From: a virus
Lineage: Duplodnaviria > Heunggongvirae > Uroviricota > Caudoviricetes
Reading direction: 5' to 3' (one strand)
IMG/VR virus record: IMGVR_UViG_2687453529_000004
Length of the DNA stretch: 45,019 nt
Shown: positions 1 through 45,019 of the stretch, in pieces
Layout of the letters: every line of letters begins with the position of its first letter
Numbering within the stretch: the first letter of the stretch is position 1
Translations under genes and position numbers: made by a program
The notes under the pieces: generated by a model
Told to the model about the DNA's origin: nothing
Seen by the model: the letters and a program-made list of their open reading frames with translations, nothing else
Database searches by the model: none

Positions 1-750
1 TCAGTCAATTGTTTTGTTTATTCCATCTGTGACGCCGATTATTTTCTCAAAATAATGAGATGGCGTGACACCATAATAATCTTTAAATGCACATATGAAA
101 TATGAAGTACTGTTATAGCCACATTTCTGGGCTACGACATTGATAGAATAAGAGTTTGAAGTTATGAGTTTTTTTGCATACCTCATCCTAGTATCTCTCA
201 ATATTTCAGTAAATGACGTTCCTTCATCCCTTAATCTTTTTTTTATTAAACTTTCACTCGTATAAATCAATTCCGCAATATCTTTTAAATGCCATTGCCG
301 CTCAATATTAAAACTGATTATTCCAGTAATTTTACAGGTAAATGTATTTATATTTGTTAGTATAAATGAATTTACACTTTCGCGTTTTTTGAACATGGCA
401 AGTAAGGATATACATAGTCTTTCTTTTAACCAAAGGGAGTGTGAGTCTGCTATTTTAATCCCTTCAAACAGAGAAAAAACAAGCGATAATGGAGGTTCCT
501 CTTCAGCAATATAGCCATTCTTATCAAGAGTAAATTTGCCAGGCAGCTCATTATTCACGTCGATAAAAAAGGATAAACATGTTTTCTTATCTATATCAAC
601 AATTCTTAGTTTAGAGGGGCATACTGGTAACTCCCTTCTAATTTTGTCGCTTACAATAAACAATGAATTTTTTTTGAACGAGATAACTCTCCTGTTTATA
701 ATTAAATCAAATGATTGACAGATGAAAACTACGGAGCAAACATAATCCAT
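1..750 (-). CDS. appY: AraC/XylS-family transcriptional regulator, AppY-like
   Basis: 249 aa ORF with C-terminal AraC-type HTH signature; sequence recalled as the DLP12 regulator AppY; AT-rich gene and upstream region. Confidence 0.6.
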
Positions 751-1424
751 CTTGCACCTATCATAAAATTAAAACAAGTTGATAGCAGTCAAATAACAAC
801 CAATTAAATACACAATCATAATCAGGATGATGTGCATTTATATTTTTATACACAAAATTATAGTTTGCAAATTTTAATAAATTTCATTTAAGATTAAATT
901 ATTATATGTATATTGTTTTTTATTCTAACGTATTTCAAAGTTACATTTTTCAACGCTTACTATACTTTTTATTAACATAAACTCACTACAACGCACCTGA
1001 AACCTCTTGCTATATATATGTCAACCGTTTGAATTTAAAATAAAAAGAGTATCATTTTTACTTGCATTTCTTATCAAGTCACATTCAACAACAGTAAAAA
1101 ACATTATTAGAACCATTCAATTAACAAAAAACCAACATCCAGCTTGCTTAATTTTTCTTTATTAAACGACATTGAAAATCAATTGATAAAATACATCTAA
1201 ACAACCTTTTGGGGCGCAAAAGCATAACATCAAACAAACAAATAACACACCGAAAAAACTCACAATTAATAACCTATGATATACATACTGTTTATTATGG
1301 TTGAATAAGCCACTCGATATCTGGTGCTACGGAAGTGTCCACACGGTTTAGCAGCACCCGATACTTTTTCCAGGCTTCCAGCAACGAGTTTTCTTCCTCC
1401 GTTGCATATACAGCTCACCTTTTT

Positions 1425-1718
1425 TCACCCACGATTAACCAACAGCCAGACCAGCAGACACGCCACCACCGGCACAGCAAAATCCATCAGGCTTGCCACA
1501 TCCCACGCGCGCGGATCAAAACCGCCCCACCACGGCATATTCATTCGCTTGCCATGCCCGAACATTTCGATCCAGCGATATTCTGCCTAGGTGTGTTCAC
1601 GCGCAATGAAGAACGTACAACCGGCTATCGCCCCGTAAGCCCAGTTCCCGGTAAAAAGACCAATCAGTAGCTGCGCAGCCACAGCACAAAGCGCATGAAG
1701 GAAAGGTGTTATATCCAT
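1425..1718 (-). pseudogene. Small hydrophobic protein ORF interrupted by an in-frame TAG
   Basis: ATG at 1718 with AGGA 6 nt upstream; 43 codons, TAG at 1587-1589 (minus strand), then 54 more in-frame codons to TGA; hydrophobic segments in both halves. Confidence 0.3.
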
Positions 1719-1760
1719 TTTCATCCTACCCAATAAAACGGGGCGCTCGGCCCCTTAATA

Positions 1761-2801
1761 TTATTTAGACGCAAGCGCCGCCTCAATTGCAGATAATCTT
1801 TGTCTTAATTCTGCGTTTTCTTCTTCCAGTGCTGTTATCCTGTCGTCTGACTCTCTGGCTACCTGAACAAGCAAACCCGTTACGCCTGAGTAATCAACGG
1901 TATAGTATCTTTCTCCCTCTTCTCCATCAGACCCATTGTCCCCGCTCTTGTACTTTATTGTGCTACCAACTGATTCAGGGATTGCATTAAGTGCCTCTTG
2001 CGCAATAACGCCAGCATAAGGCATACCATTAGACTTGAGACGGTAAGTATACCCATTCATTAATCTGATGCGCTCAGTGGCATTATCAATAACCTGAATG
2101 TTTTCTTTAAGATCTCTGTCCGACACCTGGTCGAATGATGTAGCCTTGCATGACCCGTTTATCTCAAGCTGATAGGTTTTATCTGGGTTCCTTTGTGCAT
2201 AAAACAAAAAAAGCCCGCCATCATCCCTAATTTCATAAACAACTGGACGACTGGAATTTCCCCATAATAACGTCGACACACCAGAATACGCCGTACCTTG
2301 CGTGTTTAGTGTCATGGTCGACCCGTGATTAGCATATTTGATCTGCAATGAGTCTGTATTATCAAACTTAATAAGCGCGTTACTTCCCCGCACACCATAC
2401 GACATGAGACAGTTCCCCATCTTAAGGTAACCATCACTGCCTGGAAAAATTAAAGTTCCTCCGTAAAGATCACTAAAGTCCCAAAAGATACCTTTTGTCC
2501 CGTTATGTGTGACGATCCTCGTCATTGTATCTTTAGTACCATCAATATTTTTTCTGGTATATATGTCACTATAAGCGTTTTCCGTTTCACCAGTCTTATT
2601 TGACAAATGCAGCTTACCGCTGAATATAGTTCCAGTTGTTGGCAATGTTTTTTGATCATAGATTACATTGCAATAACCATTCCATGTTGTTTTATTGTCT
2701 ACATAAGATTTTGTTGCGTAGTTTCCTTGATCGGTTTTTAATTTACTAACATCCGATTTTAGCGTTTTGATGTCATCAGGAATTACTGTTTTTGTAACCA
2801 T
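1761..2801 (-). CDS. Tail fibre / tailspike-like protein with C-terminal intramolecular chaperone (peptidase S74-like) domain
   Basis: 346 aa; C-terminal SDRDLKEN...LNAIP...coiled-coil tail typical of self-cleaving fibre chaperone domains; AT-rich relative to lambda genes. Confidence 0.55.
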   Translation of the reverse strand: MVTKTVIPDDIKTLKSDVSKLKTDQGNYATKSYVDNKTTWNGYCNVIYDQKTLPTTGTIFSGKLHLSNKTGETENAYSDIYTRKNIDGTKDTMTRIVTHNGTKGIFWDFSDLYGGTLIFPGSDGYLKMGNCLMSYGVRGSNALIKFDNTDSLQIKYANHGSTMTLNTQGTAYSGVSTLLWGNSSRPVVYEIRDDGGLFLFYAQRNPDKTYQLEINGSCKATSFDQVSDRDLKENIQVIDNATERIRLMNGYTYRLKSNGMPYAGVIAQEALNAIPESVGSTIKYKSGDNGSDGEEGERYYTVDYSGVTGLLVQVARESDDRITALEEENAELRQRLSAIEAALASK

Positions 2802-2813
2802 TGTCTTACTCCA

Positions 2814-3083
2814 TTAAGCCCATGTCCTTACATGCTGATCTGTCGTAATGAAAGGCATTAAAGAAGATATGTTTTTACTGCTATCAACAATCCTCATGTT
2901 TACGAAAAAACCACCGCGATCAATGCCCGTACATCTTTCGTTTTCTGGCTCCTCGTAATCAATAATGCAGCCAATAACATCAACAAGAACCCCATTTTCT
3001 TCTTCAAGACTGAACAGGCCACTGTCATATACAATTGCGTTAAACTGTTCTCTGTTATCGAATCGTAATGTTATATCCCGCAT
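2814..3083 (-). CDS. Hypothetical protein (89 aa) between the two fibre genes
   Basis: ORF only; no family recognised. Confidence 0.35.
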   Translation of the reverse strand: MRDITLRFDNREQFNAIVYDSGLFSLEEENGVLVDVIGCIIDYEEPENERCTGIDRGGFFVNMRIVDSSKNISSLMPFITTDQHVRTWA

Positions 3084-5446
3084 TATACGTATTCCTTAAG
3101 CTGCGTATCTGACAATGCTCTGTTCCAGAAACGGAGGTTTTTTATATGACCATTAAGGTGTCGTAATCCTGTCGTCGTTTGCCCCCCGATTCGAATCACG
3201 GCTGCTTCACGAATATATTTCCATACTGTTTTGGTTTCAGTGCTTATATGCTTATTTGCAAATGAGCATGTCATGCCGTCAGCCTTAACCCTGAATCCCA
3301 TAACGAGATCTCTTACTCCGCATGACTCATATACACGCCGGTTAGCCCCGCCTATATCGCAATACGAATAACCATCCTGACTGATAGTTCCAGAAGAACC
3401 AAACCCCATAATAAATGGGCCTCCGGACTGGTGATTTTCTGAATCAATGACACGCGGTGCAGCATTATGAGAAATAAACCAGTTTTTATGGACTTCCACC
3501 ATGAACGTAAAAGGCATGGTATACATATTTTTCATCAGCGGAAATTTACATAAATCTGATGCACGAGTCGCTGGCTCTGTTGTCGTTATGATAAAGGAAG
3601 TTGCACAAGCACCATACTCGAATTGCGGGGTGGTTACTTCTATCCAGTCACCTGTTGCAAAAGCCCCCACTGCTCTGTCGGCTGCAATTTGCAGCTGCGT
3701 ACCAACCATTCCCCATTCTGGCAGACATTTCAGTGTTGCCTGAAAATATATCCATCCACTACCAGGGTCGATTTCAAAGTTTGCTGTTAATAGCTGGGCA
3801 TTACCACCCGTAATTTGTAGTTCATGAGTCTGTAATGACAAATAGGCGTCACAAAGGAAAGTGTATCCTTCCGAGTTATACCGTTCAAAACGGATACGTG
3901 CGCGAACATTGAGATCACTTCTTACCCTGAACGACGCGGTAACATACGGACCTTTACTGTACTGATCATCGCCAGTCACATCTATGCCTTTATTACCAGC
4001 AACTGTGCATATATTTCTCCCTGTTGTCGTTCCTGCTATGTCGCTTCCTACTGTGAAACGTCCATATTTAAACTCAAATTCATCTGTTGATGATGTTACA
4101 GATATACCACCGCTTTTATTCCACGCATCAGGATTAAAACTATTTACGAACATGTTTGTTCGCTGATTCTCTATCAGCAAACCATATTTTTCAAAACGAG
4201 GAGCGTTATTCCCTGCCACGGTAATATGCCCGGACTTATCAATATACGTTGCTGATGAAGCGCGGCTAAATTGGCATATGCCATTAACAGGCATTGTTAT
4301 TTCATCACTGCCGATGGTTATTGTTTTATAGCCCGGGGCATACCCTGTTATCGCTTCCAGAGAATCATTCAAGGGTAGCCAGATATCAGGAAGCGGAGGG
4401 ACTGAAGCAGGATCAGCGGCATCTTCTGCAATCCGGGCTGCATTCTCTGCTCTTGTTGCGGCTGACGTTGCTTCTATCTCGCTGGCTGCTGCTTTTGTTT
4501 CACTCGTCTTTGCGTTAGTTTCACTGGTTTTTGCAGCTTTTTGGCTATTAGCTGCCGCACTTGCAGAACCAGCTGCGGCACTCTCGCTTTGGGCCGCTGC
4601 ATCCTGACTGTTTTTTGCCGCAGTTTCGCTGGCTTTGGCATTCGTTTCGCTGGTCTTCGCTGCCGTCTGGCTGGACTTTGCGTTAGTTTCACTCGTCTTC
4701 GCAGCTTTCTGGCTGTTAGCCGCAGCAGTTGCTGATCCAGCTGCTGAAGTCGCAGAACCGGCTGCTGCGCTCTCGCTTTCAGCTGCTGCAGCCTGGCTAT
4801 TTTTCGCCGCAGTTTCACTGGCTTTGGCATTCGTTTCGCTGGTTTTCGCTGCCGTCTGGCTGGACTTTGCGTTGGTTTCGCTCGTCTTTGCGGCTGTCTC
4901 GCTGTTTTTCGCGTTGGTTTCTGATTTTTTGGCTGCTGTCGCGGAGTTTGCCGATGCAGTCTGCGAGGACGCTGCCGCCTGTGCGCTGTTAGCTGCATTC
5001 GTTTCTGAGGTTTTCGCCGCGTTCTTCGATGATGCCGCTGCAGTTTCGGATTTCTTTGCCACCGCTGCGCTCTGAGAGGCGGCTTCGGCGTTGCGTGCCG
5101 CTTCTTCCACCATTGCCTCAAAACGACGCAATGCCTCCGGCATGACATCATCTTCCGTCATGGCACCGAGAAAATCATTCAGCGTACCTGGTCTGGAACC
5201 TTCATAGACGGTAATGGTTCCGGCATGTGAAGGCGGAAAACCTTCAACCAGCAGGGTGACGCTGTACTGGCCATACTCAACATCCATGCTGTAACGCCCG
5301 GCTTCATCCGGATTTTCAGAGGCCACCGTGTTCACCAGTACCGTGGTGCTGTTACGCTTTGCCTTCAGTTGAATAGTGCAGTTCTGTATTGGTTTTCCCG
5401 CACCATCTTTCAGCACACCTGAGATTTTTACTGCTGCCATATCCAC
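3083..5446 (-). CDS. stf: Side tail fibre protein with internal tandem Ala/Ser/Thr/Lys-rich repeats and a LamG-like C-terminal domain
   Basis: 787 aa ORF immediately downstream of lom; N-terminus resembles lambda Stf; repeats KTSETNAK/AAKNSQ visible in the translation. Confidence 0.8.
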   Translation of the reverse strand: MDMAAVKISGVLKDGAGKPIQNCTIQLKAKRNSTTVLVNTVASENPDEAGRYSMDVEYGQYSVTLLVEGFPPSHAGTITVYEGSRPGTLNDFLGAMTEDDVMPEALRRFEAMVEEAARNAEAASQSAAVAKKSETAAASSKNAAKTSETNAANSAQAAASSQTASANSATAAKKSETNAKNSETAAKTSETNAKSSQTAAKTSETNAKASETAAKNSQAAAAESESAAAGSATSAAGSATAAANSQKAAKTSETNAKSSQTAAKTSETNAKASETAAKNSQDAAAQSESAAAGSASAAANSQKAAKTSETNAKTSETKAAASEIEATSAATRAENAARIAEDAADPASVPPLPDIWLPLNDSLEAITGYAPGYKTITIGSDEITMPVNGICQFSRASSATYIDKSGHITVAGNNAPRFEKYGLLIENQRTNMFVNSFNPDAWNKSGGISVTSSTDEFEFKYGRFTVGSDIAGTTTGRNICTVAGNKGIDVTGDDQYSKGPYVTASFRVRSDLNVRARIRFERYNSEGYTFLCDAYLSLQTHELQITGGNAQLLTANFEIDPGSGWIYFQATLKCLPEWGMVGTQLQIAADRAVGAFATGDWIEVTTPQFEYGACATSFIITTTEPATRASDLCKFPLMKNMYTMPFTFMVEVHKNWFISHNAAPRVIDSENHQSGGPFIMGFGSSGTISQDGYSYCDIGGANRRVYESCGVRDLVMGFRVKADGMTCSFANKHISTETKTVWKYIREAAVIRIGGQTTTGLRHLNGHIKNLRFWNRALSDTQLKEYV
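4470..5090. repeat. Tandem ~200 bp coding repeats inside stf
   Basis: Near-identical DNA blocks (e.g. tgccgcagtttcgctggctttggcattcgtttcgctgg at ~4611 and ~4806); repeated peptides in the forward and shadow frames. Confidence 0.7.
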
Positions 5447-5504
5447 TCCACAAAAAAGCCCGCCTGAACCGGCGGGCTGTCATAACACTGTGTTACCTGG
5501 CTAA

Positions 5505-6104
5505 TCAGAATTTATAACCGACACCCACGATGAAACCGTCAGTGCGCCAGTCGCCACTGCCGGAGCCTTCATAAGCAATATCAATGGCCACGGATTCGGT
5601 CGGGTTAAACTGCACGCCAGCTCCCCACGCCAGAGACGTGTTGCTGTGGCGATCGTCATCACTTCCGGTCAGCACATCGTGCGTTTTCCCCTTGTTGTCA
5701 GTTACGCGGAGATAATCCCCGGAGAACGTCGAAACACGGCTGTAAGCCACACCTGCCATCGCATAAGCACTGAACCATTCATTCACGCGTACAGATGGCC
5801 CCGCCATCATGCTGAACCAGCGGTTACGCACTGAATCTTCATGCCAGCGGGTATCGCTGTAATGCGTTTTTTGCTCATCTTTGGCATTGGCATAACTGAA
5901 TGACGTCACCAGCCCCAGCGTGTCCGTAAATTCATAACGGTATTTCACGTTAATGCCCTTCAGGTCATCACTGCCTGGCATATCAGTATAGGTCTGAAGA
6001 TACCCGGCGCTTAGTGTGGACTGATGCTCTGCTGCGCTCGCTGGCGTACCAGCGGCAACCAGCCAGACTACTGCGGACAGAATAACAGCACATAATTTAC
6101 GCAT
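5505..6104 (-). CDS. lom: Outer membrane protein Lom (Ail/Lom family)
   Basis: 199 aa, signal peptide, C-terminal ...GVGYKF beta-barrel terminus; position after J. Confidence 0.85.
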   Translation of the reverse strand: MRKLCAVILSAVVWLVAAGTPASAAEHQSTLSAGYLQTYTDMPGSDDLKGINVKYRYEFTDTLGLVTSFSYANAKDEQKTHYSDTRWHEDSVRNRWFSMMAGPSVRVNEWFSAYAMAGVAYSRVSTFSGDYLRVTDNKGKTHDVLTGSDDDRHSNTSLAWGAGVQFNPTESVAIDIAYEGSGSGDWRTDGFIVGVGYKF

Positions 6105-6171
6105 AATTACCTCTCGCTTTTCTGCAATAAAAAAGGCGTCATTTCTGACGCCCGTATTGGGGTTATAAAAT

Positions 6172-9100
6172 TCAGCTGATACTGATGCCTGCGGTGGCTT
6201 TCTTCATCACCACAACCAGCAAATCGCTGATACTTGCTGTGGGATACCAGCCATTTACCAGCCATGCCGATACAGAAAATTCCAGTGTCATGACACCACT
6301 GCCTGCAGGCATATCAATAACACCCGTATATATCAGCGTATTATCCAGAGCCGTTCGGTTATAAATTTCAGCACCGTTTTTTCGTACTATCAGACGGCAT
6401 GAGGAGTAGATATCAGTATGATCTTGCTCATGTTTAGCGCCACTGAATGCCACCGCCGGGATAACAATTTGCCGGTCAAACGGCTGATCGTCATAAACCC
6501 TGACGGTAATGGTTCCTGATGGCCACCGCTCCGGTGCACGGGAGTCCCGGGGGAAAGCTTTGCCCACCGTTTTAACGAGATCGCCTTCAATCTGGTTCGC
6601 GGACAGTTTTCCCAGAACCCGGCAGTTCTCGTTAATCGTGACGTTGTTGAGCGTCCCGGAGTTCGCATTCACGTTACCGCTGATATCGGCATTTTTCGCC
6701 GTCAGCCGCCCGTCCGGTGTCAGGGAAAATGCCGGAGGATTACCGCCGCTGGTAATGGTGGGAGCCGTCAGATATTTCAGGAACACTTCGTTCATGAATA
6801 TCTGATCGCCCTGACCAACAAACATCGGCTTTGTGTTGCCATTCGCAGGATTAACCATCGCAATCCTGTCCGCCGCCAGCAGCACCTGACTCTGCATGCC
6901 GTCAGGGGTGTTCTCAATACCGGCACCAATACCCGCGATATAAAGGCGTCCGTCCTGCATCTGCTGCAGCTTCACAGCCCACATGCTGTTCAGGTTATTA
7001 TTTGTATCAACCTGAACCTTCTGTATCTGCTGGATCGCCGCACTCTGGTCTTCCAGTTTCTTATTGACAGTCTGCGTGATTTCATTGCTGACATCCGTAA
7101 TGGACGTCCTGATTTCAGCCAGGTCAGGCGCAAGCTGACCGTTATCAATCTGCGTCCACAGCTCCTGAGCCAGATGTGTTTTCCCTATCTCTCCTTTGAA
7201 AAAATCCAGGTAACCTTCCGCATCATCGCTCGCCCGACCGATAGCCTCCACGAATGCCGATTTGCCAACAGTATTCACACTGCGGATATAAAAGTAATAA
7301 TCATGGCCCGGTTTGATATTGATACTGGCGGCTATCCAGTACAGTGCCGTACCAAGATAACGCGCGCTGGTTTCAACCTGCCTGATATCCGCAATCCGTT
7401 TTTCCGAGAACCAGAACTCAAACTGTACCGTCGGGTCATAAACCGCAAGATGCGGCGTGGCGGTTATCTGAAAATAGCCCGGTGTCAGCTCAATCCGAGA
7501 CGGCGCTGCCGGTGCGGCAATCCGGAACGATACCGATGCCGGATCGCCCTGCTGTCCCCACGCATTTACCGCCCGGACTGTCAGCCTGTAGTTCCCCAAC
7601 GCCAGTTGTGTGAAGCGGTATGTGGTTTCCGTCGTCCGGGCCGTGCTGACCAGCCGCTCACTGCCGTCGTCCGCTGTTACGGTCAGACGGAGCAGGAAGC
7701 TCACGCCCTTCACCACCTTCGGTGTGTCCCAGCGCGCCAGCACCTGATATTCCCCGCTGTCTGCGGTGACTTCGGCAGTCAGGTGCTGCACCGCTGGCGG
7801 CGTGACACCATTCACCGTGCCGCTCTGGTCGCCGTCAAAGTGCGCCCCGTTATCCACGATGGCCTCTTTTTCCGGCACATGCTGCACGGCGGTGATGGCA
7901 TACGTGCCGTCGTCGTTCTCACGGATACTCACACAGCGGAACAGGCGCTGGCGCAGCGTCGGCAGCTTCAGCCCCCACACACTGTATTCTGCAACGCCGT
8001 CAGGAACCCGGTTCACTTTCACCTTAAGTCCGTCGGTGACGGACTGAACCTCCACGCTGACCGGATTACCACTTCCGTCAACCAGGCTTATCAGCGTGGT
8101 ACCGGAGGATGGCAGCGTGATTTCACGGTCGAGCGTCAGCGTCCGGGTCTGGCTGTTCACCGCCAGCACGCGACCACCGGTGCTGATACCGACATAGTCA
8201 TCATCGCAGATTTCAATGACATCGCCCGGTACATGGCGAAGCCCTTCAGCACCCACGCTGAAATCCACGGTCTGCGTCTCCAGCAGTTCCGTTTTAATCA
8301 GCCACAGCCCGGCGCGGTGTGCCTGCCCCCGGCTGGTACAGCCAAAGGCATCCATCTTCGTGACATTACGACCGTAACGGGCAATGGCCTGCGTATCTTC
8401 AACAAGCTCTGTCGCCGTCTCCCAGCCGTTGTCCGGGTCAATCCAGTTCACCTCAACGGCATTATGGCGGTCCTTCAGGGCGCTGAAGCTGTAGCGGAAC
8501 GGCGCGCCATCATCCGGCATCACCACATTACTGCGGTTATAGGTCCACACCTTATCCGACGGTCGGTCCTGCACGAACGTCAGCGTCTGCCCGTTCCATA
8601 CCGGCATACAGCGCATCGCCGAGCAGAAATCACTGAGCACATCCCACGCCTTGCGCTGTGTGGTCAGGTACGCATTACAGGTGATGCGCGGCTCCGTGCC
8701 GCCAAAGCCGTCCGGCACTGACTGGTCGCAGTACTGGCCGATGACATACAGCGCCCATTTGTCCACATCCGCCGCACCAAGACGTTTCCCCATGCCGTAG
8801 CGTGGATGGGTCAGCATATCCCACAGACACCAGGCCATGTTATTGCTGTATGCTGGCTTAAACGTTCCGTCCCAGATACCGCTGTATTGCCGAGTCTGCG
8901 GGTTATAGTTCGACGGCACCTGCAGAATACGCCCGCGCAGATGATAATTACGGCTCACCTGCTGGCTGCCGAACTGCTCCGAATCCACCTGTACGCCGAC
9001 CAGTGCCGTGTTCGGGTAGCACTGTTTCACATCGATGATTTCGGTGTATGACGACCAGAGCGTTTTGTTCTGCAGCTGGTCTGTGGTGCTGTCCGGCGTC

Positions 9101-9651
9101 ATCCTGCGCATCCGGATATTGAACGGGCGCGGCGGCAGGTTATCCACCACCACCGAGGCCAGATACTGCGAGGTGGTTTTGCCCTTAATGGTGATGTCTT
9201 TTTCCGTCACCCAGCCACCATTACGCTGTATCTGAACCAGCAGGCGGACTTCCGACGGATTCCGGTCCCCCTTTGAGGTGGTTTCCACCAGTGCCTGTAC
9301 ACCGAAGGTAAAGCGCAGACGGTCGATGTTTGCCGACGTGATGGTCCGGGTGATCGGCGTGTCATATTTCACTTCCGTACCCAGCACCGTCTCGGAGCCG
9401 GAGGATTCAAATCCCTCCGGCGGTGACTGCTCCTGCTCACCGGTCCGGAACACCACCGTGACGCCGGAGATATTGGTATTCCCCTCACTGTCCAGCACCG
9501 GCGTACTGTTCAGCAGCACGCTTTTTAATCCGTCCACCGGACCTTCAACCGGCCCTTCGCTGATGGCATCGATCACACTCAGCAGCTGCGTGGACTTCAG
9601 GTTGTCCTTCGCTTCGCGCGGGGTATGCCCCTTACTGCTGCCTTTACCCAT
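6172..9651 (-). CDS. J: Tail tip attachment / central tail fibre protein J
   Basis: 1159 aa; N-terminal region matches recalled lambda gpJ (1132 aa); C-terminal receptor-binding end appears divergent. Confidence 0.9.
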
Positions 9652-9711
9652 TCCTCACGCTCCATAAACGACAAAACCGCCCGCAGGCGGTTTCACATAA
9701 AACATTTTGCA

Positions 9712-10797
9712 TCAGCGACCAATCACCACAACCTGACCACCATCCCCTTCGTCTGCCGTGCTGATCTCCTGAGAAACCACGCGTGACCCCACGCGCATTT
9801 CACCGTACAGAACAGGCAGAACATTGCCCTGGGCAACCATGTTATCCAGTGAGGAGAAATAGGTGTTCTGTTTGCCGTTATCCGTTGTCTGTGTACGGGG
9901 AGTTCTGGCTTTCGGTGCCAGCATCTGCGCCACACCACCGAGCACCATACTGGCACCGAGAGAAAACAGGATGCCGGTCATACCACCGGCCCCAATGGCT
10001 GCCCCCCATGCTGCAAGGGTGGCTCCGGCAGTAAAGAATGATCCGGCAATGGCGGCTGCTCCCAGGACAATCTGGAATACGCCACCTGACTTGGCCCCGG
10101 CGACTCTGGGAACAATATGAATCACAGCGCCATCAGGCAGAGTCTCATGTAACTGCGCCGTTAACCCGGACGTGCTGACGTCCCGCCCGGCAATCCGTAC
10201 CTGATACCAGCCGTCGCAGCCGCAGTAAATTGCGGCGTGATTCGGCACCGATGAACCAAAACAGCACAGCAGCACATCGCCCGGCTGTGCCGCTGACAAC
10301 GGCACCTGATACAGCCCCGTCGCCTCCAGATTATCCAGATAGAGATTCTGGCCGTTACGCCACCAGTCATCCTCACGATGAAAGTCCGGCATCTCAATCC
10401 CCGCCAGATGATAAGCATCCCGGAACAGTGTGTAACAGTCCGTCACACCGTGCTCAAAGCGCCGCCCGGTGAGATGCGGCACACAGCGGAACTTATGAAT
10501 CGTCCCCCGGCAGACCAGCCACCACGGCAAATCACTCTGCACCTGCAGCCGCCGGTCGGCCTCACTCAGCCAGGGCAGACCACCGGGGTGGCTGTGGACC
10601 AGCGCCACAATCTCACCCTGCATTTCTGCCTGCAGCCAGTCTTCCGGCGACATACGGAAATACGCCTCCGGCTCACCGGAGATATTCACGCAGGGGAAAT
10701 ATCTTTCCCCCTCCGGCGTGCTTACCACGAAGCCGCACGACTCCGCTGGCGCACATCGCCGGGCGTGCGCCAGAATCGCTGATTCTGTCTGTGTCAT
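9712..10797 (-). CDS. Tail tip assembly proteins K and I fused in one frame
   Basis: 361 aa ORF: N-terminus is gpK (JAMM HSHP motif, NlpC/P60-like Cys), C-terminus is the gpI end (...TADEGDGGQVVVIGR); lambda has separate overlapping K (199 aa) and I (223 aa). Confidence 0.75.
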   Translation of the reverse strand: MTQTESAILAHARRCAPAESCGFVVSTPEGERYFPCVNISGEPEAYFRMSPEDWLQAEMQGEIVALVHSHPGGLPWLSEADRRLQVQSDLPWWLVCRGTIHKFRCVPHLTGRRFEHGVTDCYTLFRDAYHLAGIEMPDFHREDDWWRNGQNLYLDNLEATGLYQVPLSAAQPGDVLLCCFGSSVPNHAAIYCGCDGWYQVRIAGRDVSTSGLTAQLHETLPDGAVIHIVPRVAGAKSGGVFQIVLGAAAIAGSFFTAGATLAAWGAAIGAGGMTGILFSLGASMVLGGVAQMLAPKARTPRTQTTDNGKQNTYFSSLDNMVAQGNVLPVLYGEMRVGSRVVSQEISTADEGDGGQVVVIGR

Positions 10798-10802
10798 GGG
10801 AT

Positions 10803-11501
10803 TTACTGCGAAAGTTTGTTAATGGAAAGGAAGCCGCCAAAGTTGCCGACGTTATTGCGGAACTTACAACCGCTCAGGCATTTGCTGCATTTATCCTTCG
10901 TGATATCGGACGTTGGCTGGTCATATTCATCCGCGACCGCCGGACCGCTATAACCGCACTCGTCACCGCGATAGGTCCAGGTGCAGGTGTTGGCCAGCAT
11001 GATACGTCCCGGAAAAACAGCGCCATCCGTTTCCGTCGGCGTGGACAGTACAAAGGAGGCACTCACCGCGCTCAGTTCGCTGCACTGCTCAATGCGCCAG
11101 CGGCTGATCACCTCCTGCTCCGGATCGGCATAACTGTTTCCGTTGACGAAGTTCACCGCATCCAGAAAACGGGCGTAAACCTTACGCCGGACCACCGTTC
11201 CGCCGACCAGACTCTGCATATCTTCCGCCATCCCGGTGACCATACCGTACAGGTTAGAAACCGTCAGCGTGGGGCGCGTACTGGTGCCTTTGCCATTCAG
11301 TTCAAAACCGCTCCCCTGAATGGGATACGGCTGATACTGTCGCCCCTGCCAGGTGACCGGCTCACCTTTTTCGTTCTGCTCATTACAGAAAAAATAACGT
11401 TCTCCACCGACCTCTGTCAGGTCGATTTCCCAGAGCACCACGCTGGCCGACTGCTCCGCACGGGTGCATTCATTCAGTGTTTCCTGCCGGATATCCTGCA
11501 T
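10803..11501 (-). CDS. L: Minor tail protein L
   Basis: 232 aa, matches recalled lambda gpL. Confidence 0.9.
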   Translation of the reverse strand: MQDIRQETLNECTRAEQSASVVLWEIDLTEVGGERYFFCNEQNEKGEPVTWQGRQYQPYPIQGSGFELNGKGTSTRPTLTVSNLYGMVTGMAEDMQSLVGGTVVRRKVYARFLDAVNFVNGNSYADPEQEVISRWRIEQCSELSAVSASFVLSTPTETDGAVFPGRIMLANTCTWTYRGDECGYSGPAVADEYDQPTSDITKDKCSKCLSGCKFRNNVGNFGGFLSINKLSQ

Positions 11502-11830
11502 CAGTTCACCACCTGTTCAAACTCTGCGCTGAACTCAACACGCAGCATACTGACCCGCGACGACCATTTTGCGCAGGTCACCTTTATCTGCCGCCACTCA
11601 TAAGGCGGCGTCCACAGAAAGGCTTTCCAGCCCCCGTGCTCTTCCAGAAACGACTCCAGTACCGTGGCCTCCTCACGGGGGACAGAAAGCGTCACGCTGT
11701 ACGTTTTCAGGTTGGCATTCAGCCCGGCAGGCGCTCGCTGGGAACAGCCATCACCAAAGCGCACCTTTCTTACAGAAGGGGCCGAAGCCACATCCATACC
11801 GGGTTTCACTTTCCAGCGGAAGGTTTTCAT
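11501..11830 (-). CDS. M: Minor tail protein M
   Basis: 109 aa, matches recalled lambda gpM. Confidence 0.9.
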   Translation of the reverse strand: MKTFRWKVKPGMDVASAPSVRKVRFGDGCSQRAPAGLNANLKTYSVTLSVPREEATVLESFLEEHGGWKAFLWTPPYEWRQIKVTCAKWSSRVSMLRVEFSAEFEQVVN

Positions 11831-14389
11831 CGTCCACCTCCGGAGAACAGACCACCATCACGCATCTGTGTCTGAATTTCATCACGGGCACCCTTGCGGG
11901 CCATGTCATACACCGCCTTCAGAGCAGCCGGACCTATCTGCCCGTTCGTGCCGTCGTTGTTAATCACCACATGGTTATTCTGCTCAAACGTCCCGGACGC
12001 CTGCGACCGGCTGTCTGCCATGCTGCCCGGTGTACCGACATAACCGCCGGTGGCATAGCCGCGCATCAGCCGGTAAAGATTCCCCACGCCAATCCGGCTG
12101 GTTGCCTCCTTCGTGAAGACAAACTCACCACGGTGAACAATCCCCGCTGGCTCATATTTGCCGCCGGTTCCCGTAAATCCTCCGGTTGCAAAATGGAATT
12201 TCGCCGCAGCGGCCTGAATGGCTGTACCGCCTGACGCGGATGCGCCGCCACCAACAGCCCCGCCAATGGCGCTGCCGATACTCCCGACAATCCCCACCAT
12301 TGCCTGCTTAAGCAGAATTTCTGTCATCATGGACAGCACGGAACGGGTGAAGCTGCGCCAGTTCTGCTCACTGCCGGTCAGCATCGCCGCCATATTCTGT
12401 GCAATACCATCAAAGGTCTGCGTGGCTGCACTTTTTACCTGCGACATACTGTCCGTGGCGCTCTCTTCCCACTCACTCCAGCCGGACTTCAGGCCTGCCA
12501 TCCAGCTCCCGCGAAGCTGGTCTTCAGCCGCCCAGGTCTTTTTCTGCTCTGACATGACGTTATTCAGCGCCAGCGGATTATCGCCATACTGTTCCTTCAG
12601 GCGCTGTTCCGTGGCTTCCCGTTCTGCCTGCCGGTCAGTCAGCCCCCGGCTTTTCGCATCAATGGCGGCCCGTTTTGCCCGTTGCTGCTGTGCGAATTTA
12701 TCCGCCTGCTGCGCCAGCGCGTTCAGGCGCTCCTGATACGTAACCTTGTCGCCAAGTGCAGCCAGCTGGCGTTTGTACTCCAGCGTCTCATCTTTATGCG
12801 CCAGCAGGGATTTCTCCTGTGCGGACAGCTGGCGACGTTGTGCCGCCTCCTCCAGTACCGCGAACTGACTTTCTGCCTTCCACAAATCCCGGCGCTGCTG
12901 GCTGATTTTCTCATTCGCTCCGGCATGCTTCTCCAGCGTCCGGAGTTCTGCCTGAAGCGTCAGCAGGGCAGCATGAGCACTGTCTTCCTGACGATCGCCC
13001 GCAGACACTTTCACGCCGGACTGTTTCGGCTTTTTCAGCGTCGCTTCATAATCCTTTTTCGCCGCCGCCATCAGCGTGTTGTAATCTGCCTGCAGGATTT
13101 TCCCGTCTTTCAGTGCCTTGTTCAGTTCTTCCTGACGGGCGGTATATTTCTCCAGCGGCGTCTGCAGCCGTTCGTAAGCCTTCTGCGCCTCTTCGGTATA
13201 TTTCAGCCGTGACGCTTCGGTATCGCTCTGCTGCTGCGCATTTTTGTCCTGTTGAGTCTGCTGCTCAGCCTTCTTTCGGGCGGCTTCAAGCGCAAGACGG
13301 GCCTTTTCACGATCATCCCAGTAACGCGCCCGCGCTTCATCGTTAACAAAATAATCATCCTTGCGCAGATTCCAGATGTCGTCTGCTTTCTTAAACGCAG
13401 CCTCTGCCTTAATCAGCATCTCCTGCGCGGTATCAGGACGACCAATATCCAGCACCGCATCCCACATGGATTTGAATGCCCGCGCAGTCCTGTCTGCCCA
13501 GGTCTCCAGCGTGCCCATGTTCTCTTTCAGGCGGCGGGTCTGGTCATCAAACCCTTTCGTTGCGGCCTCGTTCGCCGCCTGCAATGCCCCGGCTTCATCG
13601 CCGGAACGCTGCAACTGAGCAACATACGCAATCTGCTCCGCCGTCACGTTATGGAACTGGCGTGCCATCGCCGTCAGCCCCGACGTCGGGTCTGTGGTCA
13701 GCTTCCCGAAGGCTTCAGCGACCTTGTCCACCTCCACGCCGGATGCAGAGGAGAAACGCGCCACACTCTGGCTGATGGACGCAATCTGAGCCTCACCGCT
13801 TACCCCCGCCTTAACCAGTGCGCTGAGTGACTCGCTGGTCTGGTTAAACGTCAGCCCTGCCGCCTGCCCGGCTCTGGACAGGACCAGCATACGATCTGCC
13901 GTCAGACCCGACTGATGACCGGAAAGGACCAGCGTTTTGTTGAAATCGGACAGGGTTGAGTTGCCCTGATACCAGGCATACGCCAGCGCACCGGTCGCCA
14001 CCGCCAGCGAGGTGGCCCCCACCATCGGCAGGGTGATCGCACCGGCAAGCCCCCTGAACATGGGGATCATCCCGCCGAAGGAGTCCTTCACCTGCCCCCC
14101 CCTGTTGCAGCAGGATCAGCCACGGACTTTGCCCGCCTGCAAGCTGCGTGGCCACGTCAGTGAACTGCGCAGGCAGCATACGCATGGCAGCTTTATACTG
14201 CCCGACGGAAATCCCCGCTTTCTGTGCAGCCAGCGCCTGTCGGCTCAGCGACTGTTCAACGACTGCCGCTGTTTTTTTCGCATCACTTTCCGTACCGGAA
14301 AAATGACGCCTGACTCTGGCCATCTGCTCGTCAAATCTGGCCGCATCCAGACTCAAATCAACGACCAGATCGCCTACCGGTTCAGCCAT
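11827..14389 (-). pseudogene. H: Tail tape measure gene H, split by a +1 frameshift in a G8 run
   Basis: N-terminal 99 aa (from 14389) and C-terminal 754 aa (to 11827) are in different frames and together give 853 aa, the lambda gpH length; junction at the C8/G8 homopolymer 14096-14103. Confidence 0.8.
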
Positions 14390-14816
14390 ACCGGACTCCT
14401 CCTGCGATCCCTTCTGATACTGTCATCAGCATTGCGTCATCCTCCGTCATGTCCGCCACATCCGGGGAAGTAGGGATAACTTCATTCCCGTCCGGGCCAA
14501 AGCGGACACCTCCGGCAAGCCCTGCCGCTTTCTGCATCAGCACATCATCTTCAGGCTCTTCGTCAGCCTCGCGCCGGTTCAGCAGACTGAAATCCAGCGG
14601 ATGCATATCCGGATCGCTGAAAAACAGGCTGAGCACGGTGTACGTCAGCCCGGAAAAGTGCATATCCAGCAGAACATCATGAAAATAATGGGTACTGTAA
14701 AAGCGGTGCCAGTCGGCATACTCCGTGGATGACATCCCGGCAAGCATGGCACGCCAGTCGGGTCGCCCCATCTCACGCGCCAGTTTCAGGGCAAAACTCA
14801 GCTCACCGTCGAACAC
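14382..14816 (-). CDS. T: Tail assembly protein T frame, expressed as G-T by programmed -1 frameshift
   Basis: 144-codon ORF overlapping the 3' end of G in the -1 frame; matches recalled lambda gpT. Confidence 0.8.
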   Translation of the reverse strand: MFDGELSFALKLAREMGRPDWRAMLAGMSSTEYADWHRFYSTHYFHDVLLDMHFSGLTYTVLSLFFSDPDMHPLDFSLLNRREADEEPEDDVLMQKAAGLAGGVRFGPDGNEVIPTSPDVADMTEDDAMLMTVSEGIAGGVRYG

Positions 14817-15220
14817 TTTCCCGCAGAAACAGGTTCTGCGGGCCCGGCGTCCTCTGCCTGTTCAGGGGCATTATTCACCACAAACTCATACATACCAGAC
14901 AGCCGGTACACCACGTTTTCAGCATGAGAAATTGCCTCTGTGGGCCAGGTGGTAAGCACTTCCTGCTCAATCTGTTTAACGGCTTCATTCATGGAAGGCT
15001 GCTTTGTCTTCTGCGGATGGTTATGCCACAGGGACATCGCCACCAGAAACGCGCCGGTTCTGATGGCGTCTTCCACAGTAAACTTCCGGTTGCTGTCTGA
15101 CTCCGCCTGTTCTGCCTGCCGTTTCATCAGGGCGAGATGCTCAATACGCTGCAGGGCTGACAGTTCAGAAAGCGTGACGGTCACACCGTTATGTTCAAAT
15201 GATTCGGTTTTCAGGAACAT
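14798..15220 (-). CDS. G: Tail assembly chaperone G
   Basis: 140 aa, matches recalled lambda gpG. Confidence 0.9.
   Translation of the reverse strand: MFLKTESFEHNGVTVTLSELSALQRIEHLALMKRQAEQAESDSNRKFTVEDAIRTGAFLVAMSLWHNHPQKTKQPSMNEAVKQIEQEVLTTWPTEAISHAENVVYRLSGMYEFVVNNAPEQAEDAGPAEPVSAGKCSTVS
14816..14822 (-). promoter_or_regulatory. G-T programmed -1 ribosomal frameshift slippery heptamer GGGAAAG
   Basis: Minus-strand GGGAAAG located 5 codons before the G stop, at the G/T overlap. Confidence 0.7.
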
Positions 15221-15235
15221 CTCTGACTCTCCGGA

Positions 15236-15976
15236 TTAACTGGCGGTGACGGTGATTTCTGCAACCGCAGCAAACTCACCATTACCGGATACAATCGGAA
15301 TGTTGACCTTGCCTGCAGCAACGCCATTCACGGTGATGGTCATACCACTGACCGACACGGTGGCTTTTGTTTTATCCGCTGACACCGCACGGAAGCTCTT
15401 GTCGGTTGCGCCTTCCGGCTGGAATGCCACGGTCAGCGTGGTGCTCTTCCCTTTCACTACGGAAGCGCTGGCTGGCGTCACGGTCATACCGGTTACCGCT
15501 GTTACCGTGCTGCGATCTTCTGCCATCGACGGACGTCCCACATTGGTGACTTTCACCGTGCGGGTGATCACTTCCTTCGCCGTCACCGCCTTACCGATAC
15601 TGCTGACCCAGCCGCGGAACACATCGACCGTGCCGTTCGGGAAGCGGATTTTATAGGCACGGGTATCACCTTCATTAAACCACGCCAGCAGCGCCTGCTG
15701 CCCCTGCTCTCCGGGCATCCACGCCAGCGTGAAGCTGGTATCTCCGGCGGATTTCTGCCCCTGTCCGGTCGCGGTCCAGTCCGCATCTTCATCATCGAGA
15801 TAACTGTCGTCATAGGACTCAGCGGTCAGTTCGCCGGGCGTCAGGTCTTTAACCTTTGCCAGACGCGACCAGTCATTGTCTGAAAGCGGGTTTGCATAAG
15901 GGTCGCCGCTCCCGTTATAAACCCACAGGGTGGTCCCGGCCCCTTTCACCGGTGCCAGAGGATTTGGTGTTGGCAT
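15236..15976 (-). CDS. V: Major tail protein V
   Basis: 246 aa from [18 protein letters not shown]; matches recalled lambda gpV, including the C-terminal Ig-like domain. Confidence 0.9.
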
Positions 15977-15983
15977 ATCGTCC

Positions 15984-16379
15984 TCACATTTCATAGGTAA
16001 TGACATAAGTCAGATCGGCTGAACTCCACAGGCCCGCATCATCGTCGCGCCGGTAGTCATAGCCACTGGCCACCATACTGGTGATCAAATCTGACAGTGC
16101 CGGGATATCGCTCATCACCGGATAAATCCGGGACTCCATCCACGCATCCAGCTCTGAATCCGGCACCTGAGCAGGCAGGAAAACTTCGATATGCAGCTCC
16201 GCCTGCCAGGTATCGCTGTCCAGCTCTTCGCCCGTGTATTCAGCGCCGGTGAGATAAACGGCAACTGCCGGAAAATCCGCCTCATCAAAAACAGCGGGGC
16301 GACCATCAAAAAACGTCGCCCCGGTGTCATGCTTCTCCAGTGCATCCAGTACGGCTGCGCGGAGTTCAGTATGTTTCAT
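15984..16379 (-). CDS. U: Tail terminator protein U
   Basis: 131 aa, matches recalled lambda gpU. Confidence 0.9.
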
Positions 16380-16954
16380 CGCTTTATTACCATTCTCAGT
16401 TGATGCTGCAGCGCATAGCCCAGCTCTTTCGGAAGACGTTCACGCCGTATCCGCTCAATATTCTGTTTAAACGCCGTGGTCAGCGGCACCGCCATCGGAA
16501 TTTTCACCACATCAATGGGGTAACGGTTTTTCCCGGCCACACGCTGCATGACATGCCACCGGCCATTTTTCAGTTGCTGAATAAACGCGCCGGGAATACG
16601 ACGGTTTCCCACCACAAGCACGCTGCCGCCACCTTTCAGGGATGAACGCTGCCCCTTTTTACGACGCCTGCGGCGCGAAAGGACAACCCGCGCATTACCC
16701 AGCTTGATTACGGGCAAATCCCCCCGGTTAACCTTGATTCTGGCCTGCGGATTTTTGACCGTGGCCCTTTTCAGCCTGGCCCTTTCCTTTACCAGTTTCC
16801 GGCGTACCTTTGTCTCACGGGCAACCTGTGACGCCGACTGCGATATCGCGGATGAAGCAACTCGGTTAATGGCCATTGCGGCGGCACCGGGCACCGCCGT
16901 TCTGCTGATACGGCTGAGGTTTTCAACGGCCTGCTCAAGACCTTTTATGGCCAT
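16376..16954 (-). CDS. Z: Tail completion protein Z
   Basis: 192 aa, matches recalled lambda gpZ. Confidence 0.9.
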   Translation of the reverse strand: MAIKGLEQAVENLSRISRTAVPGAAAMAINRVASSAISQSASQVARETKVRRKLVKERARLKRATVKNPQARIKVNRGDLPVIKLGNARVVLSRRRRRKKGQRSSLKGGGSVLVVGNRRIPGAFIQQLKNGRWHVMQRVAGKNRYPIDVVKIPMAVPLTTAFKQNIERIRRERLPKELGYALQHQLRMVIKR

Positions 16955-16965
16955 ACATCCCCCTT

Positions 16966-17319
16966 TCAGCGGCGACGGTTAACGGCAGGCGGTACGCCCC
17001 GTCCAAGCCAGAGATGACAGCTTCCGCCATCATCCGGCGAAACCCGATCTACCCAGAAATTTTCCTCACCGATGGTCAGCGTGTCTCCACGCCGCAGCTG
17101 CCGCACCTCATCAGTCCGGACAAACAGGGACGGGCTGGAGCCTTCAACGCGCACGCCCTGTCCGGCATAGCTGATATTTTCAGGGTCATCAAAAACACCA
17201 CGTATCACCGCACCTGACTGCTCACCGGATGTAATGGTGGCTGACGTTCCCATGTACCCGCGTATCGTTTCATCGGCGCGGGCAATGGCAGCATCGAACA
17301 GGTTATCGAAATCAGCCAC
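16966..17319 (-). CDS. FII: Head-tail joining protein FII
   Basis: 117 aa, matches recalled lambda gpFII. Confidence 0.9.
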   Translation of the reverse strand: MADFDNLFDAAIARADETIRGYMGTSATITSGEQSGAVIRGVFDDPENISYAGQGVRVEGSSPSLFVRTDEVRQLRRGDTLTIGEENFWVDRVSPDDGGSCHLWLGRGVPPAVNRRR

Positions 17320-17330
17320 AGCGCCTCCCG

Positions 17331-17729
17331 TTATTGCATTCTGGCCAGGCCGCGCTCTGTCATTTCGGCTGCCACACCGGCAGAGACACGAAACGCCGTT
17401 CCCGGCAGCACAAATGCCACAGGTTCATCCCGCGTGGCGTGAAGTGCATCAGTATGCAGCTTCACCAGTGCCACGACCGTGACCAGTTCAGACGTATCCA
17501 GAATCACGGTATCCGGCTGCGCTGATCCCACCTCATTTTCATGTCCGGTCAGCACATTTTCCCGGCTGAGAGGGGTGTCCTGACCGGCAGTTTCATCCGT
17601 GTCATCAAGCTCCTCTTTCAGCTCTGCCACACGGAGCGCCAGTTCTTCTTTCGTCCCCGTCAGGCTGACATCACGGTTCAGTTGTTCACCCAGCGAGCGG
17701 AGACGGGCAATCAGTTCATCTTTCGTCAT
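17331..17729 (-). CDS. FI: DNA packaging protein FI
   Basis: Start at MTKDELIARLRSL, 132 aa; matches recalled lambda gpFI. Confidence 0.85.
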   Translation of the reverse strand: MTKDELIARLRSLGEQLNRDVSLTGTKEELALRVAELKEELDDTDETAGQDTPLSRENVLTGHENEVGSAQPDTVILDTSELVTVVALVKLHTDALHATRDEPVAFVLPGTAFRVSAGVAAEMTERGLARMQ

Positions 17730-17770
17730 GGACTCCTCCACAGAGAAACAATGGCCCCGAAGGGCCATGA

Positions 17771-18796
17771 TTACGCCAGTTGAACGGACACGAACTCATC
17801 AGGATCAGCCAGCAGCATCAGCGGTGCTGACTGAATCATGGTGAACTCACGCGCCGGATCGCCGGTAGTCACCCAGTTTTTCGGGTAACGGGCAGAGGCG
17901 TTAATGCCTTCGCGCTGTGCGTCCGCATCCTGAATGCAGCCATAGGTGCGCAGACCGCGAGCCTGAGTGTTCCCCAGCACCATCGTGTTGTCCGGCAGGA
18001 AGTTCTTTTTGACGCCGTTTTCCACGTACTGTCCGGAATACACGACGATGGCCACATCGCCATACATTCCCTTATAGGACACCGCTTTGCCCAGGTCTTT
18101 TACCGCTGTCTCCAGCTCGGAATGAGAGCCGCGACGGGTATCCAGCTTCTCCTTGACGGCTTTGAAGGAACGGAACAGCGCCCAGCCTTTCGGATCAAAC
18201 ACGATGATATTCACCACACCGCTGGCGTTCAGCGCGTAGGCTTCGATATCGTCGGTCGGGTCATACGTGGACTTGTCACGCTTGCTCCACTCCGTGCCGC
18301 CGGACTGCGTGATGTTATTCGCCTCACTGCGGCCCATATCCACCTCAACCGGATCGAAGGCTTCACCGGTCATGGTATATTTGCCCTTAAGCACGGCAGA
18401 AACTGCCTGCATCTCTTCGACCTGAGCAATGGCCAGCTCTTCGTCACGCATGTTCTGCATGATGATGCGACGGCGGCGGTAAGCCGGGTCCGCCAGATTC
18501 TGCGGATCTTCATCCGGCAGGCGACGCAGGGTCATCTGCGGATTCACTTCATGCTTGGGTTTGACATATCCCGGCGTAAATTCAGAGGTGGAGCCGCCAC
18601 GGGAACGGATAACCTCACCGGAAACAATCGGCGAAACGTACAGCGCCATGTTTACCAGTCCCGGAATTTGTGAGAGATAGACTTTCTCCGTAGTGAAGGG
18701 ATAGCTCTCACGGAAAAAGAGACGCAGAAACAGCGGATCAAACTTAAATTTCTGCTCATTTGCCGCCAGCAGCTGGGCGGTTGTGTACATCGACAT
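17771..18796 (-). CDS. E: Major capsid protein E
   Basis: Start at MSMYTTAQLL, 341 aa; matches recalled lambda gpE. Confidence 0.9.
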   Translation of the reverse strand: MSMYTTAQLLAANEQKFKFDPLFLRLFFRESYPFTTEKVYLSQIPGLVNMALYVSPIVSGEVIRSRGGSTSEFTPGYVKPKHEVNPQMTLRRLPDEDPQNLADPAYRRRRIIMQNMRDEELAIAQVEEMQAVSAVLKGKYTMTGEAFDPVEVDMGRSEANNITQSGGTEWSKRDKSTYDPTDDIEAYALNASGVVNIIVFDPKGWALFRSFKAVKEKLDTRRGSHSELETAVKDLGKAVSYKGMYGDVAIVVYSGQYVENGVKKNFLPDNTMVLGNTQARGLRTYGCIQDADAQREGINASARYPKNWVTTGDPAREFTMIQSAPLMLLADPDEFVSVQLA

Positions 18797-18851
18797 AAAA
18801 AAATCCCGTAAAAAAAGCCGCACAGGCGGCCTTTAGTGATGAAGGGTAAAG

Positions 18852-19184
18852 TTAAACGATGCTGATTGCCGTTCCGGCAAACGCGGTCCGTTTTTTCGTC
18901 TCGTCGCTGGCAGCCTCCGGCCAGAGCACATCCTCATAACGGAACGTGCCGGACTTGTAGAACGTCAGCGTGGTGCTGGTCTGGTCAGCAGCAACCGCAA
19001 GAATGCCAACGGCAGCACCGTCGGTGGTGCCATCCCACGCAACCAGCTTACGGCTGGAGGTGTCCAGCATCAGCGGGGTCATTGCAGGCGCTTTCGCACT
19101 CAATCCGCCGGGCGCGGTTGCGGTATGAGCCGGGTCACTGTTGCCCTGCGGCTGGTAATGGGTAAAGGTTTCTTTGCTCGTCAT
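18852..19184 (-). CDS. D: Head decoration protein D
   Basis: Start at [11 protein letters not shown], 110 aa; matches recalled lambda gpD. Confidence 0.9.
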
Positions 19185-19193
19185 AAACATCCC

Positions 19194-19799
19194 TTACACT
19201 GGTGTGTTCAGCAAATCGTTAACGGCATCAGATGCCGGGTTACCTGCAGCCAGCGGTGCCGGTGCCCCCTGCATCAGACGATCCAGCGCAGTGTCACTGC
19301 GCGCCTGTGCACTCTGTGGTGCTGCGGCCAGAATGCGGCGGGCCGTTTTCACGGTCATACCGGGGGTTTCTGCCAGCACGCGTGCCTGTTCTTCGCGTCC
19401 GTGAGCCTCCTCACAGTTGAGGATCCCCATAATGCGGCTGTTTTCTGCCGCAACCGCTGCGGTGATCTGCGCGTTCACGTCCGGCTGCGCCGCGCTGGCG
19501 TTCTCGCCCTCCGTCGCTGGCACCACGTCAGTAACGTCAGCCTGCGAAGCAGTGGCTGAAACAGTTGTTGATTGAGTCTCTTTGGTCATTCGCCCTCCTG
19601 AGAGACGGGATTTACGTGCATCCAGTGCATCACGCATGACGGTGATCGCATCGGTGCTGTTAACAAGTTCATCAGCCAGTCCGGCATCAATGGCCTCCTG
19701 ACCGCTGTACACTGCAGCCTCGGTATCCAGCACAGCCTGCACGGACAGGCCGGTATATGCCGACACCTTCTGTGCAAACATCCGGCGGGTTGCATCCAT
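19194..19799 (-). CDS. Nu3: Scaffolding protein Nu3, in-frame internal start within C
   Basis: Internal Met (MDATRRMFAQ...) gives 201 aa sharing the C stop, as recalled for lambda. Confidence 0.55.
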   Translation of the reverse strand: MDATRRMFAQKVSAYTGLSVQAVLDTEAAVYSGQEAIDAGLADELVNSTDAITVMRDALDARKSRLSGGRMTKETQSTTVSATASQADVTDVVPATEGENASAAQPDVNAQITAAVAAENSRIMGILNCEEAHGREEQARVLAETPGMTVKTARRILAAAPQSAQARSDTALDRLMQGAPAPLAAGNPASDAVNDLLNTPV

Positions 19800-20493
19800 C
19801 CGGGACTGCAGTGTTTCCCGGACATCATCCGGTAGATGGCTGTAGGGGTTGCCATCCACCTTATGGCTGCCGCTGTAAATCAGCGTGATTTCCACGCCCT
19901 GTTTCTCCAGCGCAGCACCGTAATTACTGTGAGCCATCATGACGCCGATGGAGCCTGTCCGGGCGGTCTGCGTGACCAGACGCCGGGAGGCGGCGCTGGC
20001 AAGCAGCTGACCTGCACTGCAGTTCATGTCGTTGGCCAGCGCCCATACCGGTTTTATGTCTCGCACACGGGCGATGATGTCAGCACAGTCAAATGCTCCC
20101 GCCACCATCCCGCCCGGTGTGTCCATATCCAGCAGAATGCCGTCCACCATCGGATCGCTGGCAGCCTGTTGCAGACGGGCGATAATGCCGTTGTAACCGG
20201 TCATTCCCGAATACGGCTGCAGCGCCCGCGTCCGGCTGACCAGCGTACCGGACACCGGCAGCACGGCGATGCCGTTCATGACCTGATAACTGCGGGCCTG
20301 TCGTGGTCCGTCATCATCACCGGATAACGCCAGCGCCGCGGGTGCCTCTCCGGCAGTCAGGCTGTCGCCGGATACTGCATCCGTCAGGCGGCTGATCCCA
20401 AACTGGCCTGCAAGCGCACAAAAGAAAACCCGCGCATAGGCGGGTTCAAGCATCAGCGGCTCATTAAAAGCCATGCTGGCAATATGCGGGAGA

Positions 20494-20513
<20 letters not shown>
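19194..20513 (-). CDS. C: Capsid assembly protease C
   Basis: 439 aa from a GTG start (VTAELRNLPHIASMAF); matches recalled lambda gpC. Confidence 0.85.
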
Positions 20514-24193
<3,680 letters not shown>

Positions 24194-24219
<26 letters not shown>

Positions 24220-24739
24220 TCAGCAACCCCGGTATCAGTTCATCCAGCGCGGCTGCTTTGTTCATGGCTTTGATAATATCCCGTTTCAGGAAATCAACAT
24301 GTCGGTTTTCCAGTTCCGGAAAACGCCGCTGCACCGACAGGGGGAGCCCGTCGAGAATACTGGCAATTTCACCTGCGATCCGCGACAACACGAAAGTACA
24401 GAATGCGGTTTCCACCACTTCAGCGGAGTCTCTGGCATTCTTCAGTTCCTGTGCGTCGGCCTGCGCACGCGTAAGTCGATGGCGTTCGTACTCAATAGTT
24501 CCTGGCTGGAGATCTGCCTCGCTGGCCTGCCGCAGTTCTTCAACCTCCCGGCGCAGCTTTTCGTTCTCAATTTCAGCATCCCTTTCGGCATACCATTTTA
24601 TGACGGCGGCAGAGTCATAAAGCACCTCATTACCCTTGCCACCGCCTCGCAGAACGGGCATTCCCTGTTCCTGCCAGTTCTGAATGGTACGGATACTCGC
24701 ACCGAAAATGTCAGCCAGCTGCTTTTTGTTGACTTCCAT
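24194..24739 (-). CDS. Nu1: Terminase small subunit Nu1
   Basis: 181 aa, matches recalled lambda gpNu1. Confidence 0.9.
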
Positions 24740-24916
24740 TGTTCATTCCACGGACAAAAACAGAGAAAGGAAACGACAGAGGCCAAAAAGCTCGCTTTCA
24801 GCACCTGTCGTTTCCTTTCTTTTCAGAGGGTATTTTAAATAAAAACATTAAGTTATGACGAAGAAGAACGGAAACGCCTTAAACCGGAAATTTTTCATAA
24901 ATAGCGAAAACCCGCG

Positions 24917-24928
24917 AGGTCGCCGCCC
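24917..24928. other. cosN cohesive-end site, within cos region ~24740-24960
   Basis: + strand AGGTCGCCGCCC is the reverse complement of the lambda 12-nt cohesive end GGGCGGCGACCT; flanking sequence matches recalled lambda cos, directly upstream of Nu1. Confidence 0.8.
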
Positions 24929-25127
24929 CGTAACCTGTCGGATCGCCGGAAAGGACCCGCAAAATGATAATAATTATCATCTGCATGTCACAACGTGCAT
25001 CTACGCCATCAAACCACGTCAAATAATCAATTATGACGCAGGTATCATATTAATTGATCTGCATCAACTTAACGTAAAAACAACTTCAGACAATACAAAT
25101 CAGCGACACTAAATACGGGACAACCTC

Positions 25128-25361
25128 ATGTCAACGAAGAACAGAACCCGCAGAACAACAATCCGCAACATCCGCTTTCCTAACCAAATGATTGAACAAA
25201 TTAACATCGCTCTTGATCAAAAAGGGTCCGGGAATTTCTCAGCCTGGGTCATTGAAGCCTGCCGCCGGAGACTGTGCTCAGAAAAAAGAGTTTCTCCTGA
25301 AGCAAACAAAGAAAAGAGTGACATTACTGAATTGCTCAGAAAACAGATCAGACCAGATTGA
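25128..25361 (+). CDS. Hypothetical small protein near cos (lambda right-end ORF-like)
   Basis: 77 aa ORF; sequence recalled as conserved at the lambda right end. Confidence 0.4.
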   Translation: MSTKNRTRRTTIRNIRFPNQMIEQINIALDQKGSGNFSAWVIEACRRRLCSEKRVSPEANKEKSDITELLRKQIRPD

Positions 25362-25417
25362 AGCAATTTAGATAATCGTGCAGACTACGCCCCTCATATC
25401 ACATGGAAGGTACCACA

Positions 25418-25828
25418 ATGGCTCAGGTTGCCATTTTTAAACAAATATTCGATAAAGTGCGAAATAATTTAAACTATCACTGGTTTTATTCTGAACTAAA
25501 ACGTCACAATGTCTCACATTACATTTACTATTTAGCTACAGAGAATATTCATCTTGTTCTTGAAAACGATAATACGGTTTTAATAAAAGGACAGGGTAAG
25601 GTTGTAAATGTAAGATTTTCAAAAAATAAATGCCTTATAGAAGCCACCTTAAAAGGATTCAAATCAGGAGAGTTATCATTTTACGAATACAGGAAAAATC
25701 TTGCTACAGCAGGGGTTTTCAGATGGATTACAAATATCCACGAAAACAAAAGGTATTACTATACCTTTGATAATTCATTACTCTTTACTGAGAACATTCA
25801 GAACACTACACAAATATTTCCGCACTAA
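25418..25828 (+). CDS. ybcV: YbcV-like protein (DUF1398 family)
   Basis: 136 aa from [11 protein letters not shown]; recalled as DLP12 ybcV / lambda right-end envelope-protein homologue. Confidence 0.55.
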
Positions 25829-26319
25829 ATCATAACGTCCGGTTTCTTCCGTGCCAGAACCGGACTCGCTGGCATGATGAAATATGTGTACCCGGTAACC
25901 CCGGTGTGCATCGTTTTTGATTATTCCCGCACACTCGCGCAGAAGGAGTTCCCCGTCGGGCTACGGTCTCTGTTAATACGGGAATACGGCGACGATACAG
26001 CGCATGATGTGTCAGGCTTGAATACCTTTATCCTTTAAAAGGGATATCAGTTAAGTTATCCCGTGTAGGGTATAAACCATTATCAAAGCCACTCTGTAGG
26101 AAGTGGCTTTTGTAATGGCAATAAAAAGCCCCGCGAATGCGAGGCTAAATCCTGGTATTTGTAATGACTGGTTCTTATCTCAACGCAGCCCCTTACCGCG
26201 CGCAAAATGCTCAATATCAAGCATCAGCAATGAGATGTTTAATCTGGATTCACTCCAGAAGTGAGCACCACCCTGTCTACAGAGCCAGATGTGAAGGATG
26301 ATGAGTAAAATTATCGCTA

Positions 26320-26787
26320 TCATCGAAGGCATTGCGTCCTGATGTATTCCTGAAGCGTTCTCAGTGCTGTTTGGTCGCGGATAATTCCGTCCCGGATACC
26401 GAGAACGTTTCGTCCAGCAACTGGAGAGAGTTCGACGGTGGCATCATTGCCCATGCCGGAGGCGCTGGAGGTTTCGGCTGAGGATGGCACAGGGCATTTT
26501 CCTTTGACGAGCACCCGACCACCATTATCAAGCTTGCGCCGAAGAGCATCATTTTCAGCTTTCGCATCAGCTAACTCCTTCGTGTATTTATCATCGAGTG
26601 CATCAGCATCACGCTGGCGCTGCTGCATGTCAGTAATGGTGGCGTTCGCCTTCTCCAGTTCACTGGCCTTGTTATCACGCTGTTCTTTGTAGGCGATTGC
26701 ATTATCACGGTAATGATTAACAGCCCATGACAGGCAGACGATGATGCAGATAACCAGAGCGGAGATAATCGCGGTTACCCTGCTCAT
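26320..26787 (-). CDS. rzpD: Spanin inner-membrane subunit Rz
   Basis: N-terminal TM segment, coiled-coil rich, directly after the endolysin gene. Confidence 0.8.
26361..26567 (-). CDS. rzoD: Spanin outer-membrane lipoprotein Rz1, embedded in Rz in another frame
   Basis: Lipobox LIMVVGC followed by a Pro-rich segment; embedded out-of-frame in Rz. Confidence 0.7.
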
Positions 26788-27281
26788 TGTTGCCCCCACA
26801 AACAGACCTCACGCTCAATCTCACGACGAGTCATCAGGCCTTTCCATTGCTTACCGCCAGCGTATGCCCAGCGACGTAGCTGGTCACATGCGCCCTTGAT
26901 ATCGCCCTGGTTTATTTTGCGAAGAAGAGTAGATGTTCTGAAATTGCCTGCGCCCACGTTATAGACGAACGAGTAAAGAGCGCCGCGCGTTGTTTCCGGT
27001 ATATCGACTTTGATGTACGGGTTAATTTGTCTGGCTACCGTGGCAAGGTCTTTATTCAGGAGGGCTTTGCATTCTGCTTCGGTATACGTTTTACCGGGAA
27101 TGATGTCTTTTCCTGTATGCCCGTGACATACAGTCCATACGCCAACGATATCTTTGTATGGTATGTAGCTGACACCTTCCAGACCATCGTTACCACTTGG
27201 GCCAGTGATTAACACTGATGCTATAGCAATTGCTCCGCCACCAATAGCAGCAGCAACGGCTTTTCGTAATGATGGAGGCAT
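26784..27281 (-). CDS. rrrD: Endolysin (lysozyme, RrrD-like)
   Basis: 165 aa, N-terminal SAR-like hydrophobic segment; matches recalled DLP12 RrrD. Confidence 0.85.
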
Positions 27282-27496
27282 TATTCACCTCTCGCAGCCT
27301 TGCGCTTATCTTCTTTAATCTTGAAATAAAGGTTTGTCAGGTACGTCAGCAGGCCAAATACCAAGCTACCCAGCACACCTATTGCTGCCCACTGTGAGGG
27401 CGTGACTTTATCGAGCAGCTGTAAAAACCAGTAGCCAGCACTGCCTGCGGAGGTGCCGTAGGCAATGCCCGTTGTTAACTTATCCATGGATTTCAT
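27281..27496 (-). CDS. essD: Holin (EssD-like)
   Basis: 71 aa with two TM segments and a charged C-terminus; matches recalled DLP12 EssD. Confidence 0.8.
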
Positions 27497-27683
27497 AGCC
27501 TCACCTCCGCAAATAACGGATGGTGTACACGGTTCGGAACGAAGAGGAAAGGTATAGAAGTTACATTAGCGTAAGGCTTGAACATCTATTCAAAAAGAAA
27601 AACGCCGCGATTATTCTGGCGTAGCTGAAAGCATCATACAATTATCAAATACGAAAATTACAAAATCATTAAAACGCATCACG

Positions 27684-28424
27684 TTACATCATGTCTTTTT
27701 CTAAAAAAAATCTTGATGAATATTGATGGGGAGGAACACCAAAATACCTTCTGAAAACACTTACAAAATATGACGTGTTTTCATAACTGCATATCTCAGC
27801 AACTTTTCCAACAGAATATAAATTGTAGCTTAATAACCTTTCCGCCATCACCATTCGCTCTTCAAGAATTAACTTACTAAATGATAAGCCTTCGTGCTTT
27901 AATTTTCTTTTTAACAGACTTTCACTCAGATACAGTCTTGAAGATATATCACAAAGTCTCCATGCTGCAGATATATCCGTGTGAATAATAGCCTTAACTT
28001 TACTTCCTAAACTATTAAGACATCCAAATAAAAAACTTTGCACTATTTTCTCTGAAGATAAGATAGCAAGACATGCAAGTGATATTTGATTTCTAACAAA
28101 ATCCACAGTTCTGCCATCACAATTCAAGCATGCAATCAAGTTCTTTAACAATGAAAAATCTTCACATTCCACCATCAAGTATGCCGGATAAAACCTTCTT
28201 ACAGAAAAAGGTGAGAGTGTGTTGCTTTTAAAGAAATCATTAACTGTTTTTTCTTCAACATCTACGATCATTACATGATCTATATTTGATGAAAAAAAAT
28301 CTTTTAAATTGTAATCAATGAGAACAGCACTTCCTTTTTTAAACAAAATATCTTCTTTACCAATTCGGACATCAAACGAGTTCAACACCAAAATGATAGA
28401 ACATATGTATAGCATATTATCCAC
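27684..28424 (-). CDS. AraC/XylS-family transcriptional regulator (cargo)
   Basis: 246 aa, C-terminal AraC HTH signature (...SYENTSYFVSVFRRYFGVPP); strongly AT-rich. Confidence 0.75.
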   Translation of the reverse strand: MDNMLYICSIILVLNSFDVRIGKEDILFKKGSAVLIDYNLKDFFSSNIDHVMIVDVEEKTVNDFFKSNTLSPFSVRRFYPAYLMVECEDFSLLKNLIACLNCDGRTVDFVRNQISLACLAILSSEKIVQSFLFGCLNSLGSKVKAIIHTDISAAWRLCDISSRLYLSESLLKRKLKHEGLSFSKLILEERMVMAERLLSYNLYSVGKVAEICSYENTSYFVSVFRRYFGVPPHQYSSRFFLEKDMM

Positions 28425-28766
28425 CTGATATCATTGGGGTTACACCAGGTAAGTATAGGTGGAAAATCAATATTCGCCAGTTCAACAATAAGGAAAATTT
28501 CATTGCATCACAAGTATAAAATTATGTATTTAACTCACAAAGACAAATTATTAAACCAATCTGTTATATTATATATAGCTGCGTGGAATCATAATATTAT
28601 ATATTTTGACTGGCATGTTTACTAACTTTAAGTTGCATCTCAATTGTTTCTTCAGCGTAAACAGAGTTTTTATACAAACTGACACTCTGGGTATCATAGT
28701 GTAGTTTTTACGATTGTAAATATCCTGCATGCAGGAACTCATCCTTTTGGATGATATCGCATACAA

Positions 28767-29726
28767 TTAATTTACCATCAGTCTTAGAGCCAGTTCGTCC
28801 GGATAGGGATCGAAGTAATTCTGTGTAAGCAAGTAATCATTAGGATACTCACCCAGATAATGCTTCAGCAGAGTCAACGGCGCAAGAAGAGGTAATGTGC
28901 CAGAACGATAGTTAAGTATAACCTCGCTCAACTCTTTACGCTGGCGTGTACTTAAGTAGTTACTAAAATACCCCTGTATATGCATCAGCACATTCGTGTG
29001 ATTTTTACGTGATGCAGGTTTTCTGAGAATCGCCATCAGCTTATCACGATACACCTCAAAGTATGATTCAAGGTCCGCCCACTCGTGTATTGCAGCCACA
29101 AATGGTCCCATATCTTTATAGCCTGCCTGACTATGCGCCAACAACTGAAGCTTATAACGACTATGAAAAGCTAATAACTCTCTTCTTGATAATTTCTCCT
29201 TGTAAAGGTGATTGAGCTCATGCAAAGCAAAAACTCTTTCAACAAAATTCTCACGAAGCACTGGATCATGTAATCGCCCATCCTCTTCAACCGGTAGCCA
29301 GGAAAACTTTTCCATCAAAGTGCTCGTAAATAGTCCCACTCCATCTTTACGACCTCGATTACCATTTTCATCATAGACACGCACGCGCTCCATGCCACAG
29401 CTGGGAGATTTAGCACAAACCACAAACCCCGATACATCCTTTAATTTGTCCATATAAGAACGACTAAACTCTGTCATTCTCTCTGTCACATCCTCATTCT
29501 GGTCGTGGCTGAAACACATCCGTATATTTCCTTGCGTCGAGCGCACAAGACGTAGAGCAGGACGCGGAACTGGCAGCCCTATAGCCATTTCCGGACATAC
29601 TGGTCTGAATGTTACCCATTCCACTAATTTGTCCATTAAAAAGTCAGCTCTTTTGTGACCACCATCAAAACGAACAGCAGAACCGGCCAAACAACCGCTG
29701 ATTCCAATCACAGGTTTTTTTATCAT
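28767..29726 (-). CDS. Fused DUF523-DUF1722 protein (TudS/YbgA-like) (cargo)
   Basis: 319 aa; N-terminal GISGCLAG...C...CPE cysteine pattern of DUF523, C-terminal YbgA-like region; family assignment from memory only. Confidence 0.5.
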   Translation of the reverse strand: MIKKPVIGISGCLAGSAVRFDGGHKRADFLMDKLVEWVTFRPVCPEMAIGLPVPRPALRLVRSTQGNIRMCFSHDQNEDVTERMTEFSRSYMDKLKDVSGFVVCAKSPSCGMERVRVYDENGNRGRKDGVGLFTSTLMEKFSWLPVEEDGRLHDPVLRENFVERVFALHELNHLYKEKLSRRELLAFHSRYKLQLLAHSQAGYKDMGPFVAAIHEWADLESYFEVYRDKLMAILRKPASRKNHTNVLMHIQGYFSNYLSTRQRKELSEVILNYRSGTLPLLAPLTLLKHYLGEYPNDYLLTQNYFDPYPDELALRLMVN

Positions 29727-29918
29727 ATTCTCCCCCTTGACTAATTCATTAACACATAAACTGTGTAGTGCACGGAATAAATTGCCTTTCTGGCGTCATC
29801 ACTGACAATTTTTCTGTTATGGACTATTCCTAATATAGTATGAAAGTTCTTTAAGTGATCGGTCGTAATCATCTATCTTTCATACTTACTCTCAACTATC
29901 AAAAGTACAGGATTTATT

Positions 29919-30443
29919 ATGAAGTTATGGCCTGTGTTGACTGGCATTGCACTCTCTTTCACTCTTATAGCATGTAAGGCCCCGACACCACCTAAAGGTG
30001 TGCAGCCGATTACAAATTTTGACGCCAACCGCTACCTCGGAAAATGGTATGAAATAGCTCGCCTCGAGAACCGGTTCGAACGTGGTCTGGAACAGGTCAG
30101 CGCTACTTATGGAAAACGGAACGACGGAGGGATTCGTGTACTTAACCGTGGATACGATCCAACGAAAAATAAATGGAGCGAGAGCGAAGGTAAAGCATAC
30201 TTTACTGGAGATACTAAAACTGCAGCATTGAAGGTTTCGTTTTTTGGCCCCTTCTATGGTGGCTATAATGTAATCAAACTGGATGATGAGTATAAGTATG
30301 CTCTTGTCAGTGGTCCGAACAGAGAATACCTATGGATTCTGGCAAGGACCCCAACTATTCCAGATAAAGTAAAAGCAGACTATGTGCGAACCGCTCAAAA
30401 GTTGGGATTCAATGTCAATGAATTATTATGGGTTAAACAATAA
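29919..30443 (+). CDS. blc: Outer-membrane lipoprotein lipocalin Blc homologue (cargo)
   Basis: 174 aa; lipobox LIAC; conserved lipocalin motifs NFDxxRYLGxWYEIAR and KVSFFGPFYGGYNVI. Confidence 0.8.
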   Translation: MKLWPVLTGIALSFTLIACKAPTPPKGVQPITNFDANRYLGKWYEIARLENRFERGLEQVSATYGKRNDGGIRVLNRGYDPTKNKWSESEGKAYFTGDTKTAALKVSFFGPFYGGYNVIKLDDEYKYALVSGPNREYLWILARTPTIPDKVKADYVRTAQKLGFNVNELLWVKQ

Positions 30444-30471
30444 AATCCCTACCCGAAATAATACTTATTAG

Positions 30472-30500
30472 AAAAAAACCAGCCTTTGGGGAGGCTGGCT
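30472..30500 (-). terminator. Rho-independent terminator downstream of Q (tR'-like)
   Basis: Minus-strand hairpin CCAGCCT-N6-AGGCTGG followed by a T7 run. Confidence 0.45.
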
Positions 30501-30598
30501 AAATCAGGAAACAAGCTGTTATATGATAATAACTACGTTGCGATTCCAACATTTAAAATGTTAGACTAATGACAATCAGACAGCAACTTTTCCTTTAA

Positions 30599-30991
30599 TT
30601 ATTTCGAACAATCAGCATCCATCTCCAATCGGAGATCCAACACCATCAGCATACCCTCCACTACGCCCTCAGCTTTCTGAAGCATCCTGCCAACCCAACA
30701 ATCAGATCGCCCATGCTTACGTGCAAGCGCCATAAAAGTCATGCCGCCGACATAATAGTCCACCAATAAATCATGCAAATCGCTGTTGTTCTTTTTCAGA
30801 CGGGCCATGCACCCGCAAATGATCATCGCGTCATCGTCACAACATTGTGGGCGAGATTTTACTTTTGAAGTAATTAATCCCTTAAAACCGGCGGCAATGG
30901 ACGACCAGGTCACATCTTCATGATTATTAGCCGCCCACGCTCCCCAACGCTCAAGAACCATCTGAATATCACGCATCAACTTACTCCACAA
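30599..30991 (-). CDS. quuD: Late-gene antiterminator Q (QuuD-like)
   Basis: ~125-130 aa with Cys-rich zinc-binding segment; located between rusA and the lysis region; start codon uncertain. Confidence 0.7.
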
Positions 30992-31198
30992 AAATCAGAC
31001 CAGAACGCCAATTACAAGCAAAAATCAACGAAACAGTATTAGTTGATTGTTATCTCTGACTTCATACTCCTGCTCCTGTCAGGGTTTTGGCGTAATTCTT
31101 CAGTATTCGGTAATCGGTCAAAACAGAACCGGGGAAACGATATAAGCGCAGACGCCCCCAGCGGTGGCGAAGACGTTCTGCCATATAAAACTCAAACA

Positions 31199-31561
31199 TC
31201 ATTCATTCCCCATTTCGGTGATGGTCAGTTCCAGCCTCCCACCTTTGGTAACAGGCATCTTCACAACGCGGTAATCAACGACCTGAGCATCATCCAGCCA
31301 GAAACCTGCTTTAGTGAGTGCGTCAAAAGCGGCTTTTTGCAGATTATCCAGGTCACGGCGACGGCGATCCGGCATGTGGCACTCAATGCGGATTTTCACA
31401 GGCATAGCCAGGCCGATATCCAGCATTGCGTTTTTAATGATTCGGGCGACGTTATCGCGGTATGCCTGCCCCTCTGCGCTGACGTGCGTGCGCCCGCGAT
31501 TATGGCGGTAATAGCGATTATTGCTCGGAGGCCAGGGTAATGTGATGCTGTAGGTATTCAC
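31199..31561 (-). CDS. rusA: Holliday junction resolvase RusA
   Basis: 120 aa, matches recalled RusA. Confidence 0.85.
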
Positions 31562-31848
31562 GCCTTAATAACCCCCTCTTTCAGCCAGATAACCTGTGTT
31601 CTCGCCATACCTTCCAGCGCGCATTCTTTTGCATATGCAGCATCGACAAAATGTGTGCGGCGGTCGATTTCGTCGTGGCAGGCAGAACATGCAATGGTGG
31701 CAATCAGGTCTGGCGGTTTGGTACCGGTGCCGCACAATCCAGTCAGCCGGATATGTGCCAGTACAGACGTTTCAGGGTTGCCATTACATACGCCAGGGAT
31801 TCTTACCTGGCATTCCCGACTACGCGCTGCTTTTCTCAAATCAGCCAT
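31558..31848 (-). CDS. ybcO: YbcO-like protein (DUF1364, putative nuclease)
   Basis: 96 aa from [13 protein letters not shown], Cys-rich; DLP12 ybcO-like. Confidence 0.6.
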
Positions 31849-32011
31849 GATTCCTCCTTGCTGCCAGTCGCAACCATTTTTTATCAACCAGGCTGGCGGT
31901 ATATCCGAGCAGTGTTGGTATTTCGGAAGGCTTCAGCTCCGGTTTACGCTTACGACGATCTGGTACTCTGTAGATGTGTCCGTTCATGACACGAATAAGC
32001 GGTGTAGCCAT
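31841..32011 (-). CDS. ninE: NinE protein
   Basis: Hand-translated 56 aa [35 protein letters not shown]... (below the ORF-track cutoff); overlaps ybcN stop and ybcO start. Confidence 0.7.
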   Translation of the reverse strand: MATPLIRVMNGHIYRVPDRRKRKPELKPSEIPTLLGYTASLVDKKWLRLAARRNHG

Positions 32012-32466
32012 TACGCCTCCTGCTTGTCGCGGAGCAGCTGGAACTCGCAGCTCTGCGGAATAGTCAGGTGGCAGCCAATATTCACCGCCCAGGCTTCAAC
32101 CTTACACAGGAAGACATACATCTCTCCGGTATCAAGATCGGAGGTATGGCGTAACGACTGGATAGTGGTGATATCACCGGTTACGACATCAACCAGGTCT
32201 TTGGTTTCATAACCGAGATATGTGTGTTTGAGAGCATCTTTTACCCAAGCTGGAGTAGCGAACGTTTTACCCCTGCTGATGAGGTATTCACTGATTTCGC
32301 TGTACCACATGTGGCTGAGTGCATTCTGGGAAAGACTGCGTTTCTCACGCCACGGTTTAAGCACCATGCGAAAGCATTTGCCCTCCTCCAGATAAGGCTG
32401 GATCTGCCGACCGATAGCGGTGAAGTTACCGCGATGTAATTTGATGCCATCTTGTGGGAGATTCAC
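32011..32466 (-). CDS. ybcN: NinB/YbcN-like recombination protein
   Basis: 151 aa, DLP12 ybcN-like. Confidence 0.7.
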
Positions 32467-32653
32467 GCTTCACCTCCGCAGAGGTCAAACGCTGGATACA
32501 ATATATCGCAGGTGCATTTCTGCATCTGTGGAGGGAGAAGAGAGTTTGGATTGTGTGTGCGCATAAACGTCCCCGTTTAGCGCAGAAGTCACCGGAGTTG
32601 TTCAGGCTCCGATGACATGATTATGGCGAGTTGATTATCGCAAATCAAAGGTT

Positions 32654-33010
32654 TTAATTGTGCTTTATTCCTTCAAGCGTTGCCTTCATACCAACCAAAG
32701 AAATGTTTAGCTCTCCAACTTTCTCAGGGCTATATAATTCAGAATGAAGCCAATATTCTGATTTATCTAAACATCTTTTAGCCAGCTCTCGATCAAAGTC
32801 TACGACTTGGGAAGACGCTTCATACCAAAGTCTATAAAGTTTTTCTTCTTCGTTTGGGTTATTAGGCTCACCACGTTTTAATTTTTCAGTATATAAAATT
32901 GTTGAATAAATCGCAGGAGTTAATCCAGTGATTGCCCTCTGCCGCAGATCGGATTTGTTTGTTATCCACCCCAACAGACGATCTCCCATCCATGTGATAA
33001 TTGTATCCAT
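32654..33010 (-). CDS. Hypothetical protein (118 aa)
   Basis: ORF with GAAGGG RBS-like sequence 8 nt upstream; no family recognised. Confidence 0.4.
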   Translation of the reverse strand: MDTIITWMGDRLLGWITNKSDLRQRAITGLTPAIYSTILYTEKLKRGEPNNPNEEEKLYRLWYEASSQVVDFDRELAKRCLDKSEYWLHSELYSPEKVGELNISLVGMKATLEGIKHN

Positions 33011-33471
33011 GCTTTAGCCCTTCTTAGTAAATAGTGTGTAGGGCGACTGAAGGACCGAGTTTATGCTTTTTCGCATTGCTTTCAGTTAGTACACCGGTAT
33101 CGCACCGGAAACAATCCTACGGCAAATTGGTTGTCTGACCTCTCGGTTTTTCGTGCATTAACCGATACCCACTACAGTCTCGGCGAAAGCTGCACACCCC
33201 CAGGGTGTACTGGTAGCACTCGGCACAGCCTAGCACGCCACTTTCTTCTCACTATCCAGTCTAATTTTATCCCCTAGTCAGACACTCAGATGTAGTGCTC
33301 CGCAGCGGCATGCGGGGGAATACAAAAACTCGGACAAAATTGGGCCCTCCTTTTTGAATCACTCGCGGGGATGTAGTTATTAATACATGGAAAAAGATCT
33401 GTTTTCAAATCCAACATTATATGGTTTCAATACCACGGGGTGGCTATGTGTTTCTCATTGTTAATTGGAAT
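33011..33471 (-). other. ORF-free, hairpin-rich segment (candidate ncRNA, leader or decayed gene)
   Basis: No ORF of 60 aa or more in any frame; GC-rich inverted repeats; minus-strand promoter-like TTGAAA-16-TATTAA at ~33381-33408. Confidence 0.3.
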
Positions 33472-33795
33472 CTACTGTAATCGATCCGAACGTAAATGCG
33501 GCAAAACTCGACTCCACTTATCATCCTGCCACGGCCGGAATTTTACATGTGCCGTTTCTCTGGCAAGGATTGCCTGTGCCTTATTGAGTATCTGGGGATA
33601 TTCTTGCTCGATAGAAGTGAAGCGACCAGCTTCACGATGCTCCGCAACCTGAAGAAGAGGAGTAACGTTCTGGTAGGTAATTAACATCACATTCCCTGCT
33701 CGCCATAACCAGGCGAGTGTGCAAAGTTCGTTATCAGTGAATTGTTTTGTGATTGGGTATTGTTGAACTGCTAGAACGAGAACGCCAGCATCCAT
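33472..33795 (-). CDS. Hypothetical protein (107 aa)
   Basis: ORF only; no family recognised. Confidence 0.4.
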   Translation of the reverse strand: MDAGVLVLAVQQYPITKQFTDNELCTLAWLWRAGNVMLITYQNVTPLLQVAEHREAGRFTSIEQEYPQILNKAQAILARETAHVKFRPWQDDKWSRVLPHLRSDRLQ

Positions 33796-33906
33796 TGGCA
33801 GTCTCTATAGTAAAACCATAGCTCAGGACGCTTCGTTCAGGATAGATAATTTTATTGTACTTACCTAACTTTCTTACTATAGCACGGTTGAAAAAGTGAT
33901 TATTAC

Positions 33907-35433
33907 TCAAAAATAAACCTCACCATCAACCATATATTTGAGAGTACTTATCGCCTGCTGGGCGGATATTGTTTTCATTAAAGGATAGTGTTTAAAAACA
34001 ATGCCATTCATAAAATAGATATCACAGGTTTTATTATCTGTATTGATTATGATTTTTTCGAATGTTTTATAGGCAAGTGTACGACATAGCTCTCGCCCAT
34101 TTTTACTGGTTAAGTCAATAGCATGAAAATCACCAAGTGAACTCACCGCTTTACTCTTCAAAGTTTTTAATGATACAGAAGCCCTTCGTAATTCCTTATC
34201 TAATACTCTGATTTTTTCTGCTATAGCGGTAACTTCAGGCGCAACAGATAATGCAGCAATTAAATTATTAATTTTCATCTGGAGCTCAATAATTTTCAAC
34301 TCTAAAGTTTCATTAGCATCTTTCTTGTTTTCAACTGGTTGGATTTTACTACAATTAAAAAGCAACTCATTAATGATATTATAATCAACCAAATCTCTCT
34401 TTATTGATGGCCTGTCACATCGATGCAGTCTTCTCATCGGACAAACATAATAGCCATGCAAACTTCCAGATACCGCATGAACAATCATGGTATTACCACA
34501 AGCCTCGCACTTCATAACTGTTCGAAGTAGATTTATCAACATAGGATTTTTGCTACTATTGCTAATACCAAAAGGTGCCAACCGAATTTCCTGTACAGCG
34601 TAAAACAAATCATCTGATATGACTCTGGGATAATAGCCAGCGATTTCACTTATTCCTTTACCTCTTGCACGATATGAAGGTACGCATATACCTATCAGAG
34701 CTTTATTCGCTAATAATTTTTCAATTACAGAAGGTCCCCATGCACTTTCTTTTCCTGAGAAATTCTTTACAGCATGATCATTTAAATACTTGGCTATTGC
34801 ATTCAATGAGCGCCTTTCCATCCTGAGTTTAAAAATTAGCTCAATAGTTTTCACCCTGTCGGGGTCTGGAACAAAAGCCGTTCTTTTGTCATCTAAGGAG
34901 AGCCATCTCGGACAAGACGCCGTCATAATCGTACCTGATTCCAGTGCATCCTGCCGTTTTTTCTTCCATGATAATTTAACCCGACTTGACTTTATCTCGC
35001 TTTCTTCATTTGCCCTTTGTGCTATAAGTATGGCTTTTATTAATGAATATGGCTCATTCAAAGAGTCAATATTATAGACTGTATTGTCGCAAAGAGTTAT
35101 AACATCAATACCGTGATTCAAAATCAATTTCAGACGTTCAATCGCTTCACCGACTTTTTCTCTTGAAAGTCTGTCCAGACTTTCAACTAACAATGTAGTT
35201 CCTGGCAATATATAACCATGCTCTATAGCATCTAAAAATTCCGAAAAAGCTCCTGATTGTGCATGCTTTCCTTTGAATGCACTTAATCCTAAATCTTCAT
35301 ATGTTATGGTATCAAGATAATAATCACTATTTACCTTTAACCATTCAGCAATAAGTCTTCTCTGTCGGTTTAATGAGTCGCCAGACATCTGACCTGGTGA
35401 TGAAAATCGCATATATGCTATGGCTTTTTTCAT
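33907..35433 (-). CDS. ybcK: Large serine recombinase (YbcK-like)
   Basis: 508 aa; N-terminal resolvase catalytic domain (YMRFSSPGQ... Ser nucleophile), C-terminal recombinase/zinc-ribbon/coiled-coil; matches recalled DLP12 YbcK. Confidence 0.85.
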   Translation of the reverse strand: MKKAIAYMRFSSPGQMSGDSLNRQRRLIAEWLKVNSDYYLDTITYEDLGLSAFKGKHAQSGAFSEFLDAIEHGYILPGTTLLVESLDRLSREKVGEAIERLKLILNHGIDVITLCDNTVYNIDSLNEPYSLIKAILIAQRANEESEIKSSRVKLSWKKKRQDALESGTIMTASCPRWLSLDDKRTAFVPDPDRVKTIELIFKLRMERRSLNAIAKYLNDHAVKNFSGKESAWGPSVIEKLLANKALIGICVPSYRARGKGISEIAGYYPRVISDDLFYAVQEIRLAPFGISNSSKNPMLINLLRTVMKCEACGNTMIVHAVSGSLHGYYVCPMRRLHRCDRPSIKRDLVDYNIINELLFNCSKIQPVENKKDANETLELKIIELQMKINNLIAALSVAPEVTAIAEKIRVLDKELRRASVSLKTLKSKAVSSLGDFHAIDLTSKNGRELCRTLAYKTFEKIIINTDNKTCDIYFMNGIVFKHYPLMKTISAQQAISTLKYMVDGEVYF

Positions 35434-35620
35434 GGTGACACCTGCTAACGTATGCTTTTATAAACCTTAGTGGTGGGATATAATTTTTGTTTAATTTTTA
35501 TTTAAAAAGACAATTAAGGTCACATTATCTTGAATATACAACAATAATCGTATTGCAATTTTCTTACGCCATAATCTTGAAAGCACAAAAGAATACATAA
35601 AAAAATAAAGACATTAACAA

Positions 35621-35665
35621 AAAGCATAAAACGAGGCTCATATAAATATAAGAGCCTCCATATTT
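35621..35665 (-). terminator. Rho-independent terminator downstream of emrE
   Basis: Hairpin GAGGCTC-N12-GAGCCTC followed by a U-rich run on the minus strand. Confidence 0.4.
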
Positions 35666-35689
35666 TAGTCGTTTAGAAACAAATTATTT

Positions 35690-36022
35690 TTAATGTGGTG
35701 TGCTTCGTGACAATAAATTAATAACCAACACACCGGCACAAATCAACATCATGCCTATAATGGCTGGCAGGTCCAGCCGTTGGCCGAAAAGTCCCCATGA
35801 CAGTAAGCTAATCAGGACAATACCGACTCCTGACCAGATAGCATAAGCAATCCCTGTAGGAATATAAGCCAGCGTCTGAGCTAATAACCAGAATGATGCA
35901 CAATAACAAATAATTGTACCAACAGATGGCCATAACCGTGTAAAACCTTCTGAAAACTTCATTAAGGTTGTACCAATGACCTCTGCAAGTATTGCACCAC
36001 CAAGATAAATATAAGGGTTCAT
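35690..36022 (-). CDS. emrE: Small multidrug resistance efflux transporter EmrE
   Basis: 110 aa from MNPYIYLGGAILAEVIGTT; four TM segments, conserved Glu14; matches recalled EmrE. Confidence 0.85.
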   Translation of the reverse strand: MNPYIYLGGAILAEVIGTTLMKFSEGFTRLWPSVGTIICYCASFWLLAQTLAYIPTGIAYAIWSGVGIVLISLLSWGLFGQRLDLPAIIGMMLICAGVLVINLLSRSTPH

Positions 36023-36089
36023 AGAATATTCTTTCCTGTTCAAACTGGAGAGAATTGTACTACAGTTTGAACTCAACTCACCTGTTTCA

Positions 36090-36392
36090 TCATTGTGTAC
36101 CCATTGATGTTCTTTTATATACCCTCAATACCCGTTTCATCGCGGCACTCTGGCGACACTCCTTAAAAATCAGATTCGTGCTCACCTTTCCTTCCCGTTC
36201 TTCTCTGGTAGCAAACCGGTAATACACCGTTCGCCAGACCTTACCTTCGATAGCCAGAAGACCTGCCCGTGCCATTTTAGCCGCAGCCTGATTTATGCTG
36301 GTTACCGTTGCGCCTGTTACCGCGGCAACGTCCTGCGCACAGAATTTCTTATGAGTCCCCAGGTAATGAATAATTGCCTCTTTGCCCGTCAT
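36090..36392 (-). CDS. ren: Ren protein
   Basis: 100 aa, MTGKEAIIHYLGTH...; matches recalled lambda Ren. Confidence 0.8.
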   Translation of the reverse strand: MTGKEAIIHYLGTHKKFCAQDVAAVTGATVTSINQAAAKMARAGLLAIEGKVWRTVYYRFATREEREGKVSTNLIFKECRQSAAMKRVLRVYKRTSMGTQ

Positions 36393-37090
36393 ACCCTTGC
36401 TCCTTTCAGCCCAAACTTAGCTTTGATTTCTGCGATCTTCGCCAGAGCCTGTGCACGATTTAGAGGTCTACCGCCCATGACAGGAAGTTGTTTTACTGGT
36501 TCAGGTATAGCCTCACCACGGTTAATTCGTGCGGTCATACAGGACAGTTCATCGGCAGCCTTGCGCCGTAATTCCGCGTCAGTCAACGCATTGGCCCGCA
36601 TGTTCTGATACAGGTTGGTAACCAGCCAGTAGTGCGCGTTTGATTTCCACGGATAAGACTCTGCATCCGGATACAGCCCGCGCTTCCGGCAATACTCGTA
36701 AACCATATCAACCAGCTCGCTGGCGTTTGGCAGCCCGGCGGTAACGGATGCTTCTTCCCGGCACCAGGCGACAAACTGCCCGGGTGATGGCAGGAATGGT
36801 CGATTCTGCCGACGGGCTACGCGCATTCCAGCGTTAACCTGTTCCATTGTGGTGATCCCGTTTTCCCGAAAAGCCAGCACCCACTGGCGGCGGATTTCGT
36901 TCAGTTCATTCTGGTCACGGTTAGCCAGGCTCGCCGGGAAAGTTGCCAGTAACTGGCTGAACACACCGTTGATGATCTGCGCTACCTGCTGTACCTGCGG
37001 CTTTTCGTCGTACTGTTCCGGCATGTTGTTGGCGATCCGACGCATCTGCTCACGGTCAAAGTTAACCATCTGTGCGGCGATGTTTTTCAT
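36389..37090 (-). CDS. P: Replication protein P (helicase loader)
   Basis: 233 aa, matches recalled lambda gpP. Confidence 0.9.
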   Translation of the reverse strand: MKNIAAQMVNFDREQMRRIANNMPEQYDEKPQVQQVAQIINGVFSQLLATFPASLANRDQNELNEIRRQWVLAFRENGITTMEQVNAGMRVARRQNRPFLPSPGQFVAWCREEASVTAGLPNASELVDMVYEYCRKRGLYPDAESYPWKSNAHYWLVTNLYQNMRANALTDAELRRKAADELSCMTARINRGEAIPEPVKQLPVMGGRPLNRAQALAKIAEIKAKFGLKGARV

Positions 37091-38016
37091 AAATCCACCC
37101 CGTAAATCCAGTCAGTGTTTGTCAGGTCGAGTTTTGGTTTGCTGGCTATCATGCCTGCCTGTTGCTTGTTACGGTTGATTTCGAGTTGGGTCCACTTGTC
37201 GCGGAGTTTGGCCGGACTTAGCACGTTACCGGACCAGAAGTTGTCCTGGCATGCCCAGCGGAAAAGCACGCACATGTCGCGGTGGTTACGTCCGTCACGT
37301 TCACGCATCAGGCGGATATCGTTAGCCCACCCTGCAAAATTCGGTTTTCTGGCTGATGGTGCGATGGTCTTCACCATGTCAAACATCCACTCTGCGGCGG
37401 TCAGGTCTTCTGCTGTCCCCCACTTGCTGCCGCTCTGAATTGCAGCATCTGGTTTCACCACAGGAAGATCGTTTTCTGGTTGGTCAGAGGATTCGCCAGA
37501 ATTCTCGGACGAAAAAGGTTTTATATTGTCTTTTGTTAGTTTGTCTTTTGTGTTTACCTGATTCGGGTAAACGCCTTTACCTGATTTGGGTAAACTTTTC
37601 TTACCTGATTCAGGTAAATTTACCTCTTTCAGGTAAACTTTATTTTTCTTACCTGATTCGGGTAATGTTGACCATTCACTGACCACATTATTAATACCGA
37701 TATTCCGCCCGCTCTGAATCAAAATCCCACGCTTTACCAGAACACTTTTTGCAGCAGAACACTTGTGCGGTAATATCCCGGTCAATCCGGACAGTTGCTC
37801 GTTGCTCACCCAATCCAGTTTTTTATTAAAGCCATATGTTTTGCGCATGACAGCCAGGAAGACCAGAAGCTGGTGCTGTGTTAATCCGGCCAGCATCACA
37901 GCTTCCAGCAACTCATTTGCAATGCGCGTATAACCATCATCGAGATCTGCCACGCGCGGCTCCTTTTGTGCCGCATCCGGCACTGGAAAATTGAATATCT
38001 CAGCAGTGTTTGCCAT
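37087..38016 (-). CDS. O: Replication initiator protein O
   Basis: Start MANTAEIFNF with GGAGG RBS; N-terminal DNA-binding domain differs from lambda O; iterons inside the gene; C-terminal region lambda-O-like. Confidence 0.85.
   Translation of the reverse strand: MANTAEIFNFPVPDAAQKEPRVADLDDGYTRIANELLEAVMLAGLTQHQLLVFLAVMRKTYGFNKKLDWVSNEQLSGLTGILPHKCSAAKSVLVKRGILIQSGRNIGINNVVSEWSTLPESGKKNKVYLKEVNLPESGKKSLPKSGKGVYPNQVNTKDKLTKDNIKPFSSENSGESSDQPENDLPVVKPDAAIQSGSKWGTAEDLTAAEWMFDMVKTIAPSARKPNFAGWANDIRLMRERDGRNHRDMCVLFRWACQDNFWSGNVLSPAKLRDKWTQLEINRNKQQAGMIASKPKLDLTNTDWIYGVDL
37553..37669. repeat. Replication origin iterons within O (five ~19 bp TTACCTGATTCGGGTAA-like repeats)
   Basis: Five direct repeats with ~22 bp periodicity, each an internal palindrome; adjacent AT-rich stretch at ~37500-37545. 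Confidence 0.75.
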
Positions 38017-38102
38017 AATTCCTCCCGCAATGAGTGTGTTACGATTTGCACCTGAAAGTCGGTTCTGTTCCAGCAGACCGGCTTTCGCCATTTCTGAACC
38101 TG

Positions 38103-38642
38103 TCATATCGCCCCCAGCATGGTAGTAACCATCGCCATCAATGGACCAGCCAGATCTGGGTCCACACGAAACATCGATACAATACCTTCACTAATTTCCT
38201 TCAGTTTCTGGTGGCGTGGTGCGTTGAGAATGACAGCCTGTTTTGCCTCACTGAGTTCCTTTTCCATTTCAGCCAACCTGGCCATGAAGCTATCCTGCTC
38301 AACCAGGTAACCGCGATATTCCAGCGGTAGTACCGCCAGAATTGCCGGGGTCAGTTCACGCACGTTATTTCGGTATTTTTCAGAATCGAATTTGTTATCG
38401 AGGAAGCGGAACAGCTTCTGGCGTGCACGGCTGACATCATCAGGGAAATCGATGGTGCCGCCGCCCTGCTCCCGATACTCATTCACAATGAGTGTGGCAA
38501 CGACATCCTGATTATCTACAGCCGACCAGGCGCGGACGGCATCACGGATTTTTTCGTGGCCTGGCACCTGTTTTGTTTGAGAACGATTTATCACCGCAGT
38601 CGGGCTAAATCCGCTAGTCTGTTGGTATGGAAGTGGTTGCAT
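38103..38642 (-). CDS. CII-like / YdaT-like early regulatory protein
   Basis: 179 aa ORF in the cII position immediately after cro; family assignment tentative. Confidence 0.45.
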   Translation of the reverse strand: MQPLPYQQTSGFSPTAVINRSQTKQVPGHEKIRDAVRAWSAVDNQDVVATLIVNEYREQGGGTIDFPDDVSRARQKLFRFLDNKFDSEKYRNNVRELTPAILAVLPLEYRGYLVEQDSFMARLAEMEKELSEAKQAVILNAPRHQKLKEISEGIVSMFRVDPDLAGPLMAMVTTMLGAI

Positions 38643-38711
38643 AATTGACTCCTTTAGTTTGAATTGACTGTTAAGTTGATTGCTTATTGTTAAAGAGCGT
38701 GAAATGGAAAT

Positions 38712-38942
38712 TTAAGCTGCGTTCTTTTCGGTGTGTGGAAACAACTTCGGAAGATCCGGGCGAATCTGGTATGCCTTCACTACTCCACCAGTAGCCGTAA
38801 CAATGCTGCCGACATGTTCAGGGGATACCTTTGCTTTGTTGTGAAGCCACTTATAGACGGCCTGCTGTGAAACTTCGCAAGCAGCGCCCAGTTTCTTTTG
38901 TGAACCAACGATATTGATCGCTGTTTTGATAGCTGGGTTCAT
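38712..38942 (-). CDS. cro: Cro-like repressor
   Basis: 76 aa HTH protein (QKKLGAACEVSQQAVYKW) divergent from cI, GGAGG RBS. Confidence 0.7.
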   Translation of the reverse strand: MNPAIKTAINIVGSQKKLGAACEVSQQAVYKWLHNKAKVSPEHVGSIVTATGGVVKAYQIRPDLPKLFPHTEKNAA

Positions 38943-39046
38943 AACAACCTCCGTGGTTAATTTGAATCAAGATTAAAACTATGGTTGTTTTTAGTCAACA
39001 ACCATTTTCGTTTGATGGAATAAAACCTTGGTTGTACATTTGGACT
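38943..39046. promoter_or_regulatory. oR / pR / pRM divergent promoter-operator region
   Basis: Minus-strand TTGACT-17-TAATCT (pR) upstream of cro; + strand TTGATG-17-TACATT near-leaderless before cI; several CAAC...GTTG palindromes. Confidence 0.6.
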
Positions 39047-39736
39047 ATGAAAACAACACTCTCAGAAAGACTTAAAGAAGCCAGATTAGCGCGAGGCCTT
39101 ACACAAAAGGCGCTTGGGGATTTGGTCGGGGTTAGCCAGGCTGCTATTCAGAAAATCGAAACAGGGAAAGCTAATCAAACAACTAAAATCGTGGAGATCG
39201 CGAACGCTTTGGGTGTGCGCGCAGAATGGTTATCTTCTGGCGTTGGAAATATGTCAGACAGTACAGTGCAACCAATACAATCAACTGTCAGCCATTCCAA
39301 ATACTTCAAGATTGACGTTCTTGATATAGAAGTCAGTGCTGGGCCGGGAGTCATCAACCGTGAGTTTGTAGAAGTTCTACGCTCGGTTGAGTACTCGTTT
39401 GACGATGCTCGTCACATGTTCGATGGTAGGAAGGCGGAAAATATCCGCATCATTAACGTGCGTGGTGACAGCATGTCAGGAACGATCGAACCAGGTGATC
39501 TGCTGTTCGTTGATATCACAGTTAAATCTTTCGACGGTGATGGTATCTATGCGTTTCTGTACGACGACACAGCCCATGTAAAGCGCCTGCAAATGATGAA
39601 GGATAAGCTGCTGGTCATCTCTGATAACAAAAGCTACTCACCGTGGGACCCGATCGAGAAAGACGAGATGAACCGGGTGTTCATCTTCGGTAAGGTTATT
39701 GGGAGCATGCCGCAGACATATAGGAAGCATGGGTAG
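39047..39736 (+). CDS. cI: CI-type prophage repressor (HTH plus S24 LexA-like peptidase domain)
   Basis: 229 aa from MKTTLSERLKEAR; HTH QKALGDLVGVSQAAIQKIE; C-terminal GDSM Ser and downstream Lys motifs. Confidence 0.85.
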   Translation: MKTTLSERLKEARLARGLTQKALGDLVGVSQAAIQKIETGKANQTTKIVEIANALGVRAEWLSSGVGNMSDSTVQPIQSTVSHSKYFKIDVLDIEVSAGPGVINREFVEVLRSVEYSFDDARHMFDGRKAENIRIINVRGDSMSGTIEPGDLLFVDITVKSFDGDGIYAFLYDDTAHVKRLQMMKDKLLVISDNKSYSPWDPIEKDEMNRVFIFGKVIGSMPQTYRKHG

Positions 39737-39857
39737 TACCAATTAAAAATTATCAACTGGGCATTGTGCTCATTCAGTAAAGAACTAATTCCTATCTTTG
39801 CTCTAGGTAGTAATATTAAGCCACCGCAATAATATCTTTACCTAACGGCGTAAGAAT

Positions 39858-39885
39858 CCCGGTCACCGTGCCGGGTTTTCTTTTG
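39858..39885 (+). terminator. Rho-independent terminator after cI
   Basis: CCCGG-N8-CCGGG hairpin followed by TTTTCTTTT. Confidence 0.5.
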
Positions 39886-40004
39886 CCCTCCCCTCATCAC
39901 ACACACCGTTAAAAAAACCACCATAACCTCGCTTCAGTTATCGCTATGCGATTCAAGTCACAAAATAAATCCATCCTAAATACAACCAGTTATATCTAAA
40001 ACAA

Positions 40005-40085
40005 CCAATAAAACAACTTTTGTTGTTGACGATAAAACAACTATAGTTTTAAATAAGTTCATCGCAACAACACAACGATACGGCA
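40005..40085 (+). promoter_or_regulatory. pL-like promoter with operator palindromes (oL)
   Basis: TTGACG-17-TTAAAT on the + strand; palindromes CAACTTTTGTTG and AACTATAGTT overlap it. Confidence 0.5.
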
Positions 40086-40330
40086 ACTACCTGATTCACC
40101 GTTGCGATGACCGCTTAGATCCGCAGTTTGAATTTCAGCAGGCTTCGGGGAGTGCGAGGGGTGAAACGGACGCGTGAACGTCGGTGTGACCAGCTGAAAT
40201 TAACTCAACATTTCATACCTCAGTCGCTTCAACGAGGCGGCTTAGTTATGACAACCGGCGGCCATCCACCGCCTGAATATGCGCAGAAGTCTCTATATGT
40301 TCAGCAGCCCAGCTTACGGGCGGAGTTTTT

Positions 40331-40537
40331 ATGGTTCATCAACATTACGGAACACAGACCGTTAATCGCGGCGCGGTCATGCCAGGAATGCTGGTCAAAC
40401 ACAAAGATGGTACCTGGACTGCATCAGCTAATTTACGCGGACGGCTTTATCTGCATCGCGGCATCGAGCGCACTTATACCAGTGATTTGCTCGTGGAAGT
40501 TTTTCTCGACGGACGCGGTAACGGCCTGAATCACTAA
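40331..40537 (+). CDS. Hypothetical protein (68 aa) between pL and gam
   Basis: ORF only; ends exactly where lambda-like gam leader sequence begins. Confidence 0.3.
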   Translation: MVHQHYGTQTVNRGAVMPGMLVKHKDGTWTASANLRGRLYLHRGIERTYTSDLLVEVFLDGRGNGLNH

Positions 40538-40613
40538 CCCCCCTTTCCTGTTTTCCTAATCAGCCTGGCATTTCGCGGGCGATATTTTCACAGCCATTTT
40601 CAGGAGTTCAGCC

Positions 40614-40910
40614 ATGAACGCTTATTACATTCAGGATCGTCTTGAGGCTCAGAGCTGGGCGCGTCACTACCAGCAGCTCGCCCGTGAAGAGAAAGAGGCA
40701 GAACTGGCAGACGACATGGAAAAAGGTCTGCCCCAGCACCTGTTTGAATCACTCTGCATCGATCATTTACAACGCCACGGGGCCAGCAAAAAAGCCATTA
40801 CCCGTGCGTTTGATGACGATGTTGAGTTTCAGGAGCGCATGGCAGAACACATCCGGTACATGGTTGAAACCATTGCTCACCACCAGGTTGATATTGATTC
40901 AGAGGTATAA
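40614..40910 (+). CDS. gam: Gam, RecBCD inhibitor (short GamS form)
   Basis: 98 aa [42 protein letters not shown]...; matches recalled lambda GamS. Confidence 0.85.
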
Positions 40911-40915
40911 AACGG

Positions 40916-41701
40916 ATGAGTACAGCACTCGCAACGCTGGCTGGGAAGCTGGCTGAACGCGTCGGCATGGATTCTGTCGACCCACAGGAACTGATCACCA
41001 CTCTTCGCCAGACGGCATTTAAAGGTGATGCCAGCGATGCGCAGTTCATCGCATTGCTGATCGTCGCCAACCAGTACGGCCTTAATCCGTGGACGAAAGA
41101 AATTTACGCCTTCCCTGACAAGCAGAACGGCATCGTTCCGGTGGTGGGCGTTGATGGCTGGCCCCGTATCATCAATGAAAACCAGCAGTTTGATGGCATG
41201 GACTTTGAGCAGGACAATGAATCCTGCACATGCCGGATTTACCGCAAGGACCGCAATCATCCGATCTGCGTTACCGAGTGGATGGATGAATGCCGCCGCG
41301 AACCATTCAAAACCCGCGAAGGCAGAGAAATCACGGGGCCGTGGCAGTCGCATCCCAAACGGATGTTACGGCATAAAGCCATGATTCAGTGTGCCCGTCT
41401 CGCCTTCGGATTTGCTGGTATCTATGACAAGGATGAAGCCGAGCGCATTGTCGAAAATACCGCATACACTGCAGAACGTCAGCCGGAACGCGACATCACT
41501 CCGGTTAACGATGAAACCATGCGGGAGATTAACACTCTGCTGATCGCCCTGGATAAAACATGGAATGACGACTTATTGCCGCTCTGTTCCCAGATATTTC
41601 GCCGCGACATTCGCGCATCGTCAGAACTGACACAGGCCGAAGCAGTGAAAGCTCTTGGTTTCCTGAAACAGAAAGCCACTGAGCAGAAGGTGGCAGCATG
41701 A
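40916..41701 (+). CDS. bet: Bet single-strand annealing recombinase
   Basis: 261 aa, matches recalled lambda Bet. Confidence 0.95.
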
Positions 41702-42378
41702 CACCGGACATTATCCTGCAGCGTACCGGGATCGACGTGAGAGCTGTCGAACAGGGGGATGATGCATGGCACAAATTACGGCTCGGCGTCATCACCGCTT
41801 CAGAAGTTCACAACGTGATAGCCAAGCCCCGCTCAGGAAAGAAGTGGCCTGACATGAAAATGTCCTACTTCCACACCCTGCTGGCTGAGGTTTGCACCGG
41901 TGTGGCTCCGGAAGTTAATGCTAAGGCGCTGGCATGGGGAAAACAGTACGAGAACGACGCCAGAACTCTGTTTGAATTCACTTCCGGCGTGAATGTTACT
42001 GAATCCCCGATCATCTATCGCGACGAAAGTATGCGCACCGCCTGCTCTCCCGATGGTTTATGCAGTGACGGCAATGGCCTTGAGCTGAAATGCCCGTTTA
42101 CCTCCCGGGATTTCATGAAGTTCCGGCTCGGTGGTTTCGAGGCCATAAAGTCGGCTTACATGGCCCAGGTGCAGTACAGCATGTGGGTGACACGAAAAGA
42201 TGCCTGGTACTTTGCCAACTATGACCCGCGTATGAAGCGTGAAGGACTGCATTATGTCGTGGTTGAGCGGGATGAAAAGTACATGGCGAGTTTTGACGAG
42301 ATGGTGCCGGAGTTCATCGAAAAAATGGACGAGGCACTGGCTGAAATTGGTTTTGTATTTGGGGAGCAATGGCGATGA
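41698..42378 (+). CDS. exo: Exo 5'-3' exonuclease
   Basis: 226 aa, matches recalled lambda Exo. Confidence 0.95.
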
Positions 42379-42557
42379 CGCATCCTCACGATAATATCCG
42401 GGTAGGCGCGATCACTTTCGTCTACTCCGTTACAAAGCGAGGCTGGGTATTTCCCGGCCTTTCTGTTATCAGAAATCCACTGAAAGCACAGCGGCTGGCT
42501 GAGAAGATAAATAATAAACGGGAGGCGGTATGCACAAAGCATCTCCTGTTGAGTTAA
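42369..42557 (+). CDS. Lambda orf60a-like protein
   Basis: 62 aa, [20 protein letters not shown]...; position immediately after exo. Confidence 0.6.
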
Positions 42558-42721
42558 GAACGAGTATTGAGATGGCACATAGCCTTGCTCAAATTGGAGT
42601 CAGGTTTGTGCCAATACCAGTAGAAACAGACGAAGAATTTCATACGTTAGCCACATCCCTTTCACAAAAGCTGGAAATGATGGTGGCGAAAGCAGAAGCA
42701 GATGAGAGAGACCAGGTATGA
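42530..42721 (+). CDS. Lambda orf63-like protein
   Basis: 63 aa; position as in lambda. Confidence 0.6.
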   Translation: MHKASPVELRTSIEMAHSLAQIGVRFVPIPVETDEEFHTLATSLSQKLEMMVAKAEADERDQV

Positions 42722-43112
42722 CAACCACTGAATGCATTTTTCTGGCAGCGGGCTTCATATTCTGTGTGCTTATGCTTGCCGACATGGGGCTTGTTTAATG
42801 ACACCTCAGCAAGAAAACGCCCTTCGCAGCATTGCCCGTCAGGCTAATTCTGAAATCAAAAAAAGCCAGACAGCAGTTTCCGGATAAAAACGTCGATGAC
42901 ATTTGCCGTAGCGTACTGAAGAAGCACCGCGAAACGGTAACGCTGATGGGATTCACACCAACTCATTTAAGCCTGGCGATCGGCATGTTAAACGGCGTCT
43001 TTAAGGAACGATGAACATGAAAAGCAAAATTATCAGGGAGCTACAGGCTCCTTTTTTATTGTTCGCATTCACCCTCAAGCGTATTAACCAACAGTTCAGG
43101 GATTAATGAAAG

Positions 43113-43331
43113 ATGGCAGACATCATTGATTCAGCATCAGAAATCGAAGAATTACAGCGCAATACAGCAATAAAAATGCGTCGTCAGAACTACCAGACTG
43201 TATCCGCAACTCATTGTTGTGAGTGTGGCGATCCGATAGCTGAGCGAAGACGCCTGGCTGTTCAGGGTTGTCGGACTTGTGCAAGTTGCCAGGAGGAGAT
43301 CGAACTTAAGAACAAACAATGGGGACTGTGA
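43113..43331 (+). CDS. TraR/DksA-family C4 zinc-finger protein
   Basis: 72 aa with CxxC-N17-CxxC (CCECGDPIAERRRLAVQGCRTCASCQEE). Confidence 0.8.
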   Translation: MADIIDSASEIEELQRNTAIKMRRQNYQTVSATHCCECGDPIAERRRLAVQGCRTCASCQEEIELKNKQWGL

Positions 43332-43378
43332 TGGCCTCAAAGCAGCAAATTTCAACATCGTCCAACTGAGGTGTAAAA

Positions 43379-43657
43379 ATGTTCAGAATCATTTTTCCTA
43401 ACACCTGGTACGTCGACCACCACGGCACTCCCTGCAAAATCCTGCGTTCTACCCACAACAAAGTTCACTACATCCGAAAAGGCAGAACATGTATCGCCAG
43501 CATGTTCCGCTTTAATCATGACTTTGAACCTGTGAATAAAGCTGATGCAGATCGGATAGCAGAAGAGATCGAAACGGCAGAACACATTAAGAAGTTACGT
43601 GACATGCGTTCAAAAAGCAGAGGTAACCATGGAATCATACAGCCTCACACTCGATGA
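43379..43657 (+). CDS. Hypothetical protein (92 aa)
   Basis: ORF only. Confidence 0.4.
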   Translation: MFRIIFPNTWYVDHHGTPCKILRSTHNKVHYIRKGRTCIASMFRFNHDFEPVNKADADRIAEEIETAEHIKKLRDMRSKSRGNHGIIQPHTR

Positions 43658-44000
43658 GGCCTGTCAGTTTCTTAAGATATCCAGACCAACCGCCACCAAC
43701 TGGATACGAACAGGCCGCCTACAGGCAACACGTAAAGATCCAACCAAGCCAAAATCTCCTTACCTCACAACACGGCAAGCCTGCATTGCGGCGCTTCAGT
43801 CTCCGCTGCATACTGTCCAGGTGAGCGCGGGTGATGGCATAACAGAGGAAAGAAAATGTCACTCTTCCGCAGAAATGAAATATGGTATGCCTCGTATTCG
43901 CTCCCGGGCGGGAAACGAATTAAGGAATCTCTTGGCACAAAGGACAAGCGGCAAGCTCAGGAGTTGCACGACAAGCGAAAAGCAGAACTCTGGCGAGTAG
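43629..44000 (+). CDS. xis: Excisionase-like DNA-binding protein, overlapping int start
   Basis: ORF from [31 protein letters not shown] (HTH-like) directly upstream of and overlapping int; exact stop uncertain. Confidence 0.5.
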
Positions 44001-45019
44001 AAAAGCTAGGGGATTTACCTGATGTCACTTTTGAAGAGGCCTGCCTAAGATGGCTTGAGGAAAAAGCTGATAAAAAATCTCTCGATTCAGATAAAAGCCG
44101 GATTGAGTTCTGGCTTGAACATTTTGAGGGTATAAGGCTTAAAGATATCTCGGAGGCAAAGATTTACTCTGCTGTAAGCAGAATGCATAACAGAAAGACG
44201 AAAGAAATATGGAAACAGAAAGTTCAGGCCGCCATCAGGAAAGGTAAAGAACTGCCTGTTTATGAACCAAAGCCAGTATCAACTCAGACAAAGGCAAAGC
44301 ATCTTGCCATGATAAAGGCCATTCTCCGTGCTGCAGAACGCGACTGGAAGTGGCTGGAAAAAGCGCCTGTCATCAAGATACCAGCGGTCAGAAACAAGCG
44401 AGTCAGATGGCTGGAAAAGGAGGAAGCAAAACGCCTTATTGATGAGTGCCCCGAACCACTGAAATCTGTCGTCAAGTTTGCGCTGGCAACTGGTCTGAGA
44501 AAGTCGAACATCATAAATCTGGAATGGCAACAAATCGACATGCAGCGACGAGTTGCCTGGGTGAATCCAGAAGAGAGCAAATCAAACCGCGCCATTGGTG
44601 TGGCGCTGAACGATACCGCCTGTAAAGTGTTGCGTGATCAAATAGGCAAGCATCACAAATGGGTGTTTGTACATACCAAGGCGGCTAAGCGAGCAGATGG
44701 AACATCAACGCCTGCGGTCAGGAAGATGCGCATCGACAGCAAGACATCATGGCTATCAGCTTGTCGTCGTGCAGGAATTGAAGATTTCCGTTTCCATGAC
44801 CTCAGACACACCTGGGCAAGCTGGCTGATTCAGTCAGGCGTCCCATTATCAGTGCTTCAGGAAATGGGCGGATGGGAGTCCATAGAAATGGTTCGTAGGT
44901 ATGCTCACCTTGCGCCTAATCATTTGACAGAGCATGCGAGGAAAATAGACGACATTTTTGGTGATAATGTCCCAAATATGTCCCACTCTGGAATTATGGA
45001 GGATATAAAGAAGGCGTAA
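43856..45019 (+). CDS. intD: Tyrosine site-specific integrase (IntD-like)
   Basis: 387 aa; C-terminal catalytic motifs HDLRHTWAS and RRYAH-type Tyr region; matches recalled DLP12 IntD; stop at window end. Confidence 0.9.

Follow-up and report, generated by a model that had tools for sequence, protein, structure and literature searches.

A common three-gene fibre cassette in place of the side-fibre tip and helper gene of an Escherichia coli lambda-like prophage

Organization of the side-fibre locus

The 45,019-nucleotide stretch analyzed here (the window) is an E. coli lambda-like prophage in which the side-fibre tip and its helper gene have been exchanged for a common three-gene cassette. The cassette consists of a fibre shaft with a sugar-binding-like end (stf), a small conserved protein and a self-processing fibre tip (f2), encoded by three consecutive open reading frames (ORFs) that are real and intact where they had been predicted (Table 1). 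The likely start of stf is the ATG at 5440, preceded by GGAG at a distance of 5 nt, for a protein of 785 aa; f2 has GGAG 8 nt upstream of its ATG. The hairpin directly after f2 probably marks where the cassette transcript ends, and the one preceding stf occupies the lom/stf position at which a terminator is annotated in the lambda relatives mEp460 and Ayreon.

Table 1. Features of the side-fibre locus (positions in the window)
Feature	Position	Strand	Basis or remark
tfa 3′ remnant, 36 codons, right-hand recombination scar	1298..1405	-	K-12 TfaD, lambda tfa
Pseudogene, ~97-aa hydrophobic protein	1425..1718	-	Amber at 1587-1589; GC 0.544; PGAP: internal stop
Terminator-like GC hairpin + T-run	1740..1754	-	Directly after f2
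f2, distal fibre/receptor-binding protein, 346 aa	1761..2801	-	phrog_4563 full length, E=5e-200
Peptidase_S74 intramolecular chaperone domain, f2 aa 227-346, coiled-coil end	1764..2123	-	Pfam PF13884
f2 N-terminal motif (MVTKTVIPDDIKTLK), proposed docking peptide	2757..2801	-	Conserved across phage groups
Small cassette gene, 89 aa	2814..3083	-	phrog_1361
stf, proximal side-tail-fibre protein	3083..5446	-	phrog_1419 full length; 787 aa from GTG 5446
Stf C-terminal module (CTD), aa 351-787	3086..4396	-	GC 0.435; conserved flanks, variable centre
Conserved extreme C-terminus, Stf aa ~735-783 (...GHIKNLRFWNRALSDTQLKEY)	3098..3244	-	Laminin_G_3 sub-threshold
Variable beta-sandwich like carbohydrate-binding modules (CBMs), Stf aa ~435-615	3602..4144	-	Inside GTA-head-spike-fibre-homologous region
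Ala/Ser/Thr-rich heptad coiled-coil rod, Stf aa ~100-350	4397..5149	-	GC 0.556; 7/14/63-aa periodicity
Tandem duplication, 189 bp (63 aa, nine heptads) ×1.8	4563..4906	-	TRF; 88% matches
Stf N-terminal collar/anchor domain, aa 5-97	5156..5434	-	PDB 9E7M/9MGH lambda Stf collar domain, E=7e-49
Terminator-like hairpin	5457..5478	-	Between lom and stf

The predicted host-range module exchange, replacing the lambda stf C-terminus and tfa, was supported by the junctions, the base composition and the third-gene variants. The lambda-homologous DNA runs from 5632 to about 5088 (lom 3′ end to stf 5′ end), where it breaks off within the rod; the next match to lambda is at 1406-1309 (tfa 3′ end), with none in between. 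GC content falls from 0.56 to 0.39-0.44 over the CTD-coding part of stf, the small gene and f2; f2 itself is AT-rich as proposed (GC 0.404, versus 0.56 for J). Window positions 1-1405 are 99.4% identical to the right end of the K-12 cryptic prophage DLP12 (appY to tfaX), which places the right junction inside the tfa remnant. This remnant shares 86% aa identity with the K-12 TfaD C-terminus and 85.7% DNA identity with the lambda tfa 3′ end. The reported lack of a Tfa homologue is true for an intact gene, the 36 remaining codons lying just outside the span of the original prediction. The gene for the ~97-aa hydrophobic protein is intact in PhiR11_1 and Tritos and accompanies lambdoid versions of the cassette only. 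In other prophages, third genes of 227, 234 or 363 aa follow a virtually identical stf and 89-aa gene, variants which show that tips are swapped just past the conserved N-terminal codons. The swap is an ordinary host-range exchange, in which recombination within the repetitive coiled-coil DNA at one end and within the conserved tfa 3′ end at the other displaced the stf C-terminus and tfa.

Anchor, rod and C-terminal module of Stf

Stf residues 5-134 match the Pfam 'Prophage tail fibre N-terminal' family (PF08400, E=3e-66), and residues 5-275 are 58% identical to lambda orf-401, a fibre for which the collar structure and overall architecture have been described (PMC12617516). The rod contains the tandem coding repeat that had been noticed, although not with the unit of ~200 bp and the span of ~4470-5090 first given; a nested 21/42-bp (7/14-aa) periodicity covers ~4490-4940. 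The 189-bp repeat is ordinary Stf heptad coiled-coil sequence, and with a rod not longer than that of lambda (residues 102-393; PMC12617516), the description of stf as repeat-expanded was not borne out. When copy number was compared across 26 close IMG/VR relatives, the repeat region was constant in 25, the other carrying one extra heptad (+7 aa at aa 288). The locus was matched at ~100% identity over at least 80% of positions 1-6200 in 44 complete E. coli genomes; the repeat, which did not collapse on this comparison, is therefore not an assembly artefact.

The CTD is common to fibres of T5-like, Queuovirinae, Dhillonvirus, Drexlerviridae, Vequintavirinae and P2-like phages (216 phage records). 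Its entropy is low in the flanks (0.49 over CTD positions 1-96 and 0.48 over 271-442) and higher in the centre (1.01 over 97-270). The original prediction of a LamG-like C-terminus was only partly upheld: Laminin_G_3 (concanavalin-like) matches the last ~50 Stf residues weakly, below threshold (21.3 bits versus a cut-off of 27.6, E=3e-4), with comparable sub-threshold matches in 16 of 34 relatives, and the solid match is instead to the NCBIfam 'GTA/phage head spike fiber domain' (NF048003; aa 424-629, 47.9 bits versus a cut-off of 36). Residues ~400-647 were also matched in a profile comparison (E=2e-9) to Rcc01080 (PDB 6TB9), the head spike fibre of the Rhodobacter capsulatus gene transfer agent (RcGTA), a lectin-like, capsular-polysaccharide-binding protein whose first 10 residues serve as its anchor (PMC10218006). 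An AlphaFold2 (AF2) monomer model of the CTD was confident solely for aa ~435-615, with a CBM-like fold, suggesting that the CTD may bind glycan through this beta-sandwich. Any docking surface on the CTD is hypothetical, as the conserved flanks have no confident model (pLDDT <40).

The small protein, the third protein and their distribution

The same three-gene order, a fibre with the CTD followed by a ~90-aa protein and a third fibre gene, was found in the lambdoid phages PhiR11_1 and Tritos, the Queuovirinae JenP1, ESCO3 and VogelGryff, the T5-like IrisVonRoten and AKFV33, and P2-like prophages, as well as in the Drexlerviridae phage tunzivis and in Dhillonvirus KarlBarth, the latter with its third gene annotated as two CDSs. 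Identity to the window proteins across these phages is 34-66% for the fibre, mostly in the CTD, and 29-33% for the small protein. The cassette was surveyed systematically at 80 IMG/VR loci, at which 65 third genes were found.

The 89-aa ORF had been regarded as an unassignable orphan. It matches phrog_1361 along its full length (E=1e-30), a family whose 353 homologues are all annotated as 'hypothetical', and its ATG shares 1 nt with the stf TAA (TAATG). An overlap of 1 or 4 nt between the fibre stop and the small-gene start recurs in 78 of the 80 surveyed loci, the other two of which end within 410 bp; the gene is thus coupled to stf in translation and belongs to the cassette as an obligate member. 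An alpha+beta fold was predicted for the protein (pLDDT 75.6), and comparison of this model with known folds gave no informative match.

The proposal that the 346-aa protein is a fibre protein with a self-cleaving chaperone domain held in profile searches. Its residues 227-278 match PF13884 at 47.4 bits versus a cut-off of 22, and Ser227 (codon 2121-2123), Asp228 and Lys232 (codon 2106-2108) are invariant among eight relatives; cleavage at Ser227 is predicted to leave a mature protein of ~226 aa. A profile containing f2 matched PDB 6F45 and MYRF (7DC3) and, with E=2e-62, the C-terminal half of DT57C LtfA (residues 530-1073), and no enzymatic domain of the sialidase or beta-helix type was detected in f2 by domain searches. 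Over aa 1-333, f2 is 93% identical to gp25 of Nonagvirus JenP1.

The third proteins share a conserved N-terminus with the consensus M-x-T-x-T-x-IP-x-DI-x-x-LK. Nine positions (M1, T3, T5, I7, P8, D10, I11, L14 and K15) are invariant among eight proteins from lambdoid, Queuovirinae and T5-like phages; the motif extends to P2-like, Drexlerviridae and Dhillonvirus third proteins and is present in 64 of the 65 third genes from IMG/VR, the exception having one substitution. It is kept both with S74-matured tips (346, 227, 234 and 363 aa) and with tips served by a separate Caudo_TAP/Tfa gene (303 aa in P2-like prophages, 340 aa in L065). The first eight residues co-vary with the type of CTD and small protein, MVTKTVIP accompanying the 89-aa form and MATSTVIP the 93-aa form. 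Part of the conservation of these first codons could stem from a hotspot of recombination and not from a binding interface.

A proposed composite fibre and its known relatives

From these comparisons, we consider it fairly probable that the product of the region is a single composite side tail fibre, assembled from a portable three-gene cassette. By homology, the lambda-type collar domain of Stf anchors the fibre to the tail tip, and the trimeric heptad coiled-coil rod extends from it to a CTD of ~440 residues, in which a variable CBM-like beta-sandwich with putative glycan-binding function lies between conserved flanks that end in a concanavalin/LamG-like motif. Through the stop/start overlap, the 89-aa protein would be made in step with Stf, and its most likely partner is the conserved part of the CTD, which it would join as a structural connector or serve as an assembly factor. 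f2 would trimerize through its own C-terminal S74 chaperone, which, judging from the invariant residues, would cut itself at Ser227 using Lys232; with this intramolecular chaperone, f2 would have no need of Tfa. The mature tip may then plug through MVTKTVIPDDIKTLK into the CTD, the small protein or both. Comparative genomics thus points to a two-part structure, in which the proximal shaft carries a lectin-like domain on its side and the distal, receptor-binding tip can be exchanged.

The step most open to another reading is that of the 89-aa protein, which might instead be a non-structural assembly chaperone, absent from the virion, that acts on the Stf C-terminus or holds the docking site open; the rest of the model would be unchanged. 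Small genes behind fibre genes often encode chaperones, as with lambda Tfa and T4 gp38/gp57A, and the CTD flanks, having failed in the AF2 monomer model, may need a partner for folding. We regard this role as a tentative alternative: searches of Pfam, NCBIfam and the PDB gave no likeness to known fibre-chaperone families, and the third protein already has a chaperone of its own, S74 or Tfa. Translational coupling fits chaperone and connector alike, and the co-variation of the small protein with the CTD and the first residues of the third protein fits a permanent interface too.

The original prediction had f2 as an independent second fibre or tailspike. Under this reading, it would be held by J and the tail-tip proteins or, as LtfB is on LtfA, by the Stf shaft, and the CTD would be the receptor-binding tip of the first fibre, giving two separate or branched binders rather than serial ones. 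T5-like DT57C is a documented case of branched lateral fibres (PMC4728585, PMC10713586), and the CTD has a plausible glycan-binding domain itself. The CTD and small protein also occur with no adjacent motif-bearing third gene in Vequintavirus FFH2, and in two IMG/VR prophages most of f2 is gone while stf and the small gene remain; the tip is thus not always present with the pair, unless its gene is located elsewhere. An independent f2 is nevertheless unlikely. The third gene, where found, is always directly downstream of the CTD and small gene, and its N-terminal motif is conserved across lambda-like, T5-like and P2-like (myovirus) phages with unrelated tails and baseplates, in which coiled-coil shafts and N-terminal anchors vary between lineages and the CTD and small protein are the sole candidate partners shared by all. 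f2 is thus probably the exchangeable distal half of the same fibre as Stf.

It is very improbable that in this strain the module is a prophage remnant in decay, with no present function. Such decay would fit the amber stop in the adjacent membrane-protein gene, the reduction of tfa to 36 codons, the location of the prophage at the DLP12 site, which in K-12 has only a cryptic remnant, and the PGAP calling of stf as split or pseudo at identical loci. However, none of the three cassette ORFs is interrupted, their ribosome-binding sites and coupling are proper, near-identical cassettes occur in the inducible phages PhiR11_1, PhiR47_1 and PhiR55_1, which plaque on K-12, E. coli C or ECOR13, and the window ORFs downstream of J are long and arranged as in a full late operon. 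The PGAP split is an annotation artefact, as the ORF is uninterrupted, also in NZ_CP019029, where the sole difference is A415V.

Among described systems, the nearest is the Gp22/Gp24 lateral fibre of Tequintavirus IrisVonRoten (Bas32), with a proximal Gp22 bearing a galectin-like C-terminal domain, a small Gp23 and a distal T-shaped receptor-binding protein, Gp24 (Humolli et al. 2025, PMC11990801). AlphaFold-Multimer models place Gp24 on the end of Gp22, with the galectin-like C-terminal domain protruding (PMC11990801); this attachment is a prediction, and the small protein is not discussed in that paper. Gene order and the overlapping stop/start are the same in both systems, Stf of the window and Gp22 share 45% identity across aa 133-787, a span that takes in the entire CTD, the small proteins are 33% identical, and the third proteins share MVTKTVIP.DI..LK and a C-terminal S74 chaperone. 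IrisVonRoten differs in its T5 pb1-type N-terminus, where the window has the lambda collar domain, and in its 574-aa, dual-RBD, T-shaped tip, compared to the short 346-aa tip of a temperate lambdoid prophage. With the Stf-Tfa system of lambda (Ur-lambda), the window shares the position after J and lom, the collar domain and the heptad rod, whereas the gp37-like distal coiled coil, the OmpC-binding tip and the separate Tfa are all replaced, here by a tip that is a separate polypeptide with an intramolecular chaperone.

Other systems resemble single parts of the cassette. The S74 fibres and spikes K1F endosialidase, T5 pb1 and DT57C LtfA share PF13884, the invariant S227/K232 pair and the C-terminal coiled coil; pb1 and LtfA, however, combine anchor, shaft and tip in one polypeptide of at least 1,076 aa, whereas the window tip has its own gene and a dedicated N-terminal motif. 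In DT57C LtfA/LtfB, two receptor-binding polypeptides each end in a chaperone domain and the first carries the second, but DT57C lacks the CTD module and is not noted to have a ~90-aa gene, and none of the window proteins was identified as LtfB-type. Rcc01080 (GhsB) is a free-standing, capsid-held protein of 325 aa, whereas Stf carries the homologous domain as a fusion at the end of its shaft, with ~140 more conserved residues behind it.

The side-fiber locus at the DLP12 site

The window represents a lambdoid prophage of E. coli. For bases 1–6200, 44 complete E. coli genomes gave matches of ~100% identity covering at least 80% of the length. In one of these genomes, NZ_CP019029, the copy of the locus is neighbored by ybcH, envY, ompT and appY, the chromosomal site of the K-12 cryptic prophage DLP12. 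Because bases 1–1405 match the right end of K-12 DLP12 at 99.4% identity, from appY into the 3′ part of tfaX, this full-length prophage occupies the DLP12 site and has the same right-end scar, and its right junction lies inside a 36-codon 3′ remnant of tfa. The stf gene, which encodes the proximal side tail fiber, holds the position of a lambda-type stf in the lambdoid late operon, and all three cassette open reading frames (ORFs), stf, a small 89-aa gene and a 346-aa gene, are present and intact.

Features of the side-fiber region
Feature	Position	Strand	GC	Remarks
J	6172–9651	−	0.564	
lom	5505–6104	−		Ail_Lom, E = 1e-126
Terminator-like hairpin	5457–5478	−		between lom and stf; strong, 8 bp, 7 GC, then T6
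stf	3083–5446	−		after J and lom
89-aa small gene	2814–3083	−	0.389	phrog_1361 over full length
346-aa gene (f2)	1761–2801	−	0.404	
Terminator-like hairpin	1740–1754	−		
Pseudogene, small membrane protein	1425–1718	−	0.544	amber at 1587–1589 (Q44 to stop)
tfa remnant	1298–1405	−		36 codons, 86% identical to K-12 TfaD C terminus
appY	1–750			after an AT-rich spacer

DNA homology to lambda began in lom, ran through the initial ~120 codons of stf (5632–5088, 84%) and resumed only at 1406–1309, corresponding to the final ~100 bp of tfa in lambda (85.7%). Between 5088 and 1406 no homology to the lambda stf C terminus or to tfa was found, and GC dropped to 0.39–0.44 over the 3′ part of stf, the small gene and f2. 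The suggested exchange of a host-range module was thereby borne out, and both recombination junctions were apparent from the alignments. The left junction varied by relative, with homology ending near 4550 in the comparison with 2G7b and near 4860 with mEp460, consistent with the heptad-coding repeats of stf having served as a recombination substrate. The original prediction that no Tfa homolog is present was right for an intact tfa and had overlooked the remnant, the only homology to lambda orf-314/Tfa; a gp37-like tip with a separate Tfa (Caudo_TAP) assembly chaperone was not found. When the window was searched by tblastn for other Tfa genes, the one match besides the remnant (23824–24039, to the N-terminal 78 residues of K-12 TfaD) lay inside a long ORF (22294–24219). 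It probably represents a packaging-gene-derived portion of the annotated ORF and not a second Tfa.

Several further features of the locus were recorded. The hairpin ahead of stf directly precedes its ribosome-binding site, at a position where lambda relatives have an annotated terminator, and stf expression presumably depends on antiterminated late transcription. The pseudogene downstream of the cassette, unlike it in GC, specifies a hydrophobic, membrane-like protein of ~97 aa that matched no Pfam family and is intact directly after the cassette in PhiR11_1 and Tritos; it may be a moron or a gene of the exclusion type. Base-by-base comparison with NZ_CP019029 gave one stf SNP (A415V) and one indel at 1102, where an intergenic A-run in the AT-rich spacer upstream of appY has six A in the window and seven in that genome. 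Other top genome matches span 6201 bases against the query of 6200, so the longer run may be theirs too.

Architecture of the fiber proteins

The N terminus of Stf matched the prophage tail fiber N-terminal family PF08400 (E = 3e-66, 221.9 bits against a cut-off of 26.6), and residues 5–97 matched the Ur-lambda Stf collar domain, whose structure is solved (PDB 9E7M/9MGH, E = 7e-49). As listed, the ORF begins with GTG; the ATG at 5440, preceded by GGAG at a distance of 5 nt, lines up with the MAVKISG start of lambda. Homology thus indicates attachment to the tail through the collar domain, followed in the sequence by a coiled-coil shaft. Tandem repeats in this shaft had been placed at ~4470–5090 with a unit of ~200 bp. 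A repeat does exist, with a different size and location: Tandem Repeats Finder (TRF) gave 189 bp × 1.8 copies at 4563–4906 (88% matches), with nested periods of 21 and 42 bp over ~4490–4940. In the protein, this is a 63-residue (nine-heptad) duplication within an Ala/Ser/Thr-rich heptad rod, with best self-match offsets of 63, 7 and 14 residues.

A rod of the same kind occupies residues 102–393 of lambda Stf (PMC12617516), so the rod of the window (~aa 100–350) is not expanded, and 'repeat-expanded' does not describe an ordinary heptad rod of this type. Rod length was unchanged in 25 of 26 close IMG/VR relatives, the remaining one having a single extra heptad. The proposed comparison of copy number across strains therefore revealed neither collapse nor instability, and this constancy, together with the near-identity among the 44 complete genomes, rules out an assembly artefact or an unstable expansion. 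A frameshift was likewise excluded, as the ORF is intact in the window and in NZ_CP019029.

Annotation of this gene is troubled elsewhere. In NZ_CP019029 (locus L001, 6084–8447), RefSeq/PGAP splits stf in two, a 403-aa 'phage head spike fiber domain-containing protein' and an N-terminal pseudogene marked 'incomplete', leaving the repeat region without annotation. The split is an annotation artefact, and feature names in many other genomes suggest that it recurs, which we flag here. NCBI lists dozens of 'partial' proteins for this Stf, cut at varied points, and the locus query matched a median of 3 (up to 16) places per E. coli genome; short-read assemblies appear to break at or close to stf, presumably since its 5′ part is common to several resident prophages. 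ORFs in other frames of the repeat (4474–5151, minus strand, 225 aa; 4635–5075, plus strand, 146 aa; 4729–4992, plus strand, 87 aa) are almost certainly spurious; their products, rich in Arg/Gln/Pro or in Ala/Phe, come from translating the biased repeat.

The C-terminal ~440 residues of Stf (CTD) differ in composition from the coiled-coil region (GC 0.435 versus 0.556) and belong to a family with 216 phage records, 347 IMG/VR matches and 1,397 database proteins. Residues 424–629 matched the NCBIfam 'GTA/phage head spike fiber domain' (NF048003, 47.9 bits against a cut-off of 36), and the CTD profile matched the RcGTA head spike fiber Rcc01080 (PDB 6TB9, E = 2e-9), a protein that binds capsular polysaccharide and is anchored via its N-terminal ten residues (PMC10218006). 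The center of the CTD is its most variable part (column entropy 1.0), and the flanks, aa 346–440 and 615–787, are strongly conserved (entropy ~0.5). An AF2 model built from a shallow alignment of 34 sequences was confident for the central β-sandwich only, which resembled the CBM4/CBM22 fold of carbohydrate-binding modules, and gave the LamG-like end low confidence. Laminin_G_3 (PF13385) matched the last ~50 residues below threshold (21.3 bits against 27.6, last third of the model only), as it did in 16 of 34 relatives (best E = 8e-5). The LamG-like C terminus first proposed is therefore plausible and, below the cut-off, unproven; the equivalent end of Gp22, the proximal fiber of IrisVonRoten (Bas32), was termed 'galectin-like' by Humolli et al. 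(PMC11990801). Overall, the homologies characterize the CTD as a lectin-like C-terminal module.

For the 346-aa protein, the anticipated AT-rich gene with a self-cleaving chaperone domain was confirmed, cleavage itself being predicted. The intramolecular chaperone domain Peptidase_S74 (PF13884) spans aa 227–278 (47.4 bits against a gathering score of 22) with an intact catalytic pair five residues apart (S227-D-R-D-L-K232), and Ser227, Asp228 and Lys232 were invariant in eight relatives. A profile including f2 matched the C-terminal half of DT57C LtfA (E = 2e-62) and other S74 chaperone structures. Third genes encoding 346, 227, 234 or 363 aa were found downstream of CTDs and 89-aa genes with at least 98% identity to those of the window, and natural exchange of third genes is evident from this comparison. 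Two IMG/VR prophages (L028, 5558–5706; L033, 7598–7746) lack most of the third gene (the counterpart of 1887–2808 in the window) and retain stf, the 89-aa gene and the gene for the membrane protein; downstream come another Stf-N-like gene, of 347 aa, and one of ~197 aa that begins like tail-fiber assembly proteins.

The gene triplet in unrelated phages

The same triplet was found in the lambdoid phages PhiR11_1 and Tritos, the virulent Queuovirinae JenP1, ESCO3 and VogelGryff, the T5-like IrisVonRoten and AKFV33 and a P2-like prophage, as well as in tunzivis (Drexlerviridae) and the Dhillonvirus KarlBarth, where the third gene is annotated as two coding sequences. The N terminus of the first protein is phage specific, being a lambda collar, a T5 pb1-type domain or a P2 gpH-type domain with PF12571/PF03406, and its last ~440 residues are conserved throughout. 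Whole fiber proteins were 34–66% and small proteins 29–33% identical to those of the window. Third proteins have wholly different bodies, and all start with M-[VAT]-T-x-T-x-IP-x-DI-x-x-LK.

This pattern was examined systematically in 80 IMG/VR loci retrieved by CTD alignment. The start of a small homolog overlapped the fiber-gene stop by 1 or 4 nt in 78, as in the TAATG at 3083 of the window; the other two loci end within 410 bp. In this arrangement, stf and the small gene are translationally coupled. The N-terminal motif was present in 64 of the 65 third genes found, the exception carrying a single substitution in it. The first eight residues tracked the type of CTD and small protein and not the type of tip, with MVTKTVIP accompanying the 89-aa form and MATSTVIP a 93-aa form. 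In the P2-like prophage and in locus L065, the third protein lacks S74 and is followed by a Caudo_TAP (Tfa) gene, and the motif is kept; the tip can hence bring either kind of chaperone. Three elements of the cassette are constant across these comparisons: the CTD, small protein and N-terminal peptide. In the Vequintavirus FFH2 (L092, 1336–6107), a 1,479-aa rV5-type fiber ends in the CTD and is followed by a 110-aa small homolog with an overlapping start (E = 1e-15), and no motif-bearing third gene adjoins the two. Given FFH2 and the two prophages missing most of f2, the CTD and small protein can stand alone as a pair.

Among published descriptions, the nearest is an AlphaFold-Multimer model for IrisVonRoten that places the distal Gp24 on the proximal Gp22; Gp23, the small protein, is not discussed there (PMC11990801). 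The window shares the three-gene synteny and the stop–start overlap of genes 1 and 2 with that cassette; the fiber protein was 45% and the small protein 33% identical, and the third protein has the same motif and S74 domain. An engineering study of the lambda side tail fiber by Eligo (PMC11338833) does not mention the cassette, and a literature search for 'HannyBb' gave no match.

A proposed joint between the two parts of the fiber

On this comparative evidence, the three genes constitute one cassette that probably encodes a two-part lateral tail fiber of a known, widespread kind, in preference to the 'second fiber' originally envisaged. In the mechanism we propose, the 346-aa protein would trimerize on its own S74 chaperone domain and then be cut at Ser227. 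It would dock by its N-terminal peptide onto a conserved part of the Stf CTD, the docking surface being hypothetical, with the small protein as a connector or assembly factor. The variable CBM-like domain would give a second, glycan-directed contact. Docking of the peptide on the CTD or small protein is suggested by its conservation across unrelated tails and baseplates, in which the CTD and small protein are its only common neighbors.

The small protein, first listed as an unassignable 'orphan', proved to be a family member, with a full-length phrog_1361 match and a place in the cassette in 78 of 80 loci. A word-index search with the 89-aa protein alone returned four fragments, and a profile of eight cassette homologs was required to recover the family, which comprises 353 database clusters listed as hypothetical. 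The predicted fold is β-α-β4-α at moderate confidence (AF2 pLDDT 75.6); no informative structural neighbor was found in PDB or BFVD, and Foldseek against BFVD returned uncharacterized small phage proteins only. The profile also gave multi-stretch matches (5–7 per protein) to giant PKD-repeat proteins (profile hits P0280, P0300, P0301, P0312 and P0307) through a common strand pattern, '...TL.L.F.D...DGY.V.VRV.DDDG'. This is probably a motif-level resemblance, and might reflect a distant fold relationship.

We tentatively propose, as a possibility short of likelihood, that the ~90-aa protein and the conserved CTD flanks form a universal 'socket' for the 15-residue peptide M-x-T-x-T-x-IP-x-DI-x-x-LK as 'plug'. 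This would be a previously undescribed connector, with the small protein a new structural connector class, through which tips are exchanged among at least six unrelated coliphage lineages (siphoviruses and myoviruses, temperate and virulent) whatever the tip chaperone. That the small protein is instead a non-structural chaperone carries much the same weight as a structural role. Neither its sequence nor its fold showed resemblance to Tfa, gp38 or gp57A-type chaperones, and none of 83 matches in an exhaustive HMMER search of 1.84 billion representatives was a Rosetta-stone fusion to a fiber. An independent or branched attachment of f2 elsewhere, as a fiber separate from Stf, is unlikely beside the comparative evidence for a two-part fiber. 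Non-functional decay of the module is improbable, as its ORFs are intact and near-identical cassettes occur in induced phages plaquing on K-12, E. coli C or ECOR13.

For the window itself, the result is mainly a correct annotation, that of a DLP12-site lambdoid prophage whose side fiber has been rebuilt with a widespread cassette. The three cassette genes move as a unit across at least six phage groups, with tips exchanged right behind the 15-residue N-terminal peptide, and the point of wider interest is the role of that peptide and the conserved ~90-aa protein. If these two do form the joint, a family that databases list as hypothetical would gain a function, and the peptide and protein would provide a handle both simple and transferable: to retarget lambda-, T5- or P2-based particles, only the third gene would be swapped.

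Follow-up and report, generated by a model that had tools for sequence, protein, structure and literature searches.

In cryo-EM structures of phage lambda, only residues 134/135-223 of the tail-tip protein gpI are resolved. These residues assemble into a trimer and plug the lumen of the tail tip beneath the C-terminus of gpH, and gpK is undetected in the virions (PMC10721106, PMC12617516). An N-terminal ubiquitin-like domain was identified in I by Iyer et al. (2006; PMC1779556), who predicted that the JAB domain of K cleaves I at the C-terminal glycine of this domain. In the same study, degenerate versions were noted to be typical of integrated prophages, and in one E. coli prophage TAPI (I) was described as joined to the JAB domain (PMC1779556). 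K–I fusions in prophages are thus a known kind of finding. A literature search on the enzymology of gpK found no papers.

Among prophages, DLP12 of E. coli K-12 has the same integration site (tRNA-Arg near intD, to appY/ompT) and the same cargo genes as the prophage described here. Unlike K-12 DLP12, the present copy keeps the whole lambda-like head and tail set and represents earlier stages of the same decay, which makes it a less decayed, full-length relative of that element.

A chimeric K–I reading frame and the deletion at its junction

The window, that is, the whole stretch of 45,019 nucleotides that was analysed, is exactly one lambdoid prophage (1-45019) in reverse orientation, running from appY (1..750) to intD (43856..45019). 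Its counterpart, NZ_CP115376.1 4711292-4756537, extends from intD (beside tRNA-Arg) to appY (beside ompT), and, apart from the K–I lesion, differs from the window by 4 substitutions and 6 one-base indels. The cargo genes emrE, ybcK, rusA, essD, rrrD and nohD are accompanied by a complete lambda-like set of head and tail genes. Many complete E. coli genomes match 20-45 kb of the window at ~100% except at the K–I site, and all the listed matches of window 5000-25000 carry 226-227 extra bases there. The matching E. coli prophages have separate K (247 aa) and I (223 aa) genes.

At this site the window carries one ORF of 361 aa. Its ATG lies 5 bp after the stop of the upstream neighbour, the L homolog (10803..11501), and 60 bp separate its end from the downstream neighbour J (6172..9651). 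The frame reads MTQTES...VALVHSHPGG...VPNHAAIYCG, then C, then DGWYQVRIAGRD...GGQVVVIGR, and the fusion product is K(1-193)-Cys-I(57-223). An in-frame fusion of K and I at 9712-10797 had been predicted from the letters of the window. The ORF listing bears out the 361-aa frame with the K start, the HSHP motif, the AAIYCG-C junction and the VVIGR end, and Pfam and alignments to lambda and to other prophages confirm that K and I are joined in frame. The coordinates of the prediction stand, and its strand needs correcting to minus (Table 1).

Table 1. Positions in the window of the parts of the fused frame and of two further lesions.
Feature	Window position	Strand	Basis
Chimeric K'-'I ORF, 361 aa plus stop (coordinates include the stop)	9712..10797	minus	ORF listing and Pfam domains
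K-derived part, codons 1-193	10219..10797	minus	100% DNA identity to K of the CUVET20-PYO4 (L003) and FDAARGOS_497 (L004) prophages up to 10219; Pfam; AF2
JAMM/MPN+ domain, complete (~residues 3-104)	10486-10791	minus	Pfam
Junction filler base T	10218..10218	minus	Alignments and junction read-out
I-derived part, I residues 57-223 and two bases of codon 56	9715..10217	minus	100% identity to L003 and L004 from 10217 down
C-terminal half of the I ubiquitin-like domain	to ~10093	minus	Pfam profile positions 39-83 of 83
I134-223, virion-resolved C-terminal region	9715-9984	minus	Cryo-EM (PMC10721106, PMC12617516)
G8 run with one extra G, tape-measure gene H (11827..14389)	14095..14102	minus	ORFs; alignments
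Site of one-base deletion, portal gene B (~20494..22094)	21691..21692	minus	Alignments

The lesion was placed by alignment to lambda NC_001416 (L001), phage PhiR30_1 (L002), and the prophages of E. coli CUVET20-PYO4 (L003) and E. coli FDAARGOS_497 (L004). In all four alignments the breakpoints fall at window 10219 and 10217, and a single T stands in place of 228 reference bp, a net loss of 227 bp. The intact sequence around the lesion is ...TTTACTGCGGC|GACGGCGAG...AAACTGA|GCGACGGCTGG..., so that the 8-mer GCGACGGC is present at each end of the lost segment. A clean slip between the two copies removes 230 bp, and the window has 3 bases more; the lesion can thus equally be described as the loss of 230 bp between the two GCGACGGC copies together with a gain of 3 bases. 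The '~229 bp deletion with 3 bp insertion' of the original prediction was, in essence, correct. The pairwise alignment with lambda K–I that had been proposed as a check was run: lambda has no continuous ORF here, and 228 bp of it are replaced in the window by one T. When window 9500-11000 was compared by megablast with 50,697 phage records, 238 records matched, and each of the best 40 matched in two pieces, with ~227 extra bases in the record.

The deletion takes 54 codons of K (194-247) and codons 1-55 of I, and, with the filler T, I codon 56 (window 10216-10218) reads TGC (Cys) in place of AGC (Ser). Neither of the in-frame ATGs of I (MAATHT... and MARICLY...) survives, as each falls within the lost 228 bp, and the K/I overlap is gone as well. 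I is read in the -1 frame relative to K and 227 is 3n+2, so that the remainder of I falls into the frame of K; by chance alone, one such deletion in three would be in frame. The predicted loss of the first ~56 codons of I is in accord with these positions. The predicted loss of the last ~6 codons of K was far too small, as 54 codons are gone from a K of 247 aa.

The length of K accounts for this difference. Intact K is 247 aa in modern lambda sequences and in the prophage copies, where it starts right after L. The classic lambda record NC_001416 lacks one base near lambda 14266 (L001 637/638; window 10663) compared with the window and with modern lambda. Because the record misses this base, lambda K is given as 199 aa (J02459/NC_001416), from 14276, which is Met49 of the real protein. 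The 199-aa K is an old annotation error of the classic record, which misled the earlier reading of the locus.

Two other origins of the junction were considered and rejected. DNA identity to lambda is 99.7% to the left of the junction and 97% to the right; recombination between different prophages was discarded, as sister prophages with intact K and I show the same mosaic and are 100% identical on both sides. A move of the lost segment to another place in the window was also discarded, since BLAST of the segment against the window gave chance hits only.

Some further features of the window were recorded. It has intact alleles of appY (249 aa) and of an HTH-domain gene (246 aa) at 244 and 28266, and both genes are annotated as frameshifted in CUVET20-PYO4, the closest complete genome. 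One-base indel differences among these assemblies run in both directions, and some of them may reflect sequencing errors. The side tail fibre ORF (3083..5446, minus) contains a 189-bp tandem repeat of 1.8 copies, 88% identical (window 4563-4906), and the side tail fibre region is annotated in sister genomes as an incomplete tail-fibre pseudogene. The replication-protein gene (37087..38106) contains, at window 37553-37642, short tandem repeats of 19-23 bp that resemble the iterons of a lambdoid replication origin. Rfam gave no match in the window, and a promoter and terminator scan around the K–I ORF stayed at chance level.

Domains retained and lost in the chimera

Residues 1-193 of the chimera are ~99.7% DNA-identical to lambda gpK (247 aa, 'C40 family peptidase') and identical to K of the sister prophages, and the start codon is in the same place as in lambda, 5 bp after L. 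The JAMM domain is complete in both: Prok-JAB covers residues 3-104 of the chimera with 52.9 bits (Pfam), and H68, H70 and D81 of the JAMM HxH...D motif, which reads H68-S-H70 and D81 in lambda gpK too, are present. Conservation was assessed in an alignment of 63 K homologs with 33-95% identity, in which these three residues are invariant. Unlike lambda gpK, the chimera lacks residues 194-247, with His199 and the C-terminal helix, and runs on into I. At 361 aa it departs from the stand-alone protein expected of the K family, of ~230-270 aa and with its end just before or within the start of I.

The second domain of K is truncated by the junction. NLPC_P60 is matched over residues 111-224 of intact K with the full profile (49.2 bits, Pfam), as against residues 111-210 of the chimera with profile positions 1-89 of 105 (30 bits, Pfam), and the tail end of the latter match is aligned onto I residues. 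The NlpC/P60 domain of the chimera stops after the strand that bears His187. C121 and H187 are at least 90% conserved in the 63 homologs, His199 is invariant and lies in the deleted part, and the 54 lost residues as a whole are highly conserved. By its spacing and conservation, C121...H187...H199 presumably corresponds to the Cys-His-His triad of NlpC/P60 peptidases. A complete NlpC/P60 domain with this triad is therefore absent from the chimera.

The structure of intact K was modelled with AF2. With the 63-sequence alignment, which includes distant representatives, the model had a mean pLDDT of 96.5 and a pTM of 0.90; an earlier model from a 21-sequence alignment had a pLDDT of 50, and its NlpC/P60 half was unusable. 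In the intact-K model the deleted segment forms strands 196-199, 207-210 and 219-225 and helices 213-218 and 230-244. Foldseek matched this model to the JAMM deubiquitinases P. furiosus JAMM1, Rpn11 and AMSH, and also to the NlpC/P60 endopeptidases MepS/Spr and C. difficile Acd33800. A sequence search of solved structures with K and the K profile found JAMM proteins only and no NlpC/P60 chain. For the triad, conservation and the fold search were therefore used in place of a sequence match to a solved structure.

The I-derived part begins within the ubiquitin-like domain. Lambda_tail_I (PF06805) is matched in the intact 223-aa I over profile positions 2-83 with 100 bits, and in the chimera over residues 194-235, profile positions 39-83 of 83, with 41.5 bits. 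The chimera thus has no complete N-terminal ubiquitin-like beta-grasp domain. It also has no start of I inside the 3' end of K. Compared with lambda gpI (223 aa), it lacks the start codon and residues 1-55 and has Cys for Ser56; residues 57-223 are kept, with 98% DNA identity to lambda and 100% to the sister prophages. The conserved Gly-rich end of the ubiquitin-like domain, PRVAGAKSGG, is retained, as is the Gly-rich hydrophobic linker of I. The plug region of gpI (lambda 134-223) is kept as chimera residues 272-361, and its DNA is identical to that of the sister prophages.

In the RefSeq/PGAP annotation of the CUVET20-PYO4 and FDAARGOS_497 prophages, I (14943-15516) is given as 190 aa, from a GTG that overlaps the K stop, and it matches Lambda_tail_I positions 26-83. 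As the ATG of the 223-aa form gives positions 2-83 and 100 bits, the longer form of I is probably correct. With this start the K/I overlap is 103 nt.

Uniqueness of the junction and decay of the prophage

The proposed search for the same fusion in other prophages was made, and the K193/I56 junction was found in none of the collections searched. A junction-centred 50-mer had no BLAST match in 5,426 complete E. coli genomes, 50,697 phage records and 72,556 plasmids; a 50-mer of the same design for the portal lesion found its 10 genomes, which indicates that the search method works. The 33-mer junction CAATTTACTGCGGCTGCGACGGCTGGTATCAGG had no exact match in GTDB species representatives, IMG/VR and JGI metagenomes, and the exact 361-aa protein was absent from ~15 billion proteins and from the gene-position index.

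A homology search with the chimera returned clusters of intact K with up to ~13,000 members and clusters of I with up to ~5,300. Dozens of proteins of odd length were also among the results, almost all of them in one-member clusters. Mapping onto K and I identified at least 30 other K–I hybrid ORFs with differing breakpoints, again nearly all one-member clusters. In one group the frame switches inside the 103-nt K/I overlap, from K ~214-228 to I ~1-20. In a second group the deletions are larger, as in K166/I~85 (P0004), K~231/I~125 (P0007), K66/I~45 (P0029) and K~86/I~60 (P0079), and the junctions are often at shared residues. Hybrids of E. coli prophages (P0004, P0007, P0010, P0019, P0029, P0031, P0079) link, as the window does, an N-terminal portion of K in frame to a C-terminal portion of I, and such sporadic hybrids come about through a deletion or through a small indel within the 103-nt overlap. 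The breakpoint K193/I56 of the window is, however, shared by none of the mapped hybrids. Single-member variants of I with internal tandem duplications and varied lengths were also seen (P0022, P0023, P0034, P0053, P0062, P0112, P0115), which suggests that slippage, or else assembly errors, readily affect the region of the I gene.

In the set of the 150 best representatives at 50% identity, the distant homologs of K stand alone, with lengths of 220-275 aa and a match to the chimera that ends at ~193-198, and the homologs of I are likewise separate proteins; a conserved fused architecture was not found in this set beyond E. coli-like oddities. Recurrence of this fusion in independent genomes, as would mark one that is maintained in evolution, was likewise not observed. 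From these comparisons, separate K and I genes are the conserved state and the hybrids are sporadic. The chimera is one more of the sporadic deletion fusions of defective lambdoid prophages.

Two other morphogenesis genes of the prophage carry lesions. The one-base deletion in the portal gene splits it into ORFs of 135 and 398 aa. The portal 50-mer showed this inherited frameshift to be common to 10 complete E. coli genomes, where RefSeq labels the gene 'frameshifted'; the prophage was hence already defective before the K–I deletion. In the tape-measure gene H, the extra G breaks the frame into two ORFs, one of 181 aa and one of 754 aa. The best of 3,715 complete-genome matches to a 121-base query all have G7 and not G8. 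This query replaced a 50-mer without matches, in which the G8 run was probably masked by the BLAST low-complexity filter. The G8 run could be a real slip or a homopolymer sequencing error.

In the FDAARGOS_497 prophage, portal, H, K and I are all intact, and sister copies of the prophage carry further pseudogenes. These prophages thus form a nested series that leads from a state with the four genes intact, through the sublineage with the portal frameshift, to the present genome with its private H frameshift and K–I deletion. Selection on the tail genes would have been relaxed once the portal was lost. The K–I lesion, set against otherwise identical intact copies and accompanied by other inactivating lesions in morphogenesis genes, has the marks of a decaying prophage, and it is the newest step of the series.

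Origin and consequences of the fusion

These results are probably explained by a real, private deletion in a decaying lambdoid prophage at the DLP12 site of E. coli, by which K and I were turned into an in-frame, non-functional K'–'I pseudogene. A spontaneous deletion next to the 8-bp direct repeat GCGACGGC would have cost 228 bp and gained one filler base. It would have taken the last 54 codons of K, the K/I overlap, and the start codon and first 55 codons of I, and the chimera would then be translated from the K start in the late operon. Judging from the domain profiles and the AF2 model, the product keeps its JAMM domain entire. Of the NlpC/P60 domain it has roughly two thirds, the third catalytic residue being lost, and of the ubiquitin-like domain the second half, followed by the Gly-rich hydrophobic linker and the complete C-terminal region of gpI. 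As no separate gpK or gpI can be made and the domains are truncated, we infer that the chimera has lost its function in tail assembly. The original prediction had left open whether the fusion was non-functional decay or a viable variant, and the former is favoured by the domain truncation, the unique allele and the frameshifts in the portal and tape-measure genes. The in-frame outcome is a 1-in-3 chance result; it gives no evidence of selection and is weakly compatible with it. Residual or altered activity is conceivable, as the JAMM domain, PRVAGAKSGG and the whole virion-resolved gpI region are kept.

It is improbable, in our estimate, that the junction is an assembly or sequencing artefact, in which case the strain would have intact K and I, and the gap would stem from assembly or consensus polishing, with confusion among several near-identical lambdoid prophages in one genome as a possible route. 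Such an error would fit the uniqueness of the junction in every collection searched, and E. coli genomes do carry a median of 2 copies of the K–I region. The private one-base indel in the G8 homopolymer is typical of long-read error, so that the assembly may hold small errors, and the six one-base indels against the closest relative fall in part in homopolymers; the many one-member clusters of K/I rearrangements in the databases could themselves be artefacts. Homopolymer errors, however, do not produce losses of 227 bp. The two flanks match a single prophage at 100% identity and show no jump to a paralogous copy, and there is no long flanking repeat that could collapse, only one of 8 bp. A filler base beside microhomology is, moreover, a typical signature of biological deletion. 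These observations point to a biological deletion and not to an assembly error.

Least probable, and to our mind very unlikely, is that the fusion is a viable, self-processing polyprotein, in which the JAMM domain would cut in cis after the Gly-rich remnant of the ubiquitin-like domain and free the C-terminal plug of gpI, the K portion still supplying the contribution of K to tail assembly. The predicted cleavage of I by the JAB domain and the TAPI–JAB fusion in a prophage (Iyer et al. 2006; PMC1779556) lend themselves to this reading, as do the virions in which only gpI 134/135-223 and no gpK is seen (PMC10721106, PMC12617516), and the plug region, the JAMM domain and the PRVAGAKSGG segment are all kept. 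However, a JAMM enzyme would recognise a ubiquitin-like fold, and here the first half of that fold is missing; the NlpC/P60 domain has lost three core strands together with the invariant His199, and the 54 deleted K residues are highly conserved. The allele was found once only, distant homologs show no conserved fused architecture, and the prophage is unable to make particles anyway because its portal and tape-measure genes are frameshifted. The suggestion of a viable fused variant is accordingly disfavoured by the truncation of both domains that adjoin the junction, by the uniqueness of the allele and by the broken portal and tape-measure genes. If the polyprotein were real, neither the NlpC/P60 domain of K nor a folded ubiquitin-like domain of gpI would be needed for tail-tip assembly, and the JAB–Ubl processing hypothesis of Iyer et al. 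(2006; PMC1779556) would receive direct support.

As a private deletion in an already dead prophage, the chimera matters little in itself. The locus exposes two annotation traps, the '199-aa' lambda K that results from a one-base record error and the PGAP start of a 190-aa I that truncates the Pfam domain. The prophage of the window is a clean nested example of stepwise prophage decay, and natural K–I chimeras are ready-made constructs for testing the proposed JAMM-mediated processing of gpI.

Follow-up and report, generated by a model that had tools for sequence, protein, structure and literature searches.

The window, by which we mean the whole 45,019-nucleotide stretch of DNA analysed here, is a nearly complete lambdoid prophage that runs along the minus strand at the argU/DLP12 attachment site of E. 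coli. The features that bear on the analysis are collected in Table 1. Gene H is situated between the G/GT chaperone genes and M-L-K-I-J, as seen both from the order of open reading frames (ORFs) in the window and from the annotation of near-identical relatives, and the T/H and H/M overlaps as well as the order V-G-T-H-M-L-K-I-J are those of lambda. The ATGA overlap couples the translation of M to the end of H.

Table 1. Position of gene H, its two reading frames and neighbouring features in the window
Feature	Coordinates	Strand	Remarks
appY	1-750		
K-I fusion ORF, 361 aa	9712..10797	-	private in-frame deletion at about 10217-10219
M, 109 aa	11501..11830	-	ATG overlaps H stop (ATGA)
H, lambda-type tail tape-measure gene, disrupted	11827..14389 (2563 bp)	-	pseudogene as written; lambda H identity, Pfam
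3' ORF, 754 codons (H residues 100-853)	11827..14091	-	opens at GTG of Val100, 3 nt past G8
5' ORF, 181 aa	13844..14389	-	H residues 1-98, then 83 out-of-frame residues and TAA; ORF list
G8 homopolymer, site of +1 base	14095..14102 (14102 down to 14095)	- (C8 on +)	direct reading
T, tail assembly	14382-14816	-	H start overlapped, as in lambda; called 'phage tail assembly protein T' in relatives
Lambda -1 slippery heptamer GGGAAAG	14816-14822	-	intact
G, tail assembly chaperone	14798-15220	-	ORF list; called 'phage tail assembly chaperone G' in relatives
Portal gene (lambda B type), split 135 + 398 aa	20494..22094	-	missing C near 21690/21691
intD, integrase	43856-45019		

A reading made from the sequence alone, referred to below as the sequence-only reading, had taken the disrupted gene to be the lambda tape-measure gene H. 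The comparison with lambda H that it suggested bears this out. Minus-strand positions 11827-14389 are 99.1% identical to lambda H at the nucleotide level over the full 2563 bp, and removal of one G from the run yields a single 853-codon ORF that encodes the same amino acid as lambda gpH at 847 of 853 positions. Relative to the lambda entry J02459, where the gene is listed as 'H (tail component;853)', the restored H differs at 6 amino acids and 21 nucleotides. The domain content agrees with this assignment. Pfam family TMP_2 (PF06791) is broken exactly at the G run, profile positions 2-46 being matched by residues 54-98 of the 5' ORF (66.8 bits) and positions 48-207 by residues 1-157 of the 3' ORF (145.6 bits), and Tape_meas_lam_C (PF09718) is found further downstream in the 3' ORF (75.6 bits); all three scores are above the gathering score. 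Lambda gpH likewise has the TMP_2 plus Tape_meas_lam_C architecture, and its length of 853 aa is that of the window copy after one G has been removed. Hence the stretch is confirmed as a member of the lambda-type tape-measure gpH family which, as written, is a pseudogene.

Direct reading of the minus strand around the run gives ...CTGCTGCAACA GGGGGGGG CAGGTGAAGGAC..., also written ...CTGCTGCAACA-GGGGGGGG-CAGGTGAAGGACTCC.... The 5' ORF begins with MAEPVGDLVV..., and the H frame holds as far as ...LILLQQGG (residue 98). There is no uninterrupted ORF for the whole ruler in the window, since the frame breaks at the eight G and leaves ORFs of 181 and 754 aa. Between the run and the GTG of Val100 comes the Gln99 codon CAG, which belongs to the downstream frame; the earlier sum of 99 + 754 = 853 aa, the length of lambda gpH, is therefore correct, as the ORF list and the removal of one G both demonstrate. 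In relatives the same tract is seven G long and codes caG GGG GGG, i.e. Gln-Gly-Gly (Gln96-Gly97-Gly98). Direct reading, lambda and the close relatives accordingly agree with the earlier statement that eight G stand where Gln-Gly-Gly-Gln needs seven. The run of eight C on the plus strand had been placed at 14096-14103; its length stands, while its coordinates were off by one (Table 1). All of the 40 best matches to the 2563-base H among complete E. coli genomes span 2562 bases, and the split is no product of chance. The window copy differs from lambda in the tract, which has seven G in lambda itself and eight in the window copy with its ORF split 98/99 + 754, and in the surroundings: lambda is a viable phage, whereas the H of the window belongs to an integrated prophage with a portal defect and a K-I deletion.

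The portal lesion was found to be shared. The same portal allele occurs in 10 complete genomes, in one of which (RS571) the gene is annotated as 'phage portal protein, frameshifted', and the 398-aa portal product is present in 664 blocks of public assemblies. Each of the 10 complete genomes with the portal lesion carries a 2562-bp H with a tract of seven G. The portal lesion is thus real and inherited, marks a clone that has been sequenced many times, and is older than the lesion in H. As it is inherited and all 10 carriers have seven G, DNA packaging had already been lost to the prophage by the time H changed.

For the differences that are private to the window copy, the window was compared base by base with FDAARGOS_497 and RS571. 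It is nearly identical to both, and the differences amount to the extra G, the missing portal C, an A6/A7 run, a net loss of 228 bp at about 10219 and a handful of SNPs. Inside H no indel other than the extra G separates the window from the clone-mates, and the same holds between 10.2 and 31.7 kb. At the K-I deletion, 231 bp between two GCGACGGC repeats are gone and a 3-bp filler stands in their place. The junction was not found as a single piece in any of the listed E. coli genomes, and we therefore rejected the deletion as a lineage marker common to relatives; the K-I fusion protein likewise has no record in public assemblies. Two further private changes, V474M in TerL (at 22800) and V415A in Stf (at 4203), are non-synonymous and both are transitions; neither TerL M474 nor Stf A415 (sought in its 787- and 785-aa versions) has a record. 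The A6 at 1096-1101, in place of A7, lies in non-coding DNA, and the allele occurs in only 4 unrelated records of about 830, including the laboratory strain NEB10-beta. The Bet R203 variant is not private, being present in 614 assembly blocks, and one contig with Bet R203 (L114, GCA_053036605.1) matches the window with 100% identity across positions 30916-45019 (14.1 kb). Of the homopolymers of at least six bases, 61 of 63 agree with relatives, and the two exceptions are the two private runs. The 181-aa 5' product has no record in public assemblies.

We then asked how often the tract departs from seven G, counting only records with identical flanks around it (the exact query for eight G was a 34-mer). 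Among records of complete E. coli genomes, 1,140 had seven G, one had eight (strain 1585m1) and one had six (an O15:H18 ST69 strain). The IMG/VR stretches gave 96 with seven G and none with eight, and eight G was likewise absent from the clone-mates, the species-representative genomes and the metagenome contigs. The exact 754-aa 3' product was present in six other public contigs, with eight G in one (Logan DRR314311, L104) and six G in five. In 1585m1 (NZ_CP086391, LM401_RS11740) the change is the same step from seven to eight G, annotated by PGAP as 'phage tail tape measure protein, frameshifted', but the H allele differs from that of the window, with 98.6% identity over the first 490 nt. DRR314311 has the same step and an identical 754-aa product and is otherwise free of indels relative to the window; its portal gene, unlike that of the window, is intact, and it carries a SNP at TerL codon 559, where the called terminase product stops after 558 aa. 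This copy seems to be decaying independently. The eight-G tracts of 1585m1 and DRR314311 are events independent of that in the window. Among the other off-length assemblies, a draft with six G (L105) matches the window everywhere except at the run, 13E0767 has eight G and, of the 9 genes shown, 5 that are annotated as frameshifted, and L102 combines six G with about 40 other indel positions. The length of the tract thus changes recurrently but rarely, by real mutation and by error both.

The sequence-only reading had left a choice between a genuine inactivating slip and a homopolymer sequencing artefact, and on the comparisons made here these two remain the only well-supported readings. We consider the chances evenly balanced that this is an ordinary homopolymer +1 frameshift in lambda H, with the extra G genuinely present in an already-dead, decaying prophage. 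The remainder of the assembly speaks for this reading. It is clean elsewhere, with zero differences from L114 over the shared 14.1 kb, and the private K-I deletion with its filler is a complex change that is not of the homopolymer-error type. With it and with TerL V474M and Stf V415A, the copy in the window has a private branch that is real. Moreover, off-length tracts also occur in otherwise clean independent assemblies, with eight G in L104 and six in L105. With the portal gene of the clone already lost to an inherited 1-bp deletion, nothing would have selected against a change in H, and a slip there would be selectively neutral. That the H lesion is neutral in this sense and one more in a decaying, non-inducible prophage, with the extra G residing in the DNA rather than in the assembly only, may by our estimate equally well prove right or wrong.

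Against a genuine slip stands the nature of the site. The run is the longest G:C homopolymer and the only G:C run of at least seven bases in the 45-kb window, and whatever the sequencing platform, this is where errors are likeliest. According to the artefact reading, to which we assign a probability somewhat short of even, the DNA has seven G and an intact H, the consensus miscounted this longest G:C run, and the A6/A7 difference is a second error of the same kind. Long-read-only, 454 and Ion Torrent data typically contain such homopolymer miscounts. The second private discrepancy is indeed a homopolymer in non-coding DNA, and its allele, scattered sporadically over the four unrelated assemblies, looks like error. 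Eight G is found in 0 of 10 clone-mates, and noisy public assemblies are off-length at this very site (13E0767 with eight G, L102 with six). With a single complete-genome record for each off-length allele against 1,140 with seven G, two rare events within 45 kb suggest a common technical cause. In mutation accumulation of wild-type E. coli, the ratio of indels to substitutions is roughly 1:10; the private branch has two homopolymer indels versus two SNPs, which is far above this ratio, suggests error and was counted against a genuine slip. A mismatch-repair-deficient isolate would also fit the two transitions and the two homopolymer changes of +/-1. What counts against the artefact reading is the lack of general homopolymer noise: the 14.1 kb shared with L114 are identical, there is no other indel relative to the clone-mates over 21 kb, the other private changes (the complex deletion with filler and the two substitutions) are not error-like, and off-length tracts also turn up in the clean assemblies L104 and L105. 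A generally noisy assembly is not supported as an explanation, with only two homopolymer discrepancies in 45 kb versus dozens in 13E0767, L102 and L113.

We also considered that the frameshift is tolerated or bypassed, be it by RNA polymerase slippage, by a +1 slip of tRNA-Gly, by reversion from eight to seven G at a high rate, or by an internal GTG start giving a working 754-aa fragment. A conserved recoding signal was ruled out. Diverged H genes keep the peptide Gln-Gln-Gly-Gly-Gln but vary the Gly codons, which are GGG GGG in lambda and VT1-Sakai, GGT GGT in 1H12 and PhiR70_1, and GGC GGT in Stx2a phages and N15; at the nucleotide level, the H homologs do not share a slippery tract. Since the diverged homologs interrupt the run with synonymous codons, it is an accident of codon choice in the lambda allele and not a recoding signal. 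Phages 1H12 and PhiR70_1, in which H is given as two CDSs, were examined as viable phages that might tolerate a frameshift at the G run and were rejected, as their indels lie elsewhere (at H nt ~200 and ~255, respectively) and they have no G run.

Some points favour a bypass. The geometry permits perfect re-pairing of tRNA-Gly in the +1 direction on GGG GGG G, which would give the wild-type Gln-Gly-Gly-Gln-Val, and tracts of six, seven and eight G all occur across independent assemblies. The G run also pairs with the 3' end of 16S rRNA at about -10.8 kcal/mol and lies 3-6 nt upstream of the GTG, in the manner of a Shine-Dalgarno sequence; however, this pairing is equal in the wild-type seven-G tract. 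Recoding able to 'correct' indels is a recognised phenomenon, which gives such a bypass a precedent (PMC5009743), and beyond such general background on recoding we found no literature on homopolymer frameshifts in tape-measure genes. The variable Gly codons of the homologs nevertheless show that the run is not conserved. Efficient transcriptional slippage in E. coli is not known below runs of about nine A or T, and the A-site codon GCA that follows the slip site is not known as a slow one. Furthermore, the portal gene of the same operon is also frameshifted, so that restored H would not give virions. The counts do not show a two-frame state as the norm in relatives, nor frequent polymorphism of the tract among close ones: all 10 clone-mates have seven G, and the off-length alleles, though independently recurrent, amount to about 0.1% each, with no sign of a balanced polymorphism. 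Some leakiness or internal initiation may occur, but no observation speaks for it, and we regard a tolerated or bypassed frameshift as very improbable. The same rarity of six and eight G argues against a contingency switch, and we give hardly any credence to the view that lambda-type H has in its seven-G tract a hypermutable or slippery off-on switch, with the eight-G copy as a reversible or leaky 'pseudo-pseudogene', or to its milder variant, a mismatch-repair-deficient mutator isolate. Were the switch real, its route would be a change in length between six, seven and eight G, or slippage of RNA polymerase or a +1 slip of the ribosome on GGG GGG G.

If the extra G is genuine, its simplest origin would be slipped-strand mispairing during replication at the G7:C7 tract, adding one G:C pair. 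Translation from the H start would then shift frame after residue 98 and yield a 181-aa product of 98 native and 83 nonsense residues, while the remaining 754 codons, including those for Tape_meas_lam_C, would not be read from that start and full-length gpH would not be made. M would no longer be coupled to the termination of H. In addition, the loss of full-length gpH is expected to leave the prophage with neither tail initiator nor tail, a prediction based on what is established for gpH, its role as ruler and as initiator component bound by gpG/gpGT (PMC5009743).

Homopolymer frameshifts in structural genes of prophages are already known as a type of event. One parallel in a tail gene is the stf gene of laboratory lambda PaPa, in which Hendrix and Duda reportedly described in 1992 a single-base frameshift relative to Ur-lambda. 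There too a lambda tail gene is lost to a frameshift of 1 bp, but stf is dispensable, whereas H is essential for tail assembly. DLP12 of K-12 occupies the same attachment site (argU, flanked by intD and appY-ompT) and exhibits a stepwise build-up of lesions; the prophage in the window is far more complete than DLP12.

Beyond annotation, the significance of the extra G is small. Should it be an artefact, it would point to a homopolymer error in need of polishing, probably together with the A6 run at 1096-1101. The recurrence of six and eight G in public assemblies makes the seven-G tract of lambda-type H a useful sentinel for homopolymer accuracy in E. coli. If the extra G is genuine, the annotation of H should read frameshifted pseudogene, following the PGAP entry for the same change in 1585m1, and the change would be one more step of decay in a cryptic lambdoid prophage that was already unable to make virions.

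In the window sequence, the loss of one C (CC to C) divides the portal gene into two ORFs of 135 and 398 amino acids which are joined by an ATGA overlap. This frameshift allele is common to ten complete E. coli genomes and is indexed in 664 blocks of public assemblies. The portal lesion is thus a marker of the clone, and it is the primary lesion by which this prophage was inactivated.

Coordinates of the sequence features in the window
Feature	Position	Strand	Remarks
A6 run in the intergenic stretch from appY to the prophage end	1096-1101	+	A7 in relatives
K-I fusion ORF, in-frame, private	9712-10797	-	junction about 10217-10219
Portal gene, split	20494-22094	-	break near 21687-21691
TerL V474M	22800		private substitution, transition, non-synonymous
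Stf V415A	4203		private substitution, transition, non-synonymous

Split copies of the tape-measure gene H were also found elsewhere. Four comparison sequences (L103, L105, L106 and L107) carry G6 alleles at the equivalent of window positions 14089-14102. In these copies the 5' ORF comprises 99 amino acids and ends in a TGA that shares bases with the GTG opening the 754-amino-acid ORF (GTGA), a stop-start arrangement which could allow translational coupling of both H fragments. In addition, H is annotated as two CDSs in the deposited genomes of phages 1H12 (L116, LR595850) and PhiR70_1 (L117, PV340577). There, the split is due to single-base indels at H nucleotides about 200 and about 255, sites without a G run. 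These indels are either sequencing errors in the deposited genomes or tolerated lesions.

Further changes are private to the window copy. Tail gene K, encoding a C40 peptidase, is fused in-frame to tail gene I by a deletion in which two GCGACGGC repeats flank the 231 bp lost and a 3-bp filler at the junction adds a Cys codon. The deletion costs K its final ~51 and I its initial ~24 amino acids, and the fusion was absent from all other genomes and assemblies searched. Public assemblies have no record of either protein variant, TerL V474M or Stf V415A. The private changes, five in all, fall within 1-22.8 kb and none lies in 22.8-45 kb.

Secondary BLAST alignments revealed that the stf-like side tail fibre gene contains tandem 168-bp segments (4550-4717 and 4739-4906) which are 87% identical. 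From the annotation of near-identical relatives, the prophage would carry non-phage cargo at about 27.6-36 kb (positions 9940-18278 of L002, one such relative). This cargo, annotated between Q and the lysis cassette, comprises emrE, the ybcK recombinase, a lipocalin gene, a YbgA-family gene and an AraC-type HTH gene. In these relatives, ylcJ and a zapA-like gene are likewise annotated as small frameshifted pseudogenes.

Where the window has A6, A7 is present in the clone-mates and in about 825 other E. coli records, and the A6 allele was seen in only four unrelated records, NEB10-beta among them. The A6 run is the second private homopolymer change of the window, and as such it is relevant to the question of artefact versus mutator.

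Follow-up and report, generated by a model that had tools for sequence, protein, structure and literature searches.

The window analysed here, i.e., the whole stretch of 45,019 nucleotides of the virus record IMGVR_UViG_2687453529_000004, carries an intact DLP12-type lambdoid prophage of E. coli at the tRNA-Arg gene argU, with a prophage context that runs from intD to appY. In the slot between the late antiterminator gene Q and the holin gene S, it holds three cargo genes in the order Q, blc (+ strand), rudS (- strand), araC (- strand) and S21-type holin. A first-pass annotation, made from the sequence alone, had proposed these identities and orientations, and coordinates and profile matches bear them out. 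On one side, Q (30599..30976, - strand; Q21/QuuD type) matches PF06530 at E 1e-50 and the Q21 structures 6p18 and 6jnx at E 2e-7, and its product is 88% identical in amino acids to K-12 QuuD; the RefSeq call is 378 nt long, and an alternative TTG start lies at 30991. On the other side, the holin gene (27281..27496, - strand; PF04971, E 2e-35), whose product is 99% identical to K-12 EssD, opens a lysis cassette with an endolysin (lysozyme; 26784-27281, PF00959) and Rz (26320-26799, PF03245). Both flanks are common to DLP12 (ybcN-ninE-ybcO-rusA-ylcG-Q and essD-rrrD-Rz, 93-96% DNA identity), and the divergence from the K-12 DLP12 spans 27508-30616, i.e., essentially the insert at 27497-30598 and the final 18 nt of Q.

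The insert is AT-rich, as had been remarked earlier, with a GC content of 38.1% versus 49.7% for the whole window; by gene, it is 31% for araC and 43-44% for rudS and blc. Lying between Q and the holin, and exchanged for nmpC in the K-12 DLP12, the insert has the position of a late-region moron, and the analogy already drawn with the nmpC and stx slots is sound, since nmpC sits between the same flanks in K-12. Like blc, nmpC encodes an outer-membrane protein and runs counter to late transcription. However, the present cargo comprises three genes of mixed origin, not one porin or toxin operon, and the swapped segment takes in the end of Q and the whole Q-distal non-coding region. The cassette is also found in a Qin-like prophage. 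No tRNA gene was found in 26000-32000, in contrast to the slots of Sp4 and of the Stx phages, and over the same interval Rfam gave only sub-threshold matches at E <= 1, among them the terminator hairpin (28.6 bits to a betaproteobacterial sRNA model, for a cutoff of 50).

Non-coding segments and transcription

The Q-distal non-coding segment (30444..30598, - strand) is the presumed site of pR' and holds a tR'-like terminator. The terminator hairpin reported earlier between Q and the insert was recovered at 30500-30477 on the late (-) strand, where a 9-bp stem precedes a T run in the gap between Q and the 3' end of blc; the terminator scan of 27200-31100 detected no other such site, including none after rudS or araC. 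It lies close to any plausible pR' start site. The hairpin is kept in two other alleles, the segment as a whole is 91% identical in the allele of phage 1H12 and, within the phage collection, it occurs only in the 12 phages that carry the trio. Aligned with DLP12, the Q-distal region displays short common motifs (GTTGRRA ... ATATAACAG) and no significant homology. A consensus scan returned 12 promoter-like matches for 11.8 expected from shuffled sequence, and those for pR' were weak.

Since rudS and araC lie in late-operon orientation between Q/tR' and S, lambdoid biology suggests that both would be transcribed by the Q-modified RNA polymerase on induction, like stx. On the other hand, blc is antisense to the late transcript and needs a promoter of its own, from which alone it would be expressed, i.e., in the lysogen. 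The divergent blc/rudS intergenic region (29727..29918), where the own promoters of these genes presumably lie, shows 90% identity and no indels between alleles, and the same divergent layout with a spacing of 188-192 bp is found in Citrobacter sedlakii L019. A perfect inverted repeat of 10 nt that precedes blc (29837-29846 / 29877-29886) was considered as a local operator or an RNA stem and rejected, since it bears non-compensating changes in the 1H12 allele. The AT-rich spacer upstream of araC (28416..28766, - strand) is 65% identical between alleles, with indels; its top sigma-70-like match (28720-28693, TTTACA-16-TATGAT, 10/12) is of a kind that shuffled sequence gives equally often.

A lipocalin, a probable tRNA desulfidase and an AraC-family regulator

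The blc2 gene (29919..30443, + strand), antisense to late transcription, encodes a predicted outer-membrane lipoprotein lipocalin. Its product matches Lipocalin_2 of Pfam (PF08212, E 7e-44) and the Blc model of NCBIfam (NF007786, 316.1 bits for a cutoff of 267), and it is homologous to the Blc structures 3mbt (E 3.5e-69), 1qwd and 2aco, so that lysophospholipids or fatty acids may be its ligands at the outer membrane. Read by eye, the N-terminus (MKLWPVLTGIALSFTLIAC-K) presents a lipobox (LIAC, residues 16-19) and a Lys at +2 after the lipidated Cys, i.e., a lipoprotein signal devoid of an inner-membrane retention signal. Blc2 shares the Lipocalin_2 fold, the lipobox and an NCBIfam Blc score above cutoff with Blc of E. 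coli K-12 (b4149), an RpoS-dependent outer-membrane lipocalin of which it is a paralogue at 60% amino acid identity. However, Blc is linked to ampC, whereas Blc2 is linked to rudS and is nearer to the blc2 copies of Enterobacter (about 80%).

The rudS gene (28767-29726, - strand) encodes a TudS(DUF523)-DUF1722 fusion. This assignment holds in a Pfam profile search, with a 2-thiour_desulf/DUF523 domain (PF04463) at residues 7-149 (E 3e-40, 137.9 bits) and a DUF1722 domain (PF08349) at residues 192-309 (E 2e-40, 138.2 bits), and the TudS structure 6z92 matches the N-terminus. DUF523-DUF1722 fusions have been named RudS and are tRNA 4-thiouridine desulfidases (Jamontas et al., NAR 2024, PMC11417400). 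One of them, RudS_vir, is the product H3V29_gp66 of phage 1H12; it is 93% identical to the present protein over all 319 residues, and its removal of s4U from tRNA has been demonstrated (PMC11417400). Thus, for a cargo that the first-pass annotation described as having no known function, an enzyme of the same cassette has a published activity. The catalytic set is complete, with the cluster ligands C12, C44 and C110 and with E46, R55, S107 and S109, for C17/C49/C114, E51, R60, S111 and S113 in the reference RudS_KT (PMC11417400). By its closeness to RudS_vir, RudS is probably a tRNA s4U desulfidase, and it would act as a [4Fe-4S] enzyme converting s4U8 of the host tRNA back to U. Among the tested RudS enzymes, RudS_vir had the weakest activity on tRNA, and growth on free 4-thiouracil was fastest with it (PMC11417400), so tRNA is perhaps not its sole substrate; this weighs against the reading favoured below. 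The two genes lie in the same Q-blc-rudS-araC-S cassette and share the Cys ligands and the Glu, Ser, Ser and Arg set; they differ in that ours is a distinct allele (dS 0.29), in a DLP12-type prophage at argU and not in a Jouyvirus isolate. The phage context was left undiscussed in the RudS_vir paper (PMC11417400).

In the window, rudS is in late-operon orientation with tR' alone intervening, and UV is a classic prophage inducer, both of which would suit an auxiliary gene of the lytic cycle. Overexpression of RudS, moreover, shortens the growth delay caused by UVA (PMC11417400). We nevertheless find such a role quite unlikely: loss of s4U (delta-thiI) mildly but significantly lowers lambda replication (PMC3296357), so erasing s4U is not obviously useful to a lambdoid phage. 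A late gene would also come too late to pre-empt the cross-links formed at irradiation, and the same pair exists in non-phage chromosomes with its own regulator.

The cassette could also shield the lysogen from other phages, by lowered tRNA thiolation and/or by its outer-membrane lipoprotein; phage exclusion was suggested when the locus was first annotated, and lambdoid outer-membrane lipoproteins such as Cor and Llp can exclude other phages. Lambda grows less well on delta-thiI hosts (PMC3296357), but this effect is mild, Blc2 is a close homologue of the housekeeping lysophospholipid-binding lipocalin and is unrelated to Cor or Llp, and none of the three proteins has a PADLOC match at E <= 0.01 that would place it in a defence family. 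We consider this protection very improbable.

The araC gene (27684-28415, - strand; extendable to a GTG at 28424) encodes an AraC-family regulator by Pfam and NCBIfam, of an E. coli prophage clade with PsrA and the inferred PatE that is related to GadW, AppY and YdeO. The protein has the C-terminal double HTH (HTH_18, E 3.5e-13; HTH_AraC, E 2.6e-10), matches the structure of the GadX DNA-binding domain (3mkl, E 2e-19) and opens with the MxxxCS(V/I)I of the N-terminal domain, in line with full-length homology to the clade. It is 53% identical over its full length to ECs_0287 of Sakai, 47% identical to PsrA over 159 aa and 31-33% identical to GadW, AppY and YdeO in full-length alignments, and it belongs to phrog_1450. 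YdeO itself was rejected as an identity, the NCBIfam YdeO score (123 bits) being far under the equivalog cutoff of 348. We infer that ECs_0287 is PatE from its being the sole AraC gene in Sp1, with Sp1 assumed to be OI-8, the location given for PatE in the review. The gene gadE and the AR2 acid-resistance system are targets of AppY, YdeO, GadW, GadX, PatE and PsrA/B alike (PMC10057817, PMC10877973). [quoted passage not shown] Extrapolating from these relatives, the present regulator may target gadE and acid-resistance promoters in trans. It is of the same subfamily as the PsrA/PatE group, with a near-identical first recognition helix, and is likewise prophage-borne and AT-rich. However, it forms a distinct orthologous group devoid of a closer named relative, is found mostly in non-EHEC strains, has neither tRNA genes nor effector loci nearby and bears a slip-prone T8 run, which the 1H12 allele lacks.

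Origin, distribution and allelic variation

In 40 of 62 genomes of species other than E. coli, blc2 (69-82% amino acid identity) is divergent from rudS (66-77%), and at 36 of these loci rudS is directly preceded, on its own strand, by a gene for an MlrA-like MerR protein and a transthyretin-like gene. This chromosomal block is found in Enterobacter, Leclercia, Lelliottia and some Citrobacter, and none of the blc2-rudS loci has an araC, Q or holin gene. The phage copy differs from it by lacking the MerR and transthyretin-like genes and by having an AraC gene downstream instead. At two Citrobacter loci no gene separates blc2 from rudS, and both a MerR and an AraC regulator are missing; in C. sedlakii the two genes adjoin each other in this way, as in the phage copy. 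A related case is ORF319 of Salmonella SPI-2 (RudS_ST), which is under a MerR-family regulator (PMC11417400). No donor genome was identified among the sampled species: the best chromosomal RudS reaches 77% (Citrobacter), and those of the adjacent-pair genomes 66-74%. In genomes of the Enterobacter and Citrobacter type, blc-rudS thus forms a divergent block on the chromosome, usually with an MlrA-like MerR, which we report here as new. Whether the trio might be a common chromosomal block had been raised in the first-pass annotation: this is so for the blc-rudS pair, in other Enterobacteriaceae, and not for the full trio.

Within E. coli, the Q-blc-rudS-araC-S block is present in 979 of 5426 complete genomes and blc-rudS in 1044 (about 19%), counts that are inflated by over-sampled clones. 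The statement that E. coli is devoid of RudS and TudS (PMC11417400) is thus true of RudS for lab strains only. The trio also occurs in 12 deposited phage genomes, with isolated temperate phages such as 1H12, the Lambda_ev series and IdasGreatGrand, and the full gene order is kept in 61 of 80 IMG/VR loci. Moreover, blc had already been listed as a moron in >50% of gut lambdas (Mathieu et al. 2020, PMC6969025), and PsrA of Sakai Sp4 occupies the same slot between Q and the lysis genes. The arrangement is therefore less foreign to lambdoid phages than first supposed; the cassette is common and partly characterised, and it is no new kind of system. Our literature searches found no mention of the trio as a unit.

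The alleles do not vary evenly. Identity is 92-95% for rudS and blc and 87% for the araC gene, and members of the araC family occur only in prophage sequences of the E. coli type; its different GC content, its weaker conservation and this restricted occurrence make araC a separate module. At codons 39-42, araC contains a T8 run (28292..28299, - strand) that is a recurrent frameshift site: the T7 form is found in 232 of the 582 complete genomes with the window-type allele (about 40%). A second T8 run at the araC 3' end (27703..27710, - strand) served as internal control and is stable (T7 in 6/584 complete genomes, T8 in 49/49 IMG/VR loci). Sequencing error was rejected as the source of T7 on the strength of this control, and RefSeq marks the T7 copies as frameshifted. 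T6, T7, T8 and T9 were all seen at the early run, and a tree of 51 copies has no fewer than 6 changes. An early coding homopolymer with length polymorphism among related strains is what characterises contingency genes; no two tract lengths were found on one identical haplotype, and the pattern appears to fit recurrent loss at least as well as reversible switching. About 15 of the 80 IMG/VR loci have a damaged araC next to an intact blc and rudS. We thus observed, as a second new point, that this AT-rich module is recurrently frameshifted at the T8 run, blc and rudS staying intact.

The dN/dS ratios between alleles (blc 0.06, rudS 0.11, araC 0.26; Q 0.12, S 0.07) point to purifying selection. 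Frequent araC frameshifts, and the IS1, IS2 and IS3 insertions seen in or beside the cassette in some genomes, would be expected of decaying junk hitch-hiking in a recombination-prone slot. However, blc is full length in 79/80 and rudS in 80/80 IMG/VR loci, their dN/dS values are as low as those of Q and S, and the cassette is carried by plaque-forming phages (also PMC6969025), all of which makes decay a highly improbable explanation.

The frameshifts also bear on the idea of one regulon, in which the AraC protein would have taken over from the lost MerR to control the divergent blc/rudS promoters locally. The phage copy does lack the regulator that precedes rudS at the 36 chromosomal loci, araC is always the next gene, and the blc-rudS intergenic region is conserved and indel-free. 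Yet araC often carries a frameshift where blc and rudS are intact and under purifying selection, so the modules are not interdependent. The GC content and divergence of araC are unlike those of its neighbours, the two Citrobacter genomes pair blc and rudS with no such regulator, the inverted repeat upstream of blc is not kept in the 1H12 allele and those relatives that have been characterised regulate genes of the host in trans (PMC10057817, PMC10877973). A single regulon is therefore unlikely.

A probable composite moron cassette and its meaning

The reading that we favour, with a probability of roughly 0.6, is that of a composite lysogenic-conversion (moron) cassette, made of two modules of different origin in an exchangeable Q-S slot. 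The first module would be the divergent blc2 and rudS pair, captured from a chromosomal block of enterobacteria where rudS, as a rule, follows the MlrA-like MerR regulator and the transthyretin-like gene, with the MerR left behind; it would bring an outer-membrane lipocalin and a desulfidase acting on host tRNA. The second would be the AT-rich AraC-type regulator of an E. coli prophage clade, acting in trans on gadE/acid-resistance promoters.

A bolder view, which we regard as improbable, goes beyond this composite cassette to a phage-borne tRNA-modification switch: prophage RudS would lower s4U8 in lysogens or on induction, and AraC would be toggled by T8 slippage. If true, this would retune the signalling of UVA and of the stringent response and make the host more or less permissive for other lambdoid phages, and there would be lysogen sub-populations with differing acid-resistance or virulence programmes.

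For the composite cassette, the consequences are of several kinds. The phage copy is traced to a conserved chromosomal block (blc2, MerR regulator, transthyretin-like gene, rudS), and a very common uncharacterised member is added to the PsrA/PatE/AppY group of prophage AraC regulators. The repeated knockout of araC at one homopolymer run points to a fitness cost or to an on/off strategy. Finally, since a prophage rudS occurs in roughly a fifth of the complete E. coli genomes, strain-dependent differences in tRNA s4U levels and in UVA responses of E. coli may have a prophage cause.

The Q-S slot and the cassette that it carries

The window consists of a lambda-like prophage, apparently complete, that lies at the tRNA-Arg gene argU and extends from intD to appY (cf. 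NZ_CP033850.1, 2906500-2956000). It represents the intact counterpart of DLP12, the cryptic prophage of K-12. Its late genes are carried on the minus strand. The genes emrE, ybcK, ybcN, ninE, ybcO, rusA and ylcG precede the late antiterminator gene Q (30599-30976, minus strand; PF06530), whose product is of the Q21 type. After a non-coding segment of 155 bp comes the lipocalin gene blc (29919-30443), which lies on the plus strand, i.e., opposite to the late genes (Lipocalin_2, E 7e-44; NCBIfam Blc, 316 bits for a cutoff of 267). It is separated by a divergent intergenic region of 192 bp from rudS (28767-29726, minus strand), a gene of 319 codons fusing a DUF523/2-thiouracil desulfurase domain (E 3e-40) to a DUF1722 domain (E 2e-40). 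An AT-rich spacer of 351 bp then leads to an araC-type gene of 243 codons (27684-28415, minus strand; HTH_18 and HTH_AraC), and 187 bp of non-coding DNA to the P21-type holin gene S (27281-27496, minus strand; PF04971), beyond which are found the endolysin gene and then Rz. We demonstrated these gene identities, for the cassette as for its flanks, by profile searches that support them with large margins. The insert has a GC content of 38%, against 50% for the window, and araC with its upstream spacer reaches just 31-32%. Directly past Q, a hairpin followed by a T run (30500-30477, late strand) is the sole terminator-like site in 27200-31100. Hence, the coordinates, the profile matches, the GC content and the terminator hairpin all bear out the three-gene insert between Q and the holin that the first-pass annotation had proposed. 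A perfect 10-nt inverted repeat is also present upstream of blc (29837-29846 and 29877-29886, AGTATGAAAG and CTTTCATACT, arms 30 nt apart). Its significance is doubtful, because the allele of the cassette carried by Escherichia phage 1H12 alters both arms at non-matching positions.

The same annotation had seen in this location an exchangeable cargo slot, and the alignment with DLP12 confirms it. The DNA homology between the two prophages (93-96%) ends at 27507, 11 bp before the holin gene begins, and restarts only at 30617, 18 nt within the 3' end of Q. Between these breakpoints, DLP12 carries the porin gene nmpC, disrupted by IS5 and likewise on the opposite strand, while its holin is 99% identical to that of the window. 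We therefore showed that the region between Q and S is a slot in which cargo can be exchanged. Within the phage collection, the Q-distal 197 bp accompany the trio only, and they share nothing with DLP12 beyond short motifs.

Distribution of the cassette and origin of blc-rudS

The Q-to-S block is present (coverage of at least 80%) in 979 of 5426 complete E. coli genomes; taken separately, araC is found in 995 and blc-rudS in 1044 of them. The cassette is also carried by 12 deposited phage genomes, among which IdasGreatGrand (99%) and the 1H12/Lambda_ev series (89%), the latter having been isolated from E. coli of the infant gut as temperate phages able to form plaques. Among 80 IMG/VR loci recovered using the RudS protein, 61 present the full order Q-blc-rudS-araC-S. 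In strain D2 (NZ_CP010137.1, 2489313-2499989), the cassette lies within a Qin-like prophage (ydfU, rem, hokD/essQ, rrrQ); it is therefore mobile among lambdoid backbones, the slot remaining unchanged. In this D2 copy, Q and araC are both frameshifted and an IS3 separates araC from the holin gene. IS1, IS2 or IS3 are found inside or beside the cassette in several genomes (genome matches H1, H2, H3, H117 and H135 among them), some of which have rudS broken up into a DUF523 and a YbgA piece, each with its own annotation. Two short contigs (JARKOR010000151.1 and JARKOR010000135.1) binned in the 'Candidatus Nanosynbacter sp.' MAG D148_maxbin.008 carry Q, the three cassette genes and the holin gene, with protein identities of 94-100%; this E. 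coli cassette is almost certainly there by binning contamination. PHROG families exist for all three cassette proteins, annotated as of "unknown function", and, among 19 gut lambdas, over half had already been reported to carry blc as a moron (Mathieu et al. 2020, PMC6969025).

We also searched for RudS homologues in one genome per species. Proteins of 66-77% identity were found in Citrobacter, Kluyvera, Enterobacter, Leclercia, Lelliottia, Klebsiella oxytoca, Pectobacterium and others. At 40 of these 62 loci, a divergent blc paralogue lies upstream of rudS; the lipocalin that this paralogue encodes shares 69-82% identity with the phage Blc, against 60% for the product of the K-12 blc beside ampC. 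At 36 loci, rudS is directly preceded, in the same orientation, by genes coding for an MlrA-like regulator of the MerR family and for a transthyretin-like protein. Two Citrobacter genomes show the arrangement of the phage, with blc and rudS as direct neighbours. None of these loci contains the AraC gene, Q or the holin gene. The window has no homologue of either the MerR regulator or the transthyretin-like protein, and this comparison of gene content demonstrates a chromosomal origin, the phage blc-rudS being a shortened version of a block that is conserved in chromosomes. None of the sampled genomes, one per species, was close enough to be the donor.

araC, a module independent of blc-rudS

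Compared with the 1H12 allele, the window allele is 95% identical in blc, 92% in rudS and 90-91% in the blc-rudS and blc-Q intergenic regions (at most one gap), 87% in araC, and just 65%, with many indels, in the spacer upstream of araC. The dN/dS values (0.06 for blc, 0.11 for rudS and 0.26 for araC; 0.12 for Q and 0.07 for S) indicate that all three cassette genes are under purifying selection. On the other hand, about 15 of the 80 IMG/VR loci present a damaged araC next to intact blc and rudS. Most of these lesions change the length of a T8 run in codons 39-42 (28292-28299), which is T8 in 47 IMG/VR loci, T7 in 7, T6 in 2 and T9 in 1, with at least six independent changes in a tree of 51 copies (42 haplotypes). 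Among the 582 complete genomes with the window allele, the exact T8 88-mer is found in 239 and the exact T7 87-mer in 232, a T7 count certainly inflated by clonal over-sampling. In the 1H12 allele, the run is interrupted.

Neither sequencing error nor simple mutability accounts for this pattern, since a control T8 run located near the end of araC (3' end, 27703-27710) is essentially invariant (T8 in 49 of 49 IMG/VR loci, T7 in just 6 of 584 complete genomes). Either loss of the regulator has been repeatedly favoured, or the run acts as an on/off switch (phase variation). The T7 form, which RefSeq marks as frameshifted, stops after 44 codons; translation could restart at Met50, giving a predicted protein of about 194 residues. 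One cluster, of 623 sequences, groups the truncated 195-aa AraC annotations, and another, of 1131, the full-length ones. Altogether, we demonstrated that araC is independent of blc-rudS, of which it is the less stable neighbour.

The AraC protein belongs to a small family (26 clusters among 5.8 billion proteins at E <= 1e-20, every one of E. coli type). It is 53% identical, over a full-length alignment, to ECs_0287, the sole AraC gene product of the O157:H7 Sakai prophage Sp1, and shares with it the first recognition helix SESLLKRKLK-EG-SFSK. As a review places PatE on O island 8 (OI-8, PMC10877973), we infer that ECs_0287 is PatE, assuming that Sp1 corresponds to OI-8. Identity is 47% across 159 residues with PsrA (ECs_1087), and 31-33% with GadW, AppY and YdeO. 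The protein is only a relative of YdeO, since it scores 123 bits with the YdeO equivalog model, far under the cutoff of 348. The psrA gene of Sakai prophage Sp4 is flanked by the antiterminator gene on one side and by tRNA and lysis genes on the other, and an AraC regulator in the Q-lysis slot therefore has a precedent. The deposited psrA start (18677-19390 in comparison locus L012; 195 aa) is probably too far downstream, since the reading frame extends over 237 aa without a stop and its N-terminus, MVVVCSVIMV, is typical of the clade. The closest relatives of the window regulator outside this cassette (52-53%), in phages mEp332 and ev099 and in Sp1, lie beside IS remnants at the other classic moron site, between the tail-fibre genes and the integrase/attachment end, which appY occupies in DLP12. 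The window prophage also carries a Lom-family gene and, at its far end, appY as a second regulator of this clade.

RudS activity and proposed role of the cassette

RudS is the name given in 2024 to DUF523-DUF1722 fusions, [4Fe-4S] enzymes that strip 4-thiouridine (s4U) from tRNA; when they are overexpressed in E. coli, less s4U is present and the growth delay caused by UVA becomes shorter (PMC11417400). One of the assayed enzymes, RudS_vir, is gp66 of phage 1H12. It was reported to be less active on tRNA than the remaining homologues, and a uracil auxotroph supplied with 4-thiouracil grew fastest with this enzyme (PMC11417400). Its gene sits in the same cassette as the window rudS. The two proteins are 93% identical without gaps, and we showed that the window RudS retains the cluster cysteines C12, C44 and C110 and the catalytic Glu46, Arg55, Ser107 and Ser109. 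By analogy with this characterized enzyme, it would thus desulfidate s4U in tRNA. At least 1000 contigs encode exactly the window RudS, whose 90%-identity cluster also includes close relatives from E. fergusonii. E. coli was said to have no TudS or RudS homologues (PMC11417400); this is correct for laboratory strains only, prophage rudS being present in 1044 of the 5426 complete genomes.

By what is known of lambdoid phages, polymerase modified by Q and starting at a putative pR' close behind the Q gene would read through the terminator tR', then cover blc in antisense, followed by rudS, araC and finally the lysis genes. RudS and the regulator would thus be made upon induction. Expression of blc would be possible only from its own putative promoter, in the lysogen. 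The regulator may act in trans on acid-resistance promoters, because all characterized members of the PsrA/PatE/GadW/AppY/YdeO clade act on gadE and the acid-resistance island (PMC10057817; PMC10877973). In its simple form, the idea that rudS aids the lytic cycle is countered by the observation that delta-thiI cells, being devoid of s4U8, are slightly poorer hosts for lambda (PMC3296357). We therefore favour a role of blc-rudS in lysogenic conversion. The pair would constitute a stress block, whose expression within the late operon would then be an unavoidable by-product; in chromosomes, its relatives have been linked to light-responsive operons (PMC11417400). None of the three cassette proteins matches a known defence family.

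In conclusion, blc-rudS-araC is a genuine, well-delimited and very common moron cassette, made of parts of known kinds, one of which had previously been assayed. The type of system is not new; it is the combination of its genes and their history that are noteworthy.

Follow-up and report, generated by a model that had tools for sequence, protein, structure and literature searches.

Few genetic systems have been studied as closely as the lambda-like phages of E. coli. Work on lambdoid phages uses the term moron for independent promoter-gene-terminator units inserted between phage genes, and the lambda nut and HK022 put RNAs act on transcription through downstream terminators. RNAs as large and as constrained as the one described below usually turn out to be ribozymes, riboswitches, ribonucleoprotein scaffolds or RNA-only assemblies (ROOL, GOLLD). 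In some riboswitch aptamers, such as those for lysine and purine, loop-loop contacts tie two parts of the molecule together. The covariation-supported kissing loops of ROOL and GOLLD are bridges between RNA copies, and many GOLLD members are longer than 800 nt (PMC12286853). The RNA of the RCd22-AbiF system works in cis as well as in trans, and the locus is arranged in the order promoter-RNA-terminator-protein (PMC12373285).

Here, we analysed a 45,019-nt viral sequence (IMG/VR record IMGVR_UViG_2687453529_000004), the whole of which is referred to as the window. A first-pass annotation had singled out two minus-strand ORFs, at 33472-33795 (107 aa) and 32654-33010 (118 aa), and a gap between them; both sets of coordinates were recovered. 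The gap (33011-33471, 461 bp) indeed contains no ORF of at least 60 aa, its longest ORFs being 48, 43, 39 and 34 aa, and a 70-aa plus-strand ORF (33440-33652) merely begins at its edge. Among the readings offered for this gap, that of a structured non-coding RNA receives strong support from its conservation and covariation, from G-U pairs that are strand-specific, and from a predicted promoter and terminator. As judged from the comparison of homologous sequences, the gap very probably corresponds to the gene for a highly structured ncRNA of about 335-355 nt, encoded on the minus strand. The elements of the locus are the following, RNA position i corresponding throughout to window position 33375 - i:

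32654-33010, minus strand: 118-aa gene (WP_000379700, PHROG 12412), predicted four-helix bundle
33011-33040, minus strand: spacer from the RNA core to the 118-aa gene, with a Shine-Dalgarno-like AAGAAGGG and no terminator
33041-33374, minus strand: structured ncRNA core, 334 nt, defined by conservation, covariation and the covariance model R1
33379-33387, minus strand: -10 region TGTATTAAT, extended -10-like, with TATTAA or ATTAAT, also readable as TGnATTAAT
33403-33408, minus strand: -35 hexamer TTGAAA, read from the sequence
33472-33795, minus strand: 107-aa ORF, a 5'-truncated remnant of an Ant-like antirepressor (P22AR C-terminal domain)

Copies of the element were present in 159 of 5426 complete E. 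coli genomes, in four sequenced phages, at about 66 IMG/VR loci and on 26 metagenome contigs. The core was found in E. coli, in Enterobacter and Obesumbacterium contigs and in the Klebsiella phage Kp4856-1, which like Turner and IdasGreatGrand is an isolated carrier phage; the plasmids of PLSDB contained no copy. One E. coli carrier is FDAARGOS_497, where the element occupies NZ_CP033850.1 2920587-2920920 (plus strand of the record), and carriers of ST131, ST648 and ECONIH1 type also exist. A pattern search of genome contigs with GAGAGGTCAGACAACCAA returned ten loci, all of them chance matches of 18-22 nt and none with the element, and the IMG/VR locus L069 was discarded as a chance match as well. 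Three further patterns derived from invariant blocks gave essentially the same IMG/VR loci, one of them adding a single fragment (L084), and no more distant relatives were therefore reached.

In the lambdoid (pro)phages that carry it, the element belongs to the early-right operon, with the replication genes on one side and the nin region on the other. The nucleotide identity of the core is 78-82% across lineages, and the genes on both of its flanks differ. Those upstream encode Ant-like, VasI/TagO-like or theta-like proteins or a dATP/dGTP pyrophosphohydrolase, while those downstream encode proteins of 118 aa, of 178 aa with two transmembrane segments (2-TM), of 176/183 aa, of 95 plus 162 aa or of 177 aa, or a DUF1367 NinB-like protein. 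The RNA is thus an autonomous module, whose neighbours on both sides are freely exchanged. The two ORFs and the gap, which had been marked as one island, did not behave as one unit when their co-occurrence was examined: the whole 1.3-kb island occurs in 98 genomes and the RNA in 159, and in many more E. coli genomes the P22AR_C gene represented by the 107-aa ORF is found without the RNA.

The comparison with known RNA families was based on Rfam 15, whose 4227 models include group I and group II introns, RNase P, tmRNA, 6S, riboswitches, ROOL, GOLLD, OLE, raiA, HEARO, abiF, ToxI, C4 and prophage sRNAs. No match was obtained at E <=1 over 4.5 kb, nor at E <=10 with the 401-nt element of the window copy. 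Two diverged variants gave chance matches alone (E >3, with scores far below gathering), the sole riboswitch among them being preQ1-II at a chance-level E of 3.6. ARAGORN detected neither tRNA nor tmRNA genes anywhere in the window, and Tandem Repeats Finder reported 0 arrays in the RNA at a minimum score of 30, with no repeat families inside it. Stretches of at least 12 nt in which the RNA is complementary to other parts of the prophage amounted to four short matches, about the chance expectation, one of which falls in a variable part of the RNA. A literature search by keywords, protein accessions and sequence strings found no description of the element or of its conserved strings; a preprint on Pas sRNA was rejected as such a description, as it concerns unrelated small RNAs. 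The RNA, of about 335 nt and matching no Rfam family, appears to constitute a new class, the novelty being that of the class and not that of a demonstrated mechanism. The suggestion of an intron-like insertion is not supported, because the element lies outside any gene, has a predicted promoter and terminator of its own and matches no Rfam intron.

The pattern of base pairing among homologues indicates that the RNA folds into two domains, with about 99 bp, tied by a 6-bp loop-loop contact. The parts of this structure are:

33269-33372 (RNA 3-106), minus strand: 5' domain, helices 1-5, 96-100% paired, made up of the closing helix AUCCCC/GGGGAU, the bent hairpin arm 9-63 and the hairpin 68-92
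33045-33261 (RNA 114-330), minus strand: 3' domain, helices 7-17, in which the long-range helix 114-118/326-330 and then 125-127/323-325 enclose a multi-branch core of helices 130-190, 191-214 and 228-321
33292-33297 (RNA 78-83, CACUAC), minus strand: first arm of the kissing loop, pairing with RNA 200-205
33170-33175 (RNA 200-205, GUAGUG), minus strand: second arm of the kissing loop, in the loop of hairpin 191-214
33277-33282 (RNA 93-98), minus strand: invariant UCUGAC, candidate for a second inter-domain pairing
33134-33139 (RNA 236-241): its partner GUCAGA, perfectly complementary to UCUGAC

Folding and covariation across homologues, proposed by the first-pass annotation as one way to assess the gap, yielded a 99-pair structure with strong covariation. 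Over 27 variants, 96.2% of the cells were paired versus 36-45% when the partners were slid by 1-3 columns, compensatory double changes affected 23 of the 99 pairs versus 2-6 in the slid controls, and the covariation score was 0.241 versus 0.045-0.060; none of 500 shuffles reached the observed values. Compensatory changes were identified in the 5' domain at pairs 30/41 and 75/86, and double changes in the 3' domain in helices 8, 9, 10, 11, 12, 13 and 16. The kissing contact between the two domains, in which the loop of hairpin 68-92 participates, was paired in 100% of the cells and exists in three co-varying versions (CACUAC/GUAGUG, CGCAAC/GUUGCG and CACCAC/GUGGUG), pair 79/204 being AU 17 times and GC 10 times, and pair 81/202 UA 14 times, AU 10 times and CG 3 times. 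On the other hand, UCUGAC and GUCAGA were invariant in 33 of 33 variants; they may establish a second inter-domain pairing, and since neither hexamer ever varies this pairing is beyond the reach of covariation. Alternations of G-U with G-C or A-U were numerous (for instance pair 116/328, UG 16 and CG 10). Together with the sole match of R1 in the window, which corresponds to 33041-33374 on the minus strand with 391.6 bits, they assign the RNA to the minus strand.

The significance of this structure comes solely from the comparison of homologues, because the fold of the single sequence is at chance level (minimum free energy of -106.6 kcal/mol, z = -0.45 with respect to shuffles, no better than chance). 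With about six lineages represented among the variants, and recombination having taken place between them, only a modest number of compensatory events are independent. Two of the inverted repeats reported previously, ACACCC-CCA-GGGTGT (33194-33208) and CCGGT-ATCGC-ACCGG (33094-33108), are real and correspond to the hairpins RNA 167-181 and RNA 267-281, both kept by covariation. The third, CCGCA-GCGGCA-TGCGG (33300-33315), is present in the sequence, but its pairing is not kept in homologues, and its bases belong instead to helices RNA 9-11/61-63 and 68-76/85-92. Alternative pairings are present but not conserved. The pairing CCGAGUUU/AAACUCGG (RNA 42-49/313-320) was rejected, as G44 is changed to C without compensation in the L056, L057 and L085 lineages, and an apparent covariation of 165-167 with 284-286 was set aside as linkage between lineages. 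For CUCGG (RNA 316-320), CCGAG is available as a partner both at 229-233 and at 42-46 (inverted repeat I4), and the U-tract at RNA 47-51 could pair with the A-tracts at 20-24 or 224-227.

The variable columns of the alignment were distributed over the three codon phases as 44/46/45, that is, without 3-nt periodicity, and the indels were of 1 and 2 nt. These data bear on the idea that the gap is a decayed coding sequence, left either by a longer gene of which it would be the pseudogenised central part or by some other accessory gene. This idea could draw on the flanking 107-aa ORF being itself a truncated gene, on the protein-coding cargo that related prophages have at the same site and on a 108-aa ORF open on the opposite strand in the homologue L005. 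However, no reading frame is kept between lineages, 60% of the columns of the RNA alignment, which spans several genera of Enterobacterales, are invariant and yet the changes within helices are compensatory, and the 107-aa ORF stops at the natural stop of the Ant-like family. We therefore consider a decayed coding sequence to be practically discounted. In particular, the gap had been proposed to be the decayed middle of a gene of about 380 aa; this is refuted, because the 107-aa ORF forms the natural C-terminal end of another gene, of the Ant-like type, and no intact frame spanning the region is kept between lineages.

The assignment of the 107-aa ORF, which the first-pass annotation could place in no family, relies on its match to Pfam PF10548 (P22_AR_C; 57.9 bits, cutoff 22.4, E 1.1e-15) and to PHROG Ant families. 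Over 98 aa it shares 93% identity with the segment 152-249 of a protein of 249 aa encoded at locus L010; the N-terminal part of the full-length Ant-like architecture is absent. These similarities identify it as the C-terminal remnant of an Ant-like antirepressor, lying outside the RNA unit.

The minus-strand promoter noted earlier has both of its hexamers, TTGAAA (33403-33408) and TATTAA (33380-33385), although the spacer is of 17 nt, not 16. A -35 hexamer is found at the same distance in all lineages (TTGAAA, TTGTAT, TTGAAT or TTGATA), where the flanks are not alignable, and other lineages have TTTAAT, TTAAAT or TCTAAT in the place of the -10. The -10 ends 7-8 nt before the first conserved base of the RNA, with the predicted start at AUCCCCGCGAG, near 33372. 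The window's promoter site was not called by a generic promoter scan. The conservation of position of these hexamers indicates that the RNA gene probably has its own sigma-70-type promoter.

At the other end of the RNA, most lineages, unlike that of the window, carry a predicted intrinsic terminator in place of the window spacer, with a stem that begins within about 15 nt of the core (L006, L026, L056, L057, L062, L063, L066-L068, L070, L072, L073, L107, L111, L113 and L129). From their sequences, the RNA of most lineages is predicted to end at this terminator of its own, which would give a transcript of about 355 nt, for example in Kp4856-1. A terminator scan of the window's minus strand between the RNA and the 118-aa gene found no terminator-like site. 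The transcript of the window lineage should therefore continue into the 118-aa gene, which would be co-transcribed with the RNA as a transcript of about 700 nt, the RNA constituting its 5' leader.

That the predicted promoter and terminator frame the element exactly speaks against its being a DNA-level site, namely a site recombined by the serine recombinase YbcK, or else a signal for replication or packaging, with hairpins that would act in DNA. Although a 508-aa serine recombinase gene is situated about 530 bp upstream in the window and the region is rich in inverted repeats, we regard such a site as very improbable: YbcK is limited to window-type loci and absent from most of the loci carrying the element; ybcK is found on its own, the element being absent, in K-12-type DLP12 and at loci such as L002; and the pairing is kept through G-U wobbles, which are strand-specific and meaningless for duplex DNA. 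The nucleotide conservation of the RNA (80-82%) also exceeds that of the adjacent coding gene (71-75%). The comparative data indicate that the element is selected as an RNA and not as a protein or a DNA site.

With respect to the genes located downstream, none of the proteins was named by Pfam, PHROG, PADLOC or NCBIfam. The AlphaFold model of the 118-aa protein, which has no Pfam, PADLOC or NCBIfam family match, is a four-helix bundle (pLDDT 79.8) that found no significant match in PDB and BFVD using Foldseek (best E 0.29). For the 178-aa 2-TM protein, encoded at other loci and not in the window, a 38%-identical relative is named by UniRef as a SLATT (SMODS and SLOG-associating 2TM) effector, but no SLATT profile of Pfam or NCBIfam matched it at E <=1. 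The PDB sequence search with the 176-aa protein was empty; this protein carries an RHNLLH motif.

The proposal that the element is a long leader of the 118-aa gene holds physically in the window lineage, where no terminator intervenes and only 30 nt separate the end of the RNA from the ATG; whether it would regulate that gene is another matter. The RNA is also found ahead of unrelated genes, beside a 118-aa gene that has been truncated, and immediately in front of ninB-type genes. A broader version of this proposal would make the RNA a cis-regulatory sensor, i.e. a riboswitch-like leader or attenuator placed between a constitutive promoter and the downstream accessory gene. A signal (a metabolite, a protein or a factor of an infecting phage) would determine how much transcription passes the terminator and, in terminator-less lineages such as that of the window, the RNA would instead control translation of the 118-aa gene. 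Several observations speak for it. The order promoter, 334-nt RNA, optional terminator, ribosome-binding site and gene is constant and on one strand; the start of the 2-TM gene is about 25 nt past the terminator and that of the 118-aa gene 30 nt past the core, leaving no room for a promoter; and the RNA accompanies every 118-aa homologue of at least 69% identity whose context was fetched. Transcriptional (terminator) and possible translational layouts both occur, as in riboswitch classes, alternative pairings exist (316-320 with 229-233 or 42-46, and 47-51 with A-tracts), and the genes that follow resemble cargo, accessory or possibly toxic, to judge from the SLATT-named relative of the 2-TM protein and from the 176-aa protein with its RHNLLH motif.

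Nevertheless, no antiterminator co-varying with the terminator is apparent. The terminator stem of L057 (GCCACC/GGUGG) differs from that of its close relatives L056 and L068 (CCGCC/GGCGG), whose RNA bodies are near-identical, and no compensating change was apparent by eye in the L057 RNA. As described above, three lineages break the alternative pairing 42-49/313-320 and do not compensate for it, and the SLATT name has no confirmation from Pfam or NCBIfam. Moreover, the downstream genes belong to unrelated families, and their distant homologues occur free of the RNA at other prophage positions (118-aa homologues at 51% identity, and those of the 2-TM protein at 51%, 42% and 38%). The RNA also persists intact beside a 118-aa gene cut to 60-66 aa and, in L057, lies with its terminator directly before a regular, housekeeping nin gene. 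A cis-acting sensor is the main rival explanation, although a less likely one.

Another explanation makes the RNA the antitoxin of a type III-like toxin-antitoxin or abortive-infection pair, in which it would neutralise the downstream protein and the terminator would set the RNA:protein ratio. The order promoter, RNA, terminator and small protein is that of ToxIN-type and RCd22-AbiF systems, the locus is a hotspot where other prophages have a HEPN-domain gene, and the 118-aa model shows a weak Foldseek similarity to HEPN toxins (probability 0.2-0.35, E >=0.8). However, at least six unrelated proteins are encoded behind this one RNA, so that a single specific interface between RNA and protein is unlikely. 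It contains no tandem repeats, the abiF and ToxI models of Rfam give no match, no toxin family of PADLOC, Pfam or NCBIfam was found among the downstream proteins, and homologues of these proteins occur without the RNA. We consider this explanation improbable.

On balance, we lean towards an autonomous RNA acting in trans rather than a cis switch. The element would be an "RNA moron", formed by a promoter, the RNA and usually then a terminator. The RNA would be made constitutively, probably in the lysogen too, and would act in trans as a folded molecule, with a protein, a ligand or other copies of the RNA bound at its invariant junctions and loops; the terminator, where present, would mainly block the RNA promoter from reading into the nin genes and Q. 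Some observations run counter to this trans-acting RNA. It is always directly upstream of a same-strand gene, and in the 2-TM lineages the ribosome-binding site of that gene lies only about 25 nt past the terminator, too close for another promoter to fit in, which is the layout of a leader or attenuator. Functional coupling would also result in the retention of the RNA with all the close 118-aa homologues fetched, and its retention next to the truncated 118-aa gene may just reflect recent divergence (98% identity).

A more speculative possibility, which we consider rather unlikely, is that the RNA senses and controls, being an RNA-only switch by which prophages arm swappable effector genes. 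Candidates for the effectors are the 2-TM membrane protein, the helical bundle of 118 aa and the remaining proteins encoded downstream, and the infection cue might be either a small molecule or a factor of an invading phage that binds RNA, antiterminates or acts as a nuclease; upon its detection, the RNA would let RNA polymerase or ribosomes through to the effector. If true, this would represent a riboswitch-like module of phage defence or exclusion without a protein sensor. Given its fixed site adjacent to a hotspot of cargo exchange, often just ahead of genes for small membrane or helical proteins, the element is also a candidate means by which an RNA controls the accessory or defence genes of prophages. 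Unlike other orphan RNA classes, this one occurs in genetically tractable hosts and in isolated phages, so that its function is directly testable.

Compared with known systems, the element resembles ROOL and GOLLD in being a stand-alone (pro)phage ncRNA with several domains, with pseudoknots or kissing loops found by covariation and with no known protein partner. By analogy, its loop-loop contact may form between copies, the RNA building multimers as ROOL and GOLLD do. In contrast to these RNAs, which belong to phages and prophages of Gram-positive bacteria, it is carried by lambdoid phages of Enterobacterales; it has no sequence or structure match to them in Rfam, is smaller (334 nt) and occupies a fixed place before the nin region, not near tRNA islands. 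With type III toxin-antitoxin and AbiF/RCd22 loci it shares the predicted arrangement of promoter, ncRNA, terminator and promoterless small protein gene within a prophage, but it lacks repeats and any match to the abiF or ToxI models, its downstream proteins show no relation to one another or to known toxins, and RNA and proteins occur separately. The likeness to riboswitch and attenuator leaders consists of a conserved folded RNA between a promoter and a terminator or ribosome-binding site, with terminator-containing and terminator-less layouts, and of two parts tied by a loop-loop contact, as in the lysine and purine aptamers; the element differs in being much larger than most aptamers, in having downstream genes that share no pathway and in showing no apparent co-varying antiterminator.

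As with lambda nut (boxA/boxB) and HK022 put, it is an RNA element of a lambdoid early operon, although its size is five times that of put and it has a predicted promoter of its own. The hairpin AUGC-GAAAAA-GCAU (RNA 299-312) has what we take to be a superficial resemblance to boxB; its identity as boxB was rejected, given a loop of 6 nt instead of 5, no adjacent boxA and no second copy of the hairpin in the window. The prophage's own boxA (CGCTCTTTAACAA, 38687-38699) is located downstream of a cro-like gene, with no similar hairpin there. Finally, in contrast to the morons, the payload of the element is a structured RNA and not a protein, and the window lineage lacks the terminator and has a protein gene on the same transcript; like them, it combines a predicted promoter of its own, a payload and a predicted terminator, sits at a junction where cargo is exchanged and is present in a minority of relatives, as seen among the E. 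coli genomes.

The window holds a complete lambdoid prophage at the E. coli DLP12 site, from intD to appY. On the minus strand its early-right operon runs cro-like gene, YdaT, O, P, ren-like gene, emrE, ylcJ, ybcK, 107-aa ORF, gap, 118-aa ORF, ybcN, ninE, ybcO, rusA, ylcG and Q. The features around the gap are:

35690-36022, within the early-right operon: emrE, multidrug efflux gene
33907-35433, minus strand: ybcK, serine recombinase
33472-33795, minus strand: 107-aa ORF
33403-33408, minus strand: -35 hexamer TTGAAA, read from sequence
33379-33385, minus strand: -10 hexamer TATTAA/ATTAAT, read from sequence, 17-nt spacer from the -35
33041-33374, minus strand: core of the structured RNA, 334 nt
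32654-33010, minus strand: 118-aa ORF

The prophage appears intact with emrE and the large serine recombinase gene inside this operon, an arrangement shared by the isolated phages Turner and IdasGreatGrand. Just 3' of the cro-like gene, where nutR would be expected, the minus strand carries a perfect rrn-type boxA (CGCTCTTTAACAA, 38687-38699), with no lambda-like boxB hairpin beside it. The stretch from the P22AR_C gene (or ren/P) to ybcN is a cargo-exchange hotspot of DLP12-type prophages (window 32467-33900 against 2024-2806 of locus L002, 1898-2694 of L004, and L003). In other E. coli strains the cargo is a 260-aa hypothetical protein, a HEPN-domain protein with a 133-aa partner, or a VasI/TagO-like lipoprotein; in K-12 it is ybcL/ybcM, according to the first-pass annotation.

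The two ORFs and the 461-bp gap between them, with no ORF of at least 60 aa inside it, were as that annotation had described. Comparison of homologues shows the gap to be the gene of a structured RNA with its own putative promoter and, ancestrally or usually, its own predicted terminator. The support comes from this comparison and not from the single sequence: the window's RNA folded no better than its shuffled versions (z = -0.45) and a generic promoter scan did not call the site at its promoter, so the sequence alone would not justify the claim. Conservation and covariation among homologues had been set beforehand as one test of the structured-RNA proposal, and both were found. RNAalifold predicted 82 pairs from 23 variants, with compensatory changes in 13, and an all-against-all covariation scan added a loop-loop contact (78-83/200-205, RNA numbering) and a short helix (125-127/323-325). 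The final hand-curated structure comprises 99 pairs in 17 helices over 27 variants; an 88-pair version was also scored. As a control that corrects for relatedness, every 3' partner in the same structure was slid by 1-3 columns: 96.2% of cells were paired in the structure against 36-45% in the slid versions, the covariation score was 0.241 against 0.045-0.060, and 23 pairs against 2-6 had changed on both sides, the variants representing about six recombining lineages, with fewer independent compensatory events than cells counted. None of 500 column shuffles, which unlike the slid control ignore relatedness, reached the observed values.

The kissing contact was paired in all sequences and occurred in three versions (CACUAC/GUAGUG, CGCAAC/GUUGCG and CACCAC/GUGGUG), with a U-G wobble at one pair in one metagenome variant. 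The complementary hexamers UCUGAC (93-98) and GUCAGA (236-241) could form a second inter-domain contact; both are invariant, which puts their pairing outside the reach of covariation. Among the inverted repeats noticed at first, the hairpins at 33194-33208 and 33094-33108 were kept in homologues, and that at 33300-33315 was not kept as a pair. The frequent alternation of G-U with G-C or A-U pairs places the RNA on the minus strand; this strand-specific pairing, together with the finding that YbcK is not a fixed partner, contradicts a reading of the gap as a DNA site. A covariance model built from the RNA alignment (R1), whose E-values are rough, matched the window once (33041-33374, minus strand, 391.6 bits) and none of 22 control loci.

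The element is non-coding. The idea that it is the decayed middle of a longer gene, a pseudogene, is contradicted by the even spread of variable columns over codon phases (44/46/45), by indels of 1 and 2 nt and by the lack of a conserved reading frame across homologues. Nucleotide conservation was 80-82% in the RNA against 71-75% in the adjoining 118-aa gene.

The sigma70-like promoter motifs proposed earlier are present, with a spacer of 17 nt instead of 16. The first conserved base is the A of AUCCCCGCGAG (about 33372), and sequence 5' of it cannot be aligned between lineages; despite this, every lineage carries a -35-like hexamer (TTGAAA, TTGTAT, TTGAAT or TTGATA) and, about 17 nt after it, a second hexamer (TTTAAT, TTAAAT, ATTAAT or TCTAAT) whose end lies 7-8 nt ahead of the RNA start, often with an A-tract further upstream. 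In the E. coli lineage only, an imperfect palindrome (TGAAAACAGATCTTTTTCCA, 33388-33407) centred on AGATCT and holding a Dam GATC site overlaps the -35 hexamer and spacer, and may serve as an operator or be sensitive to methylation. Most non-E. coli lineages have a predicted canonical intrinsic terminator close behind the core, its stem starting no more than about 15 nt away (for example CCGCC-UCAU-GGCGG + U7 or GCCACC-GAAA-GGUGG + U6). No terminator separates the RNA from the 118-aa gene in the window lineage or in any other lineage with that gene downstream, and 30 nt lie between the end of the core and the ATG; in the window lineage the RNA should therefore double as 5' leader for the 118-aa gene, a leader having been among the possibilities first raised.

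Of 5426 complete E. coli genomes, BLAST found the gap sequence in 159 and the whole 1.3-kb island in 98; the P22AR_C gene occurred without the gap in many more, so the three parts do not form the co-occurring unit considered at the outset. Four different invariant blocks used as exact-pattern queries all led to essentially the same IMG/VR loci, about 66 in number. The 26 loci from a metagenome scan were all true copies, and contexts of 118-aa homologues added Obesumbacterium proteus and Enterobacter bugandensis. Among deposited phages the element is confined to four (Turner, IdasGreatGrand, Kp4856-1 and Kp4862-1). No copy was found in PLSDB plasmids, nor the 18-mer in element context in GTDB species-representative genomes, the search for distant relatives consisting of exact-word scans. 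Across lineages, identity to the window's copy is 78-82%, with 60% of columns invariant; a diverged copy (78-83% identity) lies in E. coli prophage L005 and in Klebsiella phage Kp4856-1 (L006), where both flanking genes differ. In the IMG/VR copy L049, from about 3370 in that locus, unrelated sequence takes the place of roughly the final 30 nt of the RNA, starting within the GAAAAA hairpin at about RNA position 306; this marks a recombination breakpoint inside a probably inactivated copy.

The neighbouring genes vary on both sides, which makes the RNA a module of its own in the cargo-exchange region, with no fixed protein partner, YbcK included. Upstream, the 107-aa ORF, at first considered unplaceable, matches Pfam P22_AR_C (E 1.1e-15) and aligns at 93% identity with residues 152-249 of an Ant-like protein of 249 aa encoded at a different locus; it is thus a 5'-truncated remnant outside the RNA unit. 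The 118-aa protein, from a small family restricted to Enterobacterales (21 clusters, PHROG 12412), is predicted to form a four-helix bundle (pLDDT 79.8) and matched no known fold or family significantly. In the contexts fetched, the RNA lay upstream of every homologue of at least 69% identity; two homologues of 51% lacked it, one of which (P0016, locus L087) follows a DNA-polymerase-III-theta-like gene near an integrase. The mutually unrelated downstream partners in other lineages are:

178-aa two-transmembrane (2-TM) protein, ribosome-binding site about 25 nt after the terminator
176/183-aa protein
95-aa and 162-aa pair
177-aa protein
DUF1367 NinB-like gene

The commonest is the 178-aa protein (MNEAWAAITAG...), which has a transmembrane helix at each terminus and is encoded immediately past the RNA terminator in L068, L066, L072, L056, L063, L107, L111 and L129. 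No copy of the RNA accompanies its homologues of 51%, 42% and 38% identity; the last, P0043 of Citrobacter koseri, bears a SLATT-type effector name in UniRef that Pfam and NCBIfam scans did not confirm. The 176/183-aa protein of Kp4856-1 (L006, 3394-3945) contains RLRHNLLH, an Rx4H motif of the HEPN RNase kind, and had neither a family nor a PDB sequence match. In L119 (5704-6237) the 177-aa protein, starting MKNIIIDSNAWNFLFD, has an N-terminus that looks PIN-like by eye, without a Pfam match or a preceding terminator. RNA-less homologues of the 118-aa (L087) and 2-TM (L098, L103) proteins each directly follow a theta-like gene (PF06440) in other lambdoid prophages, and in L119 the RNA itself lies 3' of such a gene; the site suggests a second hotspot exchanging the same accessory genes. 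The complement of the ybcN coding strand carries GACTGGATAGTG (32156-32167), identical to RNA 114-125, giving ybcN mRNA 12 nt of complementarity to the RNA that is probably meaningless, as chance alone should give about two matches of this kind.

About 59 of the E. coli genomes have a copy 95-99% identical to the window's. In the examined loci of this type (e.g. L003, 3074-3274) a deletion of about 138 bp cuts the 118-aa gene to 60-66 aa, and the RNA upstream stays 98% identical, its few changes mostly preserving pairing (U140 to C, C172 to U). This persistence beside a broken gene, the autonomy from neighbours, the closed 5' and 3' helices and the absence of a visible co-varying antiterminator point to an "RNA moron" that would be expressed independently of pR and act in trans as a folded RNA. 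The main rival, a cis-acting sensor or attenuator of the downstream gene, agrees with the gene layout, which leaves no space for another promoter, and would make the RNA promoter the sole route to downstream expression in the lysogen; that no co-varying antiterminator is visible and that the 118-aa gene can be broken weigh against it, and we hold it to be the less likely of the two. A type III-like antitoxin is unlikely, as the RNA has no repeats and its partner proteins are unrelated to one another.

No Rfam 15 family matched the window copy at E <= 10, and two diverged variants gave chance-level hits only (E above 3); nothing on the element turned up in the literature when searched by keyword, accession and sequence string. 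It fitted none of the specific named families considered, as far as their defining features could be tested, and we therefore file it as a new RNA class. The RNA is closest in kind to ROOL and GOLLD, orphan ornate RNAs from phages of Gram-positive bacteria, whose covariation-supported kissing loops are contacts between RNA copies (PMC12286853). In layout it is closest to phage morons, to riboswitch leaders and to RNA-protein abortive-infection pairs such as RCd22-AbiF (PMC12373285).

Follow-up and report, generated by a model that had tools for sequence, protein, structure and literature searches.

Lambdoid phages display mosaicism of the nin region and carry accessory genes, or morons, inserted between conserved genes, as described for HK97/HK022-type phages. 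Another mode of mobility is represented by Tn4451 and Tn5397, whose serine recombinases, TnpX and TndX, excise a circle and reinsert it, the recombinase gene itself making up much of the element. The closest described counterpart of the locus studied here is the renD-emrE-ylcJ-ybcK segment (b0542-b0544) of prophage DLP12 in Escherichia coli K-12, which displays the same genes, order, strand and spacing. In K-12, a Rho/NusG-dependent terminator ('t_ybcK') situated in the untranslated leader keeps ybcK silent (PMC4150792), and a sabinene tolerance phenotype was described for ybcK knockout and overexpression (PMC7181518). Our survey of the literature on ybcK, DLP12, emrE and the recombinase retrieved no functional work beyond the Rho-terminator and sabinene-tolerance studies.

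Genetic context of the emrE-ybcK block

The window (i.e., the whole analyzed stretch of 45,019 nt) represents a lambdoid prophage of the DLP12 family, of full length and located at argU. It has the argU-intD integration locus in common with K-12 DLP12, yet the latter is a remnant, while the window retains intact O, P, ren, cI/cro, head and tail genes. The initial annotation placed ybcK and emrE between ren and the nin genes in an arrangement like that of DLP12. Both statements are borne out, the former by ORF positions and Pfam domains and the latter by 96.9% identity to K-12 over 2438 bp (33868-36303). In a genome that is 100% identical to the window, RefSeq names the genes emrE, ylcJ (frameshifted, unlike in K-12) and ybcK. 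The final conserved early-operon gene before the cargo is ren, which is intact in the window, whereas K-12 renD is interrupted by IS3; compared by BLAST with ren of cargo-free phages, homology stops at ~36117. The cargo span (33868-36089) is compositionally foreign, with a G+C content as low as 35.7% vs. 50.5% for ren-P-O, 49.9% for the nin genes and 49.7% for the window. The features of the locus are collected in Table 1.

Table 1. Features of the ren-nin interval and its cargo in the analyzed window.
Feature	Coordinates	Strand	Remarks
ren (Ren-like exclusion protein)	36090..36392	-	PHROG 142 Ren-like, 1.8e-41
emrE leader	36023..36089	-	Left edge of the low-G+C cargo
emrE	35690..36022	-	110 aa from ATG at 36022
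CATTAAAAATAATTT	35681..35695	-	Overlaps emrE stop codon; ybcK segment starts here in other lineages
emrE intrinsic terminator	35618..35658	-	G+C-rich hairpin 35633-35658, U-tract 35618-35632
ybcK leader	35434..35689	-	AT-rich (27% G+C); contains frameshifted small ORF ylcJ
ybcK	33907..35433	-	508 aa ORF
YbcK domains			Catalytic, long helix E, recombinase, zinc ribbon, coiled coil, small C-terminal domain
ybcK 3' flank common to K-12 DLP12	33868..33906	-	Clear K-12 homology ends at 33868
Island, strain-variable cargo slot	32650..33867	-	Previously 'unassigned'
Rha/Ant-type antirepressor 3' remnant	33472-33795	-	Pfam P22_AR_C, 1.1e-15
Island 118-aa ORF	32654-33010	-	Function unassigned; ORF list
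TTTGATT	32643..32649	-	Start of conserved nin block (ylcH-ybcN...)
ninB/ybcN	32011-32466	-	ORF list

emrE and its flanking signals

The emrE product matches the Multi_Drug_Res/SMR family (PF00893, 3e-35, 110 aa), is identical to K-12 EmrE at 108 of 110 positions and keeps the essential membrane-embedded Glu14. The listed ORF is longer, as it opens at an upstream TTG, and we took the ATG given in Table 1 as the start. emrE encodes a proton-coupled SMR-family multidrug/cation efflux transporter, a type of cargo that benefits the lysogen. A perfect 10-bp inverted repeat (36028-36062) lies immediately 5' of the emrE ribosome-binding site; the leader is kept in all 13 variants seen, with one stem mismatch in the fliE-type allele, and its fold is no better than those of shuffled sequences (z = -0.6). 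An Rfam scan of positions 32000-37000 gave no match at E up to 1, which rules out a known riboswitch as the leader hairpin.

Each of the two genes had been thought to possess its own terminator-like hairpin. For emrE this holds: the fold reaches z = -2.6, was equalled by 4 of 200 shuffles and has diverged homologous versions 3' of emrE in other lineages. It does not hold for ybcK, where shuffled sequences fold as well as the 127 nt after the gene (z = -0.6) and a consensus scan detected a single weak site. Promoter-like sites for emrE or ybcK occur at chance frequency in the consensus scan.

YbcK belongs to the integrase-type large serine recombinases

YbcK carries the Resolvase (PF00239, 7.7e-19, residues 4-161), Recombinase (PF07508, 2.3e-14) and Zn_ribbon_recom (PF13408, 8.2e-08) domains, falls into PHROG 95 'integrase' (4e-120) and is identical to its K-12 counterpart at 498 of 508 positions. 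In a comparison with 24 homologues of 29-61% identity, residues R9, S11 (the catalytic serine), Q15, R23, D87, R88, R91, R140 and E144 were invariant, as were the zinc cysteines C309, C312, C331 and C339. The AlphaFold model (pLDDT 80) places long helices (346-429) after the zinc ribbon, and Foldseek aligned it over its full length with the SPbeta (3.7e-19), phiC31 (4e-14) and Bxb1 (1e-13) integrase complexes. When YbcK itself was compared with PDB by phmmer, no match was returned, while the family profile matched SPbeta integrase (4.5e-16). PADLOC defence models matched neither YbcK nor the two island ORFs. The ORF is full-length in 85 of 87 loci, with dN/dS of 0.02-0.11. Taken together, YbcK is an intact and selectively maintained integrase-type large serine recombinase with predicted activity. 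The strong purifying selection, along with the conservation of the catalytic residues, means that it should have a real DNA substrate, although none emerged from our searches.

YbcK is not, on positional grounds, the integrase of its own prophage, because that function at the argU end is assigned to the tyrosine integrase IntD and because the same ren-emrE-ybcK block occurs in an O157:H7 prophage that is integrated at icd and possesses another tyrosine integrase along with an excisionase. In the window, ybcK is internal and away from the prophage-host junction.

Within the ybcK leader, the 135 bp nearest the start codon vary less (pi 0.016-0.03) than the third codon positions of the gene (0.051). 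The sabinene-tolerance phenotype suggests some ybcK expression in a lysogen-like state, which fits poorly with complete silencing.

emrE and ybcK are found apart

Of 5,426 complete E. coli genomes, 1,398 contain the full emrE-ybcK block, as do 12 deposited phage genomes, among them those of Turner, Perceval and 4A7. emrE without ybcK adjoins fliE in roughly 2,300 genomes and is also present in strain Rb-50. In turn, none of the ybcK homologues in Atlantibacter, Pantoea, Yersinia, Erwinia, Ewingella, Kluyvera and Citrobacter is accompanied by emrE; the accessory slots that they occupy are situated at the beginning of the nin region or downstream of tail-fibre genes. Homologues at 72-76% identity align over the ORF alone; shared flanks (-120 to +1914) were found only between locus L088 of Atlantibacter sp. 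RC6 and Logan metagenome contig L177, the YbcK homologue of which most closely resembles that of Atlantibacter. Going by this distribution, emrE and ybcK are separable modules. They would represent two independent, horizontally acquired low-G+C genes stacked in the ren-nin accessory slot, and their pairing would be historical rather than functional.

Search for recombination sites and mosaicism of the adjacent island

The initial annotation suggested that the recombinase could serve inversion or integration at a target nearby, possibly linked to the adjacent island, and recommended a search for inverted repeats or attP-like sites close to ybcK. That search (seed 7) yielded inverted and direct pairs at chance-level short lengths only, and across the whole 45-kb window (seed 12) there were no relevant inverted repeats of at least 22 nt. 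The 15-nt CATTAAAAATAATTT has one exact copy in the window, and the window offers no candidate for a cognate attachment-site pair of ~40-50 bp with imperfect dyad symmetry around a central dinucleotide. With no repeat pair, a single copy of CATTAAAAATAATTT and IntD at argU, the idea of a nearby target is not upheld; what we find is the DLP12 arrangement of known cargo with recombination sites absent. Several candidates were discarded along the way. A 15-nt inverted pair (33891-33905/35318-35332) has one arm within ybcK and lacks conservation in K-12, a 9-bp inverted repeat 3' of ybcK (CTATAGTAA...TTACTATAG) is conserved neither in Perceval nor in K-12, and the GGTCAC/GTCAC motif seen at several junctions is not enriched (17 observed vs. 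17.8 expected).

The sequence downstream of ybcK changes from strain to strain. Past 33868, K-12 has a diverged homologue for ~100-170 nt, and among alleles the ybcK 3' flank is hypervariable (pi 0.14-0.25). The rha remnant of the island shares 88% nucleotide identity with the 3' third of a full-length rha gene of phage PhiR5_1; the slot is taken by ybcL-ybcM in K-12 and by an alpha/beta hydrolase gene in phage Perceval. The ybcK-proximal island junctions vary by strain (33898, 33868, 33624, 33573 and ~33490-33500). On the distal side the boundary is constant: seven different upstream sequences join at TTTGATT, with BLAST breakpoints at 32638-32652, nearly all of them at 32648-32652. Multiple proximal junctions combined with one fixed distal boundary point to lambdoid module exchange and not to one YbcK site, and the proposed tie between the recombinase and the island is not supported. 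The variability around ybcK would accordingly stem from such exchange, by one homologous and one illegitimate crossover.

Alternative roles of YbcK

In one reading, which we consider very unlikely, YbcK serves a minimal self-mobile element that measures ~2.07 kb, comprises the leader, ybcK and ~300 bp, and inserts just past the emrE stop codon. The reading originates from the comparison of Perceval (emrE-ybcK-hydrolase) with Rb-50 (emrE-hydrolase), which differ by 2073 bp bounded by CC[A/C]CATTAAAAATAATTT and ~20 nt of partial similarity. These 38-bp imperfect direct repeats would correspond to attL and attR, and the junction in Rb-50 to an empty attB; that junction is indeed an exact left/right hybrid, the trace expected if a small element had been excised or integrated. 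In LF82-/SE15-type strains the expected junctions would be GGTCACGCCCCCATTAAAAATAATTTATTTTTAAACGAC for the circle and CACCACATTAAAAATAATTTCTTTTGAATCGAG for the empty site. In the window analyzed here, the element would be locked in because its right end had been replaced. Four further empty sites in IMG/VR contigs, a second ybcK-present/absent pair (K-12 vs. the fliE remnant), the occurrence of homologues in different slots of different phages and the restriction of their similarity to the ORF agree with mobility. However, the 38-bp repeats are confined to the Perceval lineage and are absent from both the window and the K-12/fliE pair. The dyad symmetry of the attB and attP reconstructed from Perceval and Rb-50 is at chance (12 and 11 of 22 matches; shuffle mean 10.8, 95th percentile 13), a 15-bp identical core with extended similarity is atypical of serine-integrase sites, and the conservation of the putative element-side arm does not exceed that of synonymous sites. 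Moreover, the right repeat amounts to another emrE 3' end with its terminator, diverged in sequence and situated past the rha-gene remnant, and thus fits one homologous plus one illegitimate crossover; contig L177 is built in a similar way, with repeats of 181 bp that are gene fragments and not recombinase-like. Perceval-type junctions are filled in 172 genomes and empty in two. Since among the flank haplotypes of 20 filled and five empty loci the empty ones form one group, they are consistent with a single event, and recurrent gain or loss of ybcK is without support. The Perceval-type repeats and empty sites thus look like the product of a single event, the repeats lacking the symmetry of att sites.

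The notion that YbcK is a second integrase, directed to an alternative bacterial site or recently captured as a module still beside its attP, appears very unlikely to us. It draws on the membership in a phage-integrase PHROG and the fold resembling SPbeta, Bxb1 and phiC31 integrases, as well as on distant relatives: gp53 of Burkholderia phage Bcep176 is the sole annotated recombinase there and lies at the early/late junction, and the Erwinia, Ewingella and Yersinia homologues sit at the extreme prophage end, adjoining host DNA. Yet, the Yersinia copy adjoins a tRNA 3' fragment typical of tyrosine-integrase sites, and all E. coli copies examined are prophage-internal beside emrE, none of them at a prophage-host junction, in prophages that occupy argU or icd, each beside its own tyrosine integrase. 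The hypervariable 3' flank of ybcK is, furthermore, where the terminal homologues would place attP. The same flank, together with the constant end at TTTGATT, could be read as the work of an invertase or a cassette-capturing enzyme shaping the island as an inversion switch or in an integron-like manner; a 16-nt inverted repeat that flanks the Citrobacter koseri homologue, with one arm overlapping a type IV pilin-like gene at its start, adds to it, although by a rough estimate the chance of this repeat being fortuitous is ~10%. We regard this role as barely credible, given that the repeat searches described above found no relevant inverted repeat of at least 22 nt in the 45-kb window and only chance-level short repeats around ybcK, that none of ~170 related loci has the ybcK region inverted, that the proximal junctions fall at five or more positions, and that a flanking inverted repeat recurs in none of nine homologue contexts.

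Overall, it is quite probable that the span is ordinary, already annotated DLP12-family cargo, and that YbcK is neither the integrase of this phage nor the maker of the island and has no sites in cis. In a lysogen, ybcK would be silent through the Rho-dependent terminator of its leader, as reported for K-12, and it is probably transcribed only under antiterminated early-rightward read-through after induction or infection. YbcK may then act in trans on a site pair of ~40-50 bp outside the window; deprived of partner sites in cis, it would perform neither inversion nor excision within it. A wider proposal is that the YbcK family constitutes a distinct class of large serine recombinases that are accessory and do not serve as integrases. 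Purifying selection would maintain them in cargo slots (the head of the nin region or the stretch past the tail fibres) of temperate phages infecting enterobacteria, and they may be produced in lytic development only. They would either move themselves as gene-sized elements between co-infecting phages, with the Perceval/Rb-50 junctions as a footprint, or recombine sites on competing mobile elements or the host chromosome. We consider it unlikely.

The emrE-ybcK cargo is already known and annotated in thousands of genomes. The span as found therefore matters little, and the by-products of our analysis are negative or descriptive: separable modules, a mosaic island, and a YbcK that is not the phage integrase and has no sites in cis. 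Nevertheless, about one in four complete E. coli genomes, as well as viable phages, encode an intact serine integrase-type enzyme with conserved catalytic residues. Finding the sites of YbcK could provide a new recombinase/att pair for genome engineering and would explain the second recombinase in these phages.

Comparison with known systems

YbcK has the domain order and the catalytic and zinc residues of the serine integrases (SPbeta SprA/YokA, phiC31, Bxb1, TP901-1 and the Listeria A118-type Int). Its identity to the solved ones is 14-19%, and the model predicts an extra small C-terminal alpha/beta domain (~444-507). Unlike the genes of these integrases, ybcK is located off the prophage end with no identifiable attP beside it, in a phage that uses a tyrosine integrase. 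We know of no attB/attP pair and no directionality factor for YbcK. The mode of movement of Tn4451 and Tn5397 resembles what a self-mobile ybcK would do, but the ybcK loci show no terminal dinucleotide or short inverted ends, their boundaries differ by lineage and their flanking repeats are gene-fragment duplications. In contrast to morons, ybcK has no clear terminator and appears to be Rho-silenced rather than expressed in the lysogen. In other respects the locus is moron-like: its G+C content deviates, emrE has its own terminator, the module junctions are sharp with one common boundary, and the genes flanking the slot carry different cargo in related phages.

Gene organization of the cargo region

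The window comprises a lambdoid prophage that is essentially complete and is read from the minus strand; over the 4.1 kb tested it is 100% identical to chromosomes such as that of E. coli FDAARGOS_497. In RefSeq, the gene order of such chromosomes is replication protein O, P, Ren-like protein, emrE, ylcJ (frameshifted), ybcK, an ORF with the P22AR C-terminal domain, a hypothetical ORF, a ylcH-like ORF, ybcN, ninE, ybcO, rusA, ylcG and Q, and one prophage end is annotated with the tyrosine integrase IntD and tRNA-Arg (argU). Our ORF list and domain scans of the window agree with this annotation, and the coordinates in the initial annotation proved exact. Two independent cargo genes occupy the ren-nin slot of this DLP12-family phage: emrE, which encodes an SMR efflux pump, and ybcK, which encodes an intact, selected enzyme of the serine integrase type that is not the integrase of the phage and has no partner sites in cis. 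In the tail-fibre ORF (3083-5446; Prophage tail fibre N-terminal domain), a 21-nt repeat occurs 14 times at 4449-4933, arranged as two 189-nt higher-order units.

Coordinates of the cargo genes in the window and of repeats at related loci
Feature	Sequence	Position	Strand	Remarks
ybcK	window	33907-35433	-	508 aa; Resolvase, Recombinase and Zn_ribbon_recom domains
emrE	window	35690-36022	-	110 aa; SMR domain
ren	window	36090-36392	-	
38-bp imperfect direct repeats	L005 (phage Perceval)	3888-3925 and 5961-5998		
Single hybrid copy without ybcK	L091 (E. coli Rb-50)	6001-6038		
181-bp direct repeats	L177 (Logan metagenome contig)	7671-7851 and 10651-10831		flank a 2980-bp block; DUF1367 is a nin-region gene

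The G+C content of the block 33868-36089 is 35.7% (27% in the ybcK leader), while the flanking replication and nin genes have 50.5 and 49.9%, respectively. The proposal that each cargo gene is followed by its own hairpin is true of emrE only, which has a good intrinsic terminator (hairpin 35633-35658 plus U-tract, z = -2.6), since the sequence 3' of ybcK shows no significant fold (z = -0.6) and the promoter/terminator consensus scan gave chance-level results. Some conservation (pi 0.016-0.03) is seen in the 135 bp preceding the ybcK start codon, as would fit a role as promoter or leader; in K-12, a Rho/NusG-dependent terminator in the ybcK leader silences the gene (PMC4150792). In the emrE leader, directly 5' of the ribosome-binding site, the two perfectly matched 10-bp arms of an inverted repeat are separated by 15 nt (36028-36062). 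The leader is conserved in 13 of the 13 variants seen, with one stem mismatch in the diverged fliE-type allele; no Rfam match was found for it and its fold energy is unexceptional. Several otherwise identical strains (related genomes H1-H4 and locus L029) carry an IS2/IS3-family insertion ~50 bp 3' of the ybcK stop, at the window equivalent of 33856-33858.

YbcK as a large serine recombinase

By every criterion of sequence and predicted structure save attachment sites, YbcK is a large serine recombinase. A match of 4e-120 places it in the PHROG "integrase" family of these enzymes, and R9, S11, Q15, R23, D87, R88, R91, R140 and E144, as well as the four zinc cysteines, are invariant in YbcK and 23 homologues of 29-61% identity. 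The family profile retrieves from PDB the integrases of SPbeta (4.5e-16), TP901-1 and phiC31. The AlphaFold model (pLDDT 80) comprises a catalytic domain, long helix E, a recombinase domain, a zinc ribbon, a coiled coil and a small C-terminal domain, and aligns over its full length with the SPbeta, phiC31 and Bxb1 integrase-DNA complexes. Of 87 related loci in E. coli and phages, 85 retain the complete 508-codon ORF; pairwise dN/dS is 0.02-0.11, with dS up to 0.17. The evidence thus favors the prediction that YbcK is a functional recombinase. Overexpression and deletion of ybcK in BL21 yield a sabinene-tolerance phenotype (PMC7181518), which does not bear on its mechanism.

Target sites and the neighboring island

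The initial annotation envisaged an inversion or integration system with a target site nearby, possibly related to the adjacent island. Neither suggestion gained support. Sensitive repeat searches around ybcK and across the entire 45-kb window returned only short chance-level matches, the only notable repeats of the window being the gene O origin iterons, a palindrome at 24764-24820 and the tail-fibre tandem repeats, and the region is inverted in none of the related loci compared. Variability in the non-coding 3' flank of ybcK (pi 0.14-0.25) far exceeds that at synonymous sites (0.051), and the flank therefore holds no conserved site. YbcK is not the phage integrase: the prophage lies at argU with IntD, the same ren-emrE-ybcK block is found in an O157:H7 prophage that occupies icd and has another tyrosine integrase plus an excisionase, and ybcK is internal to the prophage in every E. 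coli locus examined.

As for the island (32650-33867), replacement of the sequence after ybcK begins at 33898, 33868, 33624, 33573 or ~33490-33500 in about 170 related loci, while all variants end at 32648-32652, the start of the conserved nin block. All seven cargo variants found between ybcK and the nin genes end at the motif TTTGATT (32643-32649); six variable bases separate this motif from the conserved nin sequence, and it therefore marks a shared module boundary. Several proximal junctions with one fixed end correspond to lambdoid module replacement and not to recombination at one specific site, and the island is thus rejected as a product of YbcK. In the window it opens with the last ~300 bp of a Rha/Ant-type antirepressor gene; the full-length gene is carried by the related phage PhiR5_1, which has ren and lacks both emrE and ybcK.

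Separability of emrE and ybcK and possible mobility of the ybcK segment

The two cargo genes are separable. In about 2,300 of 5,426 complete E. coli genomes, a prophage remnant adjoining fliE has a 92%-identical emrE that is joined directly to ybcL-ybcM without ybcK; this remnant, not the argU prophage, is the commonest emrE context in these genomes. In E. coli Ecol_542 (L090, 4483-6342), emrE-ybcL-ybcM-IS200 is 90-92% identical to the K-12 genes. The order is ren-emrE-hydrolase in Rb-50 and ren-emrE-ybcK-hydrolase in Perceval. YbcK homologues of 42-61% identity from Atlantibacter, Pantoea, Yersinia, Erwinia, Ewingella, Kluyvera and Citrobacter are never adjacent to an SMR gene; they are found either where the nin region starts, following a C5 methylase or ParB-like gene, or at the prophage end, 3' of tail-fibre genes, and one is on a mobilisable element. 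The latter (Citrobacter koseri, L097; 49% identity) is flanked by a 16-nt inverted repeat (8805-8820 and 10623-10638; 14/16 complementary), one arm of which overlaps the start codon of a gene resembling those of type IV pilins, with weak matches to Shufflon_N and N-methyl motifs. This stretch might be a Hin-like invertible segment, with a rough chance-occurrence estimate of ~10%. In Yersinia enterocolitica (L092, ~9700-9790), the homologue (56% identity) at a lambdoid prophage end lies ~170 bp from a tRNA 3' fragment, where ARAGORN calls no gene. The next element, directly adjoining, is a P2-like prophage, which suggests a tandem arrangement of elements at a single tRNA site. On the metagenomic lambdoid contig L177 (Logan SRR27200988), the homologue, most similar to that of Atlantibacter, shares a 2980-bp block with a KGG-domain gene and dinI. 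It lies directly after a DUF1367 gene fragment, and a SIR2 gene is located a few kb upstream in the same cargo slot.

That the ybcK segment is itself a mobile element is a reading we consider very improbable, even though Perceval-type loci hold a 2073-bp ybcK segment between 38-bp imperfect direct repeats, whose 15-nt core CATTAAAAATAATTT overlaps the emrE stop codon (window equivalent 35681-35695), and Rb-50-type loci carry an exact left-half/right-half hybrid of these repeats. Yet the core is present once in the window, the right repeat is confined to the Perceval lineage (which includes 172 complete E. coli genomes, e.g., LF82 and SE15), and the K-12/fliE pair with and without ybcK has no repeats. 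Dyad symmetry of the reconstructed attB and attP does not exceed that of shuffles, and the "element-side" arm is not conserved. The right repeat is rather a diverged duplicate of the emrE 3' end and terminator, past a piece of the rha remnant, exactly the structure expected after one homologous and one illegitimate crossover between two phages. The analogous 181-bp repeats of L177 (86% nucleotide and 97% amino acid identity) are the first 60 codons of the DUF1367 gene, and such gene-fragment repeats again fit this pair of crossovers. Against the 172 complete genomes with the filled junction stand two with the empty one (the hybrid also occurs in four IMG/VR contigs); the five empty loci share their own flank haplotype, so that one event suffices.

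We favor two independently acquired cargo genes, of which ybcK would be silent in the lysogen, as the Rho terminator data from K-12 suggest, and would be transcribed with the antiterminated early-right operon; YbcK may then act in trans on sites absent from the window. The enzyme is widespread and conserved.

Comparison with DLP12 of E. coli K-12

The DLP12-like arrangement of ybcK and emrE as cargo was borne out: window 33868-36303 matches K-12 DLP12 (renD fragment 2, emrE, ylcJ, ybcK) with 96.9% identity over 2438 bp. EmrE differs at 2 of 110 residues, with Glu14 kept. YbcK is identical at residues 1-392, its 10 differences among 508 residues all falling at 393-506 (coiled coil and C-terminal part; window 33907-34257). 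The emrE-ybcK block (counted at ≥80% coverage) occurs in 1,398 of the 5,426 complete E. coli genomes and in 12 deposited genomes of phages (Turner, Perceval, 4A7, Lambda_4C10, 1W, 3W, D2 and several PhiR phages), so that this is a known and common arrangement. The outcome is the one that the initial annotation had set against its own proposal, namely known cargo arranged as in K-12 without recombination sites, and the emrE-ybcK feature is already known. Unlike K-12 DLP12, the prophage in the window is full length with an intact ren, and a different 1.2-kb island stands where K-12 has ybcL-ybcM after ybcK, the homology ending at 33868 and restarting at 32649. The differences from K-12 fall outside the emrE-ybcK feature.

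Follow-up and report, generated by a model that had tools for sequence, protein, structure and literature searches.

Gene content and distribution of the region

The interval between cI and gam in the window (the whole 45,019-nucleotide stretch of viral DNA analysed here) is the early-left control region of a lambda-like E. coli prophage, of a very common type that lacks an N antiterminator. The + strand of the window corresponds to the leftward strand of lambda. On this strand the cI-type repressor gene (39047..39736) encodes a protein of 229 residues with HTH (Pfam HTH_3) and S24 peptidase (Peptidase_S24) domains, which also matches PHROG_4 (E 9e-73). On the − strand, Pfam and PHROG profile matches identify a cro gene of the YdaS family (38942..38712) and a cII-like gene of the YdaT family (38642..38103), and PHROG, Pfam and NCBIfam scans return a Q-like protein (30599..30991) as the sole antiterminator among the early-right genes. 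The gam gene (40614..40910, +) begins 877 bp beyond the end of cI, close to the ~880 bp estimated in a preceding sequence-only reading, and is followed by bet, exo, several small lambda-like ORFs, xis and int. Several small ORFs of this operon (DUF1317, DUF1382 and DUF4222) have no known function.

The interval is 100% identical to the corresponding DNA of E. coli FDAARGOS_497 and 99.5% identical to that of phage Turner, and it is shared with the Bievrevirus phages 4A7 and 4C10 and with Perceval and the PhiR series. Carriers of the region include deposited phages that form plaques or have been induced (Turner, 4A7 and the PhiR series). Of 5426 complete E. coli genomes, 2002 carry the module, which is an ordinary one, widespread and already present in public records. 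No N gene is annotated in the relatives, and in phage 4A7 only Q is listed as an antiterminator. The literature searched contains no description of how the module works; one recent paper merely guesses at a "put-like" mechanism for a different N-less lambdoid phage (PMC12315714). As the best explanation, which we put forward tentatively, the prophage is a Bievrevirus/DLP12-like lambdoid, in which the cI-gam interval would comprise the immunity-distal end together with the early-left control elements.

Accessory gene slot, operators and pL

Immediately downstream of cI lies a fragment of an accessory (moron) gene of the ASCH/GevA type, derived from its 3' end (39778..39853, +) and recognised by alignment to the locus L006: window positions 39700-39781 align to 3543-3624 of that locus, and 39778-39970 to 5001-5190. 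About 1.38 kb of DNA that carries GevT-like and ASCH genes in 4A7 and PhiR47_2 is missing from the window. The moron slot, empty but for this remnant, sits 5' of the intrinsic terminator that ends the cI/moron transcript (39858..39885, +; CCCGGTCACCGTGCCGGG followed by a T run), which was located by a terminator scan and is common to relatives with different morons, whose matches begin at query position 122.

The OL operators and pL occupy 39976..40054 (+). The operators, recognised from inverted and direct repeats common to OR, lie at ~39998-40016, 40010-40028 and 40034-40052; the last, of 19 nt, is 95% complementary to OR positions 38973-38991, and more AAAACAAC operator sites fall within 39998-40028. 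For pL, we read from the sequence a −35 element TTGACG (40026-40031) and a −10 element that is either TTAAAT (40049-40054) or TATAGT (40042-40047). So read, pL and pR share one layout, comprising TTGAC(G/T), a 17-nt spacer that holds an operator, and a weak −10. The promoter-like site with operator palindromes proposed earlier is thus borne out as regards the operators, which are real, the promoter itself being a reading of the sequence. Because the promoter consensus scan did not pick up pL, we infer its start site, which would be at ~40055-40062, near 40061, with transcription running rightward.

Comparison of related loci places a sharp border in this region. Positions 39980-40060 exist as two unrelated haplotypes, and the sequence from 40061 onward forms one family (58 unique variants among 79 IMG/VR loci), so that the haplotype border falls at 40060/61. 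In a third immunity type, found in an O157 strain, the joint to the same leader is at 40095.

A KilR-type kil gene and a spurious reading frame

The 68-residue ORF at 40331..40537 (+), which has its own GGAG Shine-Dalgarno sequence, had been regarded as an orphan, a description that does not survive comparison with protein families. All 68 residues match the PHROG_294 profile "Kil protein for bacterial septation inhibition" (E 2.1e-37; residues 1-68 to profile positions 13-80 of 83), the protein also matches the NCBIfam model NF008465 for the Rac KilR FtsZ inhibitor (E 3e-18; 1-70 of 73), and the RefSeq name of the product is "phage encoded cell division inhibitor protein". The NF008465 score, 65.5 bits, is below the curated cut-off of 92, which, given the good E value, indicates a KilR homologue outside the narrow subfamily. 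On these profile matches the gene is a KilR-type kil, encoding a putative division inhibitor of the FtsZ/septation type. The earlier statement that the region has no kil therefore holds for the lambda-type gene, which tblastn does not find, and fails for the KilR type.

Doubts already expressed about an Arg-rich ORF of 133 residues (40128..40529, +) are well founded. It has no family matches in Pfam or PHROG, and in ~28 of the 79 loci a stop codon at 40221 or an insertion of 5 nt cuts its frame short, after 20 or 29 codons; in others it is 125 residues long. The distal two thirds of the ORF, past 40331, are simply kil read out of frame, a consequence of a 1-nt deletion at ~40321. The Arg codons of its head, (V/M)KRTRERRCDQLK, form both arms of a CG-rich hairpin. 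Searched against 50,697 phage records and against 5.8 billion proteins, the peptide matched nothing but this locus and its deletion derivatives, and a fossil or miniature N in this frame was dropped as a candidate for that reason. From these comparisons the Arg-rich ORF is not a gene but an artefact.

The mosaic joint and gam

Lambda-like sequence had been thought to resume at ~40538, and alignment to lambda places its return at exactly this position, which is the base after the kil stop codon. The suggestion that the junction lies inside a gene, within the leader of the long form of gam, did not hold up: the kil genes of the window and of lambda both end in CACTAA, so that the mosaic joint, situated at the kil stop, falls at a gene boundary. 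The lambda-identical spacer that follows (40538..40613, +), defined by the lambda alignment and by tblastn with GamL, contains GamL codons ~17-40 as an untranslated remnant, together with the GamS Shine-Dalgarno sequence. In lambda the opening 16 codons of GamL overlap kil; they were lost together with that gene.

The gam gene itself encodes the GamS form, of 98 residues, which matches the Pfam Gam family (PF06064) from residue 1 to residue 98 over model positions 1-98 of 98 (E 3.7e-65). In tblastn, lambda Gam residues 19-138 are matched at ~89% identity, and over residues 41-138 the coding DNA is almost the same as that of lambda. As had been noted, no start but that of GamS is left, and GamS alone inhibits RecBCD (PMC5218532). 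"Truncated", the word used in the sequence-only reading, is nevertheless the wrong one, since 98 residues are the normal GamS form and fill the whole Pfam model, and that form is competent.

Searches for N, nut and put elements

Searches of the entire 45-kb window by tblastn with lambda N, cIII, kil, ral, ea10 and sieB, phi80 N and HK022 Nun gave no matches (all E>0.1); among these, the N-family queries, which comprised lambda N, phi80 N and HK022 Nun, all had E>0.5. No ORF of the interval matches an N family in Pfam or PHROG. In the leader (40060-40330) no boxA was found, either of the rrn type with up to 2 mismatches or of the lambda type with up to 1. The compact pL region does, as claimed, lack N-type antitermination, having neither an N homologue by tblastn nor a nutL by the boxA scan; the absence of cIII and ral is likewise upheld for the whole window.

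The leader fits the position of a put element, at the start of the pL transcript (~40061) and upstream of tL3. A put covariance model, R1, built from 27 put sequences with strongly covarying stems, was run over the whole window with filters off; the best hit, at 15578, scores 9.2 bits (E 0.75), and the early region is empty. An Rfam scan of 37000-42000 at E<=1 returned only a chance rliD match inside the ori iterons; this negative says little, because the annotated putL-like RNA of HK639 is also left unflagged by Rfam. The "M3-like RNA" motif of HK639 was not found in the window.

The pR transcript carries a perfect rrn-type boxA (GCTCTTTAACAA, 12/12; 38687..38698, −) past cro and before the cII-like gene. 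It is the sole exact match in the window and is conserved in ~50 loci with the same cro. No boxB hairpin is seen after it, where N-type relatives have boxA followed by the hairpin GGCTGAATTATCAGCC. The element is missing in 4A7-type relatives, and so cannot be the general answer to how these phages manage without N.

The pL leader

The predicted pL leader is 270 nt long (40061-40330), and comparison of variant loci reveals no conserved protein encoded in it. At its 5' terminus, folding and variant comparison define a hairpin with a 10-bp stem and a 32-nt loop (40059..40110, +), with an MFE of −13.1 kcal/mol (z −2.66) that none of 200 shuffles equalled. The pairing is kept in variants by A-U to G-U changes and broken by singletons only; in the third immunity type the 5' arm is replaced.

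The leader core (40095..40210, +) lies in the slot taken by nutL-N or putL in related phages, as judged from a census of 193 loci and from the architecture of the IMG/VR locus L099. It holds a small hairpin, ACGGACG-CGUGAA-CGUCGGU (40166-40185). Over 40110-40210 the core has no excess stability over shuffles (z ~0), and an alignment of 22 variants, taken from the 39 unique ones in the 79 loci, shows no compensatory base changes, only wobble-preserving transitions. Co-variation between 40145 and 40166 was considered as a compensatory pair; the two positions sit in no helix, and it was treated as linkage. The RNAalifold consensus and the single-sequence fold disagree past the first hairpin, and conservation of the leader is not above that at kil synonymous sites.

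No second copy of the leader was found elsewhere in the window, on the pR side or in phage 4A7. Local alignments with the leaders of HK639, L099, phi80, KO-TP1 and HK022 are not significant (z 0.8-1.7). Global alignments to put and nut leaders are marginal (z 1.8-2.3) and are driven by the first 20 nt, where a 5' motif, CAUCG(A/C)AAC..., is shared; the value for HK639 is z 2.3, equalled by 7 of 500 shuffles.

A conserved two-hairpin block

Downstream of the core is a conserved block (40211-40273, +), common to the left operons of phi80, HK639 and Klebsiella, Enterobacter and Salmonella phages, and to L099, L101 and others, which matched no Rfam family in our scan. In its first hairpin, A (40214..40250), the base of the stem pairs, and so sequesters, the start codon (AUG, 40248-40250) of a short ORF upstream of kil. 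Hairpin A covaries: across 33 variants 98.9% of cells are paired and seven pairs show compensatory changes, compared with 33-50% pairing in slid controls, and the stability z is −2.35. The second hairpin, B (40257..40273; GGCGG-CCAUCCA-CCGCC), shows no change across the 33 variants, whose selection used a pattern that covers it, and is kept in CobraSix despite a different reading frame, which argues that the constraint acts on the RNA. In HK639, hairpin B and its T run are annotated as a terminator; in the window the T run 3' of hairpin B is absent. On this comparative evidence we take the block to be a real RNA structure.

The frame of the upstream ORF (40248..40330, +; MTTGGHPPP...), recognised by variant comparison, continues into kil at 77 of 79 related loci, giving a 96-residue long form, and the two common polymorphisms are synonymous in this frame. 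An extra A at ~40321 is present in those 77 of 79 loci and missing in the window and one other sequence variant. This 1-nt deletion unlinks the upstream ORF from kil in the window. The block would control translation of the upstream ORF and kil, and perhaps Rho access too.

What stands upstream of the block varies. In the census of 193 loci it is preceded by a leader of the window type in 117, by other sequence in 69 and by put in 7; most of the 69 other sequences end in a GC hairpin and T run, and put is directly adjacent to the block in two of its seven loci. In phi80 the block comes after N and tL1A, inside the annotated t-L1 region, and in HK639 after putL, two genes and terminators. In the IMG/VR loci L099 and L101 putL abuts it, the order being cI, accessory gene, pL, putL, block, kil, gam, bet and exo. 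Arguing from position, the leader would occupy the antitermination slot.

Terminators and access to xis and int

Just 3' of exo, alignment to lambda and the terminator scan identify a hairpin with a tail (42439..42470, +) that is 100% identical to lambda ~31287-31257, which from the lambda map we take to be the intrinsic terminator tL3. It lies 2.4 kb downstream of the start of the leader in the window; of 100 loci with the leader, 97 have it ~2.2 kb further down. In CRIM cloning vectors tL3 serves as a transcription terminator (PMC2532685). A second terminator-like hairpin with a T run (43035..43062, +), located by the same scan upstream of a TraR-like gene, xis and int, is present in 82 of 100 related loci. 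The scan covers intrinsic terminators, Rho-dependent ones not being predictable in this way.

Between 40060 and 42438 the scan found no strong intrinsic terminator on the + strand, only a weak 5-bp hairpin identical to that of lambda (40563-40580). The segment of lambda from N through tL1 to tL2 is wholly missing, so that bet and exo meet no predicted intrinsic terminator; tL3 is kept 3' of exo, and this puts xis and int behind a terminator but not the genes up to exo. The sequence-only reading had found the expression of bet, exo, xis and int puzzling without antitermination. That puzzle persists for xis and int, behind tL3 and the second hairpin, and falls away for bet and exo. No promoter-like site was found on the + strand in 40000-45019, and on the − strand only weak terminator candidates lie between cro and Q.

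Comparison with known systems

With lambda the window shares the order of cI, accessory (moron) slot and OL/pL, with an operator between the −35 and −10 elements; the leftward operon ends in both with gam-bet-exo-tL3-xis-int, and from gam onward the window is lambda-like, with aligned stretches of at least 92% identity. In contrast to lambda, which has nutL, N, tL1, ral, tL2, ea10 and cIII between pL and kil, the window has none of these; its kil is of the KilR type, whereas lambda Kil has 47 residues, and it retains the GamS start only. With phi80 it shares sequence at the conserved block: window 40211-40273 is 84-86% identical to the stretch directly after phi80 tL1A, and a KilR-type kil follows in both. 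Upstream of the block, however, phi80 has a nutL with boxA, an N of 98 residues and the tL1A hairpin, and the window none of them.

HK022 and HK639 also lack an N protein and have, like the window, a non-coding element of ~150 nt from the start of pL (143 nt for the put-type leader, ~150 nt for that of the window). HK022-type put RNA acts through the zinc-binding domain of the RNA polymerase β' subunit, without protein factors. Unlike these phages, the window fails the put covariance model, lacks the two-stem V architecture with conserved GGCGGG and CGGCAAU loops, and has no counterpart of its leader at pR. L099 and L101, which have putL, share with it the conserved block and the order KilR-type kil-gam-bet-exo. 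The Rac prophage provides a further parallel, since the 68-residue protein aligns full-length to the KilR model and the cro and cII-like genes are of the YdaS and YdaT families; it differs in that the KilR score of the window protein is below the cut-off and the repressor of the window is an S24-cleavable cI type. With the rrn boxA/Nus-factor system the window shares the exact GCTCTTTAACAA on its pR transcript, but its pL leader has no boxA, and no boxB or boxC partner is recognised.

Discussion

How does a lambdoid prophage without N reach genes that lie behind tL3? The reading we favour, although it falls somewhat short of an even chance, is that the pL operon is independent of N by its architecture, that the leader serves mainly to control Kil and polarity, and that xis and int are reached by leak-through. 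The pL transcript would consist of the 270-nt leader, then the KilR-type kil, then lambda GamS, bet and exo, joined at the kil stop. The two-hairpin block would set the amount of the toxic Kil, and translation of the upstream ORF would let the block shield the leader from Rho. There would be no dedicated early antiterminator at pL, and the fraction of transcripts from a strong promoter that leak past tL3 and the second hairpin would supply xis and int. On the pR side, the perfect rrn-type boxA would recruit NusB/NusE and suppress Rho polarity towards Q. Several considerations weigh against this reading. As tL3 is a vector terminator and is intact in 97 of 100 leader loci, leak-through may be too little for excision. 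[quoted passage not shown] The leader itself, as noted, lies in exactly the nutL-N/putL slot, has a put-like length and shares the motif of the first 20 nt, which also sits awkwardly with a purely architectural account.

These last features lead to the alternative that the leader, ~40061-40210, is a cis-acting antiterminator RNA, put-like in function and unrelated in sequence, which carries transcription from pL past tL3 and the second terminator; we think this rather unlikely, though it is the main rival. The slot is equivalent to that held by N and tL1A in phi80 and by putL in L099 and L101, and the window leader fills it in 117 of 193 loci. Like putL, it starts at the transcription start, and no fewer than three immunity types are linked to it, with joints at 40061 or 40095; it contains no conserved ORF, and tL3 is kept downstream of it. 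There are weak likenesses to put, GAAACGG...CGUCGG resembling the stem I helix and ACGGCAA put positions 58-64, besides the 5' motif and the HK639 global alignment (as good in 7 of 500 shuffles), and the two arms of HK639 also carry unlike RNAs, one putL-like and the other "M3-like". The adjoining two-hairpin block may then be part of the same antitermination device. Other results point the opposite way: the put model has no match here, local alignment with put and nut leaders gives nothing significant, the core is no more stable than its shuffles, the 22 aligned variants yield no compensatory change, the level of conservation does not exceed that of synonymous sites in kil, and pR has no partner element. 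Nor do the residues essential to put, U28, G35-A9, A64 and the 3-7 duplex (PMC9378689), have counterparts in the leader.

Could a factor acting in trans serve instead, either a small phage protein so far unrecognised or host Nus factors on a non-canonical leader site? The perfect boxA at pR suggests that the phage engages Nus factors, and the DUF1317, DUF1382 and DUF4222 ORFs of the pL operon are so far without function. Coding capacity upstream of tL3 is limited to kil, gam, bet and exo, however; the leader contains no boxA-like site within two mismatches, the profile scans give the Q-like antiterminator only, and even the pR boxA is missing in 4A7-type relatives, all of which makes such a factor decidedly improbable. 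We give slightly less credence still to transcription of xis and int from a promoter or promoters of their own downstream of tL3, which would need no read-through. The window encodes a cII-like activator of the YdaT family, and lambda int has its own cII-dependent promoter, pI; but the + strand scan found no promoter-like site, and lambda pI lies inside xis and gives no Xis, which is needed for excision. Least probable by far is a miniature N, in which the Arg-rich peptide starting from GTG at 40161 would bind the leader hairpin. Its KRTRERR resembles the lambda N arginine-rich motif TRRRERR, a GGGGAG lies 7 nt 5' of the GTG, and the first 13 codons are nearly invariant. Against it, the frame is interrupted in ~28 of 79 loci, the peptide lacks relatives outside the locus, and its Arg codons are accounted for as the two arms of the CG-rich hairpin; a 20-residue peptide would, furthermore, lack those portions of N that bind NusA and the polymerase.

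Processive antitermination of early transcription, whether through N or through put RNA, counts as a hallmark of the lambdoid phages, and we describe here a pL module that has neither, yet keeps the lambda tL3 before xis and int. The structure of the conserved two-hairpin block within it is now defined. If the leader does prove to be an antiterminator, it would add a third kind to the early antiterminators of phages and would represent a new class of RNA that modifies polymerase, active in the prophages of about one-third of sequenced E. coli genomes. If it does not, these prophages show that a lambdoid phage is able to carry out its early programme with no early antitermination. Both outcomes bear on the prediction of prophage inducibility and excision.

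The two-hairpin RNA of the pL leader

The element that recurs in the left operons of phi80-, HK639-, Klebsiella-, Enterobacter- and Salmonella-phages is a block of two RNA hairpins, which in the window occupies positions 40211-40297 and comprises the covarying hairpin A, then hairpin B, then GCGCAGAAGUCU. Further copies are found in the comparison loci L004 (2501-2600), L003 (2501-2580), L307 (2001-2100), L308 (2001-2090) and L309 (2001-2100), and the usual place of the block is directly behind a tL1-type terminator. A scan of the block's region against Rfam (E<=1) gave no matching family.

Immediately upstream of hairpin A lies a C-rich, G-poor stretch (40196-40212) carrying two UCAAC repeats, of which some relatives have three through a 5-nt duplication; this stretch could serve as a Rho loading site. 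The leader itself opens at 40061-40079 with an A/C-rich mini-hairpin motif, CAUCG(A/C)AAC(G/A)A(A/C)ACA(U/A)(C/A)GA, and pL transcripts of the N type, the put type and the type seen in the window all begin in this similar way, as the leaders of L003, L004, L307 and the putL-bearing IMG/VR locus L099 show. For the 12-mer AATCAACTTAAC of pR, only an inexact equivalent is present on pL. The loop of the pL leader hairpin contains 11 nt that match half of an iteron, TACCTGATTCA (40088-40098; E 2.3), probably by chance.

The iterons proper, at least four TACCTGATTCGGGTAAA-like copies marking the origin, are located within the O gene at 37551-37664, and it is because of them that a match to the Rfam family rliD was obtained, which we reject as spurious.

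Putative antitermination signals elsewhere

An exact rrn-type boxA, GCTCTTTAACAA, is present on the pR transcript (38687-38698, minus strand), 13 nt past the cro stop, and is the sole exact copy within the window. In N-type relatives a hairpin comes after this boxA; no boxB hairpin is found next to the boxA of the window. This boxA is retained in about 50 loci that have the same cro as the window, and is missing from relatives of the 4A7 type.

Other arrangements of such elements occur. Near its AAACCATGCGTCGG match, the IMG/VR locus L184 has a hybrid leader: it begins like put, the HK022-type antiterminator RNA, with stem I, but immediately after this stem an rrn-type boxA (…GCGTCGGAACCGCTCTTTAACAATCTGG…) takes the place of put stem II. 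In HK639 (region 2911-2970 of L310) the two arms are annotated with unlike RNAs: the left one with a 'putL-like' RNA and the right one, behind the cII-like gene, with an 'M3-like RNA', whose motif is absent from the window.

On the minus strand, a Q-like late antiterminator gene (30599..30991) has downstream of it a strong terminator, AGCCAGCC...GGCTGGTT plus a T run (30477-30500), and the nin region resembles that of DLP12 (QacE/EmrE, large serine recombinase, NinB, HNH and RusA).

Variation and spread of the module

Compared with 77 of 79 related loci, the window has lost one base at ~40321, a deletion that breaks the link between kil and the upstream ORF MTTGGHPPP and leaves kil with a weaker Shine-Dalgarno sequence, GCGGAG in place of GCAGGAG. 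Read in the +1 frame, kil is open over its full length, up to 40529.

Between cI and pL is an accessory-gene (moron) slot (39737-39885), which is empty in 26 of 68 loci. Here the window lacks ~1.38 kb found in the related phages 4A7 and PhiR47_2, namely a GevT-like gene and most of an ASCH/GevA gene, and keeps a remnant of ~72 nt; in an O157 relative a SIR2-family gene occupies the slot instead. The terminator at 39858-39885 is common to all compared forms.

The pL-leader-kil module (39980-40540), counted as present at >=80% coverage, is carried by 2002 of 5426 complete E. coli genomes, nearly always as one chromosomal copy per genome.
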